Positions 1 through 64,000 of a stretch of 64,000 nucleotides of DNA are shown here, one piece after another. The notes beneath the pieces were generated by a model. It ran no database searches and had not been told where the DNA came from. It was given only the letters and a program-made list of their open reading frames with translations. Every line of letters starts with the position of its first letter. The stretch's first letter is position 1. Location: the IMG/VR virus record IMGVR_UViG_3300024513_000016, positions 48,243-112,242 of that record; one strand, given 5' to 3'. The stretch comes from a virus. The translations under genes and the position numbers were made by a program.

Positions 1-143
1 GCTCTTTGAATTGAAACAAATGGTCTTACAAGACTATCTCCACGATTCTCTATGCTGTCTGTAGCATCAAAATTGTTAGGATCGACATATAGTATATTCC
101 CTTCAGGATTACGAAGGAAGTTGTCTAAACGAGATAAAGGCAT
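1..143 (-). CDS. 5' end of large virion structural protein (runs off window)
   Basis: Manual translation MPLSRLDNFLRNPEGNILYVDPNNFDATDSIENRGDSLVRPFVSIQRA, a typical N-terminus of large cyanomyovirus structural proteins. Confidence 0.75.
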   Translation of the reverse strand, partial: MPLSRLDNFLRNPEGNILYVDPNNFDATDSIENRGDSLVRPFVSIQR

Positions 144-196
144 TTTATCAGAACTACTTACATTTCCTATGTTCTATTTAGGAGTTCTATATACAA

Positions 197-219
197 CAAA
201 ACCTCCAATAAGGAGGTTC
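197..219 (-). terminator. Intrinsic terminator hairpin
   Basis: Minus strand AACCTCC-TTATT-GGAGGTT followed by TTG. Confidence 0.55.
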
Positions 220-285
220 TGAAGTCACACTTTTCGGGTCACTGTAGGAATTCCTCCCACCGAATAAATTGTAAATTAAAATGTA

Positions 286-453
286 TTAACTGTCAAGTTC
301 TCCTCGCAGTTCAGCAAGTTTTGCTGTAGCAAGACATTCAACACATGTCCAATAGGTTTCACCACTAATAGGAAAATTATTATCCGTAAAGTGTGCTGCA
401 ATATCTTCCTGAAGCTCTCTAAGGTCTTGAAGTGTGTCTCGCTCAATGTACAT
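286..453 (-). CDS. Small hypothetical protein, 55 aa (not in ORF track)
   Basis: MYIERDTLQDLRELQEDIAAHFTDNNFPISGETYWTCVECLATAKLAELRGELDS; has its own sigma70-like promoter. Confidence 0.7.
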   Translation of the reverse strand: MYIERDTLQDLRELQEDIAAHFTDNNFPISGETYWTCVECLATAKLAELRGELDS

Positions 454-480
454 AATTAAGTTTTTTCATCCTACAGATTC

Positions 481-509
481 ATTGTAGCAATATTCGAGTA
501 TCCTGTCAA
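481..509 (-). promoter_or_regulatory. Sigma70-type promoter
   Basis: TTGACA-17 nt-TACAAT on minus strand. Confidence 0.7.
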
Positions 510-3500
510 GTGTCACCAAAAACCTTTGAATTCAACTTTCGAAGTTGTTCTTTTAGTTCTAAATTTTCTTCTTTTAAAGTTTTTACACTTTCAATAAGAA
601 GACCAATTAAACCATTATAATTAACTGTCTTAGTTTCTCCATCAGTAACTAATTCAGGAATAACTGCTTCAACATCTTGAGCAATAACACCAGCAGATTG
701 CTTTTTGTTTTCCTTCCAGTTAAAAGTTACACCGTTTATTTGAGAAACAATTTCTAGTGAATTTTCAATCTTATTAATATTTTCTTTTAATCTTCTGTCT
801 GAAGTTGTATTATAATCAAATGCAGTTACAATACCAGGGAAATTTGCATTTCTTCCAAAATTAACATCGAGATCGGAGATACTAATAGTTGAATTTAAAT
901 TACTACTACTTCTGATTTCAGATGCAATAATCTTTCCTTGGAATGAAACATCACCCGATGTGCTATACATATAGAATGAATTTGTTCCATCGGGTGCTTT
1001 AATAAATCCACTGGAAGAAATAAATGAATTTGCTGTTACAATTCCAGTAAAATTACCAGTAGTCGCAGTAATTGATCCAACTACAATATTTGGAGTTCCA
1101 GTAAGTCCCTGAGCAACAGTTGCAATTCCTGCTGAAGTTGCATAAGTTGCAATTCCAGAAGAAGTTGAATATGTAGATATTCCTGCAATACTTGCATAAG
1201 TTGCAATGCCTGCATAATTTACATACTGTTGATCAGTAAAGGTAATTGTTGCACCAACACCAATCGAATCAATACTTAAATTATTACCAACAAAATTTAT
1301 TAAACTAATACTAGAAGCAGATCCAACTAAAACACCATTATCTAATAAAGTAATACCTTCAATTGCACCAGAAGCAGCAGCAGGTCTCCATTCAGGTTTT
1401 CCTGAGGAAACTGAAAGTACATATGATTCTGGACCAATTGAAAGGAAACTGGTAATACCTACATTTTCCTGATAAGGTATTGCATATGAGGTTCCACCAC
1501 TTAAATTGATCGAACTAGTTGCAGTTCCACTTAAATTTCCATAGAAATAATTGGCAGATACTGAATCATCTGATACTGTTACTGCAGAACCTACTGCAAG
1601 TCTAACTCCATTTTTAACTTGAGTGGATCCAATACCAACCCCATAATTAAATAACCAAGCATCAGTAGTTCCTGTTCCAAGAGTTCCACCCTTTACCCAA
1701 GTTATCTGCTTATAAGTTGAAGAAATATCACCATTTGATAGATTTACTAATGGTGAACCCTCAGTACTCGCAATCGAAATTCCACCATAATTAGCAGAAG
1801 TATCAGTTTCGTTATGAGATGTAGAGTATCCTAGAACAATATTCTTATCTTCTATAAGTTGTTCTACAACATTTAATATAACTTGTGTTCCATTAACAGT
1901 TAAATTGCCATCAATAACAACGTTATTATTAACTGTAAGATCATTTTGAATGGTTACATTATTTGGAAGTCCAACTACTGGGGAAGACCCCTCACCAGTA
2001 GAAGATGTAACCTCAACTTCATTTACTGTTCCACTGATAGTCTTAACATAATCTCCGAAAGTATCAGTCCCCAGACCGACAGAATTTGGTTGAATAGTTG
2101 CAGCAATAGAAACATTTCCTGTTCCATCAAAAGTAACTCCAGAACCTACAATGTCACCAGTGATTGAAAATGTTCTTGGAGTTTGAAGTTTAGTTGATTG
2201 TGTAGATATTCCTGCAGTAGATGCATATGTTGCAATTCCAGAAGATTGTGAATATGCAGGTGTAGAAAATGTAATTACTGCTGTTGTTCCTACACCAGTA
2301 GCAGTAACATAATCACCAACAAAATCAATTGTTGCAAAACTGGAAGCAGATCCTACAATATTTCCTTCATCTTTAATTGTAATCCCTTCAAGTTTAGATA
2401 GAATAAGATCCGTAAGATTCCCACCAGATCCATAAAATGCTGTAGCAGTTACAACTCCAGAAACATAAACCTGATTTGCGGTTACAATTCCTAAAGTAGA
2501 AATTCCACTGACATTTAAATTAGTAACTGATGCAATTCCACCAATTACGTTTGTAGATACTCCAGCAGTGGTTGCATAAGTAGCAATTCCAGCAATAGGA
2601 GAATAAACTGCTGTTACATTAGTTAATCCTGAACCATCTCCAACATGACTTCCACTAAAAATACCTGCAGAAAGTCTTCCTGAGAAAGGATTATAAATTA
2701 AACCGTTAGTTCTTACGGAAGTATATCCACTTTGACTAGTGAAAAATCCTACATAATGATTTTGATTGCCTGAATAAGTACCTATTAAAACCTTATCGGA
2801 ATTTGTAGCAATGCCTGCTGAAGTTGCATAAGTCGAAGTTGATGCATTTCCATCTAAAGTTCCAACAAAAGTTGTTGCAGTAACAACACCACTAAAATTT
2901 CCATTACCTGTAACATTTAGATCTGATACTATTTGTCCTCCGATAGACAAATTAGTACTAATAGAAACTAAATTTGCATTTAAATATAGATCATTTGGAC
3001 TCGTTATATTTGGAGTCCCAGCATTAGTAGAAACAAATGAATTTGCAGTTACAACACCAGTAAAATTACCATCCCCACTTACATTTAAATTAGTAACTGA
3101 TGCAATTCCACCTATTACGTTTGTAGAGACTCCTGCAAAATCTGCATAAGTTGCTATGCCAGAAGAGGTTGCATAGGTTGATATGCCAGAAGAGGTTGCA
3201 TAGGTTGATATGTCAGAAGAGGTTGCATAGGTTGATATGCCAGAAGAGGTTGCATAGGTTGCTATGCCTGCAGTAATTGCATAGGTAGCAATACCAGCAT
3301 AAGAAGCATATTCAGTGTCAGTTTCTGAAAGAGGATACCAGAATCTACCACCCTCAGAAGTAGCAGTTGCAACTAAAATAAATACCTCTCCAGGAGGAAG
3401 AGGATTTGCCCCTATAGATGAGGGACCAACTAAAGGATCCCCAAGGTTAGGTTCAGCTTGCTCTAATCCTAAAAATTGATACCTATCAGGTGTGATATCA

Positions 3501-3550
3501 ACTTGAGGAGTTCTTTTTACTCTCTTACTTAGGAACCCTTGATTTGCCAT
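506..3550 (-). CDS. Tail fibre protein with C-terminal peptidase S74 intramolecular chaperone
   Basis: G/S/T-rich repeats; C-terminal SDRRLKENI...GVIAQDVE...VNYNGLIGLLIES plus coiled coil. Confidence 0.85.
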   Translation of the reverse strand: MANQGFLSKRVKRTPQVDITPDRYQFLGLEQAEPNLGDPLVGPSSIGANPLPPGEVFILVATATSEGGRFWYPLSETDTEYASYAGIATYAITAGIATYATSSGISTYATSSDISTYATSSGISTYATSSGIATYADFAGVSTNVIGGIASVTNLNVSGDGNFTGVVTANSFVSTNAGTPNITSPNDLYLNANLVSISTNLSIGGQIVSDLNVTGNGNFSGVVTATTFVGTLDGNASTSTYATSAGIATNSDKVLIGTYSGNQNHYVGFFTSQSGYTSVRTNGLIYNPFSGRLSAGIFSGSHVGDGSGLTNVTAVYSPIAGIATYATTAGVSTNVIGGIASVTNLNVSGISTLGIVTANQVYVSGVVTATAFYGSGGNLTDLILSKLEGITIKDEGNIVGSASSFATIDFVGDYVTATGVGTTAVITFSTPAYSQSSGIATYASTAGISTQSTKLQTPRTFSITGDIVGSGVTFDGTGNVSIAATIQPNSVGLGTDTFGDYVKTISGTVNEVEVTSSTGEGSSPVVGLPNNVTIQNDLTVNNNVVIDGNLTVNGTQVILNVVEQLIEDKNIVLGYSTSHNETDTSANYGGISIASTEGSPLVNLSNGDISSTYKQITWVKGGTLGTGTTDAWLFNYGVGIGSTQVKNGVRLAVGSAVTVSDDSVSANYFYGNLSGTATSSINLSGGTSYAIPYQENVGITSFLSIGPESYVLSVSSGKPEWRPAAASGAIEGITLLDNGVLVGSASSISLINFVGNNLSIDSIGVGATITFTDQQYVNYAGIATYASIAGISTYSTSSGIATYATSAGIATVAQGLTGTPNIVVGSITATTGNFTGIVTANSFISSSGFIKAPDGTNSFYMYSTSGDVSFQGKIIASEIRSSSNLNSTISISDLDVNFGRNANFPGIVTAFDYNTTSDRRLKENINKIENSLEIVSQINGVTFNWKENKKQSAGVIAQDVEAVIPELVTDGETKTVNYNGLIGLLIESVKTLKEENLELKEQLRKLNSKVFGDT
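3140..3305 (-). repeat. 30-bp coding tandem repeat (YATSSGIST-type 10-aa unit)
   Basis: gcataggttgatatgccagaagaggtt-like unit repeated about 5 times; degenerate copies near 1120-1220, 2200-2250, 2560-2600. Confidence 0.85.
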
Positions 3551-3560
3551 TTCTTATATA

Positions 3561-3917
3561 TTATTGATTAGAAGTTTCAAGAATACTGATAATAAACTTT
3601 AAATCAGTTGAACTACTACTACTTATAGTAATATAATCCCCTTGCTCAAGAACTAATTTTCCAGGCAATAAGTTTGCAGTATCATTACTAGGAATGTGAA
3701 AATTTTTAACAATTTCCGTAGAAACTGTTCCTACACCAGACACTACACGATTGTGATACCAACTTAATGTTTGAGTTTCGTTACCAATATTTGAACATTG
3801 TGCAAGCAAAAACACTCCAACGAATCCAACGGGTGCTTCATATATATTTTCTGTCGATAATCCAACAACTTTAGTAATTGTACGGAAATTATTTACTGCT
3901 GCTGCTGCAACTGCCAT
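3561..3917 (-). CDS. Hypothetical virion-associated protein
   Basis: 118-aa ORF in structural operon; GKLVLEQGD motif. Confidence 0.7.
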   Translation of the reverse strand: MAVAAAAVNNFRTITKVVGLSTENIYEAPVGFVGVFLLAQCSNIGNETQTLSWYHNRVVSGVGTVSTEIVKNFHIPSNDTANLLPGKLVLEQGDYITISSSSSTDLKFIISILETSNQ

Positions 3918-3932
3918 TTTTAACGTTCCTCC

Positions 3933-6900
3933 TTAGTCTGATAGTGCAAGAATAAAAGGGGTTAAAGTTGTAAACAAACTCTTGGAGTAAATTCTACCAG
4001 AAATTGTTCCTGATGCTTGATTTATAACAACTCCATCACCAATTCGGAAATTTCCTGCTTGGTCGGTACTGGTATAAACTACAATTCCTCCATTTTCTTG
4101 AACAACTTCATTATCTTGAATAGCAACACCACCGAGAGCAGGTTTGGCACGATTAATATCATTTCCAGAACCAACCCATTCAAATGAATGAGATGATGTA
4201 ATTTGTAAACTTACTCGTGTAAAGTATACTGTAGTTCCTGCACTAACTGTATTATTTAGGTTCTGTAATAAAGTGATTGTAGAAATTCCGGCACTTGGTA
4301 AAGTAGCAGAATCAACTTTATAAAATATTGGTTGCATTCTAGACACTGATGCTTGTGCTTGAACTCCAACTCCAGTTGGAGGAGCAATCGTGACAGTGGG
4401 GGGATTTAAATATTGAGTTCCCGAGTTTATAATATTGATAGAAACCACTCTTCCATTTTCAATTGTAGATGTAGCTTGAGCAGTAATTCCATTTTCACCC
4501 TCAGGTGCAGAGAAAAACACTCTAGGTGCAGATTCATATCCGAATCCACCATCAGTAACTTCTACGGTATCGACAAAATTATATAAATCTCCAAAATAAC
4601 AAACCTGTCCATCATAAGGTCTATATGATCCTAATCCTCCAACCTGTACATCATTATTTTTTGCTGGAGAATCTGTGGTAACTGTTCCAGTATAACGATA
4701 AATTGATTTAGTATTTTCATCTCCATCTCCATCGGCATAAAGTCCTAGTCTACCAAATGATGAGTTAGAGTTTGTAATATCACATTGACCTCCAGATCCA
4801 GTAAATACTGAAATATCATTACAAATAGTAAAGATAGAAACTAACTGTGCATATGCACCATTTGTAATAGAAACTCCAATTCCACCTTGATTATACTGAG
4901 TGTATGAGTCAACACTCATTGTACCAGTAACACCTATATCATTTAAATCACCAGGTTCAGCATCAAATCCTTCCACTTTCATGCCTATACTGTTACCAAT
5001 AAAATTGGTACAGTTTCTTACATATGGTCCCTGTGTAATAGGTCCTACACCTTTAGAATATGGAGGTAAAACTAATCCTCCAGAAGAATAAGTATGCGGA
5101 ATAGTAGAAGTTCCAACTACGATTGTAAATGATCCTGGAGATGGTACATCTATTACTCTGAACTGATACCCCTCACTTCCTGTTGGATATATTGTAGTGG
5201 TCCCTGCACCACTCATACATGTAAATTCTAAATCACGAATTCCAACTAAATCACCTACATTAATGATTGCGTTTGGTGAAGAAATTGTAGTAATTCCTGT
5301 AGTATGATCATAATCTGCATCTATTACAGGAATAGAACGATCCACTACAAATCCACCTGAAACATAAGTATGAGGTAGCGTAGATACTCCAACGTAAATA
5401 TCAAAAGAACCATCTTCATTAACTTGCTCAACTAAAAATTGATTTCCATATTTTCCAGATGGGAACTTTTGAGTAGATGTAGTTATACCAGAAGAACACT
5501 CAAATACTAAGTCATATATTTCTACGGTGTCATTTTCTTTTACTGAAAAATTAGGAATTGTAAGTGTGGTTCTTCCACTTACTTCATCATAAACTGCATT
5601 GGTAACTTCTTTTACTGTTGTAAATCCAATTCCTGCATTTCCTGGATATGTAACATTAAATACATTGCCCAAAACAGTTGGACCTTGATCAATAATTGTA
5701 GTTACAACACCAACACATGAATAGATTGCAGATACTACATTTGCACAAGAATTTATATCAATATTTGATCCTGTAGCACTGTCTGCTTGCATTCCAAGAT
5801 CTCTAATTTGAGTAAATTCGGATTGATAATTACCATCCCAGGAGACATTATTAATACAAGATTTTGCAATTCCTGCAGCATAACGAATAGTATCTATAGT
5901 TTCAGTCTTAACACCAACAATATGTTGAAGAGTTTCATCACTATAATATGAAAGTCCTGCTCCTACACACTTAGAATTACCACCCCTAGTAATATCAAAG
6001 CAAATTGCTTTAAAAATATCCTTAATGTCATCTTTACATGAAGTATAGTCATTACTAGACAAAGTAAATGCTGGATATTGGTAATCTGTACTGGTTAAAT
6101 ATCCAACTGCTTCAGATGCAATAAAATCAAGATTCATACGAATCAGTCTTGCAGCATCAAAAAATCTATCTTCAGATACACCTAAAAGTGGTTGAAATGC
6201 TACAACTGCTGCACCTGAAGTAACATTAGGTCCAACAAAACTCATATCAGTTATATGGCATCCATTATTTACATGGAATAGATCTCTATCCAAATATTTT
6301 GGAGTGACTATACAGTTTCTCAGTTCAGTTCCTTCTACTGATACTGTTCTAGAAAGAACAATTGGATTTTCTTCAACATAAGCTCCAGGGAATACTTTTA
6401 TAGTATCTCCAGACAATGCAACTGCGGATGCTGATTTAATTGTTCTTTTTGGATGATTTTCTGACAATCCTGTATTATTATCATCACCATTTTGGGAAAC
6501 ATAAATTGTTTTACCAACTGGTCTATATGAAGATATTTCAACTACACCCTTTCCAGCAGTTTGACTGCTGTTAATATCAATACCAATTCCTGCAACAAGT
6601 TGTGTTACTATCCCAACCAGTCCTACACCATCACCAAGATATTCATTAGCAATAACAGTATTAAGAGTAGATACTCCAGATACAGATAATTGCGTTACCG
6701 AAGCAATTCCACCAACAACGTCAGTAGATACACCAGATGCTAAAGTGTATGCAGAAACTTCTGTTTGGAAAGACGTTCCTGTGATATTAATATCATATGT
6801 TCCAGACAGTCTTTCTTTAGGAATAACACCATCAAGAATATTTGCACCATCTGTTAAAAAATTTGCAGTATTTGCAGATCCAGTAACATTAATATCATAA

Positions 6901-7217
6901 GTTCCCTGAAGAACTGATGTGGAAACTATTCCACTCTTAATATTGCCTGCGTCTTCAAGAAAGTCTGCACTATCTACTGAAACTGGATAATAACCAGATA
7001 ATCTTTCAGAACTAATTGTTCCTGAAATAATATTTGAACCATTCAGTAAAGCATTAGCAAAGTCTGCAGTTCCTGAAAAAATACCAACAAATTTGTTTGC
7101 AGTAATAGTAGATGCACCTACTATACTATTCCCATCAAGATTTAGATTATCCCCGTAGGACAGTTCCTCAATCTTACCTGTATCGGGATTAACTATAAGT
7201 GGATATCTATCGGCCAT
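3933..7217 (-). CDS. Large virion structural / tail fibre-like protein with beta-helix region
   Basis: YVSQNGDDNNTG...RTIKSA...GDTIKVFPG motif; GYxSAPxV repeats; C-terminal VYTSTDQAGNFRIG. Confidence 0.75.
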   Translation of the reverse strand: MADRYPLIVNPDTGKIEELSYGDNLNLDGNSIVGASTITANKFVGIFSGTADFANALLNGSNIISGTISSERLSGYYPVSVDSADFLEDAGNIKSGIVSTSVLQGTYDINVTGSANTANFLTDGANILDGVIPKERLSGTYDINITGTSFQTEVSAYTLASGVSTDVVGGIASVTQLSVSGVSTLNTVIANEYLGDGVGLVGIVTQLVAGIGIDINSSQTAGKGVVEISSYRPVGKTIYVSQNGDDNNTGLSENHPKRTIKSASAVALSGDTIKVFPGAYVEENPIVLSRTVSVEGTELRNCIVTPKYLDRDLFHVNNGCHITDMSFVGPNVTSGAAVVAFQPLLGVSEDRFFDAARLIRMNLDFIASEAVGYLTSTDYQYPAFTLSSNDYTSCKDDIKDIFKAICFDITRGGNSKCVGAGLSYYSDETLQHIVGVKTETIDTIRYAAGIAKSCINNVSWDGNYQSEFTQIRDLGMQADSATGSNIDINSCANVVSAIYSCVGVVTTIIDQGPTVLGNVFNVTYPGNAGIGFTTVKEVTNAVYDEVSGRTTLTIPNFSVKENDTVEIYDLVFECSSGITTSTQKFPSGKYGNQFLVEQVNEDGSFDIYVGVSTLPHTYVSGGFVVDRSIPVIDADYDHTTGITTISSPNAIINVGDLVGIRDLEFTCMSGAGTTTIYPTGSEGYQFRVIDVPSPGSFTIVVGTSTIPHTYSSGGLVLPPYSKGVGPITQGPYVRNCTNFIGNSIGMKVEGFDAEPGDLNDIGVTGTMSVDSYTQYNQGGIGVSITNGAYAQLVSIFTICNDISVFTGSGGQCDITNSNSSFGRLGLYADGDGDENTKSIYRYTGTVTTDSPAKNNDVQVGGLGSYRPYDGQVCYFGDLYNFVDTVEVTDGGFGYESAPRVFFSAPEGENGITAQATSTIENGRVVSINIINSGTQYLNPPTVTIAPPTGVGVQAQASVSRMQPIFYKVDSATLPSAGISTITLLQNLNNTVSAGTTVYFTRVSLQITSSHSFEWVGSGNDINRAKPALGGVAIQDNEVVQENGGIVVYTSTDQAGNFRIGDGVVINQASGTISGRIYSKSLFTTLTPFILALSD

Positions 7218-7260
7218 TAACTTATGTTTAGATGCTTTTAGTTCTTATAATATATAGGTT

Positions 7261-8943
7261 CTACTCATAAGGCCTAAAATCAAAATTAGATATATCTGAA
7301 ATAACTGCTTCCAATTCTGTTATTTCTTCATCTAATTTAGATGCAGATTGAAGAATAGACCATGCATATCTTTGAAGTTTTTCCCTTTGCTTTCTTAACG
7401 TATTAGATATAGATGCAGTTTGTTTAATTGCAGGAACATTTTTATTTCTAGTTTGAGTATAAGAATTTAAAGAATTATTAATTGTATTATCAAAAGAAGA
7501 ACAGTTTGGAGGAAAAACTCCGAGAGGTGGAGGTCCTGCAGCATATCCAATTACATCAGTTGCTGTAGCTGCTACTGTAACTCTAGTTCCTTCGGGTGCA
7601 TACTTTATAGTATAAATTGGAGGATCACCACCATTAGAAGTTTTTATTGTTGGCCACTGAGTTGTTCCAATATTATAACCACCTCTTCCTGCTCCTACCT
7701 CAGGCTCTGCATTCCTAATACATTCTCTCGTATCTTTATTCCATGTTGTATTTGATCTTAAAGTCCCATCACTTTTATATAAACAATCATTTTTATTTTT
7801 TTTAGTGCTGTCAACATAAGTTTTTCCGGGTTTATACTTATCAAACTCATTTTCTATTCCAGATTCGTCAAAATAAACACTACCCCCAGTACCTACAGTT
7901 GAAGATCCAATTATACCTATTTTAATAGGAGAATTTGGACTTTTAGTATAATCAAATCCTTTATAAATTTGAGAATCAACCCTTAGTGCAATAAGATCTG
8001 TAGTCAATCCGGACCTTGATGCTTCAGTTGATAAAAATACTGCAGAATAATTAGTAAGTATTCCAACAAAAAATTCACCCTCTTCAATATAATCAGTTGC
8101 ATTTGCACTCAATATTAAAGTATTGACTGTCAATAAAGATGTTTCTAAAACACCATCTTCACCATAATATTCAATAGGTTGACTGGCACTACCAAAACCA
8201 GTAATAGTTGTTAGATATGGAATGACTGGAGGATTAGTACCTACACCCAAATGAACAAGAGTCATGCCAGTTTTGATACCAACAAAACTACCTGCACCAA
8301 AGTTATTAAAAACATTAGAACCAGTAGAAATACCCCCTATTAGAGATGTTATTACACCAACTGAAATAGTTTCACCAAATCCAACTATCTCAGGTAAATT
8401 TCCAGGAGAATATATTGAAGGGTTATCAATATCGTCTGAAATTGTATCATTTATTTTTAATTCAGGTGGTCTAGATGTCGGATTTCCATCTTCATCCGTA
8501 ATTGCAATAATTGTAGATCCAGAAGAAACATTAGCATAAAACTCTGCAACTAAAGTTGATCCATAATCACGATCTAAAGGTTTTTTATAATATTTCAAAC
8601 CAACTTTTGGTTTATAATCATAAGTGTCTGGATTTTTTTGTACTTCCCAAACTTTATATTGTCCTATATTAAAAGGTGTAGGAGATTCTATTTCTACCCA
8701 TTTTAAATCTGTTCTACATCCTGAAGCAATTCTTGCATCATATGCTGCTTTTACAGCATCTACAGAAGCATTTACTTCACCGGATAAAGGTAAAGTACTT
8801 TCATCTATTGGATCAATTAGTCCATCATACTTATCAAGTTTAATATCTATTAATGATAACTGATCCAATAAATTATTTAATTGATTTTTTTTTCTTATTA
8901 TCTCTAACTTATATTCTTCAATAATGTCACTAGAATTACTCAT
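7261..8943 (-). CDS. Hypothetical virion structural protein
   Basis: 560 aa, coiled-coil termini, baseplate/tail context. Confidence 0.6.
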   Translation of the reverse strand: MSNSSDIIEEYKLEIIRKKNQLNNLLDQLSLIDIKLDKYDGLIDPIDESTLPLSGEVNASVDAVKAAYDARIASGCRTDLKWVEIESPTPFNIGQYKVWEVQKNPDTYDYKPKVGLKYYKKPLDRDYGSTLVAEFYANVSSGSTIIAITDEDGNPTSRPPELKINDTISDDIDNPSIYSPGNLPEIVGFGETISVGVITSLIGGISTGSNVFNNFGAGSFVGIKTGMTLVHLGVGTNPPVIPYLTTITGFGSASQPIEYYGEDGVLETSLLTVNTLILSANATDYIEEGEFFVGILTNYSAVFLSTEASRSGLTTDLIALRVDSQIYKGFDYTKSPNSPIKIGIIGSSTVGTGGSVYFDESGIENEFDKYKPGKTYVDSTKKNKNDCLYKSDGTLRSNTTWNKDTRECIRNAEPEVGAGRGGYNIGTTQWPTIKTSNGGDPPIYTIKYAPEGTRVTVAATATDVIGYAAGPPPLGVFPPNCSSFDNTINNSLNSYTQTRNKNVPAIKQTASISNTLRKQREKLQRYAWSILQSASKLDEEITELEAVISDISNFDFRPYE

Positions 8944-8965
8944 ATACTTTTCCTCATCAATTTAA

Positions 8966-9853
8966 TTAAGAATTAATTCCTGGTCTATAATCATAATGAT
9001 ATCCAACTATAGATCTTTGATCTTTTCCCGGATAATCTTCTATTTTACCTTCATATTCTACAACAATTTTATCTACATCTTTTCTTTCACCATAAACAAT
9101 ATAACTACAGTGAACTGCACTCCCTGCATTATTTAGAACTTTAATTTTAGACCCCCAATCTGATATTTCATAATAAAGTTCTTGATATGTTCCAATAGGA
9201 GTCAGGTAAACTGTAATTGTTTCCGAATCTACTAAACCTTTCCAATATTCTGGTAATTCTATAATATTAGAATCTTTTAAAATTCCTCTATGATAGACTG
9301 CCGCTTCAGGACCTTCTAAACAAATATGAGTCAATCTCCACCCTTTTTTAGTAGGGTGATGCATATCAAATCCTTTTGGAGGTGATGCTGCTGCAGTAGC
9401 TAATTGAGCATCAAGCCATTCACAACTAATAACTCCATCAACTCTCAATGCTCCATTTACAACTTCTGTAAGATTTGCTATACAAACATCATTACCAATT
9501 GCTAAGGCATTGCTGAGACTCGTTCCTTGTTTAATGTCTGCAGATTGTTTAATTTCTATTCCTTCACAAACAACTGCACCTGCAAATAAACTAGAACCTT
9601 CTACATTAAAAGATCCAATAATATTTGTTATACCATCGACAACAAGAGATGCAGGAAAAGAAGCAGATACTGGTGGTCCAATTGTGCAAGTAGCTCTTGC
9701 TGCAGGAGCAGCAAGAGCAGCACCCATCAAAACAGGTCCATTCAATACTGCAGTTCCGGGTAAAACTTTACTAGTAGCACTAATAAATGAAGTATCAAGT
9801 TGTCCTACAATAAGTTTATCACCTACTTGTGATATAGAAGTGGTATGTGACAT
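8966..9853 (-). CDS. Baseplate spike / gp5 C-terminal-associated protein
   Basis: Beta-rich N-half; C-terminal KGFDMHHP...CLEGPEAAVYHRG domain seen in phage fibre C-termini; downstream of gp5. Confidence 0.55.
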   Translation of the reverse strand: MSHTTSISQVGDKLIVGQLDTSFISATSKVLPGTAVLNGPVLMGAALAAPAARATCTIGPPVSASFPASLVVDGITNIIGSFNVEGSSLFAGAVVCEGIEIKQSADIKQGTSLSNALAIGNDVCIANLTEVVNGALRVDGVISCEWLDAQLATAAASPPKGFDMHHPTKKGWRLTHICLEGPEAAVYHRGILKDSNIIELPEYWKGLVDSETITVYLTPIGTYQELYYEISDWGSKIKVLNNAGSAVHCSYIVYGERKDVDKIVVEYEGKIEDYPGKDQRSIVGYHYDYRPGINS

Positions 9854-9854
9854 A

Positions 9855-10406
9855 TCAAATCATTTTCAAGAATTTTTTAAGATTACTTAAAGCACTTAGT
9901 ATCGATCCAACAAATGATCCTTGTGTTACATCTGAGAATGACGCACTAGATACTTGAACATTTGCTGCCATATCTACAGTTTGCCCATACATACCAATTT
10001 CATTTGTAGCCGTAATATCGACATTTGTTCCTTTCGTTCTAACAATAGGAGCATTAAATTCTATGATTTTACCGGACCCCAGAGTAATCTCACCACTACC
10101 ATCTGTAGCAACAATTCTTATATTTCTTGCACGAATTATAATATCTCCAGCAGGGGCATCTAAATAAATATCACCATTTTTTGCGTATATGACTTTCGCA
10201 GGTTCATCATCTACACATTTTGATCCAACAACTTCTATGGAAGTTTTAGGATTTGCCTCCACCCTATTTCCGTCTTCTCTAAGTTGAATCGAACTTCCAC
10301 TATCAGTAGTTACTGCCCATTCATATGTTGCTTCTTTGTTAGTAACATTATCATAAATCTTATGTGCAATATTTGTATCTATATTTTGCCTTTCGCTTTT
10401 ACTCAT
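9855..10406 (-). CDS. gp5 beta-helix-like protein
   Basis: IYAKNGDIYLDAPAGDIIIRARNIRI repeats; coupled to gp5 stop. Confidence 0.55.
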   Translation of the reverse strand: MSKSERQNIDTNIAHKIYDNVTNKEATYEWAVTTDSGSSIQLREDGNRVEANPKTSIEVVGSKCVDDEPAKVIYAKNGDIYLDAPAGDIIIRARNIRIVATDGSGEITLGSGKIIEFNAPIVRTKGTNVDITATNEIGMYGQTVDMAANVQVSSASFSDVTQGSFVGSILSALSNLKKFLKMI

Positions 10407-12913
10407 ACGCAGTCAACAACCGTAAGTATTCCAACTTGATTAATAATAACTCTTGGGAGAATTGATAGTTGAGGCAGATATTCCAGAACTGGATATAAAT
10501 CTGCACCTTCACCATTTTGACTATTTATAATCGCATTAGGAAGTGCATCAAAAATATTAGCACAAGTAATAGATTGAATTCCAACAATAGATCCATTAGG
10601 AGTAACAATAGGGGTAAATGTACAAAGACCTACTTGAATGACATCCCCTGTCGAATATCCAATTCCAGGATTTTCTACGACAATTGATGTTATAATTCCA
10701 ACAATATCAGTTCCAACTCCAGGTCCAGGTGGTATGACATTATCAAATATTTCTTTTGGAAATGTTCCAACTCCAGTTGAAACTGGAGTTCCAGGTGGAG
10801 TTTGAATAGGATCGTCCGGAATTGGAGTAAGTATTGGAGATAGTCTATTTGATATGTTTACTATGGTCCTTGCTACAATAACACCAGAGGTATCTTGTAA
10901 ATCAAAGAACATCTGTTCTACAGATTCTTGTATACTATCTTGACGTATTTTAACTTTAACTTGTGCAGTATTTGATTTTATTGTCACACTTCCATTCATA
11001 CTTCCTTCTATATCATTAGAAGTAATATCTCCACCCAACATATAAGATAAAGATGTATTATCTTTAACATTTTGAGTAAAAATAGTATAAGTTACAGTTT
11101 CACCTTCAAAAAAAGTATATCTATCTGCAGTAACCAAATATGAAGGAATATCAAACTCTGAACTTAAATCTGGTGGACAATATCCTGTTCCAGATCGAGT
11201 TAGATATATTTGCGTAATTCTTCCTCTAGAAATAGATGCAGATGCTTTTGCACCAGAACCGTGATTTGTTTTATCTACTATTGAAATTCTAGGTGGTTTA
11301 CTGTATCCAAATCCAGAATTAATAATTTTTACAGAAATTATGCTTCCATCTTTTGAAACAATTGGAACTGCCTTTGCCCCAGATCCATCTCCAAATATTT
11401 CTATCTTAGGTGGAACACAATATGGATATACTTTTCCTGTATCAGTCAAATCATCTTGACCCTTTGGAGTTTTTACTTTTTTGGTACAATCTCTAAATAC
11501 AGAACCTTCATATCCATATAATGATAAAGAACCTAATGCATTATCAATATTATCATTTACACCTTTGAGGACATTCATATTCCCCAAAACATTATTCCAA
11601 TTATCAATCCCTGCTCGTTTAGGTCCAAACTTTAATGACCATTCAGATGGGGTTTTACATTTTAAACTATCACAACCAATAAAATTAAGAATTTGATTTG
11701 CAATTGAAGATACTTGAGATAAAATTCCTTTAATTTGAGATAATCCACCAAGTAACCAATCAAGTCCAGACATTACTGGTTCTAAAAGTTCTTCAATTTT
11801 ATCCATTAATTTAGAAAGAATTGCTGAAGTAAATTGTTCAGCAGCACAAAGTGGTGCATTGATAGCTCTACCTACCAATCCCTTAAGCATATCTAAAAGA
11901 AAATCTAAAAGCAAATCTATAAGTTTCTCAAAGATACAAAATATAATATTCATTATATTTTTAGTTGCTTCTGCAACTGGAGTATGTTGAGGTAAGGGTA
12001 AAACTAATGCAATAAATTTTCCAAACAAATCACCTACCAATTTCATTATGGTAGATCTAAAATTATTAATAATAAATTTAATTACTCCTGTAATTATTCT
12101 TGCAGTTCTTTTAATTTCATTAGTAATATCAATTATTGTATTTAAAACTGGATCTACATAAGCATCAATATATCCTTCCAATCCATTAACTATTGTAATA
12201 AAATCTTGAATTGCCCTTGTAATCTTTCCAATTATATTATTATCACAACCATTTTCTTTTGTAATGGTAATACTACCTACTTCTTTTTGAATTATATCAA
12301 GTTGTTTATCAACATAAAATATTTTATCCTTACCAGAGTTCCTATCCGAACCTAGATCTACAGAAATTGGATTTTCAATTTTACCACCAATAATAGTGGG
12401 AGGAGATTCTTCTTCTTTAGCATCTCCCTGTTTAGGGTCAACAGTTGGTTGTATTTTTGTCTGGCCTTGTGCAACTGTTGATCCTAATGTGGTATCATTT
12501 CCTTCAAATGGTTGAAATGCTATATCAGATTCAGGAAATGATTTTACATTTTTATCTCTATGAATTACTCCAATTACTACTGGTTGTTGGGAATCATCAC
12601 CATCTAGGAAAAATCCAAAAACAGTTTCTCCTCCAACTAATTTATGACTTTTACCTAATCCACCTTGAGCACTACCATCAGTAGCACCAAGCATTATTTG
12701 TGCCCAAGGTAGATCTTTATCTGGAAGTTCTTTTTTATTATAGGTATGATATCCAATTATTCTAACCTTACATCGATATGCCCAAGATCCACCAGTAACT
12801 ATATCAACCTTTTCTGGTATATCCCATACCTTTGCAGGAGCAACCTGACCTATCCACCAAATAAAACCATCTTTTCCAAGATAGTTACTTTTTAATAAAG
12901 CATCATCAATCAT
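10403..12913 (-). CDS. g5: Baseplate hub subunit gp5 (OB-fold N-terminus, no lysozyme domain)
   Basis: GKDGFIWWIGQV...RCKVRIIGYH...LPWA...GETVFGFFLDGDDSQQPVVIG signature. Confidence 0.85.
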   Translation of the reverse strand: MIDDALLKSNYLGKDGFIWWIGQVAPAKVWDIPEKVDIVTGGSWAYRCKVRIIGYHTYNKKELPDKDLPWAQIMLGATDGSAQGGLGKSHKLVGGETVFGFFLDGDDSQQPVVIGVIHRDKNVKSFPESDIAFQPFEGNDTTLGSTVAQGQTKIQPTVDPKQGDAKEEESPPTIIGGKIENPISVDLGSDRNSGKDKIFYVDKQLDIIQKEVGSITITKENGCDNNIIGKITRAIQDFITIVNGLEGYIDAYVDPVLNTIIDITNEIKRTARIITGVIKFIINNFRSTIMKLVGDLFGKFIALVLPLPQHTPVAEATKNIMNIIFCIFEKLIDLLLDFLLDMLKGLVGRAINAPLCAAEQFTSAILSKLMDKIEELLEPVMSGLDWLLGGLSQIKGILSQVSSIANQILNFIGCDSLKCKTPSEWSLKFGPKRAGIDNWNNVLGNMNVLKGVNDNIDNALGSLSLYGYEGSVFRDCTKKVKTPKGQDDLTDTGKVYPYCVPPKIEIFGDGSGAKAVPIVSKDGSIISVKIINSGFGYSKPPRISIVDKTNHGSGAKASASISRGRITQIYLTRSGTGYCPPDLSSEFDIPSYLVTADRYTFFEGETVTYTIFTQNVKDNTSLSYMLGGDITSNDIEGSMNGSVTIKSNTAQVKVKIRQDSIQESVEQMFFDLQDTSGVIVARTIVNISNRLSPILTPIPDDPIQTPPGTPVSTGVGTFPKEIFDNVIPPGPGVGTDIVGIITSIVVENPGIGYSTGDVIQVGLCTFTPIVTPNGSIVGIQSITCANIFDALPNAIINSQNGEGADLYPVLEYLPQLSILPRVIINQVGILTVVDCV

Positions 12914-13118
12914 CGTAAATTCTACATTCTAATGAATTTGGATTTTCGTCGCAGTATAATTCCAGTGGAGTTGGATCATGATCATCTTCTGGATGACGTT
13001 CACGATATCTTTCCAATGATTCCAATTCTTCTTCAGTATGACGACGTGACTGAGAAGAAATCATAGGATCATCAAGTATTTTTTTGTCGTTTTCAATGTG
13101 TTGATGGATGTTTTCCAT
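12906..13118 (-). CDS. cp12: CP12 Calvin-cycle inhibitor (auxiliary metabolic gene)
   Basis: C-terminal DPTPLELYCDENPNSLECRIYDD; start taken at MENIHQ. Confidence 0.92.
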   Translation of the reverse strand: MENIHQHIENDKKILDDPMISSQSRRHTEEELESLERYRERHPEDDHDPTPLELYCDENPNSLECRIYDD

Positions 13119-13119
13119 T

Positions 13120-14466
13120 TTAGTACTGTACGTTAGTTGAACTATAGAGACCATAACTGTCTCTTATTAATCTTAAACTAGTAATCATCTGTCCAGGTTC
13201 CATATGATGTCTCAATTCTTTAATTAAATAATTTCCACTTTGTTGAGGATCTGCCTCTTTTTTATCACTTCTATCAATCTTAGGAAATTCTGCATAAATG
13301 ATATCACCAGCTTTCAAAGTCACATTACAAGGAACTACCATATTTAGTGCTTGAGTAAACAAAAGATTGTAACGAGAAAATGATTTTGCCATATCTGCTT
13401 CATCCCTCATATTTGTTTTATCATCAATCTTCGAATCCCCTTCTATAGTATTATCCATAACTCCAATATCAGAGGTTCTTACCATTATTCTCGATACAGA
13501 TTCTCCAAATTCTTCAGATACTGCTATTGATGCATCTCCACTGAGAACATTGGCATTTCTTATTTCATCCTTTAACGTATATTTGTAAATATTTAATTTA
13601 TTTTTATAAAGATCATAAAAATATGTTTTACTAGAATACATACCTACTCTTAAATTTGTTAAAAGATTATTATTTTTTTCAAAACTATAATTTAATATTT
13701 TGTAATTATTTACTGGTTTGTTATGCTCAGTAACTTGAGTATAATAATATTTTTGAATATTTTCAGAATTAGAACTACCAGATTGAACTCTGGTATTTTT
13801 TACAAGACTGTCAATACTTCTAAAATTAAATCCATCTTTATTCTCATAAAATAAAAATCCTGCTATACCTTTACCTTCACTTGCAACTCCACTACCAGAT
13901 ACTCCTGTCGTTTTAGATGTAGTTGGTATAGATTTAGGACCTAACCAAGTTAAGATATGAAATGGTTTTTTCTGATTTCCAATAAAAGCATAACTATTCA
14001 AAGTTTTTTCTATATTCTCTGCTTTATATTTTTTAGTTTTTAAAATATCTTTTAAAATTGAAGTGACCGATTGGTCAATTGTTCCTCCATATCTTTTTAC
14101 ACATCTTACTGTCTCATTGGTAAGTGCTTCCCGAGAAACTAGATTCAGAGTAAACATTTCACTGGTACTATCTGGACTTATTCCACTAACTTTATACACA
14201 TACAGTGAATTTTCCCCATCAAATTCAAATTTTCCAAATCCAGTATCAACACTTAAAAATACCTTTTCACCACCACGTATTGGAAGTAAATTTACAAGTG
14301 ATGTACTATTCATCACTTGAATTGTCATAGTAATAGATGGTGATAAAATATCTTCAAAATAATCTAAAAACATGATGGAAGATGATCCTGCAAGATCAAC
14401 AGATTTAGATCCATCTAAAGATTGAATAACAAACCCATTCGGTTTTAGTGCGTTTACTGCTGACAT
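13120..14466 (-). CDS. Baseplate hub protein (gp27/GpD-like)
   Basis: YFEDILSP, GFLFYENKDGFNFRSIDSL, SGNYLIKELRH motifs; position upstream of gp5. Confidence 0.65.
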   Translation of the reverse strand: MSAVNALKPNGFVIQSLDGSKSVDLAGSSSIMFLDYFEDILSPSITMTIQVMNSTSLVNLLPIRGGEKVFLSVDTGFGKFEFDGENSLYVYKVSGISPDSTSEMFTLNLVSREALTNETVRCVKRYGGTIDQSVTSILKDILKTKKYKAENIEKTLNSYAFIGNQKKPFHILTWLGPKSIPTTSKTTGVSGSGVASEGKGIAGFLFYENKDGFNFRSIDSLVKNTRVQSGSSNSENIQKYYYTQVTEHNKPVNNYKILNYSFEKNNNLLTNLRVGMYSSKTYFYDLYKNKLNIYKYTLKDEIRNANVLSGDASIAVSEEFGESVSRIMVRTSDIGVMDNTIEGDSKIDDKTNMRDEADMAKSFSRYNLLFTQALNMVVPCNVTLKAGDIIYAEFPKIDRSDKKEADPQQSGNYLIKELRHHMEPGQMITSLRLIRDSYGLYSSTNVQY

Positions 14467-16178
14467 TATGCGAAAGATAAATTGGTTAAAAGAATTGTCT
14501 TAACTAAACTATTTACCACAGCACCTTCAGATGGTCCAGTGACTACTACCTGATTGCCATTACCTCCACCACCTGAAGGAATAATAATTGGTTTTTGAGA
14601 ACCACCACCCCCACCTCCAGATGCAATAATCATTGGTCTATCAATAATATAAGATTGCCCCTGAGAATAAGAAGGATAATATGCAACCATCTGAGGTTGA
14701 ATATTTTGGGAAATTGAATCTGGTGCAAGTGAAACCATAGATTCATATGCAGAACTAGATTGCATAGATGGAGGTTGAATTTTTGGAGATGTTTCTGCAG
14801 ATTTAATTGCAGATTCTTCATTTCCCGCAAAAGATGTTTTAACTTCACCAAGTTTCATTCCCACATCTGATGCTTTTCTTTCTGTAACTTTAACCGATCC
14901 ACCAAATCTAAAATAAGAAGATGCAACACCTTTGGGATTTACTGGTTTAGTTCCAGGTCCCCCAGGTCTATACTCAAAATGAACATGAGGTCCAGTAGAT
15001 CTTCCAGTGCTACCTTGATTACCAATGACAGTCCCTGGTGATATTCTTTGACCTTTTTTTACATTTACTCTACTTAAATGTCCATAAAAAGTTTCAGAAC
15101 CATTATCATGTTTTACTGCAACCCAATTTCCATATCCTGCTTCAGTACCAACATCTACAACTCCTGCCTGTAGAATGGAAACTGGTGCAGTTGGATTTGG
15201 ATGTGCAAAATCTGCACCATTATGCATTTTACCCCATCTCCACCCATACCCAGATGTAAAATGCTTTGATGGATCATCTCCACCTTCTGCAGTAGTTACT
15301 GCACCAACCTCTTCAGTTGAAGGTTGTTCATCAATATAAGAAGTATCTACCTCTCCAGTTGCATCTTCCATGGGAGGGGCACCATCTTCACCCATTAATG
15401 ATGCACCAAATCCACTCACAAATTTTTCAAATTTTGACACAACACTATCAAATCTCGAAACTACCTGATCAAATCCCGTAGTACTTTGAGCAGATAATTT
15501 TTGCTTTACTTCTTGTTCTTTTATTTTTTGCTCTGTTTTTTCTTTGAGAGATGTACCAGAAGTAAAATCCATTGCTCGATCTGCAGCATATCCACCTAAA
15601 AATCCACCAGCCATACTGCCAAGAACAAAACCTAGACCTGGTACAGGTATCAGTGCCTGACCTATGGCACCACCAAGCATAGACCCCGCAAGAGATCCTC
15701 CTGCCCCTGCTGCAGCCTTCCCTATACCTTCACCCTGTTGAAGTCCAGTGGCAAAGTCCAACCCCGCAAAAACAGCATTAGCAATTCCCAATGCTCGAAT
15801 TCCACCAAGTCTAATTCTACCACCTCTTATCGATGGTTTTCCACCTGGAGTTTTAGATTTAGGAGAACTTCCAACTTTCTCACCACGTCCAGGAAAAAAT
15901 CCTCTTACTAACCCACCAAGATCTAAAGCACCACTTAATAATGATCCCAAAAGGCCACCTGCATTTCCAAATGTATTAACGATATTAATATTTGCTAGTT
16001 GCCTTATTTTTTTCTCATCTGGTAATTTTATTCTTTCAATTTCAAATTTTCTAACTTCTAAGAAGTTCATAAATTGATTAAATTCCCCTTGAGCCTTAGG
16101 AAGTGCTCGATTGGAACGATTTCCAATAGATACAATATTATTTGCTGCAGTTGCTAATGGTGATGATAGTACTGCCAT
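14466..16178 (-). CDS. Virion protein with M23 peptidase domain
   Basis: HNGADF...YGHLS...GSTGRSTGPHVHFE M23 zinc motifs; Gly/Ala-rich helical segment. Confidence 0.85.
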   Translation of the reverse strand: MAVLSSPLATAANNIVSIGNRSNRALPKAQGEFNQFMNFLEVRKFEIERIKLPDEKKIRQLANINIVNTFGNAGGLLGSLLSGALDLGGLVRGFFPGRGEKVGSSPKSKTPGGKPSIRGGRIRLGGIRALGIANAVFAGLDFATGLQQGEGIGKAAAGAGGSLAGSMLGGAIGQALIPVPGLGFVLGSMAGGFLGGYAADRAMDFTSGTSLKEKTEQKIKEQEVKQKLSAQSTTGFDQVVSRFDSVVSKFEKFVSGFGASLMGEDGAPPMEDATGEVDTSYIDEQPSTEEVGAVTTAEGGDDPSKHFTSGYGWRWGKMHNGADFAHPNPTAPVSILQAGVVDVGTEAGYGNWVAVKHDNGSETFYGHLSRVNVKKGQRISPGTVIGNQGSTGRSTGPHVHFEYRPGGPGTKPVNPKGVASSYFRFGGSVKVTERKASDVGMKLGEVKTSFAGNEESAIKSAETSPKIQPPSMQSSSAYESMVSLAPDSISQNIQPQMVAYYPSYSQGQSYIIDRPMIIASGGGGGGSQKPIIIPSGGGGNGNQVVVTGPSEGAVVNSLVKTILLTNLSFA

Positions 16179-16179
16179 A

Positions 16180-18123
16180 TTATCCGTCCACTATATTGTA
16201 TACCATTCTAGAATACATGACAAAGAAATTATCAGGATTAGATGTAGGTAAAAATGGAACTTCAGGACCTGCATGTTGCTGGGGTGGTGGGGCAATTACT
16301 TCACCCGTAGATTGGGGTTGCTGCTGTGCTCCCATATTCATAATTTGTGGTGGCAATTGTATCATCTGAGGTGCCTGTTGTGCAGGTTGTGATATATCTT
16401 GCGATCTTGTTTGTGTTGCTTGTGTTTGTGTAGGTGCTGCAGATACTTGAGATTGTTGTGTTGGAGATGTAGCAACTGTTGGTGATTTTAATGATTTTGA
16501 ATAAGATCTTTGAATATCACTCAAAGATTTTACAGATTGTCCATAATAACTTTTACCACTTAAAGTTGGAAATGAAGCCCATACTGGGGCCAACTTATTA
16601 ACAACATTTGCAGATAATCCTTCTTTAGATAATAATTCTGGAGTAACTCCTTTTTCATAAGCTAACCATAAAGCAGCTTCATCTTGTTTTTGTGGAGTGA
16701 ATGGTTCATTTGGTTTCAATACTCCTTTATTGACAAGATCTTGTAAAGTATTAGGCATAAATTGATATCTTCCAGTAGCCCCACTCCATTTATGTTTACT
16801 TCCAGGTTTTCCAAAAGTATTTCCAAGATCAATAACATCTTTGACAGTCAATTTACCTTGTTCTAAATCTTTATTTACTTCACCTCCAGATACTGTTCCA
16901 TAACTTCCTTGAGTTCCTTCAGCAAAAGATATAGCATCTAACATAGCTTTTTGCTCTGGTGTTCCAGACATAGCTCCTGGACCACCAGAACCCGGTGGAG
17001 GTTCCCGACTAGGTGCTGCACCTCCTCCTCCACCACCAGATGTTGTAGAACCCTTTTTTTCACTCTTACTGATTAAATTTTCTACTGCATTTGAAAATCT
17101 ATCTATTATTGCAGATAAACTATCAATCATATTTGAAGGAAGCATTCCAGTAGAAGGAACTGCCTGAGCCTCTGAAAGTTTTCTTTCTTGGAATTCTTTT
17201 GCAGCAAACATTCCCGTAGCACCTAATCCAAGTCCACCTAAACCTATAGCACCCATTCTTAAAAGAGATGATCCCCTTCCCCTACCCACATTTCTTACAG
17301 AAGGTCCTGCAGATTGCTTCAATCTTCCACCGGGAACTCCAACATCAATATTCAATCCACCTGCATTAGGATTTGCTCTAGGTAAATTGGAAAGTTGATT
17401 TACAATTTTTATAATTGTTTGACGAAGTACTTTTGCAATATCAAAACTATTTTGAAATAACTTACGAAGTGCTTTTAAATTATCTTCTACTTTTTTTATA
17501 TTTTTTACGTTACCAAAGAAATTAACAAACCCTATAGCATTTCTATAAAGATCTAAAAACTTTCCTAAAATAGTAGAAGGTTTAGTATCATCTATGCCCT
17601 TTATTTTTTGTTGATAATCTTTTGAAAAATTACTTATAGTATTTGAAAGTACTTGTTGAGATTGTGCCTGAATATTTTGAACTACTTGCTGTATTTGTGT
17701 AACAGGTGTTACTGATTGTACGGGAGTCTTCGAAACATTATCCTGTAAACTAGAAATAGTTTTTGACAAATCTTTTTTAAGATTGTCTATGGTAGATTGA
17801 GTGTTTGAGATATTTTTATATAATTCATCTCTTAGAGAATTTATTTTTTTATCTACATCACTTAATATAAAATTTGTAGTATTTTTTATTGAATTATCTA
17901 CATTATTAACAATATTATTGGAAATACTACTAACCAGATTATTAATATCAGGTCTGACAGGAGATACTGGTTCTCTAGAAAAACCTACAATCTTATTTGC
18001 AGCAGATCCTACCACAGAAGATCCCAGAGGAGCAGTTTCACCAGTAAAAAATTTTTGAAATGCTTCTGGGTTTCTTTTCTGTTGCCCTATTATTTTTTGT
18101 GGACTTAGGACACTACTGACCAT
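16180..18123 (-). CDS. Virion protein with lambda-lysozyme-like (GH104/GH24) muramidase domain
   Basis: AMLDAISFAEGT...ATGRYQF...QDEAA...LAPVWASFP...YYGQ; long coiled coil. Confidence 0.8.
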   Translation of the reverse strand: MVSSVLSPQKIIGQQKRNPEAFQKFFTGETAPLGSSVVGSAANKIVGFSREPVSPVRPDINNLVSSISNNIVNNVDNSIKNTTNFILSDVDKKINSLRDELYKNISNTQSTIDNLKKDLSKTISSLQDNVSKTPVQSVTPVTQIQQVVQNIQAQSQQVLSNTISNFSKDYQQKIKGIDDTKPSTILGKFLDLYRNAIGFVNFFGNVKNIKKVEDNLKALRKLFQNSFDIAKVLRQTIIKIVNQLSNLPRANPNAGGLNIDVGVPGGRLKQSAGPSVRNVGRGRGSSLLRMGAIGLGGLGLGATGMFAAKEFQERKLSEAQAVPSTGMLPSNMIDSLSAIIDRFSNAVENLISKSEKKGSTTSGGGGGGAAPSREPPPGSGGPGAMSGTPEQKAMLDAISFAEGTQGSYGTVSGGEVNKDLEQGKLTVKDVIDLGNTFGKPGSKHKWSGATGRYQFMPNTLQDLVNKGVLKPNEPFTPQKQDEAALWLAYEKGVTPELLSKEGLSANVVNKLAPVWASFPTLSGKSYYGQSVKSLSDIQRSYSKSLKSPTVATSPTQQSQVSAAPTQTQATQTRSQDISQPAQQAPQMIQLPPQIMNMGAQQQPQSTGEVIAPPPQQHAGPEVPFLPTSNPDNFFVMYSRMVYNIVDG

Positions 18124-18295
18124 TTTGCTGCTGTTTTAATTTTTCTTCTTCAATATGCTGCTGTAGTAATGCTAAATAGATTTCCCTCTCATATGGAATC
18201 ATATTTTCCACCTCAGTCAAAGAGTATTTATGATACTGCATGAGTGCAAAATTAATTCGATAATAACTCTCCAACTCCATATACGACATCATCAA
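18113..18295 (-). CDS. g51: Baseplate hub assembly catalyst gp51
   Basis: YYRINFALMQYHKYSLTEVENMIPYEREIY; follows gp26. Confidence 0.85.
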   Translation of the reverse strand: MMMSYMELESYYRINFALMQYHKYSLTEVENMIPYEREIYLALLQQHIEEEKLKQQQNGQ

Positions 18296-19020
18296 CCGAA
18301 AAAACTTGTCAATCCCTCCAACTTAACAGTATTTTCAACTTTAGTTTTTGGATTAATGACTGTTATAGTATGAGATAAAACAGGCATAGTTTCAAAGAAT
18401 TTTTCAATTTCTTTGAATTGTTGAGTATTCATACTATCAATAAATTCAAAAAGTTCTTTTTTAGTGCAGTCTGATGCACTCCAAGAATCTTCTGAATTGA
18501 AAATAATATCAATACATGAAGCAATAATATCAAATGATTTTTCAATGTTTGAAGAACTTTGCTCTGAAGTAAAATCGAAATTGTTTTTAATGAATTGCTC
18601 TAAAGATGGATACTTCATTCTAAGAACTAGGTTATCATCTAGTTTAATATCTTTAGAATGTTCTGGAGATTTCTCCACCTTTATTTCATCAATGTATATT
18701 GTTACTGGAACTTGAGTTTCTCCATCATCACTACAAGTTATTATTAGATCTAAAGATTCACCTACAGATTTTCCTCTAACATTTAAGAAAATATATTCAA
18801 TGTCAAAGGTAGGAAGTTCTTCTACTTTAATACCTTTAGTAATAATACATTCTTTTAAAATTTGTTTTATAGCATTAGTAATTTGTTTATTATCTCTACT
18901 TTCTAATGCAAGAAGTAATATTTTTTCTTCTTTAACTAAAAATGGTCTATATTTAATTGTTTTTTCAGTTGATGGCAAAATCAACTCAAATATTGGAGTA
19001 CTAATCTTAGGTAATGGCAT
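18292..19020 (-). CDS. g26: Baseplate hub subunit gp26
   Basis: MPLPKI...YRPFLVKEEKILL...FDIEYIFLNVRGKSVGE. Confidence 0.88.
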   Translation of the reverse strand: MPLPKISTPIFELILPSTEKTIKYRPFLVKEEKILLLALESRDNKQITNAIKQILKECIITKGIKVEELPTFDIEYIFLNVRGKSVGESLDLIITCSDDGETQVPVTIYIDEIKVEKSPEHSKDIKLDDNLVLRMKYPSLEQFIKNNFDFTSEQSSSNIEKSFDIIASCIDIIFNSEDSWSASDCTKKELFEFIDSMNTQQFKEIEKFFETMPVLSHTITVINPKTKVENTVKLEGLTSFFG

Positions 19021-19058
19021 ACTTTACAATAATAAGTAATGATATTTATTTCTTTTAT

Positions 19059-19829
19059 TCAAAGTAAATCGTCAGTTCCTTTATTGTATTCGATAACATA
19101 TCTATTGTAATCGAAAGTAACTGTTGTTTTTGTGATTGTACTTCCTTCATATGTAACTGGAATAGCAGTAATATTTGTAGGGAAAGCTTCAATCATTCTA
19201 TAAGTTAATGATGGAACATTGCCAAGTTGATTAGAAACATTAGTAAGATTTCCTGGATTTTTTAAAAAGTTTCTTTCAAATTTTACTATAGATATAGTTC
19301 TTTTATATGTGTTTGGATATCTAAATCTGAAAAAATCTGTTCTATCTTTTGCATCACCTTGACCACTTCGAGTTCCAGGATAAACACCATTTTTACCATA
19401 AATTGGATTGATATAATTCATCCATTCTTCAAATAATCTCAACATTCTATAGTCTTTATCAACATAAAAAGTCATGGTAAATGGAGCATAAACTCTTCTA
19501 TTTGGAAACCTTTCCAAAACTCCCTGACGACTTCCTATTTCTTCAATGGTATCAAAAGTTGCACCAGGTAATGCAGCATCAGAACAATAAAAATTATAGT
19601 ACTCATTTATTTCTGCATTATCAGTCAATCCAACTTGATTTAAATATTGACTTAAAAAGTCTCCAGCATTTGTCAAGTGTAAAGCAACTTTAAATTGACT
19701 TGTTACCGATAATGCACCAAAAATTTCTAATGCACCTGGAAGATTAACACTACCATCAGTTCTTCCAGTAGTTTGCTTTATGTATAATGGTCCTATATCT
19801 GGTTTACCTTTGCCTTGCTCCTGAGCCAT
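19059..19829 (-). CDS. g54: Baseplate tail-tube initiator, gp54-like
   Basis: CSDAALPG...TFYVD...FEEWMNYI...EAFP...VTFDY tube-fold motifs; synteny. Confidence 0.7.
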   Translation of the reverse strand: MAQEQGKGKPDIGPLYIKQTTGRTDGSVNLPGALEIFGALSVTSQFKVALHLTNAGDFLSQYLNQVGLTDNAEINEYYNFYCSDAALPGATFDTIEEIGSRQGVLERFPNRRVYAPFTMTFYVDKDYRMLRLFEEWMNYINPIYGKNGVYPGTRSGQGDAKDRTDFFRFRYPNTYKRTISIVKFERNFLKNPGNLTNVSNQLGNVPSLTYRMIEAFPTNITAIPVTYEGSTITKTTVTFDYNRYVIEYNKGTDDLL

Positions 19830-19830
19830 C

Positions 19831-19838
19831 TATAAATA
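19831..19838 (+). promoter_or_regulatory. T4-type late promoter
   Basis: TATAAATA. Confidence 0.7.
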
Positions 19839-19859
19839 CAATAAACCTTTTTAGTATTT

Positions 19860-19892
19860 ATGGTGCATAAGGAAGATCGGTCATATTTTTAA
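19860..19892 (+). pseudogene. Possible orphaned 5' end of gene 4 (MVHKEDRSYF*)
   Basis: ATG 22 nt after late promoter; stops just before the endonuclease cassette. Confidence 0.35.
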
Positions 19893-19901
19893 AAAGTTAG
19901 A

Positions 19902-19909
19902 TATAAATA
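19902..19909 (+). promoter_or_regulatory. Second T4-type late promoter, ahead of the endonuclease
   Basis: TATAAATA then GGGAG RBS. Confidence 0.7.
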
Positions 19910-19932
19910 TAAGGGAGATCCTACACAACAAT

Positions 19933-20592
19933 ATGTTTGTTTATCAAATAGTCAATAAAATCAATAATAAAAAATATATTGGCATAACATCTAGATCATT
20001 GAATAAAAGATTTAATGAACATAAAAAACAATTAAATTGTGGGATAGCATCAGCACTGGTAAAATACGGAGAAGAAAATTTTTATATAGAAAAACTAGAA
20101 GAATGTAAAAATTGGGAAGACTTGTTGGAAAAAGAAAAATTATGGATTAATAAAATAAATCCAGAATATAATAAAACTTTAGGTGGAGAAGGATTATTAG
20201 GATTTAAACATTCAAAAGAAACTAAAGAAAAAATAAGTTTAAAAAATAAAGGAAAACCTACTCCAGATCCAAATGGTGAAAGATTAAAAGAATATAGAGA
20301 ATTACATGGAAATTTTTGGGTTGGAAAAAAACATACGGAAGAATATAAAAAATTAAAATCTATAGATAGATTAAATTACTATAAAACAGAAAAAGGAATA
20401 AAACAAAAAGAACAAATATCAAAAACTTTAAAAGAAAAAGGAATAAAACCTCCCAATAATACTTTAGGAATAACAAAAGGGACATCCTGGTGGAATAATG
20501 GAAAAATTAATAAAAGATCAGTCGAAAGTCCAGGAGATGATTTTATGCCAGGAAGAATAAAAGGTAAATGGAAATGGAATAAAAAGAAATGA
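19933..20592 (+). mobile_element. Free-standing GIY-YIG homing endonuclease with NUMOD3 motifs (Seg-like)
   Basis: FVYQIVNKINNKKYIGIT...RFNEH...EYNKTLGGEG; HSKETKEKIS; WWNNG; very A-rich. Confidence 0.88.
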
Positions 20593-21035
20593 AAAATTAT
20601 ATTCAAGGAAGATATTCACCAAAACTACCAGAAAAATATAATGGAAATCCATGTGAAATATATTATAGAAGTTCATATGAACTCAAAATGTTTCAATATT
20701 GTGATTTAAATGAAAATATAATTTATTGGGAAAGTGAAGAAAAAATCATTCATTATCTTGATCCAATTACTGGAAAATATAAAAGATACTTTCCAGATAT
20801 ATTCATCAAATATAAAGATAAAACTGGAAATATAAGAAAAGCACTTATTGAAATAAAACCAGCTAAAGATTTAATAGAACCTGAAAAAAATCCAAAAAGA
20901 AAAACCAAATCATGGGTATATAAAGTTCAAACGTGGGTGAGGAACAATGCAAAATGGGAAGCAGCTAAAAAAACATGTGAGCAAAATGGTTGGGAATTTC
21001 GTGTATTTACTGAAAAAGAATTAGGAATAAAATAA
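20589..21035 (+). CDS. g4: Head completion nuclease gp4 (TnsA-like)
   Basis: KYNGNP..IYYRSSYE...WESEE...RYFPD...IEIKP...NNAKWEAA...TEKEL. Confidence 0.9.
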   Translation: MKNYIQGRYSPKLPEKYNGNPCEIYYRSSYELKMFQYCDLNENIIYWESEEKIIHYLDPITGKYKRYFPDIFIKYKDKTGNIRKALIEIKPAKDLIEPEKNPKRKTKSWVYKVQTWVRNNAKWEAAKKTCEQNGWEFRVFTEKELGIK

Positions 21036-21550
21036 TGATCTCAGAAGATATAACAAAAAGAACTGGTGGAAAATATCAAAGTGGAAATTGGTGGACCAAT
21101 GCACTTATGAATGAATTGAGTTCATATCAAAAAAAGAATATAAATGAGTTAGATACCTATTTTATATCACCGGGAGATCTAGTATTCTTCTTATATTCTG
21201 CACAATATCCACAAAAATATCAATTCTGGGATCAACATCCATTAGTCTATGTGATTGAAGTAAATCCAAGAAAAGGTTTATTTTTAGGATCAAATGTTCA
21301 CTACTTAAGTCCAGCATACAGAGGTGCTGTCACTAAATCTTATCTAAATAAAAAAGGAACTGTAAATGCACCCAGAAAAACATTAAAGAATTACCTTTTT
21401 GGTAATGTAGTTACTGATTTCTATAAAGTTCCCGAAGAAGATTGGGAGGGTGTTTCATTATTACCAACTGAAAGTTTTGTTGATAAAAAAGGACAAAAAG
21501 TTCCCAAATATAAAGTTTGGGATTATCCAGATTCACTTTCTTCCCCATAA
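21035..21550 (+). CDS. g2: DNA end protector gp2-like
   Basis: PGDLVFFLYSA...WDQHPLV...GSNVHYL...LLPTESF; synteny with g4. Confidence 0.75.
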   Translation: MISEDITKRTGGKYQSGNWWTNALMNELSSYQKKNINELDTYFISPGDLVFFLYSAQYPQKYQFWDQHPLVYVIEVNPRKGLFLGSNVHYLSPAYRGAVTKSYLNKKGTVNAPRKTLKNYLFGNVVTDFYKVPEEDWEGVSLLPTESFVDKKGQKVPKYKVWDYPDSLSSP

Positions 21551-23022
21551 TGGCATATCAATATCTAAATGACAATCGATATAGATGTGAAACATGTGGT
21601 CCACTTGGACTTCAACTTGCATTGCAATATGACCCCAAAACTGGAGACTATAGGTTAGTAGAAAAAAATCTATTGGGAACTGGGTCAGCAGTATTCTATC
21701 AGAATGGTGTATGGTACTCTGATGCAATAAGAGATCCAAAATTATTTGAGGATGGGGATCCAAATAAACCAACAGCATTATCTAGACAACTAAGTGAAAA
21801 TCTTAGAAAAGAAGTGTATTCTGCATATCAAGCTTATGGTGGACAAAATAAAGGAAATAAAGTAAACAACTCTGCATTACCACAAAATCAAAAAGCAGAT
21901 CCTGGAGTAACAAATGCATATCCTGGAACTTCACCTACAGTCCCAGGTCCACTTTCTGCTCCACCTGGACAAGGAAATTTATTAGATCCAGGATTGTCTA
22001 TAGATGTTACAGAATATTTTGGTGGTGATAATTTAAAAACTATAGTAAAAGATAAAGCAAATTTATTATATCCATTAGATATTTTAAAGACACAACAAGA
22101 TACACTTCAAATCACACAATTTACATATAAAGCACCAAGGGGTGAAACATTTTTAACTAATAAACCAATAGATACTTTAACTCAAGGAGTTCAAAGGAAT
22201 TCTGCGTTAAGAGATCTAATTGGTACTGTAGTATTACCAATACCAAATAATGCTATGGATAGTAATAACGTGAGTTGGGGTTCTGATCATATGAACAATC
22301 TTACTGCTGCAGTTACTGCTTCATATATTCAAAATCCAGGTGCAGCTTTAACTGGAACAATGGCAGCACAAATTCCACAACTTGCCGGATTACCAATTCC
22401 ACCTGCAGCACTAGCACAAATAGGTGCCATTATGGGTGCAGGTGGACTTCAAGCATTAAATAATCCTCAAGCAAAAACTGCATTATTATCATTATTATTA
22501 AACCAAGCAAACTTCCAAGTTTCTCCAGAGAGTATTCTTGCAAGAGGATTTGGTGTTATTCCAAACTCAAATCTTGAATTATTATTCAATAGTCCAACTA
22601 TAAGACAATTTTCGTTTGCTTATAGATTAAGTCCAAGAAGTGAAGAGGAATCTAGGAATGTTAGAAAAATTATTAGATTTTTCAAGCAAGGAATGGCACC
22701 TAGAAAAATAACATCTCAAGCAGGAGGAAACTCCCTTTTACTAGGAACTCCAAATGTATTTAAATTACAATATAAAACTGTTGGAGATCAAGAAATTGAA
22801 GGTATGAATAAATTTAAAATATGTGCTTTAGTAGGATACTCAGTAAATTATAGTCCAGATGGACAATGGGCAGCATATGATAAAGGACAACCAGTGTCTG
22901 TAACTATGAACATGCAGTTTGAAGAGTTGGAACCAATTTACAATACCGATTATCAAGAAAGTGGACCACTGATCACCAGTGGAGATCAATCAAAAGTAGG
23001 TCCAAACGACGTAGGATACTGA
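21550..23022 (+). CDS. g48: Baseplate tail tube cap gp48
   Basis: LPIP..AMDSNNVSW, NSNLELLFNSPTIRQFSFAYRLSPRS, FKICAL...VNYSPDG; start MAYQ overlaps g2 stop. Confidence 0.8.
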   Translation: MAYQYLNDNRYRCETCGPLGLQLALQYDPKTGDYRLVEKNLLGTGSAVFYQNGVWYSDAIRDPKLFEDGDPNKPTALSRQLSENLRKEVYSAYQAYGGQNKGNKVNNSALPQNQKADPGVTNAYPGTSPTVPGPLSAPPGQGNLLDPGLSIDVTEYFGGDNLKTIVKDKANLLYPLDILKTQQDTLQITQFTYKAPRGETFLTNKPIDTLTQGVQRNSALRDLIGTVVLPIPNNAMDSNNVSWGSDHMNNLTAAVTASYIQNPGAALTGTMAAQIPQLAGLPIPPAALAQIGAIMGAGGLQALNNPQAKTALLSLLLNQANFQVSPESILARGFGVIPNSNLELLFNSPTIRQFSFAYRLSPRSEEESRNVRKIIRFFKQGMAPRKITSQAGGNSLLLGTPNVFKLQYKTVGDQEIEGMNKFKICALVGYSVNYSPDGQWAAYDKGQPVSVTMNMQFEELEPIYNTDYQESGPLITSGDQSKVGPNDVGY

Positions 23023-23023
23023 T

Positions 23024-23860
23024 ATGGCATACTTTAACGAACTACCAAATTTACAATACGTTTCAAGATTTCCAAATCAATCTTCAAACGAAGATGTTAC
23101 TCTGACAAAAAATCTTTTTAAAAGAGCAAAACTTCGTGAAGATATTGCCAATGTAGCAACTGCTTTCGATTATTATCAAATAAAAGGAAATGAAAGAGCA
23201 GATCAAATAGCAGAAAGAGTTTATGGTGATTCCGAATTAGATTGGGTAATATTAATTACAAACAATATCACAAATGTTCAAGATCAATGGCCTTTAGATG
23301 ATGTAAGTTTCAGGAAACATCTTTTAGAAAAATATGGTTCTGAAGACAATTTATATAAAAGAAAGCATTATGAAACTATTGAAAGTCGTGATGAATATAA
23401 TCGTGTAGTAGTTCCTGGAGGACTAGTCGTAGATGATGATATTAGTCAAGAATTTAAAACTACGGAAGAAAAGACTACATATAATCTTACATCATTCCCA
23501 AACACTACTCAACCATTAACTGTAAGTATAAATTTAAATCAAAAGATAAAAGTTACAAGTAGAGGAAATAAAACTAGTGATGTAATTATTGATGATATTA
23601 ACATCACAACTTCAGTAATTTATGTAAGAGGTAAAGATAGAATTAGTAAAAGATCTGTAGTATTCCCAAATACTTTAAATGAATGGCCTAGAAGTTGGGG
23701 TGGTTCATTATCAATTAAACAAAGAAATGGAAATCAAATAAAAATTGATGTAGATGATATGATTGGAACTAAGGACATAAATATAGATACTCGATTATAT
23801 GAAATTGTAGGAGAAGAATCTCCTACAGGTGGCATCACACCAGCATTCAGATTTAAATAA
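23024..23860 (+). CDS. g53: Baseplate wedge gp53, N-terminal part with extra ~130-aa extension
   Basis: YFNELPNL...NLFKRAKLRED...ERADQIAERVYGDSELDWVILITNNI...WP...KYG...HYET. Confidence 0.85.
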   Translation: MAYFNELPNLQYVSRFPNQSSNEDVTLTKNLFKRAKLREDIANVATAFDYYQIKGNERADQIAERVYGDSELDWVILITNNITNVQDQWPLDDVSFRKHLLEKYGSEDNLYKRKHYETIESRDEYNRVVVPGGLVVDDDISQEFKTTEEKTTYNLTSFPNTTQPLTVSINLNQKIKVTSRGNKTSDVIIDDINITTSVIYVRGKDRISKRSVVFPNTLNEWPRSWGGSLSIKQRNGNQIKIDVDDMIGTKDINIDTRLYEIVGEESPTGGITPAFRFK

Positions 23861-23862
23861 AA

Positions 23863-24150
23863 ATGTCAACTCCATTACCAGGACTAACGATTAAAATTAC
23901 ATCTGAAACAGAATTAGAATATTTGAATACACAATATCAAATTATTCAAATTAGAAATCAAATTAAAGAAGTTACTAATTATGAATATGAATTAAGAGAA
24001 AGAGAAAATAAAAGACAAATTTTAATTTTAAAACCTGAATATCTATCAGTAATGCTAAGTGATATGAGAAACATTATGAAGTATGGTCCATCATCTCAAT
24101 ACATAGATGATAAAACTAAAAAAGTATATAATCCTAAATTAAAAAGTTAA
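23863..24150 (+). CDS. gp53 C-terminal part as a separate ORF
   Basis: VTNYEYE...NKRQILILKPEYL...IMKY..SSQY resembles the C-terminus of cyanophage gp53. Confidence 0.75.
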   Translation: MSTPLPGLTIKITSETELEYLNTQYQIIQIRNQIKEVTNYEYELRERENKRQILILKPEYLSVMLSDMRNIMKYGPSSQYIDDKTKKVYNPKLKS

Positions 24151-24178
24151 AAAAAGACCCCCAACTGGGGGTCTTTTA
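24149..24178. terminator. Bidirectional intrinsic terminator between convergent g53 and g32
   Basis: AAAAAAGACCCCC-AACT-GGGGGTCTTTT. Confidence 0.88.
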
Positions 24179-24184
24179 ATTTAA

Positions 24185-25114
24185 TCACATCTCAGCAAGT
24201 TTCGAGAAATAATCTAGTGCATTATCTTCATCCTCATCTTCATCATCTTCAATGACAGTTGGTTTAGAAGATTTTGTTGGTGAAGATTTTTTCTCCATGA
24301 GTTTTTCATACTCATCTTCAACTTCATCTTCAACCTCAGGATCAATTTGCTTACGATTATTAGAACTCTTAAGTCCAAGAACCAGGTCTAGACGATTCTT
24401 CAAGTCATCATAAGATTTAAATTTCTCGGGATCAACAAAATCATTCAAGTTGTAGAGTGTATCATAAACTTTCTTAAGTTCATCATCATCTCCATCAAGA
24501 AACTCCGAGGGTGTAGAAAATTCAGATTTATCATAGTTCCAATAACCATCAACCTTACAGATCTTCAGTTTAAAATCTGCACCTGACCAGAAATCAAATG
24601 GGTTGATTGCTTCTTCATCTTGAAACTTAGGACGAAGTGCGGCATCAATCTTTTCAAAGATTTTTTTACCGTACTTAAAGATTTTAACCTTACCTTCATT
24701 TTCAGGATTAGCAGGATCTTTAATGATATAAACGTTAGAGTAATAAGAAAGTTTCCTCTTACGATCCCTTACAATGTTCTGTTTTTCTTTGCTACCAGTA
24801 TTCCAGTCTTCCCTATTATGATCACAGACTGGACATTTACGACTAAGTGTAGTTGGACAATTATCAATTAACCATTGTCCACTAGGACCCTGGAAAGCAT
24901 GATTGAATACTTGCACATACTCATCATCCCAATCACCCCCAGCAGGCATAAAACGAATTACTGCATACCCTGTGCCACTCTTATCCATGGAAGGTTTCCA
25001 AAACCTTTCATCATCAGATCCCCCACCACCATCATTAAGCTTTTCAACTTGTTTAATGAGTTTCTCAGTAAGAGAACCCATTTTAGATTGCTTTTTAAGA
25101 TTAGCAAAGCTCAT
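24185..25114 (-). CDS. g32: Single-stranded DNA-binding protein gp32
   Basis: MSFANLKK...DERFWKP...GYAVIRF...NCPTT..CPVC...RKRKLSYYSN...acidic tail; start moved to MSFAN (GAGG RBS). Confidence 0.95.
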   Translation of the reverse strand: MSFANLKKQSKMGSLTEKLIKQVEKLNDGGGGSDDERFWKPSMDKSGTGYAVIRFMPAGGDWDDEYVQVFNHAFQGPSGQWLIDNCPTTLSRKCPVCDHNREDWNTGSKEKQNIVRDRKRKLSYYSNVYIIKDPANPENEGKVKIFKYGKKIFEKIDAALRPKFQDEEAINPFDFWSGADFKLKICKVDGYWNYDKSEFSTPSEFLDGDDDELKKVYDTLYNLNDFVDPEKFKSYDDLKNRLDLVLGLKSSNNRKQIDPEVEDEVEDEYEKLMEKKSSPTKSSKPTVIEDDEDEDEDNALDYFSKLAEM

Positions 25115-25190
25115 TGTTTTACCTCGTATTAAGTGTATTTGGCCTTTTTGACTTAGCTTGGATGCGGATTGTCTAGCCGCAATCATCATA

Positions 25191-25523
25191 TCACAGTTCC
25201 AATCCTTCTTCAAGTTTATTGATGGTCCCCTGAAGAAGCTCGAAAAATTCGTCCATCCCCTGTCCCTCTAGTAAACCAAACATTCGTGCAGATTGCAAGA
25301 TTTTATCTCGGGTCTCTTTAGCCTCGGGATCATCAGAAAGAGACATTCTAAAGAAAAGCAATTTTTGCTTCTCAAGAAAATCTTTCATCAATTGAAGATG
25401 TCCTCTCTTCTGTTCCTTTGCCATATAAGGAAGATATAAAACTTGCCGAACCAATTCCTTTTGCATTTCAGCAAGTTCATTAAGTGTTTCTCTCACTATT
25501 TCTGAACTAAAAAAATCACTCAC
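25191..25523 (-). CDS. Conserved cyanophage protein (DUF1825-like)
   Basis: FFSSEIVR...LEKQK...RMSLSDDPEA. Confidence 0.7.
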   Translation of the reverse strand: MSDFFSSEIVRETLNELAEMQKELVRQVLYLPYMAKEQKRGHLQLMKDFLEKQKLLFFRMSLSDDPEAKETRDKILQSARMFGLLEGQGMDEFFELLQGTINKLEEGLEL

Positions 25524-26109
25524 AAATGGTCTCCTTCAAAATCTTTGAATACTTCTTAATATCTATATTTAGAAATGGTTTATACTTTTTAATTTTCATT
25601 CCCAAAACATCCCAAACTGGATCGTCTAAAATCTTATCGTAGTTATCTACGTAATTTAAAATATAATCAAGTATTACTAAAGTTTCAATAGATAATGCAC
25701 CTTGCAAGTGTTTTTTAATTAAATCTGAATGGACTCCATTTTTACAAAGAAAAAATTCATTAAAATTTTCTTTGTGAATAAAAACTGAAGATTCAGTTTG
25801 AAATGCGTAAGACATACTTTGCATTCTTTTTTTCCATTGCAAATATACTTCTTCTCCGTTTCTTATTATTTCAGAAATGTATACTTGCTGCGGATTGTCA
25901 CAATTAACAAAATTGGATACAAAAAAATCTCTTATGTCTTGTTCTGATTTTTTTCTAGATAACCTTTCAAAAAAATACTTGTCTGTCCTTTTATTGAAAG
26001 ATTCTACAGAAGCTCTAGACTTACCACAATACTTAAAGTAATCATATGTATCTTTAGTAAAATGATTTTTTAATGCTAAAAATAATTTATAAACTTCAAA
26101 AGGTGTCAC
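25516..26109 (-). CDS. g59: Helicase loader gp59
   Basis: YKLFLALKNHFT...YDYFKYCGK...DPVW...IKKYKPFL. Confidence 0.88.
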   Translation of the reverse strand: MTPFEVYKLFLALKNHFTKDTYDYFKYCGKSRASVESFNKRTDKYFFERLSRKKSEQDIRDFFVSNFVNCDNPQQVYISEIIRNGEEVYLQWKKRMQSMSYAFQTESSVFIHKENFNEFFLCKNGVHSDLIKKHLQGALSIETLVILDYILNYVDNYDKILDDPVWDVLGMKIKKYKPFLNIDIKKYSKILKETICE

Positions 26110-26110
26110 A

Positions 26111-26371
26111 TCAAATTACCATTTTAGTTTTTGTAGTTTTTTTCAAGAAATTTAATTGAGTTGCATTGTGTCTAAGTTTTTCTTTTAATGGTTTAGAAAT
26201 TAATTTAGGAATTGTTTCTATCTCAATATTGTTTTGCTCGCAATAATTTATAATTCCTTCAATGTAATCGCAATTATTTTCATGGACATATTTTTCAATG
26301 TCCAGTGCAAACTTTTCAGGAGATAAAAATTTTGTTTTTATAATTTCATCTACAGTAGTTGTATTGATCAT
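26111..26371 (-). CDS. g33: Late transcription coactivator gp33
   Basis: YIEGIINYCEQNNIEIETIPKLISKPLKEKL...LNFLK. Confidence 0.9.
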   Translation of the reverse strand: MINTTTVDEIIKTKFLSPEKFALDIEKYVHENNCDYIEGIINYCEQNNIEIETIPKLISKPLKEKLRHNATQLNFLKKTTKTKMVI

Positions 26372-27039
26372 TTTGTATTTTCTTTTACGAAATGTTTGAT
26401 GTATCTTACCAGAAGTTTGATGTATTTTGCAAGGTCTCTCTCCTCATAAACTACAAGTTCTCCATTTTCACAAGCCATAATTATAACTAATTTTTTTGCT
26501 TGAATGCCTGTGAGTTCATAAAGCATACATGCATATGCAGTTGCTTGTACAAAATAGTTTTCAATCCACTCACGAGGTTTTGGTTTTTTAGAAGACTTGT
26601 AATCTATAATAGAAATTTCACCGTCGAATTCTGCTATTGTATCAGCAGTTCCTGCAATACCAAGATATTTACTATAAAGACCTATTTCAATTCCATAGAT
26701 CTTTCCAATTCTATCCAGAGCAGGTTTTATGATATTGAACAAATTAGTTGCAATTTCTGTGGTGTCTTTAGGCAAATCCTCATTTGAAATATAATGTTCA
26801 ACTAAGGTGTGCATATCAGTTCCACGAGTAGTTGCTGCTTTTGTAATGCGATCAGCTTCAGCATTTCCTACTCGTCTTCTCCAATTTTCAAAAATCAAAC
26901 GATTATAGAAACTAGTAACAGATGTAATAGAAACTAAACGAAGAAGATCATCTTCGTCTGGAACTTTATAATATCTAACTCCATCAATCATCTCCCTCTC
27001 TAATGGAAGGAGATCTAATTTAACATGTTCAAATTTCAC
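26368..27039 (-). CDS. PD-(D/E)xK exonuclease
   Basis: SITSV...RGTDMH...AGTADTIAEFDG..SIIDYKSS...Q..AY. Confidence 0.85.
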   Translation of the reverse strand: MKFEHVKLDLLPLEREMIDGVRYYKVPDEDDLLRLVSITSVTSFYNRLIFENWRRRVGNAEADRITKAATTRGTDMHTLVEHYISNEDLPKDTTEIATNLFNIIKPALDRIGKIYGIEIGLYSKYLGIAGTADTIAEFDGEISIIDYKSSKKPKPREWIENYFVQATAYACMLYELTGIQAKKLVIIMACENGELVVYEERDLAKYIKLLVRYIKHFVKENTK

Positions 27040-27797
27040 AATCCAAGTTCTCTTTTTGCTAAAATAAATTCTTTCACTAGACCGGAACGTACAATATCTT
27101 CTACTCCGAATTCAACAATATCCACTGATGGCATAATTTGCAAAACTCGAATAAAATCGTGGATTCCGTTCTTTTCGTTTGTTTTAATTAAATCACTTTG
27201 CTCAGCATCACCACTAAACATAATCTTACAGTTTTCACCAACTCTAGTAATTAGTGAAGACAATTCATGGAAATTACAGTTTTGCATCTCATCAATAATA
27301 AGAATGCAATTATCAAAAGTAGTTCCACGTAAGAATGATGTGCTCCAAAAACTGATAGTCTCTTGTGCTTTCAAATTTCCATAAAGCATTTCAAAATCTG
27401 CTTCAGATGGAAGTTGGAACATGTATTTTACCATATTCTTATATGGTATTTCAAACAATTCGGATTTATCTTCATGCGATCCTGGAAGAAATCCGATTTC
27501 ACGAGTTTGAACCAGAGATCTTATGATATAAATTTTATCATAAGATGAAACTTCATTTAAAACTTCTCTTAGTGCTTTGTAAAGAAGAACAAATGTTTTT
27601 CCACTACCAGGAACACCATGTGCAACTATATGTTTACCCTCATCGTAAGAAGAAAATAATCTTTTTTGATTATCAGTCAATGGTTCAATATCTAAAAGCA
27701 AATCCAAATTAATTGGTTTTTTTCTTTTCATTTGCTTTGCAGTCATACCAGATCCGATTCCAGTATAATCACCACTAGTTCTTTTTCTTCTTGCCAT
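27036..27797 (-). CDS. phoH: PhoH family ATPase
   Basis: GVPGSGKT, REIGFLPG, STSFLRGTT, DEMQN, GDAEQSDL, DIVRSGLV. Confidence 0.95.
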   Translation of the reverse strand: MARRKRTSGDYTGIGSGMTAKQMKRKKPINLDLLLDIEPLTDNQKRLFSSYDEGKHIVAHGVPGSGKTFVLLYKALREVLNEVSSYDKIYIIRSLVQTREIGFLPGSHEDKSELFEIPYKNMVKYMFQLPSEADFEMLYGNLKAQETISFWSTSFLRGTTFDNCILIIDEMQNCNFHELSSLITRVGENCKIMFSGDAEQSDLIKTNEKNGIHDFIRVLQIMPSVDIVEFGVEDIVRSGLVKEFILAKRELGL

Positions 27798-27804
27798 AAA
27801 ATTT

Positions 27805-28056
27805 TTATCCAATTGGTTTTACTTTTGATCCAGGAACCTGAGAAACTTTACTTAGAACATCATTCCATCCAGGTTTGGATTTAACTAATTTATCTTTCCA
27901 TTCTCCAACTTCACCTGGAGTTGCACATCCTTCAGACCAATCCCTCTTCCATTCAGGATTCTCTGAATACCATTGCATAATATCATTGACACTCATCTCA
28001 ATGACTTTTTTTTCACCTGTTTCTTTATGAATTATTGGATAAATTGCCAAATTCAT
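27805..28056 (-). CDS. Small conserved protein upstream of phoH (FmdB-like regulator position)
   Basis: YP..HKETGE...NPEW.RDW...GWNDVL.KV...PGS; start may be the TTG two codons in. Confidence 0.7.
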   Translation of the reverse strand: MNLAIYPIIHKETGEKKVIEMSVNDIMQWYSENPEWKRDWSEGCATPGEVGEWKDKLVKSKPGWNDVLSKVSQVPGSKVKPIG

Positions 28057-28079
28057 TCCTCCATAGTACGTAAGGATAT

Positions 28080-28238
28080 TTATTCAATGCAAATGGATGG
28101 TGCATCATCACATTCAACACAATTTATGCACTCATCCATATCTGGATTTTCTTTAAGAAATCCTTGAAATTCTTCTTTGGTCATAAGAATTTTAAAAACA
28201 TGACCAGTAAGAGTATCTTTAATACAATAAGATTTCAT
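28080..28238 (-). CDS. Small hypothetical protein, 52 aa (not in ORF track)
   Basis: MKSYCIKDTLTGHVFKILMTKEEFQGFLKENPDMDECINCVECDDAPSICIE; fills gap after thyX. Confidence 0.65.
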   Translation of the reverse strand: MKSYCIKDTLTGHVFKILMTKEEFQGFLKENPDMDECINCVECDDAPSICIE

Positions 28239-28263
28239 ATGATTTAATTCAAATAAACTTTAT

Positions 28264-29016
28264 TTATGGAGAAAGTCTTGCTTTATGAAGTCTCTTTTCT
28301 TCATAATAATCCCATACATTAGGTGCCCATCTTTTAAGAATAGGTGCAATTTGTTCAGTAAGTGCTTGAATCTCAAGTTGAGCATCTAGTTTTGCTCTAA
28401 GATCCATTAGGTGAAGAGCAGATCTGAGATTAAATGATACTACAAAATTTTGTCGGATTGCTTGTGCAAGATAATCACGAATGTGCTCTTCGCACATACC
28501 CTTTTCATACTTTACAGCATACCTTTTACAACCCTCTAAAATCCAATTAAGTTCATCATGATAATCTTCTTCTGTCCAATCATATTTTTTACCATAACGA
28601 TTTACATAAAACCCAGGAGGACGAACGTAAAAAACATCTTCAGTATTAAGTTCCCCACTTGCAACTTTTACAACTCTTTTTCCAGTATAACGTTGTGATT
28701 GAACATCAAAACTTACTCCCACTCTGTGAGTCCTTGCTTGCATCGCAACGTTATGGACATACCCAGAGACCGAAACGGTAATGCCAGGGTGCTCCAGAGG
28801 TCCCCAGTGACCCTTATCATTCGATAGGAGACGTTCTACAATCCATTTGCCACACCCAGATGAATTTGGAATGTCTTGAGTATGAATAGGTGTCTCAGAG
28901 TAATCACACTTTGCTGCCTGATAAATGACTTGTTCTGGAATTGGATAGCATTGTAGCATTACTACTTCCAAATTTTTATCAAGTTCAAGAAGATCTTTTG
29001 CTTTAATTGGTTTCAT
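28264..29016 (-). CDS. thyX: Flavin-dependent thymidylate synthase
   Basis: GHWGPLEH, QARTHR...SFDVQSQRY, NLRS..H..DLR....AQLEI. Confidence 0.92.
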   Translation of the reverse strand: MKPIKAKDLLELDKNLEVVMLQCYPIPEQVIYQAAKCDYSETPIHTQDIPNSSGCGKWIVERLLSNDKGHWGPLEHPGITVSVSGYVHNVAMQARTHRVGVSFDVQSQRYTGKRVVKVASGELNTEDVFYVRPPGFYVNRYGKKYDWTEEDYHDELNWILEGCKRYAVKYEKGMCEEHIRDYLAQAIRQNFVVSFNLRSALHLMDLRAKLDAQLEIQALTEQIAPILKRWAPNVWDYYEEKRLHKARLSP

Positions 29017-29174
29017 TTTGTTCCAAATCCTTTACTAGTTTTTTTCTTATTTTCTTTCAGAAGACTTTCAATATTAATCATTTCCTTTTTCATGTACGAA
29101 AGTTCTTCATCACTATAAAGATGATCTTGCTTCAATGCTTTTTTGATCATCTTCAATATTGCCTTTTCTCTCAT
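29013..29174 (-). CDS. Small hypothetical protein, 53 aa
   Basis: MREKAILKMIKKALKQDHLYSDEELSYMKK...SKGFGTK; ATGA overlap with thyX. Confidence 0.7.
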   Translation of the reverse strand: MREKAILKMIKKALKQDHLYSDEELSYMKKEMINIESLLKENKKKTSKGFGTK

Positions 29175-29180
29175 TTTTAA

Positions 29181-29333
29181 TTACTCATCGAAGATTTCAT
29201 CATAGTCCATAATAGAAGAATCTACAACATAATTATCTTTTACAGTTGTTTTATCTTCAATCATTTCAAGTTTTAATTGGTTAAGTAACAACTCCATATT
29301 TTTTATAATGAGTTTTATACGTTCTTTATCCAT
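29181..29333 (-). CDS. Small hypothetical protein, 50 aa
   Basis: MDKERIKLIIKNMELLLNQLKLE...DYDEIFDE. Confidence 0.7.
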   Translation of the reverse strand: MDKERIKLIIKNMELLLNQLKLEMIEDKTTVKDNYVVDSSIMDYDEIFDE

Positions 29334-29350
29334 AAATAAATGTTTTTTTA

Positions 29351-29389
29351 ATTTTACATAAAAAAAGGGGGGAAGTCAAGTCCCCCTTC
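29351..29389 (-). terminator. Intrinsic terminator overlapping a sigma70 promoter
   Basis: Minus strand GGGGGA-CTTGACT-TCCCCC then C and T-run; contains TTGACT-17-TAAAAT. Confidence 0.75.
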
Positions 29390-29392
29390 ATA

Positions 29393-29494
29393 TTATTTTG
29401 CTGCTAACAAAGTAGCAAGAGATGCTTGATGACGACGTTCTTCTTTTTGTTTTTGTTCTTTAATCAATTGAAGTACATTAATAGTTTTAATCAT
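29393..29494 (-). CDS. 33-aa basic peptide coupled to the DUF4278 gene
   Basis: MIKTINVLQLIKEQKQKEERRHQASLATLLAAK; ATGA overlap and GGAGG RBS. Confidence 0.65.
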   Translation of the reverse strand: MIKTINVLQLIKEQKQKEERRHQASLATLLAAK

Positions 29495-29628
29495 TTATGT
29501 CCCTCCTTTACAAACTTAACCCCACGATAGGTCTCGTTGTATTGTTGAGGTTGTTGCATCATTTGTTGTTGATACTCAAGACGTTTTTGGGTATCATACT
29601 CGACACCACGATAAACTACTTTAGACAT
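29491..29628 (-). CDS. DUF4278-family small protein, 45 aa
   Basis: MSKVVYRGVEYDT...ETYRGVKFVK with two YRGV motifs; AAGGAG RBS; downstream of aptamers. Confidence 0.85.
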   Translation of the reverse strand: MSKVVYRGVEYDTQKRLEYQQQMMQQPQQYNETYRGVKFVKEGHK

Positions 29629-29661
29629 TAGGGTTGCTCCTTTACTTTTTAAGGTTAGGTG

Positions 29662-29705
29662 GCGTTCCTTCCGTCGGCTTTTGCGTCCCTTAGTAGGATG
29701 AACGA
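29662..29705 (-). ncRNA. glnA-type glutamine riboswitch-like aptamer 2 (compact)
   Basis: UCGUUCAUCCU-ACUAA-GGGACGCAAAAGCCGACGGAAGGAACGC: P1 CGUUC/GAACG and short P2. Confidence 0.8.
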
Positions 29706-29747
29706 CCTACTCTTTTTCCACAATAGGTATAGAAAAACATAGGCATT

Positions 29748-30002
29748 CCGTTCCGAGTCGGCGTACTTCCGTCCTATTTAATTTTAGCACTTTTGAATAA
29801 AATCCTTTCGGAGTTCTAATAGCAATCGGTCTTCTGTTCTTTGATTAACTACATCGTCGTTTTTAACGATGTCCATTAGTTCCCACACAGTATCACAACT
29901 AAGTTTAACTGCATATTCAGTTGCAGTTAGTTGTGAAGTAGAAAAAGAAAGAAATGGAACCCATGCTAAAAGCAAAAGTGCTTTAGCCATAGGATGAACG
30001 AT
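29748..30002 (-). ncRNA. glnA-type glutamine riboswitch-like aptamer 1 with an ORF in the P2 loop
   Basis: 5' half AUCGUUCAUCCUAU (30002-29989); 3' half AUAGGACGGAAGUACGCCGACUCGGAACGG (29777-29748). Confidence 0.75.
29784..29990 (-). CDS. 68-aa protein with signal-peptide-like N-terminus and two Cys, nested in aptamer 1
   Basis: ORF track; hydrophobic N-terminus; SC-x26-ELRK-x5-C. Confidence 0.7.
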   Translation of the reverse strand: MAKALLLLAWVPFLSFSTSQLTATEYAVKLSCDTVWELMDIVKNDDVVNQRTEDRLLLELRKDFIQKC

Positions 30003-30008
30003 AATTGC

Positions 30009-30037
30009 AGTATACTACCTACAATATATCTAGTCAA
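30009..30037 (-). promoter_or_regulatory. Sigma70-type promoter of the riboswitch transcript
   Basis: TTGACT-17-TATACT; predicted +1 near 30002, the first base of aptamer 1. Confidence 0.8.
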
Positions 30038-30053
30038 TTATTTTGTAACAAAT

Positions 30054-30308
30054 TTATTTTTTCTTTTTATTTTCTTTTACTTGATATCCGTATGTTTTAG
30101 GATTTACCGTACCAGAAGTCCAATCAATGCTTTTTACATTTCTATAATTATCATAATAATAATCAAAAATTTCTACTCTAGATCCAGATTGCACAATATC
30201 ATAAACAGGATGTTGAGCATCATCTAGATATGAAACTAAGTATGAATTTCTAGGTAACTCTTTATTTTTTGCGTAGGTTGGATCGCAATCTCTGTGAATA
30301 ATGTTCAT
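30054..30308 (-). CDS. Conserved cyanophage hypothetical protein
   Basis: DCDP...LPRNSYLVSY...YDIV...IFDYYYD...G.VNPK. Confidence 0.7.
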   Translation of the reverse strand: MNIIHRDCDPTYAKNKELPRNSYLVSYLDDAQHPVYDIVQSGSRVEIFDYYYDNYRNVKSIDWTSGTVNPKTYGYQVKENKKKK

Positions 30309-30315
30309 TTAAATT

Positions 30316-30933
30316 TTATCTATTAACTTCCCATGTAATATCAGGATAGGCTTCAGATACAATTTCTTTTGTAATGTTATACTTAGATTGTAATTTTTTA
30401 TCTTTAACTAGACACATGATCTCTGCATCCAATGGATGTAAACCTTCTAGCATTTGAATAAACATACTTTCACGACGAAGTTTAGGAACTCCTGCATTTC
30501 CAGGAACACCATTCTTAGACATTACAAAATTAATTAGTTTTTCATATTCAGTTCTTAATGTTGTATGTCCTGTTCTAATTTTTTCAGTATAGCTTACAGA
30601 AGAACTTTTTTCTACTTCCATTTTTTCAACTTCTTTTCCAATCCTTTCTGAAATTGATCCAGTTTTTACTAGATCATCAGAAACTGTTCCATATGGAACT
30701 TCACCTTCAGGTAACATGGAAATTACATTATCATCAAAATTCCAAATAAAAATAGCCTTCAATGAAGGATGTTCATGTTCTTTAAGAATTTGAACTTTTT
30801 TTGCATTCGTTCTTTGCTTACTTACCAATTGAAAAACTTCAAAAACAAAAGGATTATTTGGAAGTTTTTCAATTTTATCTACTGTTGCTTTTGTAGTAGT
30901 ACTAGTTTTTTTTCTAGTTGTTGTAGAAGTCAT
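30316..30933 (-). CDS. Conserved T4-like hypothetical protein
   Basis: IWNFDD..ISMLPEGEVPY...RRESMFIQMLEGLHP.DAE. Confidence 0.75.
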   Translation of the reverse strand: MTSTTTRKKTSTTTKATVDKIEKLPNNPFVFEVFQLVSKQRTNAKKVQILKEHEHPSLKAIFIWNFDDNVISMLPEGEVPYGTVSDDLVKTGSISERIGKEVEKMEVEKSSSVSYTEKIRTGHTTLRTEYEKLINFVMSKNGVPGNAGVPKLRRESMFIQMLEGLHPLDAEIMCLVKDKKLQSKYNITKEIVSEAYPDITWEVNR

Positions 30934-30968
30934 AATTGTTTCAATTCATTTGTACTATCTAGTCTAAC

Positions 30969-31202
30969 TCAATCGTCATCATCGTCATCATCTTCATTCT
31001 CAAAATATCCATTTTCAAATCTTACTGCAAGTATTTCATCTGGCATGACGTTTCCATTTTCATCAAACATCTCAGGGTGCATGAAAATTCTTTGAGGTTG
31101 CGTCTCGTAGGAGTGTGTCTTTGCTAACCAGCCAATTACCGACCCTACACATAAAAACAAAATACTAATTAAACAAAAAATAGTGAGTTCTGCTGCTAAC
31201 AT
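30969..31202 (-). CDS. Small membrane protein
   Basis: TM helix then HPEMFDENGN..PDEILAVRFEN and acidic tail. Confidence 0.7.
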   Translation of the reverse strand: MLAAELTIFCLISILFLCVGSVIGWLAKTHSYETQPQRIFMHPEMFDENGNVMPDEILAVRFENGYFENEDDDDDDD

Positions 31203-31402
31203 CTTTTTTCTCCTGAGATGTTGGTTTTTCTTTTAATAAAGAATTCTATTTGAAAATTAAATTCCCATCTTAAAATAGAAAATTTTTTTTTCAAACTAAA
31301 TTTCTTACTTTTATTTTGTTCCCTTTTAGTTTTCTCCCTATGAAGCAGTAGTTCGACTCCACGATTTCTTTCGTGAATACTATTATTTAGATCTATCATC
31401 AA
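31196..31402 (-). CDS. Hypothetical protein
   Basis: ORF track; NRGVELLL; coupled to neighbours. Confidence 0.55.
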   Translation of the reverse strand: MMIDLNNSIHERNRGVELLLHREKTKREQNKSKKFSLKKKFSILRWEFNFQIEFFIKRKTNISGEKRC

Positions 31403-31650
31403 AGAAGATTATTTTCTTGCAGATATTTAACCGTATCTACACATCCACCAAGATGCTCAGTATCGTTCATAATAATTTGTGGGAAAGTAGATCCTTGTCC
31501 AAATTCTGCATAAAACTCTTCTGCAGTAAAATCTGTACCCAATTCATAACAAATTACAGGAGTTCCTCTCTTAATACTTAAATCTCCAAGAACCATTTTA
31601 ATTTTGTCACAGAATGGACATCCAAGTTTTGAATAAATTGTAAAATTCAT
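31399..31650 (-). CDS. nrdC: Glutaredoxin
   Basis: YSKLGCPFC...TFPQI...LGG. Confidence 0.9.
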   Translation of the reverse strand: MNFTIYSKLGCPFCDKIKMVLGDLSIKRGTPVICYELGTDFTAEEFYAEFGQGSTFPQIIMNDTEHLGGCVDTVKYLQENNLL

Positions 31651-31657
31651 AGTAATT

Positions 31658-32032
31658 TTAAATTGCTGTATTGTTTTTACGTGGTCTATAAACTCTCAAT
31701 TCTTGTTTAGAAAGTTGAGTCCTCCATTCTACTATATCACTGTATCTTTGCAATGTAAAGAACTCCTGTCTGCGAAACCAAGTTTCCCAATTTTCATGTG
31801 CTTTAGATCGATTACACTTTTCACATGCACATATAACATTCGTTAAATGATCAGTTCCACCTTTAGATTGTGGAATTATATGATCCATTGTTAAATTTTC
31901 ATCAGATTTACAATAAGCACATTTGTACTCCCATTTTTCTTTAATTGAATTTTTCCATAATCTTCTAGATTCAGATGTTGAAGAAGTTTCAAGATTATAC
32001 AAATAATCTTCTGAAGAATTGTAGAGTTGCAT
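31658..32032 (-). CDS. HNH endonuclease (McrA-like)
   Basis: CAYC...TMDHIIPQSKGG....N...CEKCN. Confidence 0.88.
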   Translation of the reverse strand: MQLYNSSEDYLYNLETSSTSESRRLWKNSIKEKWEYKCAYCKSDENLTMDHIIPQSKGGTDHLTNVICACEKCNRSKAHENWETWFRRQEFFTLQRYSDIVEWRTQLSKQELRVYRPRKNNTAI

Positions 32033-32056
32033 TCTTTATTATAGAACTTGTAATAT

Positions 32057-32260
32057 CTAGTGAGATTTTTTAGTAGTATTTTTCCTTTTACATGCATCTC
32101 TTGCCCAAGCACGAGAAAGACTATTCACATACGAACAGGATGTATTATCTTTCCCACAATATGGACATTTAGAATCTGGTGGATCTGAAAGATATCCTTC
32201 AGGTGTATACATCCTTTTCTTCTTTTGATTCTCTGCTTGTTTTTTCTTTCTGTGATTCAT
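32057..32260 (-). CDS. Small Cys-rich hypothetical protein
   Basis: CPYCG....CS...WAR.AC. Confidence 0.6.
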   Translation of the reverse strand: MNHRKKKQAENQKKKRMYTPEGYLSDPPDSKCPYCGKDNTSCSYVNSLSRAWARDACKRKNTTKKSH

Positions 32261-32574
32261 ATAATCACAGGTTCCCCTTGACCTTCGGGAAGTTTGATCT
32301 GAGATAATTGCCTTCCAAATGCCATAGATTCTTCTATTTCCAGAGATCCACCAAAACCACTAGTCTTGTTTACTACAATTTCTGTTGTTGGAAGTGCTTT
32401 TGGAATTTCAATATCAATAACATCACTCATCAACATTTTATTTACTCTATACTCACGATTTTGTGGATCCATGGAGATCAACATCCTTGCATCTTCCCTA
32501 GTACCACAATCTGCAATTTTTTTTCCAGTTCTTTTGTGAAATACTGAAAAATACTCTTCGTTATACTTTTTCAT
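32257..32574 (-). CDS. Hypothetical protein
   Basis: ORF track; GKKIADCG motif. Confidence 0.6.
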   Translation of the reverse strand: MKKYNEEYFSVFHKRTGKKIADCGTREDARMLISMDPQNREYRVNKMLMSDVIDIEIPKALPTTEIVVNKTSGFGGSLEIEESMAFGRQLSQIKLPEGQGEPVII

Positions 32575-32683
32575 TTTTTAAAATCTTTTGATTACTATAG
32601 GTTTTTATGGGAATCCTGTAAAGTCCAGGCCAAGTATCACGGATAATTTCTGAAAGTTTATTCGGTGTAGTAGATGATATCAT
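32561..32683 (-). CDS. 40-aa hypothetical protein (not in ORF track)
   Basis: MISSTTPNKLSEIIRDTWPGLYR...; ATGA overlap with upstream gene. Confidence 0.6.
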   Translation of the reverse strand: MISSTTPNKLSEIIRDTWPGLYRIPIKTYSNQKILKNEKV

Positions 32684-33234
32684 ACTAATATAAAATTAGA
32701 CTTACGTTGTTGAGATAATAGCATTAGAATTTTAGGATCTTTTGCACTCTTTTTTACAGATTCATAATAATCATAATATCCATTATGGAGAATAATTGCA
32801 TCTTTCAATGATCCAGTTTGGTTTTGCAAACGTCGAAGTTTACTTGACAATAACCAAACTGTTACTTCATCGTCATCCAATAGTTCTTTTTTTGGAGGAA
32901 GTCCTTGTATTACCAATTCATTTATCCCCAATTGTGCAACTCCAAAAGTTTTTAAATCTACTGGTTTGCGGTGAATAATCTCTTCATAAAGAATTGCAGA
33001 AATTACATTTTCTGGAATATTAAATTGTTTACTAGAAACTTTAATGTATGGAATTAGAGTTTCTAGTTTCCTATAAGCAAATTCTCTAGTCACAGGGACA
33101 TTTGATACAACCTTACTAATCACTGTTGGAGTGATTGTTCGGTCTTTTACTCCATAATTACTAAGAGTTTTATTTTGACTCTTAATTGGAATAAAAGAAA
33201 AAATTATAATACTCAATAAAAAAAGTCTTTTCAT
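32680..33234 (-). CDS. Secreted lysozyme-fold / lytic transglycosylase-like protein
   Basis: Signal peptide; ISAILYEE...FGVAQL...HNG resembles SLT motifs. Confidence 0.5.
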   Translation of the reverse strand: MKRLFLLSIIIFSFIPIKSQNKTLSNYGVKDRTITPTVISKVVSNVPVTREFAYRKLETLIPYIKVSSKQFNIPENVISAILYEEIIHRKPVDLKTFGVAQLGINELVIQGLPPKKELLDDDEVTVWLLSSKLRRLQNQTGSLKDAIILHNGYYDYYESVKKSAKDPKILMLLSQQRKSNFILV

Positions 33235-33305
33235 AAATCTTGAAGTATGGACAGTATGAACATAAAAATTCCGAAGAGTTGAAATAGGACTAAGATGAGT
33301 AACAT
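33231..33305 (-). CDS. 24-aa hydrophobic micro-peptide
   Basis: MLLILVLFQLFGIFMFILSILQDL; ATGA overlap with next gene. Confidence 0.45.
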   Translation of the reverse strand: MLLILVLFQLFGIFMFILSILQDL

Positions 33306-33331
33306 TTTAATCTTTTACTAGTAATTTGAAT

Positions 33332-34366
33332 TTATCTAACGTGATGTCCACCGAACATATATCTCATACCATTAAGGATTTTAGATCCGAATGAACCGAG
33401 ATTTCGAGAGTTAAATCTTTCAAATAGTGCCGTGGTAATAACAGGAGCAGGAACTCCAAGATCGACAGCAGCAGAAACAGTCCAACGTCCCTCACCACTA
33501 TCAGATACCCCACCAGAGAACTTTTTAAGATCACCATCCTTGCGTAGTACATCCGCAGTAAGATCAAGTAACCAAGAACCAACTACACTACCACGACGCC
33601 ATAATTCAGCAACCTCTGCAACATTGATATCATAACAGTAACTTTCAGGATCTGCCATAGGTGCAACTTCAGCATCACCTTCTTTAATGTATTGAGATCC
33701 ATTATTTGCATTCTTGAGAATATTGAATCCTTCGGCATATGCCTGCATCATTCCATATTCAATACCATTATGCACCATCTTCACAAAATGACCTGCACCA
33801 GGTCCACCACAATGCAACCAACCATATTCTGCAGAAGTTAGATCAGATGTTGGATCTGTTCTATGGCAGGAGTGAATGTCTGGGGAGAGTGCAGAGAATA
33901 TTTTTGAACAAGTGGAGACCGCAGTATTTCCACCACCAACCATAAGACAGTATCCACGATCCAAACCGTAAACACCACCGCTAGTACCACAATCAATATA
34001 TTGGATGCCCAGTTTTGCCAGACGTTCTGCTCTTTTCCGACTGTCTTTAAAATTGCTATTGCCATGATCAATAATAATATCTCCTTCACTACAATATCGT
34101 AGTAACTCATTGATCGTCTCCTCTACAGTTTCAGCAGGCACAACCATCATAAAAATTCCTGGTTGAGTTTCACCCTTTTTATTTTGTTTAACTACTTTAA
34201 CAAGGTTTTCAATATCATCTACAATTCCATTAACATATCCTTTTTCAAATGCTTCTTGTGCTTTTTCATAATTCCTACGATAACCCCAGACTTCGATATC
34301 TGCTTTCATCATACGACGGGACATTCCTTCCCCCATCCGACCAAGACCAATTAATCCTACTTTCAT
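33332..34366 (-). CDS. gnd: 6-phosphogluconate dehydrogenase, short type (AMG)
   Basis: GLIGLGRMG, IDHGNS, DCGTSGG, GAGHFVKMVHNGIEYG, VSDSGEGRW, FGGH. Confidence 0.96.
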   Translation of the reverse strand: MKVGLIGLGRMGEGMSRRMMKADIEVWGYRRNYEKAQEAFEKGYVNGIVDDIENLVKVVKQNKKGETQPGIFMMVVPAETVEETINELLRYCSEGDIIIDHGNSNFKDSRKRAERLAKLGIQYIDCGTSGGVYGLDRGYCLMVGGGNTAVSTCSKIFSALSPDIHSCHRTDPTSDLTSAEYGWLHCGGPGAGHFVKMVHNGIEYGMMQAYAEGFNILKNANNGSQYIKEGDAEVAPMADPESYCYDINVAEVAELWRRGSVVGSWLLDLTADVLRKDGDLKKFSGGVSDSGEGRWTVSAAVDLGVPAPVITTALFERFNSRNLGSFGSKILNGMRYMFGGHHVR

Positions 34367-34573
34367 TTAATCCTCCCAAGTTTCGTATTGTTCTTTAAAA
34401 TAAGCATCAACTTTTTTTAAATCGTCTAAATGAATATTACAAACATAATCATTCTCATCGCACCATTCTAATGCAAATGCATGTATTCTTTCATCACTTT
34501 TTGTTTTATTAACACCATAAATTCTAGAGAAAGATGACATTACAAAATGCCAACATTGATGTTTCTCTTTCAT
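34367..34573 (-). CDS. Hypothetical protein
   Basis: ORF between talC and gnd. Confidence 0.6.
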   Translation of the reverse strand: MKEKHQCWHFVMSSFSRIYGVNKTKSDERIHAFALEWCDENDYVCNIHLDDLKKVDAYFKEQYETWED

Positions 34574-34582
34574 TTTTCCTTT

Positions 34583-35242
34583 TTACTTTTTACTTTTAAG
34601 AACTTTTTCCCAATCATTCTGGAAAAGTTCCAGACCCTTATCAGTCATAATGTTCTTATACATTCCCCAGAATACAACTGGTGGAATAGTAACTACATCA
34701 GCACCAGAAAGAGCAGATTGTTCTACTTGCCTTACGTCACGAAGAGATGCAGCAAGGATTTGTGTTGATGTACCTGAATAATCAAATGCATTACGAATAT
34801 TTTTAATCAACTCAATCCCATCAATTGAATTATCCATCCAACGACCTACGAAAGGTGAGATGAATGTTGCCCCTGCTTTAGACGCAAGAATTGCCTGAGC
34901 AACTGAGAATACTAATGTTACGTTAGTTTGAATTCCCTTATCAGAAAGGAATTTACAAGCTTTAAGACCCTCTACTGTGCAAGGAACTTTAATTGTAACT
35001 GCAGGTGCAATTGTGTAATATTTTTGTGCCTCAGAAAGCATTTCTTCTGCAGTATCTGCGACAACTTCTGCGGAAATGCTCTGTAAGTTTGAAAAGTCTG
35101 TTGCAATCTCGTGGATGACCTGTAAAAGTTGTCTTCCACTTTTAAGAATTAATGATGGATTTGTGGTAACACCATCTAATAATCCTGTTTCATATGCAGG
35201 TTTAATTAAGGAAACATCTGCAGTATCTAAAAATATCTTCAT
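34583..35242 (-). CDS. talC: Transaldolase / fructose-6-phosphate aldolase (AMG)
   Basis: FLDTAD, GVTTNPSL, IKVP, NVTLVFS, SPFVGR, ILAASLR. Confidence 0.96.
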   Translation of the reverse strand: MKIFLDTADVSLIKPAYETGLLDGVTTNPSLILKSGRQLLQVIHEIATDFSNLQSISAEVVADTAEEMLSEAQKYYTIAPAVTIKVPCTVEGLKACKFLSDKGIQTNVTLVFSVAQAILASKAGATFISPFVGRWMDNSIDGIELIKNIRNAFDYSGTSTQILAASLRDVRQVEQSALSGADVVTIPPVVFWGMYKNIMTDKGLELFQNDWEKVLKSKK

Positions 35243-35317
35243 AAAAAAAGAAAGAACTTATAACTAATTATAATAAATTTTATCTAGGTTTTTATGAATT
35301 GTTATGAATTAAATATA

Positions 35318-35878
35318 TTACAATCTTTTTAGATTTTCTACTAACAATTCCAGTTCTTGTAGAGATGCGTCGTTTTTAAGTGTGTTTGCTCTATTACTGA
35401 TGACCCATACATTGCCTTTTATGTATCCCTTTTCTGGAATGATTTTATCCAATGAAGGACTATTTGGATGATATCCTTTCTTTGGTTGTATCTCAATAGG
35501 AATACCAAGCAAAGGGCAAGTTTCTGGAATGACTATATCAGTAAGTTCAAGATTAAATGGAATATTATTTTGTTTTGCCCTACTCTTTGCTCTTGTTAAC
35601 ATCCTATATTCAACTGACTTTGATACTGCGTTTGGGTCAAATCTTTTTTTATTTGTCTCAACAGATCTTTCAGTTCTTAAACATCCACAAGATTGAGTTT
35701 TACCACTCAATAAACACTCCCTTCTTGTAGATTTGGTTTTACCACCACAAGAACAAGAACACTCACATAAAATATATTTTGGACCAGAACGATATTCATT
35801 TTCAACAGTCAATCTTCCAAAAGTTTTTCCAATTAAACCACCACACGGAATTGATTTTTTATTTAAAGTCATACTCAT
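35318..35878 (-). mobile_element. Free-standing HNH-type homing endonuclease downstream of psbD
   Basis: FGRLTV...CECSC...SCGC N-domain; CPLLG...PSLDKIIPEKGYIKGNVWVISNRAN; own TATAAATA at 35894-35901. Confidence 0.82.
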
Positions 35879-35930
35879 TAACTACTCTATTATTATTTAT
35901 ATAATACCATAGTTAGGGTCATAAGTCAAT

Positions 35931-35953
35931 AAAAAAGACCCCGAAGGGTCTTT
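35931..35953 (-). terminator. Intrinsic terminator after psbD
   Basis: AAAGACCC-TTCG-GGGTCTTT followed by T-run. Confidence 0.88.
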
Positions 35954-35980
35954 GCGTTTCCGCAGGGTATTATATTTTTA

Positions 35981-37042
35981 TCACAAGGCATTGCCTCGTG
36001 GTAATACCTCTTCGGGTAGCACAAAATTTTCATGTGGTTGGTCTACTGGAGCCATCCAGGCACGCAAGCCTTCGTTTAATAATATATTTTTTGTGTAAAA
36101 TGTCTCAAATTCGGGATCTTCAGCAGCACGAATCTCCTGAGAGACAAAATCGTAAGCACGAAGGTTAAGGGCAAGACCAATAATACCGATACTGGAGGTC
36201 CAGAGACCCATAACAGGCACAAACAACATAAAGAAATGAAGCCAACGCTTGTTACTAAAAGCAATACCAAAAATCTGAGACCAGAATCTATTAGCAGTGA
36301 CCATCGAGTAGGTCTCTTCTTCCTGTGTAGGTTCAAATGCTTTGAATGTATTTGATTGATCACTGTCTTCATAAAGTGTATTTTCTACTGTTGCTCCATG
36401 AATTGCACAGAGCAGTGCTCCACCAAGAATACCAGCAACTCCCATCATATGGAAAGGGTTGAGGGTCCAGTTATGGAAACCTTGAAGGAACAAAAGGAAC
36501 CTGAAGATTGCTGCCACCCCAAATGATGGAGCAAAGAACCAACTGGATTGACCCAGTGGGTACATCAGAAACACAGAAACGAATACTGCAATAGGACCAG
36601 AGAATGCGATTGCATTATAAGGACGGATACCCACTAGACGGGAAATCTCAAACTGACGAAGCATGAAACCGATCAGACTAAAGGCCCCGTGGAGTGCCAC
36701 AAAAGTCCAGAGTCCCCCAAGTTGGAACCACCTGACGATATCCCCTTGAGCCTCAGGACCCCAAAGTAGAAGAAGAGAATGACCCATAGAATCTGCAGGC
36801 GTTGACACAGCTGCTGTTAGCACATTACAACCTTCTAAAAAACTTGAAGCAATACCGTGTGTATACCACGATGTCGTAAATGTAATGCCAGTCAACCAAC
36901 CACCAAGAGCAAGATAGGCACAAGGTATAAAAAGTAATCCAGACCATCCAATAAACACAAACCTATCTCGTTTCAACCAATCATCAACTAGGTCAAATAA
37001 ACCTCGTCGTTGATTTTGTAAAGAAATTGTAGATGAAACCAT
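35981..37042 (-). CDS. psbD: Photosystem II D2 protein (AMG), 353 aa, uninterrupted
   Basis: [51 protein letters not shown]; start MVSS after GGAGG. Confidence 0.98.
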
Positions 37043-37070
37043 CAAACCTCCGTAATGATTTGTAATATTT

Positions 37071-37099
37071 ATTTTATCACTTCTTAACAAAAGGGGCAA
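37071..37099 (-). promoter_or_regulatory. Sigma70-type promoter of psbD
   Basis: TTGCCC-17-TAAAAT. Confidence 0.55.
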
Positions 37100-37108
37100 T
37101 AGAGATTT

Positions 37109-37747
37109 CTACTTACTCTTCTTTTTCATAGGAGTATCTGGGTCAAGTCCTCTTTCTATTCTATATTGTCTCCATCTTTCCTTTGCTCTTTCACTACATT
37201 TATTTTTACCTTCTTCTGTTTTAGGTCCTTGGACTTCTGGTTTTTTTCTATTTCCTTCATCCCAAGATTTCTTACAACCTTCACTTAATTTTTTCTTATG
37301 TTCTTCTGTTTTTGGAGCATAAGAAGCACCAGGAATAAATGTCCCTTCTTGGAACTTTCTTTTTAGAGTTTCACTTCTTTTCTTATTACTTTCTTCTGTT
37401 TGAGGAACACCAGTTTTTGTTTTCCTCATCTTTTCAACTGCTTCTGGTTTTTTAGGTTTTCCTAAATGAAGCAATCTTAATTTTTCCTTACTTTCTTCAC
37501 TCATAGGTCCTCTATTTTCTCTTCCCCTTTCTTGTCCCAACTTCATAAGAAGAGAAATAACTTCTTCTTTACCTATCATACCAGATAGACCCATCCAAGC
37601 AATTCTATCCTCCTCCTTTCCATATTGTTCCCACAATTTTTTATGTGCCTCTGCGTGTTCCTCAATAGTCATTTCAACAAGATTAGAAGGGTCATCAGTT
37701 CCTCCCATATGTCTTGGAATAATATGATGCTTGTGAGTAAGGGTCAT
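37109..37747 (-). mobile_element. Free-standing HNH homing endonuclease with NUMOD3 repeats upstream of psbD
   Basis: HKHHIIPRHMGGTDDPSNL....EEHAEAH; SEESKEKL/TEEHKKKLS repeats; own TATAAATA at 37770-37777. Confidence 0.85.
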
Positions 37748-37821
37748 ATCAAGTATGTTTAACTAATACTATTTATACCAGTAGGTATACTAACAGGTAT
37801 AAATGTTAAGAAATGCTGATA

Positions 37822-37852
37822 CAAAAAAGAGACCTTCACAGGTCTCCTCTTT
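37822..37852 (-). terminator. Intrinsic terminator closing the micro-ORF region
   Basis: GAGACC-TGTGAA-GGTCTC followed by T6 on minus strand. Confidence 0.75.
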
Positions 37853-38057
37853 ACTCATTTTCTAAAAAGTCGTTCAAGTTTTTCTTTGTTCTTGAAGAGT
37901 TCATAAGATTTGATTTGCTCTCCATAATACTTGCTGATATGCCTACACAAATCTTCTTCTTGTTTAGTAATATCCAGATTATGTTTGTCTTTCAAGATAA
38001 GGATAGTTTCAATATCTTTGAGAGTACTATATGGAATATTCAAAAATTCTTCGTAAG

Positions 38058-38204
38058 TCATTTTCTAATCACAGCAATTACTTTACGGTTTGGATACTTC
38101 TCTACAATTATATCACGAGCACTCTCATAATCAATAGCATCCTTTACGGTTTCATAATACACAGTTTTATCTGCGTCATCCCAAGTTTGAACTTCGTAAG
38201 TCAT
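38058..38204 (-). CDS. 48-aa hypothetical, paralogue of 47375-47521
   Basis: MTYEVQTWDDADKTVYYETVKDA..., 2 aa differences between copies. Confidence 0.75.
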   Translation of the reverse strand: MTYEVQTWDDADKTVYYETVKDAIDYESARDIIVEKYPNRKVIAVIRK

Positions 38205-38435
38205 TTCTTCTCCCAAAAAGGGTTTCATTTCAATCCACTCACACAAATGGAACAAAGACAATCATCAGTTTTAGGAACTCTAAACATAATGTGATTTCCA
38301 GAGCAACAATCTCTATCACCACATTTCATACAATTATCACAAACCCACTCTTTTTGATTACGACATTTGACGAAATCTTCAAGAGTATAGTTTTGAAGAA
38401 GATTAGTCATTTCAGGTGTCTGTGTGTATAAGAGT

Positions 38436-38492
38436 ATTATAGGGCATCCAGAGGCACCCAGAGCATCCCCTGTGCCAGTTCTTCAAGTGTCC
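38436..38492 (-). promoter_or_regulatory. Palindrome-hairpin-(-10) cassette E1
   Basis: GGACACTT-GAAG-AACTGGCAC, 30-nt spacer, TATAAT. Confidence 0.8.
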
Positions 38493-38654
38493 TCAATAAT
38501 TGTCGAAGCAACCATCATCATAAGCCTTATCATAGATTTCTTGGGCAAACTTCACAAAGGCATCAAAGTTTCCAGAATACTCCCAACCATCATTCTCATC
38601 CCAATCTTCTTCAAAGTGTTCTTTTACAAGTTTTAGGATTTGTTCTTCACTCAT
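38493..38654 (-). CDS. 53-aa hypothetical, KFA family, paralogue of 48207-48389
   Basis: KLVKEHFEEDWDENDGWEYSGNFDAFVKFAQEI shared. Confidence 0.75.
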   Translation of the reverse strand: MSEEQILKLVKEHFEEDWDENDGWEYSGNFDAFVKFAQEIYDKAYDDGCFDNY

Positions 38655-38785
38655 AGTGCCTCCAAATCTCCATTAATAATGTCTTTGACAATATTATACT
38701 TGATTTTATCAATTTCTTCATCCACCCACTTCTTTGTATTCTCATTCAAATTTTTGAGTGAGGTTTCCCATTCTTCGTCAGTCAT
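38651..38785 (-). CDS. 44-aa hypothetical, paralogue of 47727-47861
   Basis: MTDEEWETSLK...KWVDEEIDKIKYNI.KDIINGD.EAL. Confidence 0.7.
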   Translation of the reverse strand: MTDEEWETSLKNLNENTKKWVDEEIDKIKYNIVKDIINGDLEAL

Positions 38786-38949
38786 CGTTCAGCAACCACG
38801 ATAAAGTCATTCATAGAAATACTCCTCTTACTTTTAGCAAGAATACCTTGATTTGGAAAATAAGGAACTGCTACAAGATTATAGAATGGTCTCAACTGCT
38901 CATAGAGAGTATAAAGGTGTCCGTCTTTCTTGTATCGGTAGAGTTTCAT
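38782..38949 (-). CDS. 55-aa hypothetical, paralogue of 47858-48025
   Basis: MKLYRYKKDGHLYTLYEQLRPFYNLVAVPYFPNQG... Confidence 0.75.
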   Translation of the reverse strand: MKLYRYKKDGHLYTLYEQLRPFYNLVAVPYFPNQGILAKSKRSISMNDFIVVAER

Positions 38950-39116
38950 AGTGCCTCCAATTCATCAGCAAGTTCAAGAATGTTCTTTTCAGTAATACCG
39001 ATATACTTGAGTTCTTCTACAACTTTACGAAGAGCAGCAGCAACTCCATCTTTTGGAAAGTTGTAAGTATCCTCTGCTTCGTATGCTCTCATAATCTTTT
39101 TTGCTCGTTCAGTCAT
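38946..39116 (-). CDS. 56-aa hypothetical, EAL* family, paralogue of 50024-50227
   Basis: AYEAEDTYNFPKDGV.AALR...ELEAL. Confidence 0.75.
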   Translation of the reverse strand: MTERAKKIMRAYEAEDTYNFPKDGVAAALRKVVEELKYIGITEKNILELADELEAL

Positions 39117-39319
39117 AGTGCCTCCAATTCGTTAGCAAGTTCATAAAGTGCTTTTTTCTCAACTACAGTTACATCATTATTAGGCATAAAGATTGTGTAT
39201 GATAATTCATCCGCAATTACACGAATAGCAGCAGCAAGTGCTTCTTTCATATCATCTGTGGGTTCTACAATCAATTCTGCTTTGAATGTTTCCCAGATTT
39301 GGTATGCGGTATTAGTCAT
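39113..39319 (-). CDS. 68-aa hypothetical, EAL* family, paralogue of 50224-50442
   Basis: FKAELIVEPTDDMKEALA.AIR...EAL. Confidence 0.75.
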   Translation of the reverse strand: MTNTAYQIWETFKAELIVEPTDDMKEALAAAIRVIADELSYTIFMPNNDVTVVEKKALYELANELEAL

Positions 39320-39522
39320 TGTGGTTCTCCAAAAAGTCCAGTGTATCCAGTGGAATAAGATGTTTCGTAGCAACCATCATCATAACCCATTTGATAGATT
39401 TTTTGGGCAAACTTCAAGAGGTCTTCTTCATCACATTCCCAGTAAATGTCGTGTGTTGTTTTACTTATGTGCCTATCAAACCCATAGGTGTTAGCAAGTT
39501 TGATGATTTCTTCATTATTCAT
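39316..39522 (-). CDS. 68-aa hypothetical, KFA family, paralogue of 47518-47730
   Basis: TYGFDRHISKTTHDIYWECDE.D.LKFA shared. Confidence 0.75.
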   Translation of the reverse strand: MNNEEIIKLANTYGFDRHISKTTHDIYWECDEEDLLKFAQKIYQMGYDDGCYETSYSTGYTGLFGEPQ

Positions 39523-39928
39523 CAGGCATCCTCCAAACGAATGTACTTTTCAAATAATCCTCTCATATCATAAAAATACGATTTACCTCTCTCAAGAACA
39601 AAAGCATCATAATCTTCTTGGGTTGGTTCATCTTCCATTTCCATATCCTTCCAACACTCCAAGAAATCTTCAACAGACATATGATATTCCAGAGGAATGT
39701 ATGCTACTTTGGGAGTGATTGTGGTAGTCATTTCAGTTCTGGTGATTTTTCAGGAAGATTTTGATACAATTCATAACATCTTCAAGAGTAGGAGCACTAC
39801 CCTCATAATAGAAATCTTGGTTGATTACATCAGTCACTTTGAGAGTGAAATGAAAATCTCCATCAGAAGAATACTGCTGAATGTTGATGTAGGTTTCGTA
39901 GTCCATCGGTTTGGTTGCTTATGAGAGT

Positions 39929-39985
39929 ATTATAGACCAGTAGGAGACCTTATGGGGTCTCCTTGTGCCAGTTCAAAAGGTGTCC
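39929..39985 (-). promoter_or_regulatory. Palindrome-hairpin-(-10) cassette E2
   Basis: GGACACCT-TTTG-AACTGGCAC, AGGAGACC/GGTCTCCT stem, TATAAT. Confidence 0.8.
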
Positions 39986-40491
39986 TTCTCAAACTTCTCC
40001 TTGAGTTTCAGGTAGAGTTCATATTCTTCTTTGTTTTCTTTATATTTCTTCAGTTCTTCTTCAAGTTCTTTAACCTTTTGAGAAAGTGAAGTATTATCTT
40101 GAGATTCTTCTTTCTTCTCCAGAATGGTTCCAGTTACATCAGCAAACTCAAGATCGGCACCGTTAAGATTGGCACCCTGAAGATTGACACCCCAAAGATA
40201 GGCACTCCGAAGATTGGCATCCCGAAGATTGACACCCTCAAGATAGGCACTCCGAAGATTGGCACCCACAAGATTGGCACCCTCAAGATAGGCACTCCGA
40301 AGATTGGCACCCACAAGATTGGCACCCTCAAGATCGGCACCGTTAAGATTGGCACCCACAAGATTGGCACCCTCAAGATCGGCACCGTTAAGATTGGCAC
40401 CCTGAAGATTGACACCCTCAAGATAGGCACTCCGAAGATTGGCACCCTGAAGATTGGCACTAGGTTTGATTTCGTAACCGTTGACTTTCAT
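39973..40491 (-). CDS. Pentapeptide repeat protein with C-terminal coiled coil
   Basis: A(N/D/Y)Lxx repeats encoded by 15/30-bp tandem DNA repeats; start [10 protein letters not shown]. Confidence 0.9.
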
Positions 40492-40515
40492 TGGAGTTTC
40501 TTTGTGTATGAGACT

Positions 40516-40572
40516 ATTATAAGGCATCACAGGGGCATTTGGAGTGTCCCTGTGCCAGTTCTTCAAGTGTCC
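40516..40572 (-). promoter_or_regulatory. Palindrome-hairpin-(-10) cassette E3
   Basis: GGACACTT-GAAG-AACTGGCAC, 30 nt, TATAAT. Confidence 0.8.
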
Positions 40573-40738
40573 TCAACATACCAATACTCCTCACAACATT
40601 TTACATAATCACTTTGAAGATAATGGAAGAACTCCCCATCATCGTGGGTCATAGTATAACACCATTCCTCATAAATTTCACCGCACCAATACCACCCAGA
40701 TTGGAGTTTATCAAAGACATTCATAGGTCTGTTGTATT

Positions 40739-41347
40739 TCATTCATCTACCCAAACAAATCCCAAACAAGTTTTCATAAAGAACCTCGCAATCATATTTG
40801 GTTTAGTAGGCATATAATACCTGATATATCGTCCATTACCAAAAGTATAATAACCTTCGTGTTTGTTTCCTTGTTTGATTACAAAAGAGGTTTCAATACA
40901 AGAATTAACACTCAATCCAGTTCCATAAGTAAGGTTTAGTTTGAGTGGGAAGTTTCCATTCTCTTTTGCATACTCAAAGTCCTGAATAATCCTATCAAAC
41001 TTTGTGTTGTATAATTTTTCTGAAATATACTTGGATTGATGGAACTTATTTTTGGTGTTCTCAATCAGTTTATCAATCTTCTCATCAAACTCTTGTGTGA
41101 TTTCATCCAGAGTTTTTGGGTTTTCTGGGATTATGAGGAGATATTTTACCTCATCAAATCTTTCATTAGTTTCAGATATTTTCAATCCAATAGCAAAAAA
41201 TAATGCCTCTACATCTTTGATAGAAGTTATTTTAGTAGTATCTACATCATACCACTTACTTCCAATATGTAAAGTTCCTACTGGTGGAATGTAAGTATCT
41301 GATACTGGTTGTCCTATGTTTTGTTCGGTTGGTTTCCAATCAGTCAT
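40739..41347 (-). CDS. Hypothetical protein, member 1 of three-copy family (46851, 51137)
   Basis: Shared SFVIKQG..HEGYYT.GN...YYMP.KPN...FMK.CL.F.WV. Confidence 0.8.
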   Translation of the reverse strand: MTDWKPTEQNIGQPVSDTYIPPVGTLHIGSKWYDVDTTKITSIKDVEALFFAIGLKISETNERFDEVKYLLIIPENPKTLDEITQEFDEKIDKLIENTKNKFHQSKYISEKLYNTKFDRIIQDFEYAKENGNFPLKLNLTYGTGLSVNSCIETSFVIKQGNKHEGYYTFGNGRYIRYYMPTKPNMIARFFMKTCLGFVWVDE

Positions 41348-41350
41348 AAA

Positions 41351-41551
41351 TCACTCCACATAATGATACACAGGTTCTTTGTATTTTCTCAGTAGTCGTA
41401 TTGATTCTTGTGCTTCTTCAAGTGTTTGGAATGTAGCATCTGAGTGAAGAACATATTTTTTTTCAGCAAGATGATAATATTGAATGAAAAAATAAGGTTT
41501 CAAAGTTTTCAAATTGAGGTCTTCTACAATTCGGTAATCATAAACTTTCAT
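41351..41551 (-). CDS. 66-aa hypothetical, paralogue of 51734-51934
   Basis: MKVYDYRIVEDLNLKTLKPYFFIQ... Confidence 0.75.
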   Translation of the reverse strand: MKVYDYRIVEDLNLKTLKPYFFIQYYHLAEKKYVLHSDATFQTLEEAQESIRLLRKYKEPVYHYVE

Positions 41552-41769
41552 TATTTCCGTGCCTCCCAAAGTTTTCCTTCCTCACCACATCCACCATAAG
41601 GTAATCTCATATTATCACAGAATTTACGACCATTACTTTTTCCAGTCACCAGATTTTGACTTAATACTGGATTGTGGCAAGTATCAAATATAGTTCCAGC
41701 ACCAGTAAGGTGTTCAAACCAATCTTTCTTATACCACTTACAATCTTTACATAGACGAAGTTCAGTCAT
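41551..41769 (-). CDS. 72-aa Cys-rich hypothetical, paralogue of 51934-52152
   Basis: LCKDCKWYKKDWFEHLTG...C...FCD..R...GCGEEGK.WEARK. Confidence 0.75.
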   Translation of the reverse strand: MTELRLCKDCKWYKKDWFEHLTGAGTIFDTCHNPVLSQNLVTGKSNGRKFCDNMRLPYGGCGEEGKLWEARK

Positions 41770-41967
41770 CTCAAATACCTGCGTCAGCATCAATAGTGAA
41801 GTTTGGTTTTTCTGTGATGACTTCTACACTCATACTATCCATAATCACAGCAATCAAATCCCTCACATTCTCCCTTGACTTGGGAGTATAATAACCACTC
41901 CAGTTTGATACTGCTAGAGAATGAGTGAGTGTATCAGTAATAACTGCTAATTCGTGTGCTGTCAGTT

Positions 41968-42198
41968 TCATTTCACAAAATCCTCAAGTTTAGGAATTTC
42001 ACCACAATAAGAATTTACTTCTGTTGGACTTCTACCTTTGAAAGTAATACGACACTCCATAGATTTGTCGTAGGTTTTCTGATACAAACTTTGCCTCTGC
42101 ATATCGGTATAGAAATACCCGTATATCATACCAACCATAATGGTAAATCCAAGCATAACACAGATAGCAACAAATACTTCTCTACCATCTACTTTCAT
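41968..42198 (-). CDS. Small membrane protein, paralogue of 49809-50027
   Basis: TM helix, Q.TY.K..ECR...VN..CG..P...DFVK. Confidence 0.7.
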   Translation of the reverse strand: MKVDGREVFVAICVMLGFTIMVGMIYGYFYTDMQRQSLYQKTYDKSMECRITFKGRSPTEVNSYCGEIPKLEDFVK

Positions 42199-42210
42199 TA
42201 ATTTTCTCCA

Positions 42211-42396
42211 TCAAATATCGTAGGGATGTTGGGGGTCTCTGGTCCAGAGTTTAGAATACACCAACCATTTCTCTTGTTTGTTATCCATCTCTGCAGACCA
42301 GTGGATACCATTCTCATCAATAGCATCAAGATAATGAATACCTTTGCGGTCATCAATCACACGGGTGACTGATACAAACTTAATTTTCTCAACCAT
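42211..42396 (-). CDS. 61-aa hypothetical, paralogue of 52149-52334
   Basis: VTRVIDDRKGIHYLDAIDENGIHW.AEMDNKQEKWLVY.KLWTRDPQHPYD. Confidence 0.75.
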   Translation of the reverse strand: MVEKIKFVSVTRVIDDRKGIHYLDAIDENGIHWSAEMDNKQEKWLVYSKLWTRDPQHPYDI

Positions 42397-43660
42397 AATC
42401 AATTGCACATAGGAAAATAAGCAGGACCATGAAGTTCTCCATCTGGTCCCAAATAAGACCAATCACCTTTTTCTACATCCCACCAACAATCTTTGGGATA
42501 ATCATTGTGAGCATCATAGTATTTTCTCACAGCATCCCATTGTTCTGGAGACCAGTTCTTCCAGTTACTCATCTTATCAGCAAGGAAATGATTTTCAATC
42601 TTTCGTTTGATGATAGCATCAGTAGTGGTGTTGTAAATCTCAATCACATCAGAATGATTGAGATGTAGTGTCCAAACTCGTTCAGTCATAGTTCATCATC
42701 CTCCAGTTCATCAGCAAGACGCAGTATAGCATCCTTTACCCAGTTTTGTCCTTTGATGAAATGGTGTTTTTCAATAGAAAGTTCTTTTTCTGGTCTATCC
42801 TCAATATTGAGACCTTCAACTGCTTCACGGAGAGCAGCAGCAACGGCAGAGTTATCATAGTAATATGGTCCTGGACCCAACTTACTATAATACTCATTCA
42901 TTATTTGTTGTACTCTGGATTTTCTACTCATAATGCTTCTACCTCATCAGCAATTTCACGCAACACAGATACGGGGTCTTCAAGTTCTCCACAATCAGTG
43001 CATAACCTATCAGCAACTTCATTGATTACACGAGCAATCAATTTCTGCCTATCTTTACTTTTGGGTCTCATAGAGAGTTCCATTGTGGATTCCAAAATTT
43101 GCAGTGCTCTAGTAGTCATCACGATTTCTCCTGTACCATTCAAGGTCTCTTGGTCGTGCAGTAATTACACTCAAATCAAATTCAAATCTTTTGTATCGGA
43201 TGAAAAATGAAAGCAACGTACTAGAGTTGATACACAAAGAAAATTCTGGGAGGATAGAATCGGAACCAAAATCATCCCACTGAACTGTGATATCCAGTAG
43301 AGCAAACTTTTGGAATCTAAGGACTTGGAAAAACCACTCCTTCCCAAAATCTTCATAGGTTTCATAATCAAAGAGTTTCATACTTTGCCTCCACTTCTTT
43401 TACACGTTCCATAAAACTATCATCACCATGATCACCTGAATACAGATAATCAATGTGCCTCATAATCTCTGCCATCTTACGAAGTTTAGGGAGTTGTGCC
43501 TTCATGTATTCAATACATTCTTCATCAAAGGCAGGATAGTATTCTTCACCATAGTATCCACCATCCTCACGTTTCTGACCATTCTTGAGAATTTCTTCTT
43601 CAAGTTCATCAGCAAACTGTGCTACCTTGTAGTAATCATAATCTCCAAAATGTCCTCCAC

Positions 43661-43819
43661 TCATTTTTTTAACCTCACTCGTGGTTCGATATCGTTGAGT
43701 TCATCATACAGCATCTTTGCAAACCCATAGTGGGGTCTTGTGCCAGTTTCAATACTGGTACTCGTTGCGACCGTCCACATTATATCAAGTTCTTTTTTAT
43801 CTGGTAGAGGTTTCGTCAT
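43661..43819 (-). CDS. 52-aa hypothetical containing embedded cassette E4
   Basis: MTKPLPDKKELDIMWTVATSTSIETGTRPHYGFAKMLYDE...; ATGA overlaps at both ends. Confidence 0.65.
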   Translation of the reverse strand: MTKPLPDKKELDIMWTVATSTSIETGTRPHYGFAKMLYDELNDIEPRVRLKK

Positions 43820-44675
43820 TTTAAATATCTTGGTTTTTCTGAGTCAAATTGGTAAAACTTAGCATCCCTCATATTCAAACACATCAAAACTGTTTGATGC
43901 TCTCTGTCGTAAAGTTCCCAATCTTTTTTAAGTTTGGCATTATGTCTCCTTTGATAAGCACAACACCAAACATTATGGTATATCTTTGCTTTTTCGGAAA
44001 TACTCATCAGTCATCATACTTATCGGGCCAATTATATCCAAGCAAATCAAAATCAATACCAAGTCGGTAAACCCAAAAAAGAACAGAAAGAAGTCTGCCA
44101 CAACCAGATGAAACTTGAAAATAAGGCCAACCAGCATAATCATTCCAATTCACAGAGAATTGGAAGAAAGACCGATTTTTACCTTTTAGAACACAAAAGT
44201 AATATTCGTGTCCAAAATCTTGAATATATTTAAATTTAATAAATTTCATTCTTCTAGTTCTTTTGCTAACTCTAGCATATCATTTTTATCAAGAACAATC
44301 AAGTTGTTTTGGGCAGTGTAAAATTGAACATTTTCAGCAGCAATACGAAGAACGGCAGCAATCAACTTTTCTTCTGTATCAGCACCAGAGTTTCTTGCTG
44401 CCCAAATCTCATCCATTAATTTTTTTGCTCTTTCATTCATTTTTTATTTTGTTTTTCTTCAGTTTGAGGTTTTGGTTGAGTGTAAGGAACTTTACCAGTT
44501 TCATTATACATCAAAATGTCATACTTGAACTTACATTCAAGTGGTTTTTGATTACACATTTTAAGTGTATTATTAGTGATTGTAGTGACAGAAGTTGTAC
44601 CACCAATAGCATATCCAGTGATTGCAATCAAAATCAAAATAGGATAAGCAACATAAGGTTTAATAAACATAATAA

Positions 44676-45050
44676 TCAATCCCAAGAAATGTTTTCAACT
44701 AGAACTCCAGGCATCACATAAGTCCAACCAGAACCAGCAACTTTATAATCCCACTTATATTCATACTTATTATGACTATCCCAAGTCATATATCCTTTCT
44801 CTTTATCAAATCTACCCTTAATAGTTAGTGAAAATTTATTAGAGAAAATGTTACGGGTGCGTAAAGCACCATTTGATTCTCTAGTTTCAATCACTACGCA
44901 GGTATCTTCAAAAAAATAATTTTCTGTTTCCAATCCACAAGGAGTTTCATATCGAAAAGGACGATACCCTTTAGTTTCTTGTGCGAAAACAGGAGAAGTC
45001 AGAAGGAGTGTAGCAAGAAGAAAAATACTTTTCATCATATCACTTAACAA
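44676..45050 (-). CDS. Secreted hypothetical protein, paralogue of 54689-55060
   Basis: Signal peptide SPVFA, YRPFRYETPC...GALRTRNI...WTYVMPG. Confidence 0.75.
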   Translation of the reverse strand: MLSDMMKSIFLLATLLLTSPVFAQETKGYRPFRYETPCGLETENYFFEDTCVVIETRESNGALRTRNIFSNKFSLTIKGRFDKEKGYMTWDSHNKYEYKWDYKVAGSGWTYVMPGVLVENISWD

Positions 45051-45246
45051 TTTGCCAGTTAAAGTCTTGTTTTTTATCTAAGGTAAATTTGTACTTACCA
45101 TTCACAGAAGTCAGAAACATAAGACCATCCTTTTCATCGTCCACATAACAACTATGAAGATGGTCCATTTCTGTATCAAACCGAAGTTTTGCGACACTAG
45201 AAACAGGTTCAACACAGACAAATTTGCGTTTAATAGTTGTGGTCAT
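45040..45246 (-). CDS. Conserved cyanophage hypothetical, paralogue of 55057-55275
   Basis: FV.V.P.SS.AK.RF...M...H...FL.S.N..Y...W.IVK. Confidence 0.7.
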   Translation of the reverse strand: MTTTIKRKFVCVEPVSSVAKLRFDTEMDHLHSCYVDDEKDGLMFLTSVNGKYKFTLDKKQDFNWQIVK

Positions 45247-45430
45247 TTTTCAAGAACAACGATATTATGAGGTGAAAAAATAGTACGTCGTAGATAAGAT
45301 GCTCGAAGAACTTGCTTCAGTGTAGAAGACTCTACAAGTTCAATGTCAGAGGGGGAAAGTTCCCCCCATCGAATAGATGCGATAAAAACTTTAATCGGAT
45401 TCACTGCTAGACCTCCATGCGTATGAGAGC

Positions 45431-45487
45431 ATCATACGACAAAACCACCTCCTTGTGGGAAGTGGTGTGCCAGTTGTTAGAGTGTCA
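45431..45487 (-). promoter_or_regulatory. Palindrome-hairpin-(-10) cassette E5
   Basis: TGACACTC-TAAC-AACTGGCAC, ACCACTTCC/GGAGGTGGT stem, TATGAT. Confidence 0.75.
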
Positions 45488-45883
45488 CTTTTGAATGTCA
45501 AAAGTGGGAACAGGTGCTCCACCATTACTCGGCACCATATAAACAGTACGACTGGTGTTTTCTTCACCTTGAGTAATCCACAGATACTGAAGATAAGCAG
45601 GATTACCCTTTAGACTATCTCCGATAATGGAGTTTGCCTTAGCAACACCAGTAGCACGGATGATTTCAGCATCAGCAAGTTGTTGTGCCGAATCTTTCTT
45701 TGCTTGTGCTTCAAGCACTGCAATCTGTCGGTTACTTTCGGCACGGGCAAGTTCTGCACGACCAGTTTGAGATTGTTCCCAAACTCGGTAAATCGGACCA
45801 ACGATTGCATCAATAATAAACAGAGAGAGGATAAATGCGACTGCAATTGTAATCAAATTACGCATAAAGTTATCTTGTTTCAT
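45485..45883 (-). CDS. Membrane protein resembling SPFH/band-7 C-terminal region
   Basis: TM helix, AE..RA.G.AKAN.IIG.SL...YLQYLW. Confidence 0.6.
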   Translation of the reverse strand: MKQDNFMRNLITIAVAFILSLFIIDAIVGPIYRVWEQSQTGRAELARAESNRQIAVLEAQAKKDSAQQLADAEIIRATGVAKANSIIGDSLKGNPAYLQYLWITQGEENTSRTVYMVPSNGGAPVPTFDIQK

Positions 45884-45902
45884 AATTTACCTCAAATAAA
45901 GT

Positions 45903-46325
45903 TTAGGGAATAATCCAATCATAACTACCAGGAGTTTCTACACTCTCATATCCATCATACTCATCAATACGATAAGGACCAGAAACTTCATCAATACGAA
46001 GTTTAGCACACATTCCGTTTGCTTTGTCTTTCAGTTCTTCTACAACTTGAACCAGAGCAGGATCGTGACGGACAGCATCACCATAATACCAAGATTGTGC
46101 CGAATATGCTTTATTGTAAGCAGTTAGTTCATCTTTACTCATAGTAAGGATTTCTTTTGTGGTTTGTGGTTTCAGTCGTTGTTCAGGTGGAACTAACCAA
46201 ACACTAAATCCCCACTCATTATCTTCAATCCAAACTTGTTGTCCTTTGATTTCCCAGTATCGTTGAACTGCTTCTTTAGAGAGACCGAACCCACCGTAGC
46301 AGGCATTATAAACAACTTTAGTCAT
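45903..46325 (-). CDS. Conserved phage hypothetical protein
   Basis: KVVYNACYGGFGLS...RHDPALVQVVEEL...IDEYDGYESV. Confidence 0.75.
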   Translation of the reverse strand: MTKVVYNACYGGFGLSKEAVQRYWEIKGQQVWIEDNEWGFSVWLVPPEQRLKPQTTKEILTMSKDELTAYNKAYSAQSWYYGDAVRHDPALVQVVEELKDKANGMCAKLRIDEVSGPYRIDEYDGYESVETPGSYDWIIP

Positions 46326-46350
46326 TTCAGGTGTCTGTGTGTATGAGAGT

Positions 46351-46407
46351 ATTATAAGGCATCCAGAGGCACTCAGAGCATCCCCTGTGCCAGTTCTTCA
46401 AGTGTCT
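46351..46407 (-). promoter_or_regulatory. Palindrome-hairpin-(-10) cassette E6, near-identical to E1 including leader
   Basis: About 85 nt shared with 38407-38491 with few mismatches. Confidence 0.8.
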
Positions 46408-46850
46408 TTACACCGATGTAATGGAATACGAAGAAACTGAAAGAACCTTCCAATATATCCTATCTGTGCTCCACATTTAGGGCAACAATACGATGGGTAG
46501 GTCATTTCAATCCAATCAGTTTAGCAAAATCAGGAGTGATAGTAAGGTTTTGTTCTCTTACAAGATTACGAACTTCCTTACGAAGATTTATCCACTTATT
46601 GTAGTAATCTTGTGATGCTTTTTCTGCTCTGTTTTTAGCATCAAAGTCGCACTGGTGCTCGTAAGTTCTGGTTTCGTAGTATCTCATTTTTCATCCTTTC
46701 GTGGTTCTTTACCTTTACACCAAATCGTATGAAGTTCATCAACACGATTTTCCCAAATCATAGTATCTACAATATAGTCATATGGGGTTTCATAAGTGTC
46801 TTCATACACTTCTCTAATGAAGATAGATTTATTTACTGATTGGGGGTATT

Positions 46851-47378
46851 TCATTTCTCACTCACCCAAATAAAAGATAGGCAATTTTTCATAAACCAAC
46901 GAGTAATAGCATTCGGTTTAGTCGGCATATAATACCTGAAAGACCTACAATTACCGAATGTATAATATCCTTCGTGGTTATTTCCTTGTTTGATTACAAA
47001 ACTGGAAGTAATATTACTACCAGTCGCAGTAAGTTTAGAGTAATCTAATTTTGCTGGAAAACTTCCATTCCTGCGAGCATACTCAATATCCTCAATAATC
47101 TTGGTAATCTTTTTACTAAACTGATACTCTTGACGATATTTGAGTTGTGCGAACTTATACTCTACATCCTCAATCTGTTTATCAATCTTCTCATCAAACT
47201 CTTGTGAGATTTCTTCCAGAGTTTTAGGTTTCTCTGGAATATCAAGATAAGGTTTGATTACATCAAAATACTCATAATCTTCGGTGTAATAAAAAGCACC
47301 AACAAAATAAGGAAGAATAATTTGAGGTGCTCCTTTGAGTTTGTTTGGGTTGAGTTTATATCCTATTCTTTCAGTCAT
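46851..47378 (-). CDS. Hypothetical protein, member 2 of three-copy family
   Basis: IPEKPKTLEEISQEFDEKIDK and conserved C-terminus. Confidence 0.8.
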   Translation of the reverse strand: MTERIGYKLNPNKLKGAPQIILPYFVGAFYYTEDYEYFDVIKPYLDIPEKPKTLEEISQEFDEKIDKQIEDVEYKFAQLKYRQEYQFSKKITKIIEDIEYARRNGSFPAKLDYSKLTATGSNITSSFVIKQGNNHEGYYTFGNCRSFRYYMPTKPNAITRWFMKNCLSFIWVSEK

Positions 47379-50300
47379 TTTCTAATCACAGCAATTACTT
47401 TACGATTTGGATACTTCTCTACAATTATATCACGAGCATTCTCATAATCATTAGCATCCTTTACGGTTTCATAATACACAGTTTTATCTGCGTCATCCCA
47501 AGTTTGAACTTCGTAAGTCATAATCCTCTGCGTGATACTTCTTCATTTAATTCCCAACCAGAATCGTGCCCTACTTTGAAACCTTTAGTATAACCCTCAT
47601 TATAAAGTTCTCGGGCAAACTTCAAGAAGTCATCTTCATCACATTCCCAGTAAATGTCGTGTGTTGTTTTACTTATGTGCCTATCAAACCCATAGGTTTT
47701 AGCAAGTTCACGGATTTGTTCTTCACTCATAATGCCTCCACATCACCATTAATAATGTCTTTAATGATATTATACTTGATTTTATCAATTTCTTCGTCCA
47801 CCCACTTCTTCACACCCTCATTCATACTTTTGAGTGAGGTTTCCCATTCTTCATCAGTCATCGTTCAGAAACCACCTCAAAATCGGTCATAGAAATACTC
47901 CTCTTACTTTTAGCAAGAACTCCTTGATTTGGAAAATAAGGAACTGCTACAAGATTATAGAATGGTCTTAACTGCTCATAGAGAGTATAAAGGTGTCCGT
48001 CTTTCTTGTATCGGTAGAGTTTCATTTTGCCCTCATCGCAGTAATCACAGCATCTCTTGCGGTTTGTCCTTTTGCGTGGTTCATAGGAAATCCAGTATTG
48101 ATAAAATACCAATCACTTTCACCATTCATTTTGAGAGAATGTGCTTGGAACTGATTGAGTAGAAACTCAAGGATTTCTGTGTCTGTTGGTTGTTCAGTCA
48201 TCTTTTTCAACCGTCATAGTAGGACATATCATAACTACCTTCATTATAACCCATTTGAAAGATTTCTTGGGCAAACTTCACAAAGGCATCAAAGTTTCCA
48301 GAATACTCCCAACCATCATTTTCATCCCAATCTTCTTCAAAGTGTTCTTTTACAAGTTTGATGACTTCTTCATCTAAAATCATAGTCATTTTTCTCCTGT
48401 TCTAAAACATTACGAGCACGGTCAGCAATCTGTCTCAAACTAATGCGAGGGTCATTATAAGATGTGGGTGTCCAATTATCACACCAACTATCAAGTTCAA
48501 TAATAACTCGTTCTAATGCTGATTGAGTTTTAGTCATTTTACCACTCCAACTCCACATAAATGCTCCACCCCAAATTATTAGGCAGATTATCTTTCAAGT
48601 ATTCTAACATATAATCCTGGAAATCATAAGCAGTTGGTGAGCACTCTTCAATCAGCACACCATACTCCAAATCCTCTTCGTGAATACTATACTTCACCCA
48701 TACATCCACCACTCGTAGGTCAGCATAATTTACACCACCAAATCGTTCTGTTGAATTCTTATGAAGTTCCAGGGCTTTATTAGCAACCTCTTGAATGAGT
48801 GTGAGGTTCTTATTGATGGTGTCGTTCATTTATCGTGAAACCAATTGTAAGCAGTCATCCACCCAACTCCCCATAAAGTTCCAAACATAAAACTCAAAGA
48901 AGTTTGTGGAGAGAAAAGAGAAAATACCAGAATACCTACCCAAAGTGTAGGAACATAGATTGTTTTTTGAGATTTGATTTTTTGTAGTATGTTAGTCATT
49001 TGCTTTCACTCCACCATAAGTATCAAAATAAGGTTTAGGGTCATTAGGATGAGAGTTATGAACAATCTTTGTGGAATTAGGAGAAACGCAAGGAATAGTA
49101 TTAGGTGTAGTATAAGGAGGAGTATACATTTGATAAGGTGTCCTATTCAAATACTCTTCAAGGATATTACAATCCCAAGCATACTTATCATAATACTCCT
49201 TACCATATTCAATAGCATCTTCCCTGTTTGGAAATGCTACTACAAATTTTTCTTTAAAGTAGAGTGAATAAACTTTCATTTGCAATCTCGGGAAGGGTCA
49301 AAGTCAATATATTCTGTCGTAGTTCTCCTCACATAATCACAAAGTTCTACTTGTGCTACTTCCAGAGATAAGAACTCCCCATCATAATATTCATCCTTGA
49401 ATGGATTACGCCACCAAAACAGAAACTTCACCTGTGGATAATACCTTGTGCGGTCTCCTTTGGTTTTTTTGACGATACGATACTTTTTCATCGGATTCCA
49501 CTATCAAAGAGTTTTTTGAGTTCGTGATAAACAAGTTTCAACTCATTATCAACATCCAAATTTACATCTTTCAAAATCCAGTAGAGTTCTTTTGCTTGTT
49601 GCTCTGTGAGTGTGAGTTTGTAGTTCTTTTGAATTTCAATCATTTTCAATCTCCTCTGCGTTTACATAAGGGCAAGTTCTCCATTCAGACCATTTCATAT
49701 CAGGATTTGGTGGGCACAAATAACCACCCTGACCAACAGAAAACAACATAAAACGATGCTGAATGTCTGGTTTCACTCCCAGTTCATTCTCAACGATACG
49801 AAGTTCAATCATTTCACAAAATCTCCAATCACAGGAACATCTCCACAAATCTCATTCACTCGTCCTACTGTTTGGTCTTTGAGTGCTTGACGACACTCCA
49901 AGTTTTTATTGTATGTTTGTTGGAAGAGTGCTCGTTGTTGTTGAGCATCATAGGTGATGATACTACCAGCAACGATTATACCAAAAAACAAAGAAAAAAT
50001 TGCCCAATCAAATCCATCAAGTTTCATAGTGCCTCCAATTCCTCAATAAGTTTCAAAATGCCCTTTACATCTATAATCATATGATCATCAGGTGCATCCC
50101 AATCAGTATTATCATATTGGAGTTGGTTGATGACTTCACGAAGAGCAGCAACAACTCCATCTTTTGGAAAGTTGTATGTATCCTCTGCTTCGTATGCTTC
50201 CATAATCTTTTTTGCTAGTTCAGTCATAGTGCCTCCACATCATAAGAAAGTTCATAAAGTTTTTGAGCATCAACTACCATATCTTCTACACCTTCATCTT

Positions 50301-51089
50301 TACAACACTGATAGTATTGGTATTGATTAGCAATCTCACGGATAGCAGTAGCAAGTGCTTCTTTCATATCATCGGTGGGTTCTACAATCAATTCTGCTTT
50401 GAATGCTTCCCAAACTTTGTATGCTGCGTCAGTCATAGTCATAATCAGTAGGATAAGAGGAGTTCAGGGATACACTTTCTTGGTGACTTTCCCAACCATT
50501 TTCACTACCCATTTCGTAGATTGCTCGGGCAAAGTTTAAAAGAGCATCTTCTTGTAAAGGTTGCCACACTACATCACCAACATCACCAGAATACAGTTCT
50601 CTCAAATATGATGAAGCAAGTTCAAGGATTTGTTCGTCAGTCATTCTTGCCACCCATCAAAGTATTCAGTAAAAAAGTTGAAACTCAAACCAACCTTACC
50701 AAGTTGAAAATCTACTCCAAATAAAGAATTAGTAAAGAATGAGAGTAGGATGTGTAATCCACCATTACTATGAACTAAAGCACTGGGATTTTCATAATTA
50801 ACCCAGAGTAATGAACGATTGTTGATGATACCAAACTGCCAAGTGCGTGAAGTTTCACCATTATCCCAAACTTTTAGGTTGTACTGATAGGGTTTCATTC
50901 TTCATCCTCACAAGGGAACATAGCATCATACTCTTCATCAGTCAGTGTGAGATACTGGACATCAGCATCTTGATGTTCTTCGGCATACATTAGTTGATAA
51001 TGAGCAAAGGAACTTTCAGAAGTGCTGCCGTATTCTACGACACCATCAACAAGGCAGAGGTAGTTCATCGGTTTGTTGTGTATGAGAGT

Positions 51090-51146
51090 ATTATACGACA
51101 AAAAGGGTCTCTGTGGTGAGACCCTGTGCCAGTTCTTCAACCGTCC
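51090..51146 (-). promoter_or_regulatory. Palindrome-hairpin-(-10) cassette E7
   Basis: GGACGGTT-GAAG-AACTGGCAC, AGGGTCTC/GAGACCCT stem plus T-run, TATAAT. Confidence 0.8.
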
Positions 51147-51733
51147 TTCTCATCAACCCAATAAAAACCCAAACAAGTTTTCATAAAGAACCTCACCAAA
51201 CGATTAGGTTTATCAGGCATATAATACTTCAAATATCTACGGTTTCCATTCGTATAATAACCTTCGTGTTTTTTCCCCTGTTTGATTACAAAAGAACTTT
51301 CCACAGAACTACCACTCACAATAAAATTATTCGCAGACAATCCAGTTCCAATAGTAAAAGTAACTTTTTGTGGAAAACTTCCGTGTTTCTTCGCATACTC
51401 AAAGTCCTGAATAATTCTATCAAACTTTTCGTTATATCTTTTTCCAGCAAAATAGTTAGAACACTCAAACTTTTCTTTTGTTGTCTTTATAAGAGCATCA
51501 AACTTCTCATCAAGTTCTTGTGAGATTTCTTCAATACTCTTGCGTGGTGTTGAGAATGTTAGTTCTGGTGCAACATAAGGAATAGTAAAGTATTCCTTTG
51601 CGACTTCATATATTGGATTATCTTTATCCATAGAAGCAACCAACTCCATAGTATAAAAGACATTCTTCACATCTTTAACTGTTTTGATTGCATCTACATT
51701 AAGTTTATGATTTAGTCTTTCAGTCATTTTCAA
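51137..51733 (-). CDS. Hypothetical protein, member 3 of three-copy family
   Basis: KFDRIIQDFEYAK shared with member 1; conserved C-terminus. Confidence 0.8.
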   Translation of the reverse strand: MKMTERLNHKLNVDAIKTVKDVKNVFYTMELVASMDKDNPIYEVAKEYFTIPYVAPELTFSTPRKSIEEISQELDEKFDALIKTTKEKFECSNYFAGKRYNEKFDRIIQDFEYAKKHGSFPQKVTFTIGTGLSANNFIVSGSSVESSFVIKQGKKHEGYYTNGNRRYLKYYMPDKPNRLVRFFMKTCLGFYWVDEKDG

Positions 51734-52810
51734 TCACTCCACATAATGATATAAAGGTTCATTGTATTTTCTCAATAGTCGTATTGCTTCTTGTGCTTCT
51801 TGAAGTGTTTGGAATGTAGCATCTGAATAAAGGAAATACTTTTGGTCCTTAATATTATAAGATTGAATAAAAAAATAAGGTTTCAAAGTTTTTAAATTGA
51901 GGTCTTCTACAATTCGGTAATCATAAACTTTCATTATTTTCGTGCCTCCCAATACTTACCTTCTTCACCACATCCAGCATAAGATCGTCTCATCATATCA
52001 CAAAAACGACCACCTTTGACTTTTCCAGTCACCAGATTTTCACTCAATACTGGATTGTAGCATAAGTCAAATCGGTCTCCACCACCAGTAAGATGTTCAA
52101 ACCAATCTTTCTTATACCACTTACAATCCTTACAGAGTTTTAGGTCAGTCATAAGTCGTAAGGATGTTGAGGGTCTCGGGTCCACAGTTTAGTATATACT
52201 AACCATTTCTCTTGTTTGTTATCCATTTCAGCAGTCCAGTGGATACCATTCTCATCAATAGCATCAAGGTAATGAATACCTTTGCGGTCATCAATCACAC
52301 GAGTGACAGTTACAAACTTTACTTTTTCAATCATCTTTCAACTTCATATAATCTTTTGCTTGATAAAATATCTCATCACGCCAGTTTCTACCACAAATAT
52401 CAAAACTAAAACCTACCTTACCGATAGAAAAAAGAAATGAGAATAACCTACCATATCCCATAGAGATTTGTAGATAAGGCCACTCAATCCATTTACCATA
52501 TTCACCAAAATCAACTGCAACTTGAAGCAGTGAATATCGTTCAGTAAGAAAGAGTGATAGGTAGAACTCTTTACCATAATCCTCTCTTACACCCCATTTT
52601 GCGACTTGAAAGATTTTCATTGGTTTAGTTCCTCTGCAAGTCGAATCATATCACCTTTATCCAAAACAATTCTACCATCTTGAGCCGTAAAGAACTGCAC
52701 TTTTTCTGCAGCAAGACAAAGAATAGCAGCAACTAACTTTTCTTCAGTATCAGCACCAAAATTATTTCGGTGTTCCCATACTTCATTCATAAATTCTTGT
52801 GCTCGTTCAG

Positions 52811-53368
52811 TCATTTTACTTTACCGTGAATAGGACAATCAGCATTAACCCACTTGCGTTCTTCAGGCATTTCTTCGTTATCCATTACAGGACACTTACA
52901 ACCTTTCTTGACTGCTTCAGGAGAACCAGGAATAATACCATTCCATTCTTGATAGGTCATCGCATCCATTTCTTCCTCAGTGTAGTTAGGATTATCAGGT
53001 TGCTCAAGACGCGAAAGTTTTGCTTTCAGGTCATAAATCTCATCTTCCAACCTGCGGAGTTCTTTAGAATAATCCTCTGCCATCATCAGTTCAAACTCTT
53101 CCGAAATCTTACGCATATCTTCTTCACTACGCATATCATTAAATGCAAGCGAACAAGCACCTTTCATAATACCGATTTCATTATGTCCCATCGTGCGGGC
53201 AACAGTTCCAAAGAAACGGAAGAGTTGAATGGTGTTAATGTCTTCACAAGGAATCTCAAAAGTATAGTGCTCCTCGGGAAGAGTTTCATCGTCATACATC
53301 CCAGATCCACCATAACTAGGAGTCCATTCAGTGTCAAACTGTACTTTGAGTTTTGCAGTGTAGGTCAT
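52811..53368 (-). CDS. Hypothetical protein with coiled coil and Cys-rich C-terminus
   Basis: PGSPEAVKKGCKCPVMDN...DCPIHG; first gene after cassette E8. Confidence 0.7.
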   Translation of the reverse strand: MTYTAKLKVQFDTEWTPSYGGSGMYDDETLPEEHYTFEIPCEDINTIQLFRFFGTVARTMGHNEIGIMKGACSLAFNDMRSEEDMRKISEEFELMMAEDYSKELRRLEDEIYDLKAKLSRLEQPDNPNYTEEEMDAMTYQEWNGIIPGSPEAVKKGCKCPVMDNEEMPEERKWVNADCPIHGKVK

Positions 53369-53390
53369 TGCTTTCGATGTCTATGTACCT

Positions 53391-53448
53391 ACTATAAAAC
53401 CTCCTTGAGGACAAGTCAAGGAGGCAGTGGACAGATTTTAAACTGGTC
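53391..53448 (-). promoter_or_regulatory. Palindrome-hairpin-(-10) cassette E8
   Basis: GACCAGTT-TAAA-ATCTGTCC, CCTCCTTGA/TCAAGGAGG stem, TTGACT-17-TATAGT. Confidence 0.75.
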
Positions 53449-53621
53449 TATGTGGTCAAGAGTTTTCTACATATTTTTCTACAACTCTGCGTATCCTCAT
53501 CACATTCAGTCAGACATTCAAAGTAGGAATTCATAATTTCGTGCTGGTCTATAAACTCATCTAGCGTATTACCTATTTTTTTCCACCCAGCAAGTTGATT
53601 GTAAGAAATTAAATTGTGCAT
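53448..53621 (-). CDS. Small twin CxxxC protein
   Basis: MHNLISYNQLAGW...YFECLTECDEDTQSCRKIC; GGAGG RBS. Confidence 0.7.
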   Translation of the reverse strand: MHNLISYNQLAGWKKIGNTLDEFIDQHEIMNSYFECLTECDEDTQSCRKICRKLLTT

Positions 53622-53729
53622 ATGACCTCCACGCACAAAGAATATCATAATAAAGAGTTTTCAGTTCATTTTTATGACCTTACTATTCTACCACTATCTA
53701 GGAGGTTTATGTGGATTGCTTAATACAAC

Positions 53730-54047
53730 TTAATCACGATTTCTCCAATCACTTTCATTATCACGACTAAAGAAATCAATAATATCATCCGCACCATTAA
53801 ATCCAGTGCGATGATTTGATGGATCTGGATCACCCAAATCCAATGCGTTCATAAAGTCATCTAGACTTCCTTCTTGCATATCTGGATTCGCAGCACGGCG
53901 TCTTGCTTGTCTTAGAAGTGTTGCAGCAGAACGATTTGCTTTTGCTAGTTTTTCACACCAAATCATATCACTTAACTCTACAGATTCGCCTTTTACAATT
54001 CGCTCACAGATTGCTTCAAGGCGAAGACGGTATTGAGTGGAGAGCAT
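53730..54047 (-). CDS. Conserved cyanophage hypothetical protein
   Basis: MLSTQYRLRLE.IC..I...DMIW..KLAK.N...LGDPDPSNH. Confidence 0.75.
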   Translation of the reverse strand: MLSTQYRLRLEAICERIVKGESVELSDMIWCEKLAKANRSAATLLRQARRRAANPDMQEGSLDDFMNALDLGDPDPSNHRTGFNGADDIIDFFSRDNESDWRNRD

Positions 54048-54303
54048 ATGTATTACTCAGATAATGATTATTTATTTCTTGATTCTAACTCTTTCATCAA
54101 CTCCTTTGCAAGTTGATTTGAGCGTCTCCACATCAAATACTTTACAATCGGATTTGCTGGATTATGTAGAATCCACCATTTCGTCTTTTCGTATTCTACT
54201 CTTGCAAGTTGAGTAAGCATATAAAATGCCTTTGCTACAGATTGATCAGTAACAATCAAGTAAGCAATACAAAAGAAAATGACGAAATATATGTATGTAG
54301 AAC

Positions 54304-54477
54304 TCATTGTCTCAGAGTTTTAAGATACTGTAATACTTGTTCACGAACTGCCATAAGTTCATTAAAGCACTTTTGATTGTGAGCACAGTTGCGAAGTTCT
54401 GGATCTGGTTTCAAGACACTTTCTTCGAAAAGAGTGAGTCCGCGATTCCATTTATCAACTTGAGATTCTTCAGTCAT
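54304..54477 (-). CDS. 57-aa hypothetical (not in ORF track)
   Basis: KWNRGLTLFEESVLKPDPELRNCAHNQKCFNELM. Confidence 0.7.
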   Translation of the reverse strand: MTEESQVDKWNRGLTLFEESVLKPDPELRNCAHNQKCFNELMAVREQVLQYLKTLRQ

Positions 54478-54637
54478 TTTTTACAACTTTAATGGGACAG
54501 GAAGGAATAACTTTGCGGATTTCTTGTACTATTTCAGTTCTTTGAACTTCACTTAATCCTACAACTTTAGTAAGACGATGAATCAGATTCAATGCATCAC
54601 TGCAACTAATTATGGTTGATGCAAATAGAACAACCAT
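54470..54637 (-). CDS. 55-aa two-Cys protein, possible paralogue of the aptamer-nested ORF
   Basis: MVVLFASTIISC-x26-EIRK-x4-C; AGGAG RBS. Confidence 0.65.
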   Translation of the reverse strand: MVVLFASTIISCSDALNLIHRLTKVVGLSEVQRTEIVQEIRKVIPSCPIKVVKND

Positions 54638-55299
54638 AGTTTTCTCCTATTCTACTACTATTTAAGGTAGTTTATGATTTTTTAATAATTAATCCCAACT
54701 CACATTTTGCACTAGGAATCCAGGCATTACATAAGTCCAAGCACCAAGTTCCTGAACACCACCAACTTTATATTCCCATTTGTATTCGAATTGATTATGA
54801 CTATCCCAAGTCATATATCCTTGTTCTTTATCAAAGCGTCCTTTGATAGTCAGACTATGCTTGTTGGAATAAATGTTGCGAGTGCGTAGTGCTCCACCTT
54901 TCTCGCGAGTTTCAATCACCACACATACATCGGGATAAGTTTGAATACCTGCTTCCAAAAGACAAGGTGTTTCATATCTAAATGGTCGATAAGTTTTAGT
55001 CTCCTGAGCAAATACAGGAGAAGAAAACAACAGTGCAGCGAGAATAATCAGTTTTTTCATTTCACAATGCTCCAGTGCTCATTACCAGTTTTAGGAACCC
55101 AAGTACAATATTGTCGATTGATGGAAACCAAAAAGAGTTTATCATCAGTTTCTTGTTCTACTTGCATTGCATGAAAAGATTGCATAATGTTCACGAATCG
55201 ATTCTTTGCCTTTGAACTCAGCGGAATCACATTCACAAATTGTTTCTTAATCTTTGAAGTTTTCATAGAGTTCATAATTTTTCAACCTCCACAAAGGTA

Positions 55300-55328
55300 A
55301 TTGTACAGAGTTTTCAAAGGTGTGTCAA
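55300..55328 (-). promoter_or_regulatory. Sigma70-type promoter
   Basis: TTGACA-17-TACAAT. Confidence 0.7.
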
Positions 55329-55739
55329 GTAATCCAGGTATTCTTCAAAAAGAACTTCTTCCATTTGAAATGCTTGTTGTTCCCATGGTTGGTCTTCATA
55401 GTCCGTCTGAGAGAAGTCTATGCCCCTCCAGTGTCTCTTTCCGTGTTTATCCTTTAGAGCGCCTGTAACATGCTGATAGACATGCCAGAGTTCATGTAGG
55501 AGGGTTCTGGTGTAGTGATCTGGAGTCATTTGATTGTGCATTTCAATCTCAAATGCACGGGGTCTCCAATCACAATCAGTCACACCAACCCAACCATAAA
55601 CACCATCACGCAACATCCCACGATGATGCACAGCGATTTCAATTTTATGTTTGGGAAGGTGCTTTGAAATGAACCATTCAACTACACTTTTGCAGCGTTT
55701 TTTACTGTAGTTGTATCCAGAAGTTTCAAGCAAAAGCAT
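55314..55739 (-). CDS. Zinc metallopeptidase-like protein
   Basis: TLLHELWHVYQ (HExxH) plus Y.DQPWE..A. Confidence 0.75.
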   Translation of the reverse strand: MLLLETSGYNYSKKRCKSVVEWFISKHLPKHKIEIAVHHRGMLRDGVYGWVGVTDCDWRPRAFEIEMHNQMTPDHYTRTLLHELWHVYQHVTGALKDKHGKRHWRGIDFSQTDYEDQPWEQQAFQMEEVLFEEYLDYLTHL

Positions 55740-55854
55740 TGATAATCACCTGAGAAAGACGGACACCCCAGTTCATCAAAATCATAAAAGATGCGACAAA
55801 AATCAGTCTGTCTAAATTGGAAAACCTCATAAGGTCTCTTATGTGTCTCCAACT

Positions 55855-55911
55855 ACTATAAGACCCTCCAGAGCGATTCTGGAGGGTCTTAGGACAGTTT
55901 CTGAAGTGTCT
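55855..55911 (-). promoter_or_regulatory. Palindrome-hairpin-(-10) cassette E9
   Basis: AGACACTT-CAGA-AACTGTCC, long stem AAGACCCTCCAGA/TCTGGAGGGTCTT, TATAGT. Confidence 0.75.
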
Positions 55912-57751
55912 ACTCAGTGTCAAAAAAGAACATTTGCCAAAGTCTGCTGTTTTCTTTTATTGTTCCAAAATATTGTGATGCCGAATGAATAGCACTAGCA
56001 TCAAAAATCACAAGACGATTATAAACATTTCCAAGAACATCTACAGGTTCAAATGGTGTTCCATCTAAGTGACAATCTCCAGGAATATCTTTCCATGAAG
56101 CATCCCATCCTTCGTCGAAATAAGTTCTTGCTCTTGTTTTTTTGTGAGCATATAATGTAGTCCCACATTGATATGGAGCGTCTGGTGTGAGATATAACAT
56201 CCCTCCCCATTTCTGACTATCACAATGATAAACTAATGGTTCGCCAGACCAAGCAATTTGAAATCTACCATTCATTCCATGTTCTTCCCATTTTGTAATG
56301 GTTTTTCCCATAATCTCTTCAAATCTTTCTTTGAGACCTGGAAATAAAAACTGTTGTTCTGTTCGCCTACCAATAAATCCTCTACCAAATCCACCTTCAA
56401 CATAATCTTGATTTAGTGCAAACTCCCTTACTTGGTCTGGATCATCATAAAAATTATCTACAATCCAAGAAGTTGGTTTTGAATTCACACTCAAGTTAAA
56501 AAAATCTGGTTCTTCTCCCGATGAACTTAAAATATATTCTTTTGCATGATGAGTCCCTTCAATAATTGATTTCATCTTATTGATAATATTTTCATCAACT
56601 AGATCTGGATGTACCCACCAATCTTCAAAATTAGACTTTCCATCAGGTGACAAATCATTCGCCACTAAAATATAACCTTTACTTGTTAGAAATTCTCTTG
56701 ATTTTTCTCGGAAAGATCTTGTGACATCTACATAATAATCATGTTCATAAGTAATCACTGCAAATTTGTATTTGTCAAAAGGAACTCTCAACATACACTC
56801 ATAAGTATTTCTTGCTGGTTCGATATCTAACTGCAGATAATCAATAGTATTTCCTTCAAAGTTTTCTTTTAGTAATTTTTCATAATCAATTGTCAGGGCA
56901 TTGTCATGAAGCAGTTTTGCACTTCTATTATTTCTGTAGTTGTTTATAAACTTCTCATCATACTCAATAGAAACACCAGTCCAACCAAAAGTCTTTTCAA
57001 GTAGTGCAGTATTATTGCCCTTAAATGGGTCGGCACCACCAATCTCAAGGAATGTTCCATTCTTTTTTCCATTGAGCATTGAAAGAATAAACATATCTTG
57101 ATAAACTTGAGAATAGTTTCTCTCAATGATGGATGAGTTATCAAACTTAAATCTTAGTTTTGAGTAATCTTCTTTTGTGTAAGTATGAAATGCTTGAGAT
57201 TCTGGACCTGAACCAAGACGAGTTACATTATCTTCTACTGATCTCTTGTGAGTTTCATCCATTTCATTCCAATAATCATCAACTAAAGAATGAAAAAGTT
57301 TTCTGGATTCCATTCCTCTTCCCCACCACCAAGCAGAAACTGCTTTCTGGAAGATGAGTAGATATTTTCCTTTGAACTCTGGAAGATCTAGTACATCGTC
57401 TATAGTTTGTTGAAGACCTAGATTTGCATATGTGTAAGAATTTTGCCATTCTTGCTTTCTTTCATATAACAAAGAAAGGAAATAATATGCTTCTGGTCTT
57501 TGTGGAAGAAGGTTGAGTGCGTTCTCAAGAAGAACTTTTTCTGTGCCATCTCTTGATCCCTGAGACTTATAACAGAATGATGCTCTTATGAGTGCTTGAT
57601 ATGCAAGATTATCATTTTCTGCTCTTTCTGCTGCCCTCAAATAATAAGTATGAGCAGGAGCAGTATGACCTTCGTTTTCATACCATTTAGCAAGATTATA
57701 GTTCTTTTCTGCGTTTTCAGTATCTAAACTAAATTCAAGTAGTTCATTCAT
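55910..57751 (-). CDS. Fusion of TPR, FkbM-type methyltransferase and 2OG-Fe(II) oxygenase-like domains
   Basis: TPR (P.RPEAYY); YSQVYQD...GTFLEIGG...NNT..LE..FGW.G...IDYLQLDIE; IVDNFY.DP...HCD...YLTP...VYNRLV.F....HS. Confidence 0.8.
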   Translation of the reverse strand: MNELLEFSLDTENAEKNYNLAKWYENEGHTAPAHTYYLRAAERAENDNLAYQALIRASFCYKSQGSRDGTEKVLLENALNLLPQRPEAYYFLSLLYERKQEWQNSYTYANLGLQQTIDDVLDLPEFKGKYLLIFQKAVSAWWWGRGMESRKLFHSLVDDYWNEMDETHKRSVEDNVTRLGSGPESQAFHTYTKEDYSKLRFKFDNSSIIERNYSQVYQDMFILSMLNGKKNGTFLEIGGADPFKGNNTALLEKTFGWTGVSIEYDEKFINNYRNNRSAKLLHDNALTIDYEKLLKENFEGNTIDYLQLDIEPARNTYECMLRVPFDKYKFAVITYEHDYYVDVTRSFREKSREFLTSKGYILVANDLSPDGKSNFEDWWVHPDLVDENIINKMKSIIEGTHHAKEYILSSSGEEPDFFNLSVNSKPTSWIVDNFYDDPDQVREFALNQDYVEGGFGRGFIGRRTEQQFLFPGLKERFEEIMGKTITKWEEHGMNGRFQIAWSGEPLVYHCDSQKWGGMLYLTPDAPYQCGTTLYAHKKTRARTYFDEGWDASWKDIPGDCHLDGTPFEPVDVLGNVYNRLVIFDASAIHSASQYFGTIKENSRLWQMFFFDTE

Positions 57752-58718
57752 TGATAAAATCCTCCACCAAAGATTGCGAAACTTTTAAAATATATGCGGC
57801 ATTATCCTGTGCGCCAAAGGTAATCAAGAAATCATCTTGGTATGCTGCAAGACCACAACAGAATTCTATTTTCATATTCAAAAATGAAAATAGTTTTGAA
57901 AACTTTTGGGTTTTAAATTCTTTGTCCCAATAAACAAATCTGTGACGATATGTTGCGTTTTTTCTTCCTTGCTCACTATTATATAATTCAGTCTCGTGAA
58001 TTAATGTTAGATATCCATTTTTCCATTTAATAACTTGAGAACCACCTCTCAGGTCATTCATTCCTTCAGTTTTTGAATTAGTTTCAAAAACTTTAGTTTC
58101 TCCGCCATTAGGATCAAACTTCATTAAACATGTTGGATTTGTCCATTTCATTAGATGAAATGGTTTATCCTCAATAGGAGTACAGTTTTTCATACAGTAT
58201 TCATTATCTGGTGGTGGTCCTGGAATACGGTATCTAGATACTTCTTTGACTTCCGAATCTGTAAATTCAAGTTCTGAAAGTTCCATCCTTCCAGTTCCTT
58301 TTGTATCTAAATCTCTCCTTACTCCGCAAATGTAAATACGATCATCCCAGTTAATTAATCTGCAGTCTTCTAAACCAACAAATTCCCATTGTGGTTTATA
58401 TGTATCAAATTTGGAGGTATCTATTTTAGTAGAATAAACTACCTCTAAATTTTCATCAAGTTCCGCAATATAATTTGTGGTCCTTAAGTGCATATCATTC
58501 TCTGGATGAATGTATGACAATGGACCCCAAAGATGTTCAAATCTATTCAATTCTGCATGATAAAGCGTATAGTTGACATTTCTGATATTTACTATTATCT
58601 TGCCGTTTACTACAAGAACTGATGGGTTTGTGAGAGATGGTCCTGATAAATCTTGTGGGTTTATAAGTAATGGTTTTACTTTTCCACCATTTTTGAGAGC
58701 AAATTTTACAAAGTTCAT
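57744..58718 (-). CDS. Glycoside hydrolase-like beta-propeller protein (GH130/GH43-clan-like)
   Basis: TNPSV, GLEDCRL, KNC.P, LRGGSQ, YRHRF, IEFCCGL, ITFG.QD. Confidence 0.6.
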   Translation of the reverse strand: MNFVKFALKNGGKVKPLLINPQDLSGPSLTNPSVLVVNGKIIVNIRNVNYTLYHAELNRFEHLWGPLSYIHPENDMHLRTTNYIAELDENLEVVYSTKIDTSKFDTYKPQWEFVGLEDCRLINWDDRIYICGVRRDLDTKGTGRMELSELEFTDSEVKEVSRYRIPGPPPDNEYCMKNCTPIEDKPFHLMKWTNPTCLMKFDPNGGETKVFETNSKTEGMNDLRGGSQVIKWKNGYLTLIHETELYNSEQGRKNATYRHRFVYWDKEFKTQKFSKLFSFLNMKIEFCCGLAAYQDDFLITFGAQDNAAYILKVSQSLVEDFINE

Positions 58719-58736
58719 AATAAAATAAAGTAATAA

Positions 58737-59492
58737 TTATTTTTCTTGAGATTGAATTTTTTCCTTGAGAGTATTTATTTGATCTTGTTGATCCTTAATT
58801 GCCTCTATCAACACACCAATTATATTACCATAAGATAAGGTTTTTGTACCATCTGCATCAGTCTCTACAAGTTCTGGAATAACTTCCTCTACCTCTTGTG
58901 CAATCAGACCAAGAGAGGACTTATTGTTTTCTATCCAATCAAATCTAACTCCTTGAAGTCTTTGAACTAGTGCAATAGAGTCTTCAATAGGTCTTATATT
59001 TGTTTTCTTATTTCTATCAGATAGTGAGTTTACAGTAGTTGCGTTTAATGTTCCTGTTGATGGATTAAAATATAGTTTTGTTGTTGATACATTTGCTGCA
59101 GATAAAGAACCTGATGTAGAAGATGTAAAGGTTACATATCTATTTGCGTTCGTTGAAGTATCATCAGTAATAGTAACTCCTGCTGATGCCCAAGTAGAAT
59201 CACCTCTTAAAAATGTTGTCGCATCAGCAGTTCCAGTTGCTAATCTTGCAGTAGGAACAGTTCCAGATGAAAGATTAGAAGCGTTTAAGGTTGTTAAACT
59301 GGCACCAGATCCACTGAATGAAGTTGCAGTAATAATACCAGTGGTGTTTATACTTGCAGTGGAAAGTAATGTCTGTGCTGTTTGTGCAATACCAGAAAGA
59401 ACTTGTCCACTCGGAATAGTAATTCCATAAGTAAATGTAGGAGCACCTGTTCCTGCGTTGTTTATAACCCTATCTACTCTAAGTTCAGACAT
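58737..59492 (-). CDS. Short tail fibre-like protein with S74 chaperone domain
   Basis: SDRNKKTNI...GLIAQEVE..IPELV...YGNIIGVLIEAIK. Confidence 0.82.
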   Translation of the reverse strand: MSELRVDRVINNAGTGAPTFTYGITIPSGQVLSGIAQTAQTLLSTASINTTGIITATSFSGSGASLTTLNASNLSSGTVPTARLATGTADATTFLRGDSTWASAGVTITDDTSTNANRYVTFTSSTSGSLSAANVSTTKLYFNPSTGTLNATTVNSLSDRNKKTNIRPIEDSIALVQRLQGVRFDWIENNKSSLGLIAQEVEEVIPELVETDADGTKTLSYGNIIGVLIEAIKDQQDQINTLKEKIQSQEK

Positions 59493-59542
59493 TTTTAGTA
59501 ACTTTTTAGTTATTTATTCTTAAGGATCCTCTGAATGAAGTA

Positions 59543-62500
59543 TTATGCCTGTGCCTCAGTCCAAGATAGTCTTCCAACAACCGTTGCGGCAGTGGTTGTA
59601 CTTAAATTAGTTACCACAATTGTAAGAGTATCTGGACCATCTGGATAAATTTGTTGGTTAGAATTAGTTCCACCGCCACCAAGAACACAGTTACCCAAAT
59701 CACGAACAGTACTCAAATCAATTGAAGTAGTCGTGTTAACAAAGAAACCACCAGTAGTTTCTCCACCAGATACAGTAGTTGAACCACCCGCATAGTTTGC
59801 GATTTGTGCCAAACTAGAGTTTTGAAGACCAGCAGTGTTATTAACAACATTAGTCCAAGCAGTTGTTGATGATGGAGTTCCATTCAACACAGCAGTTACA
59901 AGAATGTTTGAGTTTGCTGATGTAAGAGAAATATCAAGTGCTCTCAAAATTAACTGCATTCTATTAATCAGTTCTCTTGAACCAAGTGCAGCAGCAATAC
60001 CCTGATCTACCGAAGGTGCAACACGAATTGAGAATAGTGCTCTTGATGAAGAAGCAGGAACAGATGTTACTGTTGTTTGTCCATAAGTAAACACCAGCGA
60101 TTTATCATCATCATATCTACCATCCATTATAAAACTTGTACCCCAGTGAGAGATAGTCGGAGCAAAGGATGGATATGCATATTCAACTGTTACTGGTGCA
60201 GTTGCAGAGTATGTAAATGATTGTCCAGATGATGCACCCATAGGTGAAATGGACACCGTTGGGTTTGCAGTTGAAGCAGCATTGGACATTGTAAAGGTTC
60301 CAGATCCAATTGAAGTAATCCAAGTATTATCTGGAATTGCAGTTGCTGCTACTCTCTGACCAACCTGTAAGTTAGTTGTGGATGCTGTGGCAACATTAGA
60401 TCCAGCAGAAATAGTCAGTGCAAGAGATGAGTTTCCTGATTGTGCTCTTGTTACACCAGTTAATGAATTAGTTGTAATACCAGTATAATTGACATACTCA
60501 TACTTTGTGGAATCTCTAATTAAAGCGGTTCCTGATGTTGCAAATCCTGCCGTGCTTGCAATACCAACAGTTGTATCAGAGGCACCAACACTTCCAGTAA
60601 TAATAGTTGTTGGTGGAGCAGCAATTGACTCATATCTTGCTGGCAAGTTACCAGACCTCATATATGCTTCTGTATTAGCATTATTATTTGCTAACTTATG
60701 GCAATAAATTACATCACCCGTAGGTCCACGGAATCCCCAACGAACAAATCCAGCACCATACCAAGAATAGTCAATGTAGAACATTTGCATTCTAGTTAAG
60801 TCAATATTATAACCAGAAGGTCCAGTTCCATCACACTTATCAATATTCCACTGTGATTGTGGAATTTTTACATCTACTGTCTTAGATACAGTTGCATTTG
60901 TAATGTTAGAAGGTCCTCTGTAAGAAGGACTAATTGTAAGAGAAGTATCACTTGCAATATCAAGAACACGGTAAGACATTCCACGAATGACAATATAATC
61001 GCCGGGTCTCAATTGTTTAGAAAATGCAGTTGGGAATGCTGATGCTGTTTGAGTAACTGTGCTTCCACTAGCACTTACACTAACTCTACCTGAAATTTGA
61101 TATGTAGAATTTCTACGAACTGCATAAAGTTGTTGACCATCAAATTCAAAGAACAATCCATTCTGTTGGTCAAATGCACCAAGTCTGTTGGAGAATCCAT
61201 TCCACGCATTTACATTAAGATAATATTGTCCAGTTGCTGCGGTGCTAGGTAATGTGGATGTACAAAGATAAGTAAATGTATTAAATCCAGTAACTGCTGC
61301 TACCGTGAAAGTTCCATTATATCCAGTACCATCAGCACCTGATACTGTAATTGAAACACCAGGAACAACACCAGACATATTAAGTGATTCTTTGGTCTGG
61401 ACAGTGACTGTACTACCCGCTGCTGTTCCAGAAGCAGTTAATGAGTCAATTTGATAAGTTGGTTTTAAGATTGTTCCAGAACTAATCTGAACACCTTTAC
61501 CAGACTGATAACGGAAATATCTTCTTGTTTGACGAATTGCTTGTATATTATTAGAATCTGAGTTAGCACTAAAAATTACACCACCATCAAATGGTCTATG
61601 TAAATATTGCGATTGAGGTCTTACATAAACCGCAGCAGATCCAAATGAAAGACCAGAGGGAACACCAGCAGCAAATGAATAATAAACAAATACTGTTGGA
61701 CTTGTTACGGCAGCAACAAAAAAGTTTCCATTTGGTGGGTTTGTTCCAGTAATACCAGTTACAGCAATTTCATTACCAATAGAAAGACCGTGAGGAACTG
61801 TTGTTGTTACAGTAACAGCATTTCCTGATGTGGTGATACTTGAAGGTGCTGCACCAATTTGAGCGCCAGAATATAAAGATCCTGCAAAAATTTGAGTTTT
61901 GTTTGAATCAAATAATGCAGTAACAGCAGTTGTATTGATTGCTTTTGCAGTATAAGTAATAGTTCCTGATCCACCACCACTTTCAATCACGAAGATACCA
62001 TTCGCAAAAGGAAGTAATGCATCCTGAACGAAAATTGAAGTTCCGTTTGCGGCAAAAGATCCAGAAGATAAAACAACAGTAACAGTTCTAGAACCATTAT
62101 TCATTGTAATGGAACTGATATTCGCTACTGGTGCTTGTGCCTGGAACGCAAATGGACGATTGTTTATCATTGACAAACTTTCCCATTTTGTGGTTTGAGT
62201 TCCGTACTCAAAGTCAGTATCAATCAGTGCTTGTGGTTGAGAAATTCTGAATTTATTAACAGGGTCAGTATATGTTTCTGCTGGTCTAAACGACTCATCA
62301 TATTCATCAATTGTAAATTGAAGTTTATCAGTACTGCTCATAGAAGCAGTATTATAATTCAATACAATTGTAGTGGTATTAGCGTTCGCAGTTCCCGAAG
62401 TAGTATATGAAGTCGCTTTTAAGTTAGGGTCTGAAAAATTATAGATAACCTGATTCGTCGTCACATTCGTGATCAATACCATTCTCTCTCTTGGTATTAC

Positions 62501-62572
62501 ACGAGGAATAACAATAGTTTTTGTTGAGGGTGTAAAGGTATAACCAGTCTCAAGTAATACTTTTCTTGCCAT
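59543..62572 (-). CDS. Large tail fibre / virion structural protein
   Basis: ALIDTDFEYG, RQTRRYFRYQSGKG, YSWYGAG.VR.G, MRSGNLPARYE motifs; T/S/G-rich. Confidence 0.75.
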   Translation of the reverse strand: MARKVLLETGYTFTPSTKTIVIPRVIPRERMVLITNVTTNQVIYNFSDPNLKATSYTTSGTANANTTTIVLNYNTASMSSTDKLQFTIDEYDESFRPAETYTDPVNKFRISQPQALIDTDFEYGTQTTKWESLSMINNRPFAFQAQAPVANISSITMNNGSRTVTVVLSSGSFAANGTSIFVQDALLPFANGIFVIESGGGSGTITYTAKAINTTAVTALFDSNKTQIFAGSLYSGAQIGAAPSSITTSGNAVTVTTTVPHGLSIGNEIAVTGITGTNPPNGNFFVAAVTSPTVFVYYSFAAGVPSGLSFGSAAVYVRPQSQYLHRPFDGGVIFSANSDSNNIQAIRQTRRYFRYQSGKGVQISSGTILKPTYQIDSLTASGTAAGSTVTVQTKESLNMSGVVPGVSITVSGADGTGYNGTFTVAAVTGFNTFTYLCTSTLPSTAATGQYYLNVNAWNGFSNRLGAFDQQNGLFFEFDGQQLYAVRRNSTYQISGRVSVSASGSTVTQTASAFPTAFSKQLRPGDYIVIRGMSYRVLDIASDTSLTISPSYRGPSNITNATVSKTVDVKIPQSQWNIDKCDGTGPSGYNIDLTRMQMFYIDYSWYGAGFVRWGFRGPTGDVIYCHKLANNNANTEAYMRSGNLPARYESIAAPPTTIITGSVGASDTTVGIASTAGFATSGTALIRDSTKYEYVNYTGITTNSLTGVTRAQSGNSSLALTISAGSNVATASTTNLQVGQRVAATAIPDNTWITSIGSGTFTMSNAASTANPTVSISPMGASSGQSFTYSATAPVTVEYAYPSFAPTISHWGTSFIMDGRYDDDKSLVFTYGQTTVTSVPASSSRALFSIRVAPSVDQGIAAALGSRELINRMQLILRALDISLTSANSNILVTAVLNGTPSSTTAWTNVVNNTAGLQNSSLAQIANYAGGSTTVSGGETTGGFFVNTTTSIDLSTVRDLGNCVLGGGGTNSNQQIYPDGPDTLTIVVTNLSTTTAATVVGRLSWTEAQA

Positions 62573-62615
62573 TGAAAAAAATCCTCTACTTATGTTTGGA
62601 TGCTTTGCTTTAAGT

Positions 62616-62623
62616 TATTTATA
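62616..62623 (-). promoter_or_regulatory. T4-type late promoter
   Basis: TATAAATA on minus strand 44 nt upstream of the 59543-62572 start. Confidence 0.7.
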
Positions 62624-62625
62624 AT

Positions 62626-63999
62626 TTAGAAAAGAATATCCAAAGCATTAAATGGATATCTTCTTGTCGTTGATTTAGTTGTTCCAGCAGTTGTTTTAAT
62701 CATAACTTCACTACCTTCTGGCAGTGCTTCTGTAAATTTAATATTGCCATCATAATCAATTGTATATCCAGATCTTGATGTCAGAAGTGAATTATTAAAA
62801 ACATATTCAGTATTATGAATATATGCAGATTGCATAATCCCATCAACACTAATCAGCAATCTAAATGGATTAGAAACTGCAACAGTTTCATAATTAAATG
62901 TTGGAGTGTATGTATTTTCTCCACCAGCAGGACTAATCTGGTCTAATTCATAAAGATCACCAACAGGAATACCAGTTAACTGAGAACCATCACCCTTGAA
63001 TGATGTTGCAACAACATCATCAAGATTATTCAGGCGATCCATAATGATCGTTGTTCCAGATCCTACTGTAATTGTAGATCCAGTTGCAACATTAATATTC
63101 TTATGAATTGTATATAATGTTGTATTTGCTGGTAGTGTTACACTTGAACTTATGTTTTGATCATCTCCAAAAAATCCAAGTGTTGAAAGTCCACCAACAT
63201 TTGAATTGTTTAATACAGATAAATTATAAGTTACAAGCGTAGATCCATCAAAAGTTAAATTACTTGATCCAGTTGGATTATTAGAACCGTCTTTATAAAC
63301 GACTTGATTTGCAGAACCTGCAACTGGTCCTGTTATTCCTTGAGTACCTTGAGATCCTTCAGTACCTTGTGCTCCAGTAGTACCCTGAGATCCTGTGGTT
63401 CCTTGAGTACCTTGAGATCCTTCAGTACCTTGTGCTCCAGTAGTACCCTGAGATCCTGTGGTTCCTTGAGTACCTGTAGATCCTTGAGTTCCGGTAGTGC
63501 CCTGAGATCCTGTGGTTCCTTGAGAACCTGTAGCACCTTGAGTTCCAGTAGTGCCCTGAGATCCTGTAGTTCCTTGAGTTCCGGTAGTGCCCTGAGTTCC
63601 AGTAGTACCCTGAGATCCTGTGGTTCCTTGAGAACCTGTAGCACCTTGAGTTCCAGTAGTACCCTGAGATCCTGTAGTGCCCTGAGATCCTGTGGTTCCT
63701 TGAGATCCTGTGGTTCCTTGAGTTCCGGTAGTGCCTTGAGATCCTGTAGTACCCTGAGATCCAGTGGATCCTTGAGATCCAGTGGATCCTTGAGATCCTT
63801 CAGTACCTTGTGCTCCAGTAGTACCCTGAGATCCTGTAGTACCTTGTGCTCCAGTAGTACCCTGAGATCCTGTAGTACCTTGTGCTCCAGTAGTACCCTG
63901 AGATCCTGTAGTACCTTGTGCTCCAGTAGTACCCTGAGATCCTGTAGTACCTTGTGCTCCAGTAGTACCCTGAGATCCTGTAGTACCTTGTGCTCCAGT
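62626..63999 (-). CDS. Collagen-like fibre protein, 3' part (start beyond window)
   Basis: Frame stays open upstream of the tracked 138-aa ORF: (G-S/A/T-Q-G-T/S-T/E)n then [14 protein letters not shown]... Confidence 0.85.
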
Positions 64000-64000
64000 A
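63337..64000 (-). repeat. 18-bp unit collagen-coding tandem array with 36- and 54-bp higher-order repeats
   Basis: gtaccctgagatcctgta / gtaccttgtgctccagta units; perfect 36-bp copies at window end. Confidence 0.92.

Follow-up and report, generated by a model that had tools for sequence, protein, structure and literature searches.

The aptamers of riboswitches are usually pictured as short leaders that code for nothing, and phages are said to make little use of them. The locus described here raises the question of whether an aptamer of a phage can carry a complete gene inside one of its stems, and, if it can, which strands of the surrounding RNA pair with which. The window (the whole 64,000-nucleotide stretch of DNA that was analyzed) comes from an IMG/VR virus record of 112 kb that is about 54% complete; its closest DNA relatives are the freshwater Synechococcus myoviruses DSL-LC02 and S-SRM01. 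A preliminary description had read two short segments of the window as the halves of a glutamine aptamer, with a 68-codon open reading frame (ORF68) as the loop of its P2 stem, and had pointed out that such aptamers occur in tandem upstream of DUF4278/gifB genes. All features of the element are on the minus strand; they are given here from 5' to 3', the helices being named after the fold that is argued for below.

30037..30009, minus strand: sigma-70-type promoter-like site TTGACT-17-TATACT, with a predicted start near 30002
30002..29988, minus strand: 5' half of the split unit (unit 1), AUCGUUCAUCCUAUG
30000..29996, minus strand: outer P1 5' strand, CGUUC(1), invariant in all units
29995, minus strand: the A between CGUUC(1) and P2
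29994..29989, minus strand: P2 5' strand UCCUAU, which includes the A and the U of the ORF68 start codon
29993..29960, minus strand: local hairpin CCUAUG..CAUGGG (-13.5 kcal/mol), an alternative pairing of the P2 5' strand
29990..29784, minus strand: ORF68, nested gene of 68 codons, the A and U of its AUG being 29990 and 29989
29872..29851, minus strand: conserved hairpin inside ORF68, ACAUCGUU-AAAAAC-GACGAUGU
29783..29778, minus strand: the six bases AAUUAA after the ORF68 stop
29777..29748, minus strand: 3' half of the split unit, AUAGGACGGAAGUACGCCGACUCGGAACGG
29777..29772, minus strand: P2 3' strand AUAGGA, 6 nt past the ORF68 stop
29771..29764, minus strand: J2/3, CGGAAGUA, with linchpin G 29769 and the AGUA half of the E-loop
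29763..29756, minus strand: P3 5' strand CGCCGACU, in unit 1
29755..29754, minus strand: CG
29753..29749, minus strand: inner P1' strand GAACG(1); the next base, G29748, pairs with the inner linchpin C
29747..29705, minus strand: spacer hairpin of 43-44 nt that caps the inner P1'
29704..29699, minus strand: second CGUUCA, the inner P1' strand CGUUC(2) being 29704..29700
29698..29686, minus strand: inner P2' hairpin UCCU-ACUAA-GGGA, compact here
29685..29680, minus strand: CGCAAA, the junction of the inner core, whose C at 29683 is the inner linchpin
29679..29672, minus strand: P3 3' strand AGCCGACG, in unit 2
29671..29668, minus strand: GAAG, the other half of the E-loop
29667..29663, minus strand: outer P1 3' strand GAACG(2)
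29662, minus strand: outer linchpin C
29642..29637, minus strand: Shine-Dalgarno (SD) sequence AAGGAG, upstream of the DUF4278-like gene
29628..29491, minus strand: 45-aa DUF4278-like (IF17-like) gene
29494..29393, minus strand: 33-aa ORF that overlaps the DUF4278 stop
29386..29368, minus strand: intrinsic terminator with U run

The motifs that mark the element are confined to it. The exact CGTTCAYCC has two matches in the 64 kb, both at the element and on the minus strand, and GGACGSAA also has two (0.83 expected), both at the element; the 5' half of unit 1 shares 12 of 12 bases with the intact compact unit 300 nt downstream. The element had been predicted to escape covariance models, and an Rfam scan of the window at the gathering score indeed gave no match. 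Scanned by E-value, the window had the compact downstream unit as its sole match, at 27.8 bits for RF01739 (gathering score 35); for RF01704 this inner unit reached 15.2 bits and an E of 0.43, below the gathering score of 33. As loop-free proxies for the split unit we used its natural compact equivalents in DSL-LC02 and S-SRM01; the one in DSL-LC02, which corresponds to the outer unit of the window, scores 35.6 bits for RF01739 (gathering score 35).

Is the insert a gene? Relatives of ORF68 are found in 209 viral contigs and in at least 250 protein clusters, every one of them unnamed. Among 41 unique ORF68 sequences the entropy by codon position follows the order 3 > 1 > 2, and pN/pS is 0.31 in the frame of the gene vs 0.9-1.9 in the other frames. 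The family is 66-69 aa long, with all indels in multiples of three. Further downstream, many relatives have a second nested ORF in the inner unit, and this inner family has a pN/pS of 0.51; in the off frames of the two families taken together pN/pS is 0.8-1.9, with 4-7 stops per sequence, and the reading frame is open in all 41 + 27 + 78 unique variants of the nested ORFs. Judged by its pN/pS, its indels in threes, and its at least 250 relatives, ORF68 is a real gene.

The same region also shows features that a coding sequence would not need. The hairpin inside ORF68 is 100% paired in the 41 sequences and includes one compensatory pair; a long-range helix, GCACUU/AAGUGC, is 95% paired; synonymous diversity is low at codons 1-16 and 33-48, including the region of the internal hairpin. 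If one adds that no SD precedes the AUG and that all predicted folds bury it, the insert could be taken for a structured peripheral RNA domain of P2 that is never translated and is open in one frame by accident. Such a domain, however, would hardly keep its pN/pS low in one frame only, nor its indels in threes; nor would it be expected that the inner family folds with confidence as a protein and matches PHROG 504, or that nested ORFs outlive the loss of the aptamer, as they do in the two contigs discussed below. We regard an accidental frame as highly improbable. The internal hairpin and the low synonymous diversity point to further RNA-level constraints on ORF68.

The protein itself is predicted to have a hydrophobic, signal-like N-terminus followed by a helical part with two cysteines. 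The N-terminus is shared by the ORFs in the outer position (ORF68 and its marine counterpart), and two conserved cysteines, about 35 residues apart, are found in all nested-ORF families. ORF68 has no match in Pfam or PHROG and none by tblastn against phage isolates, a search of the protein atlas returned its own viral cluster only, and its AlphaFold model is of low confidence (pLDDT 58.6). Members of the inner family match PHROG 504 and occur in 307 records of cyanophage isolates, S-SM1, S-RIM2, and S-SM2 among them, always annotated as hypothetical. Their model is a small helical protein with a pLDDT of 81, for which Foldseek found nothing in the PDB below an E of 4.7. A profile comparison of the outer and inner families gave a probability of 33% and an E of 4e-4 over 20 columns around the first cysteine, which is suggestive of a relationship between the two.

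Of the 80 retrieved contigs with a relative of ORF68, 76 have this 5' half 10 nt upstream of the ORF match and a 3' half downstream of it. The preliminary proposal of looking for the layout and for ORF conservation among cyanophages has been borne out in both respects. A pattern scan for the 3' half of unit 2 found at least 120 viral contigs; among the matches listed, unit 2 is split by an ORF of 49-65 codons in 82 and is compact in 37. The AUG of every nested ORF lies inside the 5' strand of a stem. The stop of the ORF68 family comes a few bases upstream of the 3' strand, and the stops of the other families are found inside the P2 3' strand (UAG/UAA), in AAGUAAG, or in GACUGAAGG. The details given earlier for the window, namely the extent of ORF68, the six bases AAUUAA between its stop and the 3' half, and a leader of 12 nt, hold as sequence statements, and there is indeed no purine-rich SD ahead of the AUG.

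Whether the P2 stem closes around such a gene is a question on which energy-based folds disagree. When the 266-nt unit is folded alone, P2 has a probability of 0.9-0.99; in the whole-element energy fold, both P2 and P3 are at or below 0.01. RNAalifold, run on 41 homologues, chose the local hairpin that uses the P2 5' strand, a hairpin that shows no covariation. Since these folds conflict, we relied on covariation instead. Across 173 unique split units, 5.53 of the 6 P2 positions are paired over the nested ORF, compared with 4.30 in shuffles, and none of 2000 shuffles was as high; the same is true of the units in the outer position taken alone (72 units, 0/2000). Two-sided changes include UCCUAU/AUAGGA, UCUUAU/AUAAGA, UCCAAU/AUUGGA, UCUCAU/AUGAGA, and UCCUCA/UGAGGA, the first four of which are among the pair types of the 72 outer units. 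It is worth pointing out that P1 and P2 are both invariant within the ORF68 family, and the support for its P2 therefore comes from the families of other nested ORFs. On the strength of this covariation, P2 closes around the nested gene. The earlier view that the stem encloses the ORF and includes the first two bases of its AUG is upheld, as is the reading of the flanks as two halves of an aptamer of the glutamine-I type.

A stem that is conserved in so many relatives also bears on the possibility that the split unit is a relic, i.e., that a small gene inactivated an aptamer by landing in its P2 loop, that the two halves persist by descent, and that the compact unit does all of the work. Two contigs (L044 and L025) keep their nested ORFs and have lost both the 3' halves and the DUF4278 gene, and the split unit goes undetected by Rfam, as a relic might. 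Descent alone, however, would not maintain the halves base for base in more than 170 diverged split units whose nested proteins are down to 21-30% identity, nor would it make P2 covary across the insert. The outer core moreover provides the AGUA and a linchpin base that are absent from the compact unit, and in L044 the 5' P1 strand has mutated after the loss of the 3' half. A dead outer unit thus seems very improbable to us. What the two contigs do indicate is that the nested proteins do not need the sensor and have a role of their own.

The pairing of P1 and P3 turned out to be different from what the layout suggests at first sight. Complementary units follow each other at a distance of 3-4 nt in 118 of 137 unique clusters, as 41 split+split, 36 compact+split, 28 split+compact, and 13 compact+compact pairs. 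The two units of a cluster are never alike: unit 1 always has CG(G/C)AAGUA and is without GAAGG, and unit 2 has CGCAAA and GAAGGAACG. No single unit holds both E-loop halves, AGUA and GAAG, and a J2/3 of the type CGGAAGUA in one unit with GAAG in the other fits an interlocked fold only. The strands of P1, CGUUC and GAACG, are both present and invariant in the units, and no covariation is possible inside P1 itself. The pairing partners must be told from the positions next to it.

One of these positions is the linchpin, known from the glutamine riboswitch as the ligand-dependent pair G23-C60 between a G of J2/3 and the C after P1 (PMC11477058; PMC6212724). If the variable base N in the ACG-N-AAGUA of unit 1 is set against the base after the last GAACG of the cluster, the two form a Watson-Crick pair in 96 of 96 unique pairs of units (C:G 64, G:C 32); in the window this outer linchpin is G29769-C29662. 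In the register of two separate aptamers, the linchpin is Watson-Crick in 64 of 96 pairs, with mismatches in 32/96 for the base of unit 1 and in 32/96 for that of unit 2. For the inner linchpin, 93 of the 96 unique pairs have C opposite the G that follows GAACG(1). Both states of the linchpin are found inside one P3 class.

The other position is P3. There is no local P3 hairpin between AGUA and GAAG in the unit of the window, and an inter-unit helix is found instead: one strand is the octamer that follows AGUA in unit 1, and the other is the octamer that precedes GAAG in unit 2. P3 covaries at both of its ends. The X:Y pair that adjoins CGGAACG is UA in 11 cases, GC in 10, AU in 7, and unpaired in none, and the rival local self-hairpins are broken in 17 of the 28. 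At the E-loop end, the A-U of most units is replaced by a compensatory C-G in the window and in S-SRM01. Short variants of P3 are perfect helices, such as AGUCG/CGACU and GUCA/UGAC, and the P3 of the element retains two A.C mismatches. In the whole-element fold, the outer P1 of CGUUC(1) with GAACG(2) has a probability of 0.9-1.0.

It follows from the covariation of linchpin and P3 that the 5' CGUUC (30000..29996) most likely pairs with the distant GAACG at 29667..29663. The preliminary description had paired it with the GAACG of its own unit (29753..29749), and this part of the proposal has to be given up, given that the linchpin of that arrangement breaks in 32 of 96 cases. The near GAACG(1) most likely pairs with the second CGUUC, across the 43-44-nt spacer hairpin. 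GAACG, spacer, and CGUUC form one continuous hairpin of -17.8 kcal/mol, in which the spacer stacks on GAACG(1):CGUUC(2). In most relatives this position is a loop of 3-4 nt, and two contigs (L121, L202) have insertions like that of the window. The inner P2' covaries in 5 of 6 pairs and, in most relatives, is where the second nested ORF is held.

The obvious competitor of this fold is a pair of independent tandem aptamers, in which the split unit closes its own P1 and has lost its P3, and the compact unit alone controls the DUF4278 gene. Tandem glnA RNAs were reported by Weinberg et al. in 2010 and were read as two aptamers with a more digital response (PMC2864571). The P1 strands are complementary within each unit, the Rfam alignment treats every compact unit as an aptamer in its own right, and the 266-nt unit, in the isolated fold that favors P2, forms its own P1 at a probability of 0.31. 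Against independence stand the linchpin mismatches in a third of the pairs for either unit, the self-hairpins of P3 that are broken in most of the cases in which the inter-unit helix is intact at the same pair, and the strict separation of AGUA from GAAG; the whole-element fold, too, gives the tandem P1 pairs a probability of 0.0. We therefore consider two independent aptamers quite unlikely. The earlier expectation of tandem aptamers ahead of a DUF4278 gene is right in that a second unit and a DUF4278-like gene are both present, and needs correction in that the units are interlocked; likewise, the split unit does lack a P3 hairpin of its own, and its P3 is not missing but is formed between the units.

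With a crossing linchpin and an inter-unit P3, the two "tandem aptamers" become one nested double core. The outer core would consist of P1, P2, J2/3, P3, the AGUA/GAAG E-loop, and the linchpin, and would enclose both ORF68 and the inner core. The inner core would be located in the loop of P3, and comprises P1' capped by the spacer hairpin, the P2' hairpin, and the CGCAAA junction, without an E-loop. Two interlocked three-way junctions with one shared P3 and a gene in the outer P2 loop are, by the comparative evidence above, very probably the architecture of this RNA. A single-core relative exists as well: in contig L020, P3 is a hairpin that shows the same C.A mismatch, and the element contains a nested homologue of ORF68.

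The outer core resembles the type 1 glutamine riboswitch (the glnA RNA, RF01739, and the gifB/IF17 leader of Synechocystis) in P1, P2, the J2/3 CGGAAGUA, the AGUA/GAAG E-loop, and the linchpin. It differs from RF01739 in that its P3 is a helix between two units with a second, permuted core as its loop, that its P2 loop is a 68-codon gene with the AUG in the stem, and that it is about 340 nt long compared with about 60, and is missed by the Rfam model at the gathering score. With the tandem glnA RNAs (PMC2864571) the element shares two adjacent CGUUCA...GGAACG units in one leader, but here the units share P3 and their linchpins cross over, so they are not independent. The inner unit is similar to Glutamine-II (the Downstream-peptide motif, RF01704) in its CGCA junction and in having no AGUA, and the Glutamine-II class, too, is found upstream of DUF4278-like genes. 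Unlike Glutamine-II, the inner unit has GAAGGAACG together with a helix of the P1 type, and it is built into an outer core of type 1; by score it is not a member of that class.

These likenesses also bear on the identity of the ligand. The fold could be right and the ligand other than glutamine: another ligand, a protein, or nothing but a clamp on the ends of the mRNA for stability. An inner core without an E-loop, a P3 that keeps its two A.C mismatches, and window units that score below the Rfam gathering score would all be compatible with this, and yet all of the conserved elements of the glutamine-I core (CGUUCA, ACGGAAGUA, GAAGGAACG, and the linchpin) are in register, and the downstream gene is probably of the DUF4278 (IF17-like) type that is controlled by glutamine riboswitches in cyanobacteria (PMC6212724). 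A ligand other than glutamine seems unlikely to us, though less so than any of the alternatives weighed above.

The assignment of the downstream gene comes from its 45-aa product, which matches phrog_5049 with an E of 1e-10 and has the YRGV..Y motifs that are typical of the DUF4278 family; its match to the Pfam DUF4278 model (E 0.0017, 19.1 bits) is below the cut-off of 25.3 bits. A strong SD precedes the gene. In the gifB leader of cyanobacteria, glutamine engages the C after P1, which is proposed to release a helix that masks the SD and so turn on the translation of IF17 (PMC6212724). The element, like the gifB leader, is followed by a gene, here a putative DUF4278 member, with an SD that the tail behind P1 may mask.

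By analogy, a mechanism can be proposed for the interlocked element. P2 would join the surroundings of the ORF68 start to those of its stop, so a ribosome that initiates or terminates there would keep the sensor from folding. The folded sensor would conceal the AUG of ORF68. Binding of glutamine would engage the linchpin C that heads the tail after P1, and the SD of the DUF4278 gene would be freed, as in the gifB riboswitch. At high glutamine, initiation at ORF68 would be off and the IF17-like gene on; low glutamine, or heavy translation of ORF68, would reverse the outputs. This direction of regulation, reciprocal between ORF68 and the IF17-like gene, is a tentative proposal. Two points make it vulnerable. 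The local hairpin of -13.5 kcal/mol would bury the AUG whether the sensor is folded or not, and a plain on/off scheme may thus not hold. The inner nested ORFs have their stops close to the anti-SD, and the downstream translation could be coupled to that of the nested ORF and not opposed by it. Taken as a whole, a nested-gene, interlocked putative glutamine switch with reciprocal outputs is the explanation that we find moderately probable and best in accord with the evidence. Its fullest form goes further: a sensing fold and a gene would share one RNA, ribosome traffic on ORF68 would gate the sensing of glutamine while glutamine gates the nested gene, and the two small nitrogen-control proteins would respond in opposite ways during infection, through a new double core with possibly two ligand sites. 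We put this forward as plausible, and stop short of calling it probable.

Group I introns carry ORFs of homing endonucleases in their peripheral loops. As in these introns, the gene of a protein is located in a stem-loop of a structured RNA, which sets translation against folding; here, however, the gene is carried by a small ligand sensor of an mRNA leader, with the start and stop codons at the closing stem, and the nested protein shows no sign of a mobility enzyme. The published literature on glutamine riboswitches that we consulted, with Ames and Breaker 2011 and Ren et al. 2015 left aside, describes neither a nested gene nor a shared P3, and a survey from 2017 counted no more than two glutamine aptamers in the genomes of cyanophages (PMC5473149). 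A scan of cellular genome contigs with GGAACGGNNCGTTCAT gave at least 120 chance matches in unrelated bacteria, with the flanking core in none of those listed. What appears to be new is thus a glutamine-I-type riboswitch with an interlocked second core and a gene in its P2; tandem glnA RNAs and the gifB switch were known.

The nested-gene double core recurs in hundreds of cyanophage contigs and is missed by standard covariance-model scans, and censuses of riboswitches undercount elements that have large inserts. If fold and translation do compete, the element would be a new coupling of metabolite sensing to translation and a compact route to opposite responses of two genes, and it would give access to the way in which cyanophages sense and direct the nitrogen status of the host through IF17-like proteins.

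As for its expression, the start of the transcript is putatively near 30002, as predicted from the promoter-like site that had been pointed out earlier; the site is present at its place in the window and conserved in related regions. A -10-like hexamer is found 7-10 nt upstream of CGUUCA in 126 of 132 unique related upstream regions, and 93 of those 126 have a -35-like hexamer as well. The stretch is also contained in metatranscriptome contigs from two campaigns, contigs that give no start, strand, or level and may include DNA. One metatranscriptome contig stops at 29371, at the terminator, which we take as a weak hint only.

The features considered here, in the window unless a related viral contig is named, are the following:
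29705..29747, minus: spacer between the two aptamer units, starting GCCUAUG and continuing into a short reading frame
29848..29883: 36-mer inside ORF68, the 68-codon gene nested in the first unit, scored by k-mer depth in metatranscriptome contigs
29393..29494, minus: conserved 33-aa ORF (MIKTINVLQLIKEQKQKEERRHQASLATLLAAK), overlapping the DUF4278 stop by ATGA
28264..29016, minus: ThyX-type thymidylate synthase gene, downstream of the operon
L044 1490-1760 and L025 1490-1900: natural deletion variants
roughly 10-45 nt before CGTTCA (L006 1361-1405, for example): inverted repeat with covarying arms and the -10 in its loop

The short frame of the spacer reads MFFYTYCGK..., similar to the N-terminus of the inner nested ORFs (MF..L.Y..L.C) that most relatives hold in the P2' loop of the second unit. 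A second nested gene may have been lost here, the spacer being what remains of it and today serving as a hairpin cap. A similar spacer of 44 nt is found in the related contig L121.

The two deletion variants have retained the nested ORFs, but neither has the DUF4278 gene or the 3' halves of the aptamer any longer. In L044, the 5' strand of P1 is mutated to CAGTTCA, and a terminator lies directly 3' of the nested ORF.

At the 36-mer the k-mer depth rises up to 1333, compared with about 25 alongside, and the metatranscriptome assemblies are interrupted there, which shows an exact copy to be common to many co-occurring phage strains.

Upstream of CGTTCA, most relatives (L003-L082) carry the -10 hexamer inside the loop of the inverted repeat, the arms varying as AGGAG-TATAATAAT-CTCCT, GGGG-..-CCCC and AGAGG-..-CCTCT; the window has only the palindrome AGTATACT. 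This placement of the hexamer resembles the promoter-stem-loop cassettes of T4-type phages.

As for the 33-aa ORF, marine relatives have the LQLIKEQ motif joined to the start of the YRG-motif protein. The neighbourhood in the freshwater Synechococcus myovirus S-SRM01 is the same as in the window: small ORFs, then thymidylate synthase.

Follow-up and report, generated by a model that had tools for sequence, protein, structure and literature searches.

Modular phage evolution, in the Botstein model and in the mosaicism of lambdoid and HK97-type phages, works through 'linker' homology at module boundaries and through mosaic joints that fall on gene boundaries. In bacterial and phage operons, translational coupling is achieved via overlapping ATGA sequences, with the Shine-Dalgarno sequence lying inside the upstream gene. 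For the hyperplastic regions of T4-type phages, modular shuffling has been described at the promoter-early stem-loop (PeSL), an intergenic promoter joined to a terminator hairpin (Arbiol et al., 2010, PMC2839356; Comeau et al., 2014, PMC4122927). The ORFanage of phage S-PM2 is made up of small ORFans that seldom keep their synteny and whose relatives come chiefly from freshwater metagenomes; its origin was proposed to lie in mispackaging and illegitimate recombination, and junction sequences were not analysed there (Puxty et al., 2015, PMC4503421).

The window analysed here, 64 kb of a 112-kb viral contig, represents the hyperplastic region of a T4-like freshwater cyanomyovirus, its ORFanage of small genes. 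It carries psbD (35981-37099), is closest among isolates to S-SRM01 and S-PM2 (Kyanoviridae), and matches at the DNA level positions 7864-12292 of S-PM2, the ORFs 27-42 that fall inside the ORFanage (PMC4503421), which is therefore homologous to the array described below, as is the small-gene array of S-SRM01. On the minus strand, a co-directional array of approximately 72 small ORFs (37855..55275) contains a collinear duplication, with block A at ~38.0-45.05 kb and block B at ~47.4-55.06 kb. Stop and start overlap as ATGA at 34 of its 71 junctions, and at 880 of 1,869 junctions in relatives. The region resembles those shaped by PeSLs in belonging to a T4-like phage and being dense in small non-essential early genes, and also in that close relatives differ by gene indels and replacements at short conserved sequences, without a dedicated recombinase.

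A preliminary description of this DNA, made from the sequence, had picked out the 13-mer GGAGGCAYTATGA as a standardised plug-in joint for shuffling micro-genes. The six exact copies that it listed were all recovered in the window, all on the minus strand, and no further copy was found in the rest of the 112-kb contig. A match appeared in none of 100 dinucleotide shuffles, and the codon-shuffled control that the description had called for also bore out the excess, with 0.046 copies predicted from window codon usage, when protein tails and TGA stops were held fixed, versus six observed. At every copy the reading frame is xxG GAG GCA YTA TGA, that is (L/V)-E-A-L-stop, and the stop overlaps the ATG of the next ORF as ATGA, so that the motif lies wholly within coding sequence (tail codons, stop and next ATG). 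The copies end X1 (38651..38663, tail …GDLEAL, overlapping the ATG of a KFA-family gene, MSEEQI…), Y1 (38946..38958, …ADELEAL, ATG of MKLYRY), Z1 (39113..39125, …ANELEAL, ATG of Y1), X2 (47727..47739, …GDVEAL, the CATT variant), Y2 (50024..50036, …IEELEAL, ATG of MKLDGF) and Z2 (50224..50236, …SYDVEAL, ATG of Y2). Two paralogous genes ending in WEARK (minus strand, 41551..41569 and 51934-51952) share a tail of their own, as had also been reported; in both, GGAGGCAC precedes the next ATG by 10 nt, and the overlap reads TAATG.

Four of the six bearers belong to one family, termed family 0: the tandem pair Z1 (39113-39319) and Y1 (38946-39116), together spanning 38946..39319, and their block-B paralogues Z2 (50224-50442) and Y2 (50024-50227), spanning 50024..50442, all on the minus strand. 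The window holds eight copies of this family, seven paralogues linked by blastp and an eighth that joins in the alignment. The others are minus-strand genes at 42928-43119, which ends in EVEAL spelled GAAGCATTATGA without GGAGG, at 42686-42931 (ending ELEDDEL) and at 44246..44440 (…KELEE), and a paralogue of the last at 52617-52814 (…EELNQ). AlphaFold predicted a three-helix bundle for a family-0 protein (pLDDT 93.3), with helices at residues 3-14, 21-36 and 43-55 of 56; the predicted third helix thus reaches residue 55 and ends in ...ELEAL, the terminal Leu being nearly invariant. Neither a homologue in an isolate nor a relative among known folds was found for the family, and in the homologous region of S-PM2 and S-SRM01 neither the 13-mer nor recognisable family-0 genes were present. 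Across 78 related loci the family counts 202 members, and 119 members end in EAL.

The remaining two bearers, X1 (44 aa, 38651..38785, minus strand) and its paralogue X2 (47727-47861), form a pair of a second family, whose relatives end in …EDLETL or …RETKND. Comparison of X with family 0 by hhalign gave a probability of 2%, that is, no detectable homology, and full-length homology of all the motif-bearing genes was accordingly rejected. Since X nevertheless carries the same 15 nt (TTGGAGGCACTATGA), the ancestry of one family cannot cover all six copies. The alternative raised in the preliminary description, common descent of one family's C-terminus, thus explains most of them, namely the four in family 0, and leaves the X1/X2 pair to a second family.

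As joints, the six copies do not count as independent: they are three paralogue pairs produced by one segmental duplication. The paralogous stretches 39022-39322 and 50133-50439 of blocks A and B are 81% identical, and the last 44 nt of Z1 and Y1 are 86% identical. The arrangement of the two blocks had been read correctly before: in block A, Y1 is followed directly by MKLYRY (junction GGAGGCACTATGAAACTC), whereas in block B, Y2 is followed by MKLDGF (junction GGAGGCACTATGAAACTT), and only 2,002 bp further on does a gene ending in ...MRAK join MKLYRY as GAGGGCAAAATGAAACTC. These 2,002 bp (48022..50027, minus strand), which hold about ten small ORFs and are absent from block A, are bounded by GGAGGCACTATGAAACTT and GAGGGCAAAATGAAACTC, and their similar ends have eight exact bases in common (ATGAAACT) and match at 12 of 14 positions.

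The preliminary description had further stated that the 13-mer encodes a Shine-Dalgarno-like GGAGG, a stop and the next start, and this dual coding could be read at all six copies. As in other coupled overlapping genes, a 4-nt ATGA overlap goes with a GGAGG embedded in the upstream ORF through non-preferred codons; there is no difference in kind, just an …LEAL protein tail specific to family 0. Among 71 unique EAL tails, GAG encodes the tail Glu in 96% (background 21-28%) and the Leu/Val codon before it has G as its last base in 90% (background 22-30%), and at the Glu two codons upstream GAA prevails by 39:6. In line with this codon bias GGAGG probably works as a ribosome-binding site, although it sits 4 nt upstream of the next start, which is a short spacing. 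The weight of the codon bias as a sign of selection for such a site is tempered by the conserved columns of family 0, which keep a single codon throughout and not just in the tail (GCA 98-100%, CGT 99%).

Taken as a whole, the 13-mer is a dual-coded gene tail that probably recurs by descent and not by virtue of a joint function. It represents the last three codons and stop (…Glu-Ala-Leu-TGA) of a fast-expanding small three-helix family; the chaining of family-0 genes by stop/start overlap makes the same bases hold the next start codon too, and xxG-GAG-Gxx codon choices set GGAGG at its distance from that start. The six copies result from the Z/Y tandem paralogues, the whole-block duplication and the X family duplicated along with it.

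Gene turnover around the motif was examined in 77 related viral contigs, with loci all centred on one motif-bearing family-0 gene. Whole-gene gain, loss and replacement were very common, and homology stopped precisely at ATGA both in 157 events that shared the upstream gene and in 146 that shared the downstream gene. At identities of at least 95%, the downstream neighbour was kept in a fraction of 0.62 at 13-mer junctions versus 0.48 and 0.43 elsewhere, and at 85-95% in 0.48 versus 0.27 and 0.24; conservation at 13-mer junctions was equal or higher in every divergence bin, these statistics being descriptive for phylogenetically related sequences and uncorrected for kinship. Family 0 had a neighbour diversity of 6.96 downstream and 7.18 upstream, within the range of other families (2.5-7.9). 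Only five of 43 junction-located breakpoints fell at the motif and 37 at other junction sequences, and the six of 62 scored boundaries at the 13-mer amounted to no enrichment relative to its share of junctions.

These data bear on the idea that the 13-mer is a specialised recombination joint, at which microhomology between copies preferentially moves whole genes and keeps their coupling. Several cases fit it. L144 and L145 differ cleanly by one 180-nt family-0 gene, gained or lost between two copies of the 18-nt tail GAATTGGAGGCAYTATGA; the 2,002-bp difference between blocks A and B has ends that match closely; the replacements in L140/L143, the most recent swap starting at the motif, and in L140/L149 begin there; and 12 different downstream families stand behind the same joint. 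Moreover, single members of families 21 and 36 have gained the 13-mer and its …EAL tail at precisely the places where they precede a family-0 gene, which shows that the joint can end up on unrelated genes. Nevertheless, 13-mer junctions keep their downstream neighbours no less often than other junctions do, neighbour diversity is unexceptional, and the non-motif junctions of family 0 are richer in partners, 44 of them leading to 18 downstream families as compared with 12 for 58 unique motif junctions. Most junction breakpoints lie at other sequences, identity past ATGA at motif breakpoints averages 0.31 nt, and in the two-gene swap of L140/L143 the left flank matches over 4,206 nt except for one position 2 nt upstream of the 13-mer, which places the left crossover inside the family-0 gene, upstream of the motif. 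A specialised joint therefore appears very improbable. The breakpoint enrichment at the motif that the preliminary description had proposed to test in aligned relatives was not found by neighbour conservation, partner counts or breakpoint positions; gene swaps are no more frequent at the 13-mer joint than at any other joint, and its role as a standardised plug-in joint is not supported. What survives of that proposal is that whole genes are swapped exactly at stop/start overlaps with the chain left intact, and that one indel between motif copies is convincing, but the 13-mer is not favoured.

The generic overlap of 4-5 nt (AATGA, ATGAC, ATGAA) might instead guide gene-precise illegitimate recombination across the whole array. 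The events in which homology ends at ATGA point this way, as do the one-gene indels of L124/L128, between AATGA repeats, and of L151/L153, between ATG repeats, and 43 of 50 older boundaries lay within 12 nt of a gene boundary versus 12.5% expected. The youngest deletions (flanks at least 99.8% identical), however, had 10 of 12 boundaries inside genes with a similar microhomology of 0-7 nt, and the excess of microhomology past ATGA over the null was small (0.96 versus 0.69 nt and 1.39 versus 0.81 nt). Because the youngest deletions are intragenic, the raw process is apparently not targeted to junctions, and selection can yield the junction pattern; guidance by the overlap thus seems rather doubtful.

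Promoter-like hexamers and hairpins are confined to separate cassettes and do not occur in the 13-mer. Five cassette copies were found in the window, one at 38403..38491 (minus strand, …GGACACTTGAAGAACTGGCACAGGG – variable hairpin – TATAAT) and the others at 46318-46406, 40496-40576, 51076-51148 and ~39898-39991, one pair being 96.6% identical. They are better analogues of PeSLs than the 13-mer, which differs from a PeSL in being intra-coding, in having neither promoter nor hairpin and in that breakpoints are not concentrated there. Such cassettes, together with whole conserved genes, could be what recombines, homologous recombination moving multi-gene modules between them, with the 13-mer a passenger. 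This is consistent with the abundance and near-identity of the copies, with L140/L143, where the right boundary of the swap is a cassette copy and the left crossover falls within a family-0 gene, with the alternative tails of family 21, whose …KDT ending is supplied by a cassette, and with the documented PeSL-mediated shuffling in T4-type phages (PMC2839356, PMC4122927). A cassette was nonetheless found at just two of the 62 scored boundaries, the units exchanged are mostly single genes without a cassette on either side, and for the ORFanage of S-PM2 a part played by PeSLs was considered improbable (Puxty et al., 2015, PMC4503421). This explanation is a tentative possibility.

An integron-like cassette array was rejected: ten small array proteins compared with Pfam and PHROGs included no integrase, and no attC-type imperfect inverted-repeat structure was found at the 13-mer junction. 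The largest coding-strand ORF of the array (37.8-56 kb) encodes a 212-aa HNH/NUMOD-like endonuclease.

The visible breakpoints lie at gene junctions of every sequence type, amid very fast turnover of gene content in the phage population. Two causes probably act together. Conserved flanking genes and promoter cassettes would recombine homologously, and of the illegitimate deletions and insertions selection would keep those with intact, still-coupled ORFs. The 13-mer would be one homology stretch among many, serving chiefly in unequal crossing-over between tandem family-0 members. Boundary-linker mosaicism offers a parallel for both, in crossover at short conserved module edges or in random illegitimate joints filtered by selection to gene boundaries; the difference is that single micro-genes, linked in chains through overlapping codons, are the units here, and both processes seem active. 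The 13-mer is an ordinary dual-coded family tail within a known kind of shuffling region.

A portable homologous linker is a further reading, in which the 18-27 nt family-0 tail (…CTTGCTGATGAATTGGAGGCACTATGA) would mediate tandem expansion and contraction of the family and would occasionally be transplanted, with the next gene, behind unrelated genes, giving X and members of families 21 and 36 their EAL tails, and would be selected partly for recombination. We regard this as quite unlikely; if true, it would mean recombinase-free reshuffling of early genes in these cyanophages. Descent within a family, combined with ordinary translational coupling, can account for a repeated joint as striking as this one, and comparing motif with non-motif joints and young with old events offers a useful standard of control. 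Family 0, with more than 200 copies in 78 loci, is an abundant and unstudied early phage protein. Near-identical gene pairs (at least 95%) share their downstream neighbour in only about half of cases, and the early small-gene region of freshwater T4-like cyanophages undergoes fast, gene-precise turnover, here resolved to the single nucleotide.

The window comes from a T4-like cyanomyovirus, with the Synechococcus phages S-SRM01 and S-PM2 (Kyanoviridae) as its closest isolates, and carries psbD (35981-37099), which adjoins an HNH/NUMOD-type endonuclease. A chain of approximately 72 small ORFs, all in one direction, extends from about 37.8 to 56 kb, with ATGA overlaps at 34 of its 71 junctions and TGA as the stop in 62 of 72 ORFs. 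The S-PM2 match comprises ORFs 27-42, inside the S-PM2 "ORFanage", which is dispensable, shows little synteny and has relatives mostly among freshwater metagenome sequences (Puxty et al., PMC4503421).

The 13-mer gene joint, GGAGGCAYTATGA, was found six times in the window, all on the minus strand and each where the preliminary description had placed it; dinucleotide shuffles of the window gave zero matches, and no further copies were found in the 112-kb contig around it. Read on the minus strand, all six copies follow xxG-GAG-GCA-YTA-TGA, encoding (L/V)-E-A-L plus stop, and at each of them the ATG of the next ORF overlaps the stop as ATGA. The two genes ending in WEARK* likewise carry GGAGGCAC as described, followed 10 nt downstream by a TAATG overlap. 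In a codon-shuffled control, in which protein tails and TGA stops were fixed and codons were sampled according to the usage of the array itself, the expectation was 0.046 copies versus 6 observed, which indicates that the motif is real and more than a by-product of amino-acid conservation alone. The dual use of the tail codons, as putative ribosome site, stop and start at once, would be ordinary translational coupling. GGAGGCA (Glu-Ala) also recurs in other families as an embedded site, for example as GGAGGCAAAATGA (EAK*) in five families.

Self-comparison revealed a collinear duplication, ~38.0-45.05 kb versus 47.4-55.06 kb, with 68-97% identity and patchy divergence. The six copies are therefore not independent, being three paralogue pairs, Z1/Z2, Y1/Y2 and X1/X2, inside this duplication. 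Z and Y lie in tandem and both belong to family 0, a family of small proteins represented eight times in the window, with tails that read ELEAL, DVEAL, EVEAL, ELEDDEL, KELEE and EELNQ; the EVEAL tail is spelled GAAGCATTATGA, without GGAGG. Searches of Pfam and PHROGs gave no match above threshold for ten proteins, family 0 included, tblastn of Y2 and X1 gave none against 50,697 isolate phage records, and Foldseek with the confident Y1 model returned nothing from the PDB at E ≤ 0.001. Using a 71-sequence alignment, AlphaFold2 predicted a confident three-helix bundle for family 0 (pLDDT 93.3), in which the last helix reaches residue 55/56; the terminal Leu is nearly invariant, and together these indicate that the EAL tail is a structural part of the protein. 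For the 44-aa X, no relation to family 0 was detected by hhalign; its membership of the family was thus dropped, and X is neither placed in family 0 nor shown as a borrower of its tail. At one related viral locus (L140:4371-4545), an X-family N-terminal half (MTDEEWETALKSMNE…) runs into an unrelated C-terminal half, and the X family itself is therefore mosaic. The window also holds five paralogues of the small acidic 'KFAQ(E/K)IY' family (38493-38654, 39316-39522, 47518-47730, 48207-48389 and 50429-50653; 71 members in related loci), whose N- and C-terminal halves recombine between sub-types, as 38493 matches 48207 and 39316 matches 47518.

Codon use was counted in 71 unique family-0 EAL tails from 78 loci. 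The tail Glu was GAG in 96% of these versus a background of 21-28%, and the preceding Leu/Val codon was G-ending in 90% versus 22-30%. The Glu two codons upstream had the generally preferred codon, GAA (39:6). As judged from sequence, this bias fits selection for GGAGG, a putative ribosome site with a spacing of 4 nt to the overlapping ATG. What else is identical among the tails (GCA and, farther upstream, CTT-GCT-GAT-GAA) is not peculiar to this end of the gene: each conserved family-0 column uses essentially one codon, for example GCA at 98-100% for two N-terminal Ala and CGT at 99% for the central Arg. A constraint at the DNA level beyond the ribosome site, which the tail GCA (97%) might have indicated, was rejected, since other conserved Ala/Arg/Thr columns were equally codon-uniform. 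Such single-codon columns throughout family 0 point to shared descent, with variable segments diverging fast. Descent of the family's C-terminus, the alternative named beforehand, thus largely explains the motif, and X remains as a second carrier left over by family-0 descent.

Junction statistics were calculated from 77 related viral-contig loci retrieved with Y1 as query, all of them centred on a motif-bearing gene, in which 1,947 ORFs were called and clustered into 403 families. A 15-mer scan over all viral contigs gave 114 matches, mostly chance; because only 22 of the 114 were family-0 tails, these loci were kept out of the statistics. Even with gene pairs at least 95% identical, only about half the comparisons showed a downstream neighbour of the same family. 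Shuffling is intense throughout these arrays, and the 13-mer joints are no hotter than others: the downstream neighbour was kept at them at least as often as at other ATGA or non-ATGA joints in every identity bin (0.62 versus 0.48 and 0.43 at ≥95% identity; 0.48 versus 0.27 and 0.24 at 85-95%), an ordering that was unchanged at neighbour-identity thresholds of 50% and 70%. Rarefied neighbour diversity of family 0 was 6.96 downstream and 7.18 upstream, the other 43 families spanning 2.5-7.9. Downstream of the 58 unique motif junctions there were 12 families, and the next gene was in most cases a further family-0 gene or an MK(L/F)DGF membrane protein; for 44 non-motif family-0 junctions the number was 18. 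At ATGA joints with one side replaced (157 and 146 events), identity ended at the ATGA itself, the carry-over beyond it having a median of 0-1 nt and means of 0.96 and 1.39 nt versus nulls of 0.69 and 0.81 nt; at motif junctions the mean was 0.31 nt. A leader moving with the downstream gene as a general rule was rejected, as the median shared upstream of ATGA was 1 nt in cases where the upstream families differ.

Breakpoints were taken from 31 recent events with flanks ≥96% identical, those with flanks ≥99.8% identical being the youngest. Of 50 older boundaries, 43 were no more than 12 nt from a gene boundary, where 12.5% would be expected; of these 43, only 5 coincided with the 13-mer and 1 with a promoter cassette, even with every locus centred on a motif-bearing gene. 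Against the expectation named beforehand, breakpoints are thus not enriched at the 13-mer. In the youngest events, 10 of 12 boundaries were intragenic, with microhomology of 0-7 nt. As a whole, these results suggest that raw deletions arise at any position, and that selection, together with homologous exchange in the conserved flanks, accounts for much of the precision at junctions. A comparison of two related loci, L192:1229-2086 and L182, shows the loss of 107 nt (L182 coordinates 3904-4010) at a microhomology of 3 nt, which fuses a 250-aa protein in frame with the C-terminal half of a family-0 gene, so deletions are not confined to gene junctions. Two loci showed sharp identity islands: L130 matched window 48235-48554 at 98.4% with neighbouring genes at ~79%, and L134 matched 140 nt (window 47077-47216) in the middle of gene 46851-47378 at 97.9% with the rest at ~75%. 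From the alignments, such islands suggest that patches within genes were recently exchanged or underwent gene conversion.

Several cases fit the proposed recombination at the joint. Compared with L144, L145 carries an additional family-0 gene of 180 nt that is flanked exactly by two copies of GAATTGGAGGCAYTATGA, a classic example of unequal exchange among tandem paralogues. The 2,002-bp stretch present only in block B has ends that agree in 12 of 14 bases, including a contiguous run of 8 (ATGAAACT), although ATGAAACT opens five gene starts of the array. L140 and L143 have the same sequence except for a swap of two genes, with the 13-mer at its start and a promoter cassette at its right end, and the sole mismatch in their 4,206-nt left flank is found just 2 nt upstream of the motif, indicating that the incoming DNA held the motif and that the crossover was farther upstream in the family-0 gene. 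In families 21 and 36, single members have an …EAL* tail bearing the 13-mer, and precisely these members are followed by a family-0 gene; joints are therefore transplantable. Such transplants are rare, with 1 among the 146 events that share their downstream gene. The C-terminus of family 21 varies with what follows, its alternative tails being CEVL*, CEVVKDT* (from the promoter cassette) and CEVVEAL*.

Among known systems, the closest is the modular shuffling mediated by PeSL promoter-terminator cassettes in hyperplastic regions of T4-type phages (PMC2839356, PMC4122927). Unlike a PeSL, the 13-mer is coding sequence without promoter or hairpin, and it is thus not a PeSL; better analogues are the window's five promoter-plus-hairpin cassettes (38403-38491, 46318-46406, 40496-40576, 51076-51148 and 39898-39991, minus strand). 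These consist of an invariant GAACTGGCACAGGG, a variable palindromic hairpin and TATAATACTCTCATACAC. Their TGGCAC-N5-xTGC stretch may resemble a sigma-54 -24/-12 box. The 5′ edge of the cassette (…AAGGACACTTGAAGAACTGG…) gives the upstream gene its last codons and TGA stop (…EDT*, …KDT*, …KDG*), the TGA sitting within a TTGAAG hexamer; such tails occur at window positions 40563-40576, 46398-46406 and 51137-51148 and at loci L141, L133, L168 and L148 (family 21). A 197-aa pentapeptide-repeat protein (39973-40566) contains internal 90-nt tandem DNA repeats at 40147-40460; because the TTG called as its start falls within a promoter-like cassette, the protein probably begins at the downstream ATG instead (MKVNGYEIK…). 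Having neither an integrase nor attC-type sites, the array is not integron-like.

The 13-mer as a standardised plug-in joint, with a specific role in recombination, is thus not supported, while the repeated 13-mer itself is confirmed as an observation, and the general form of the proposed model is supported in part: indels that are gene-precise and preserve translational coupling do occur in these arrays without a recombinase.
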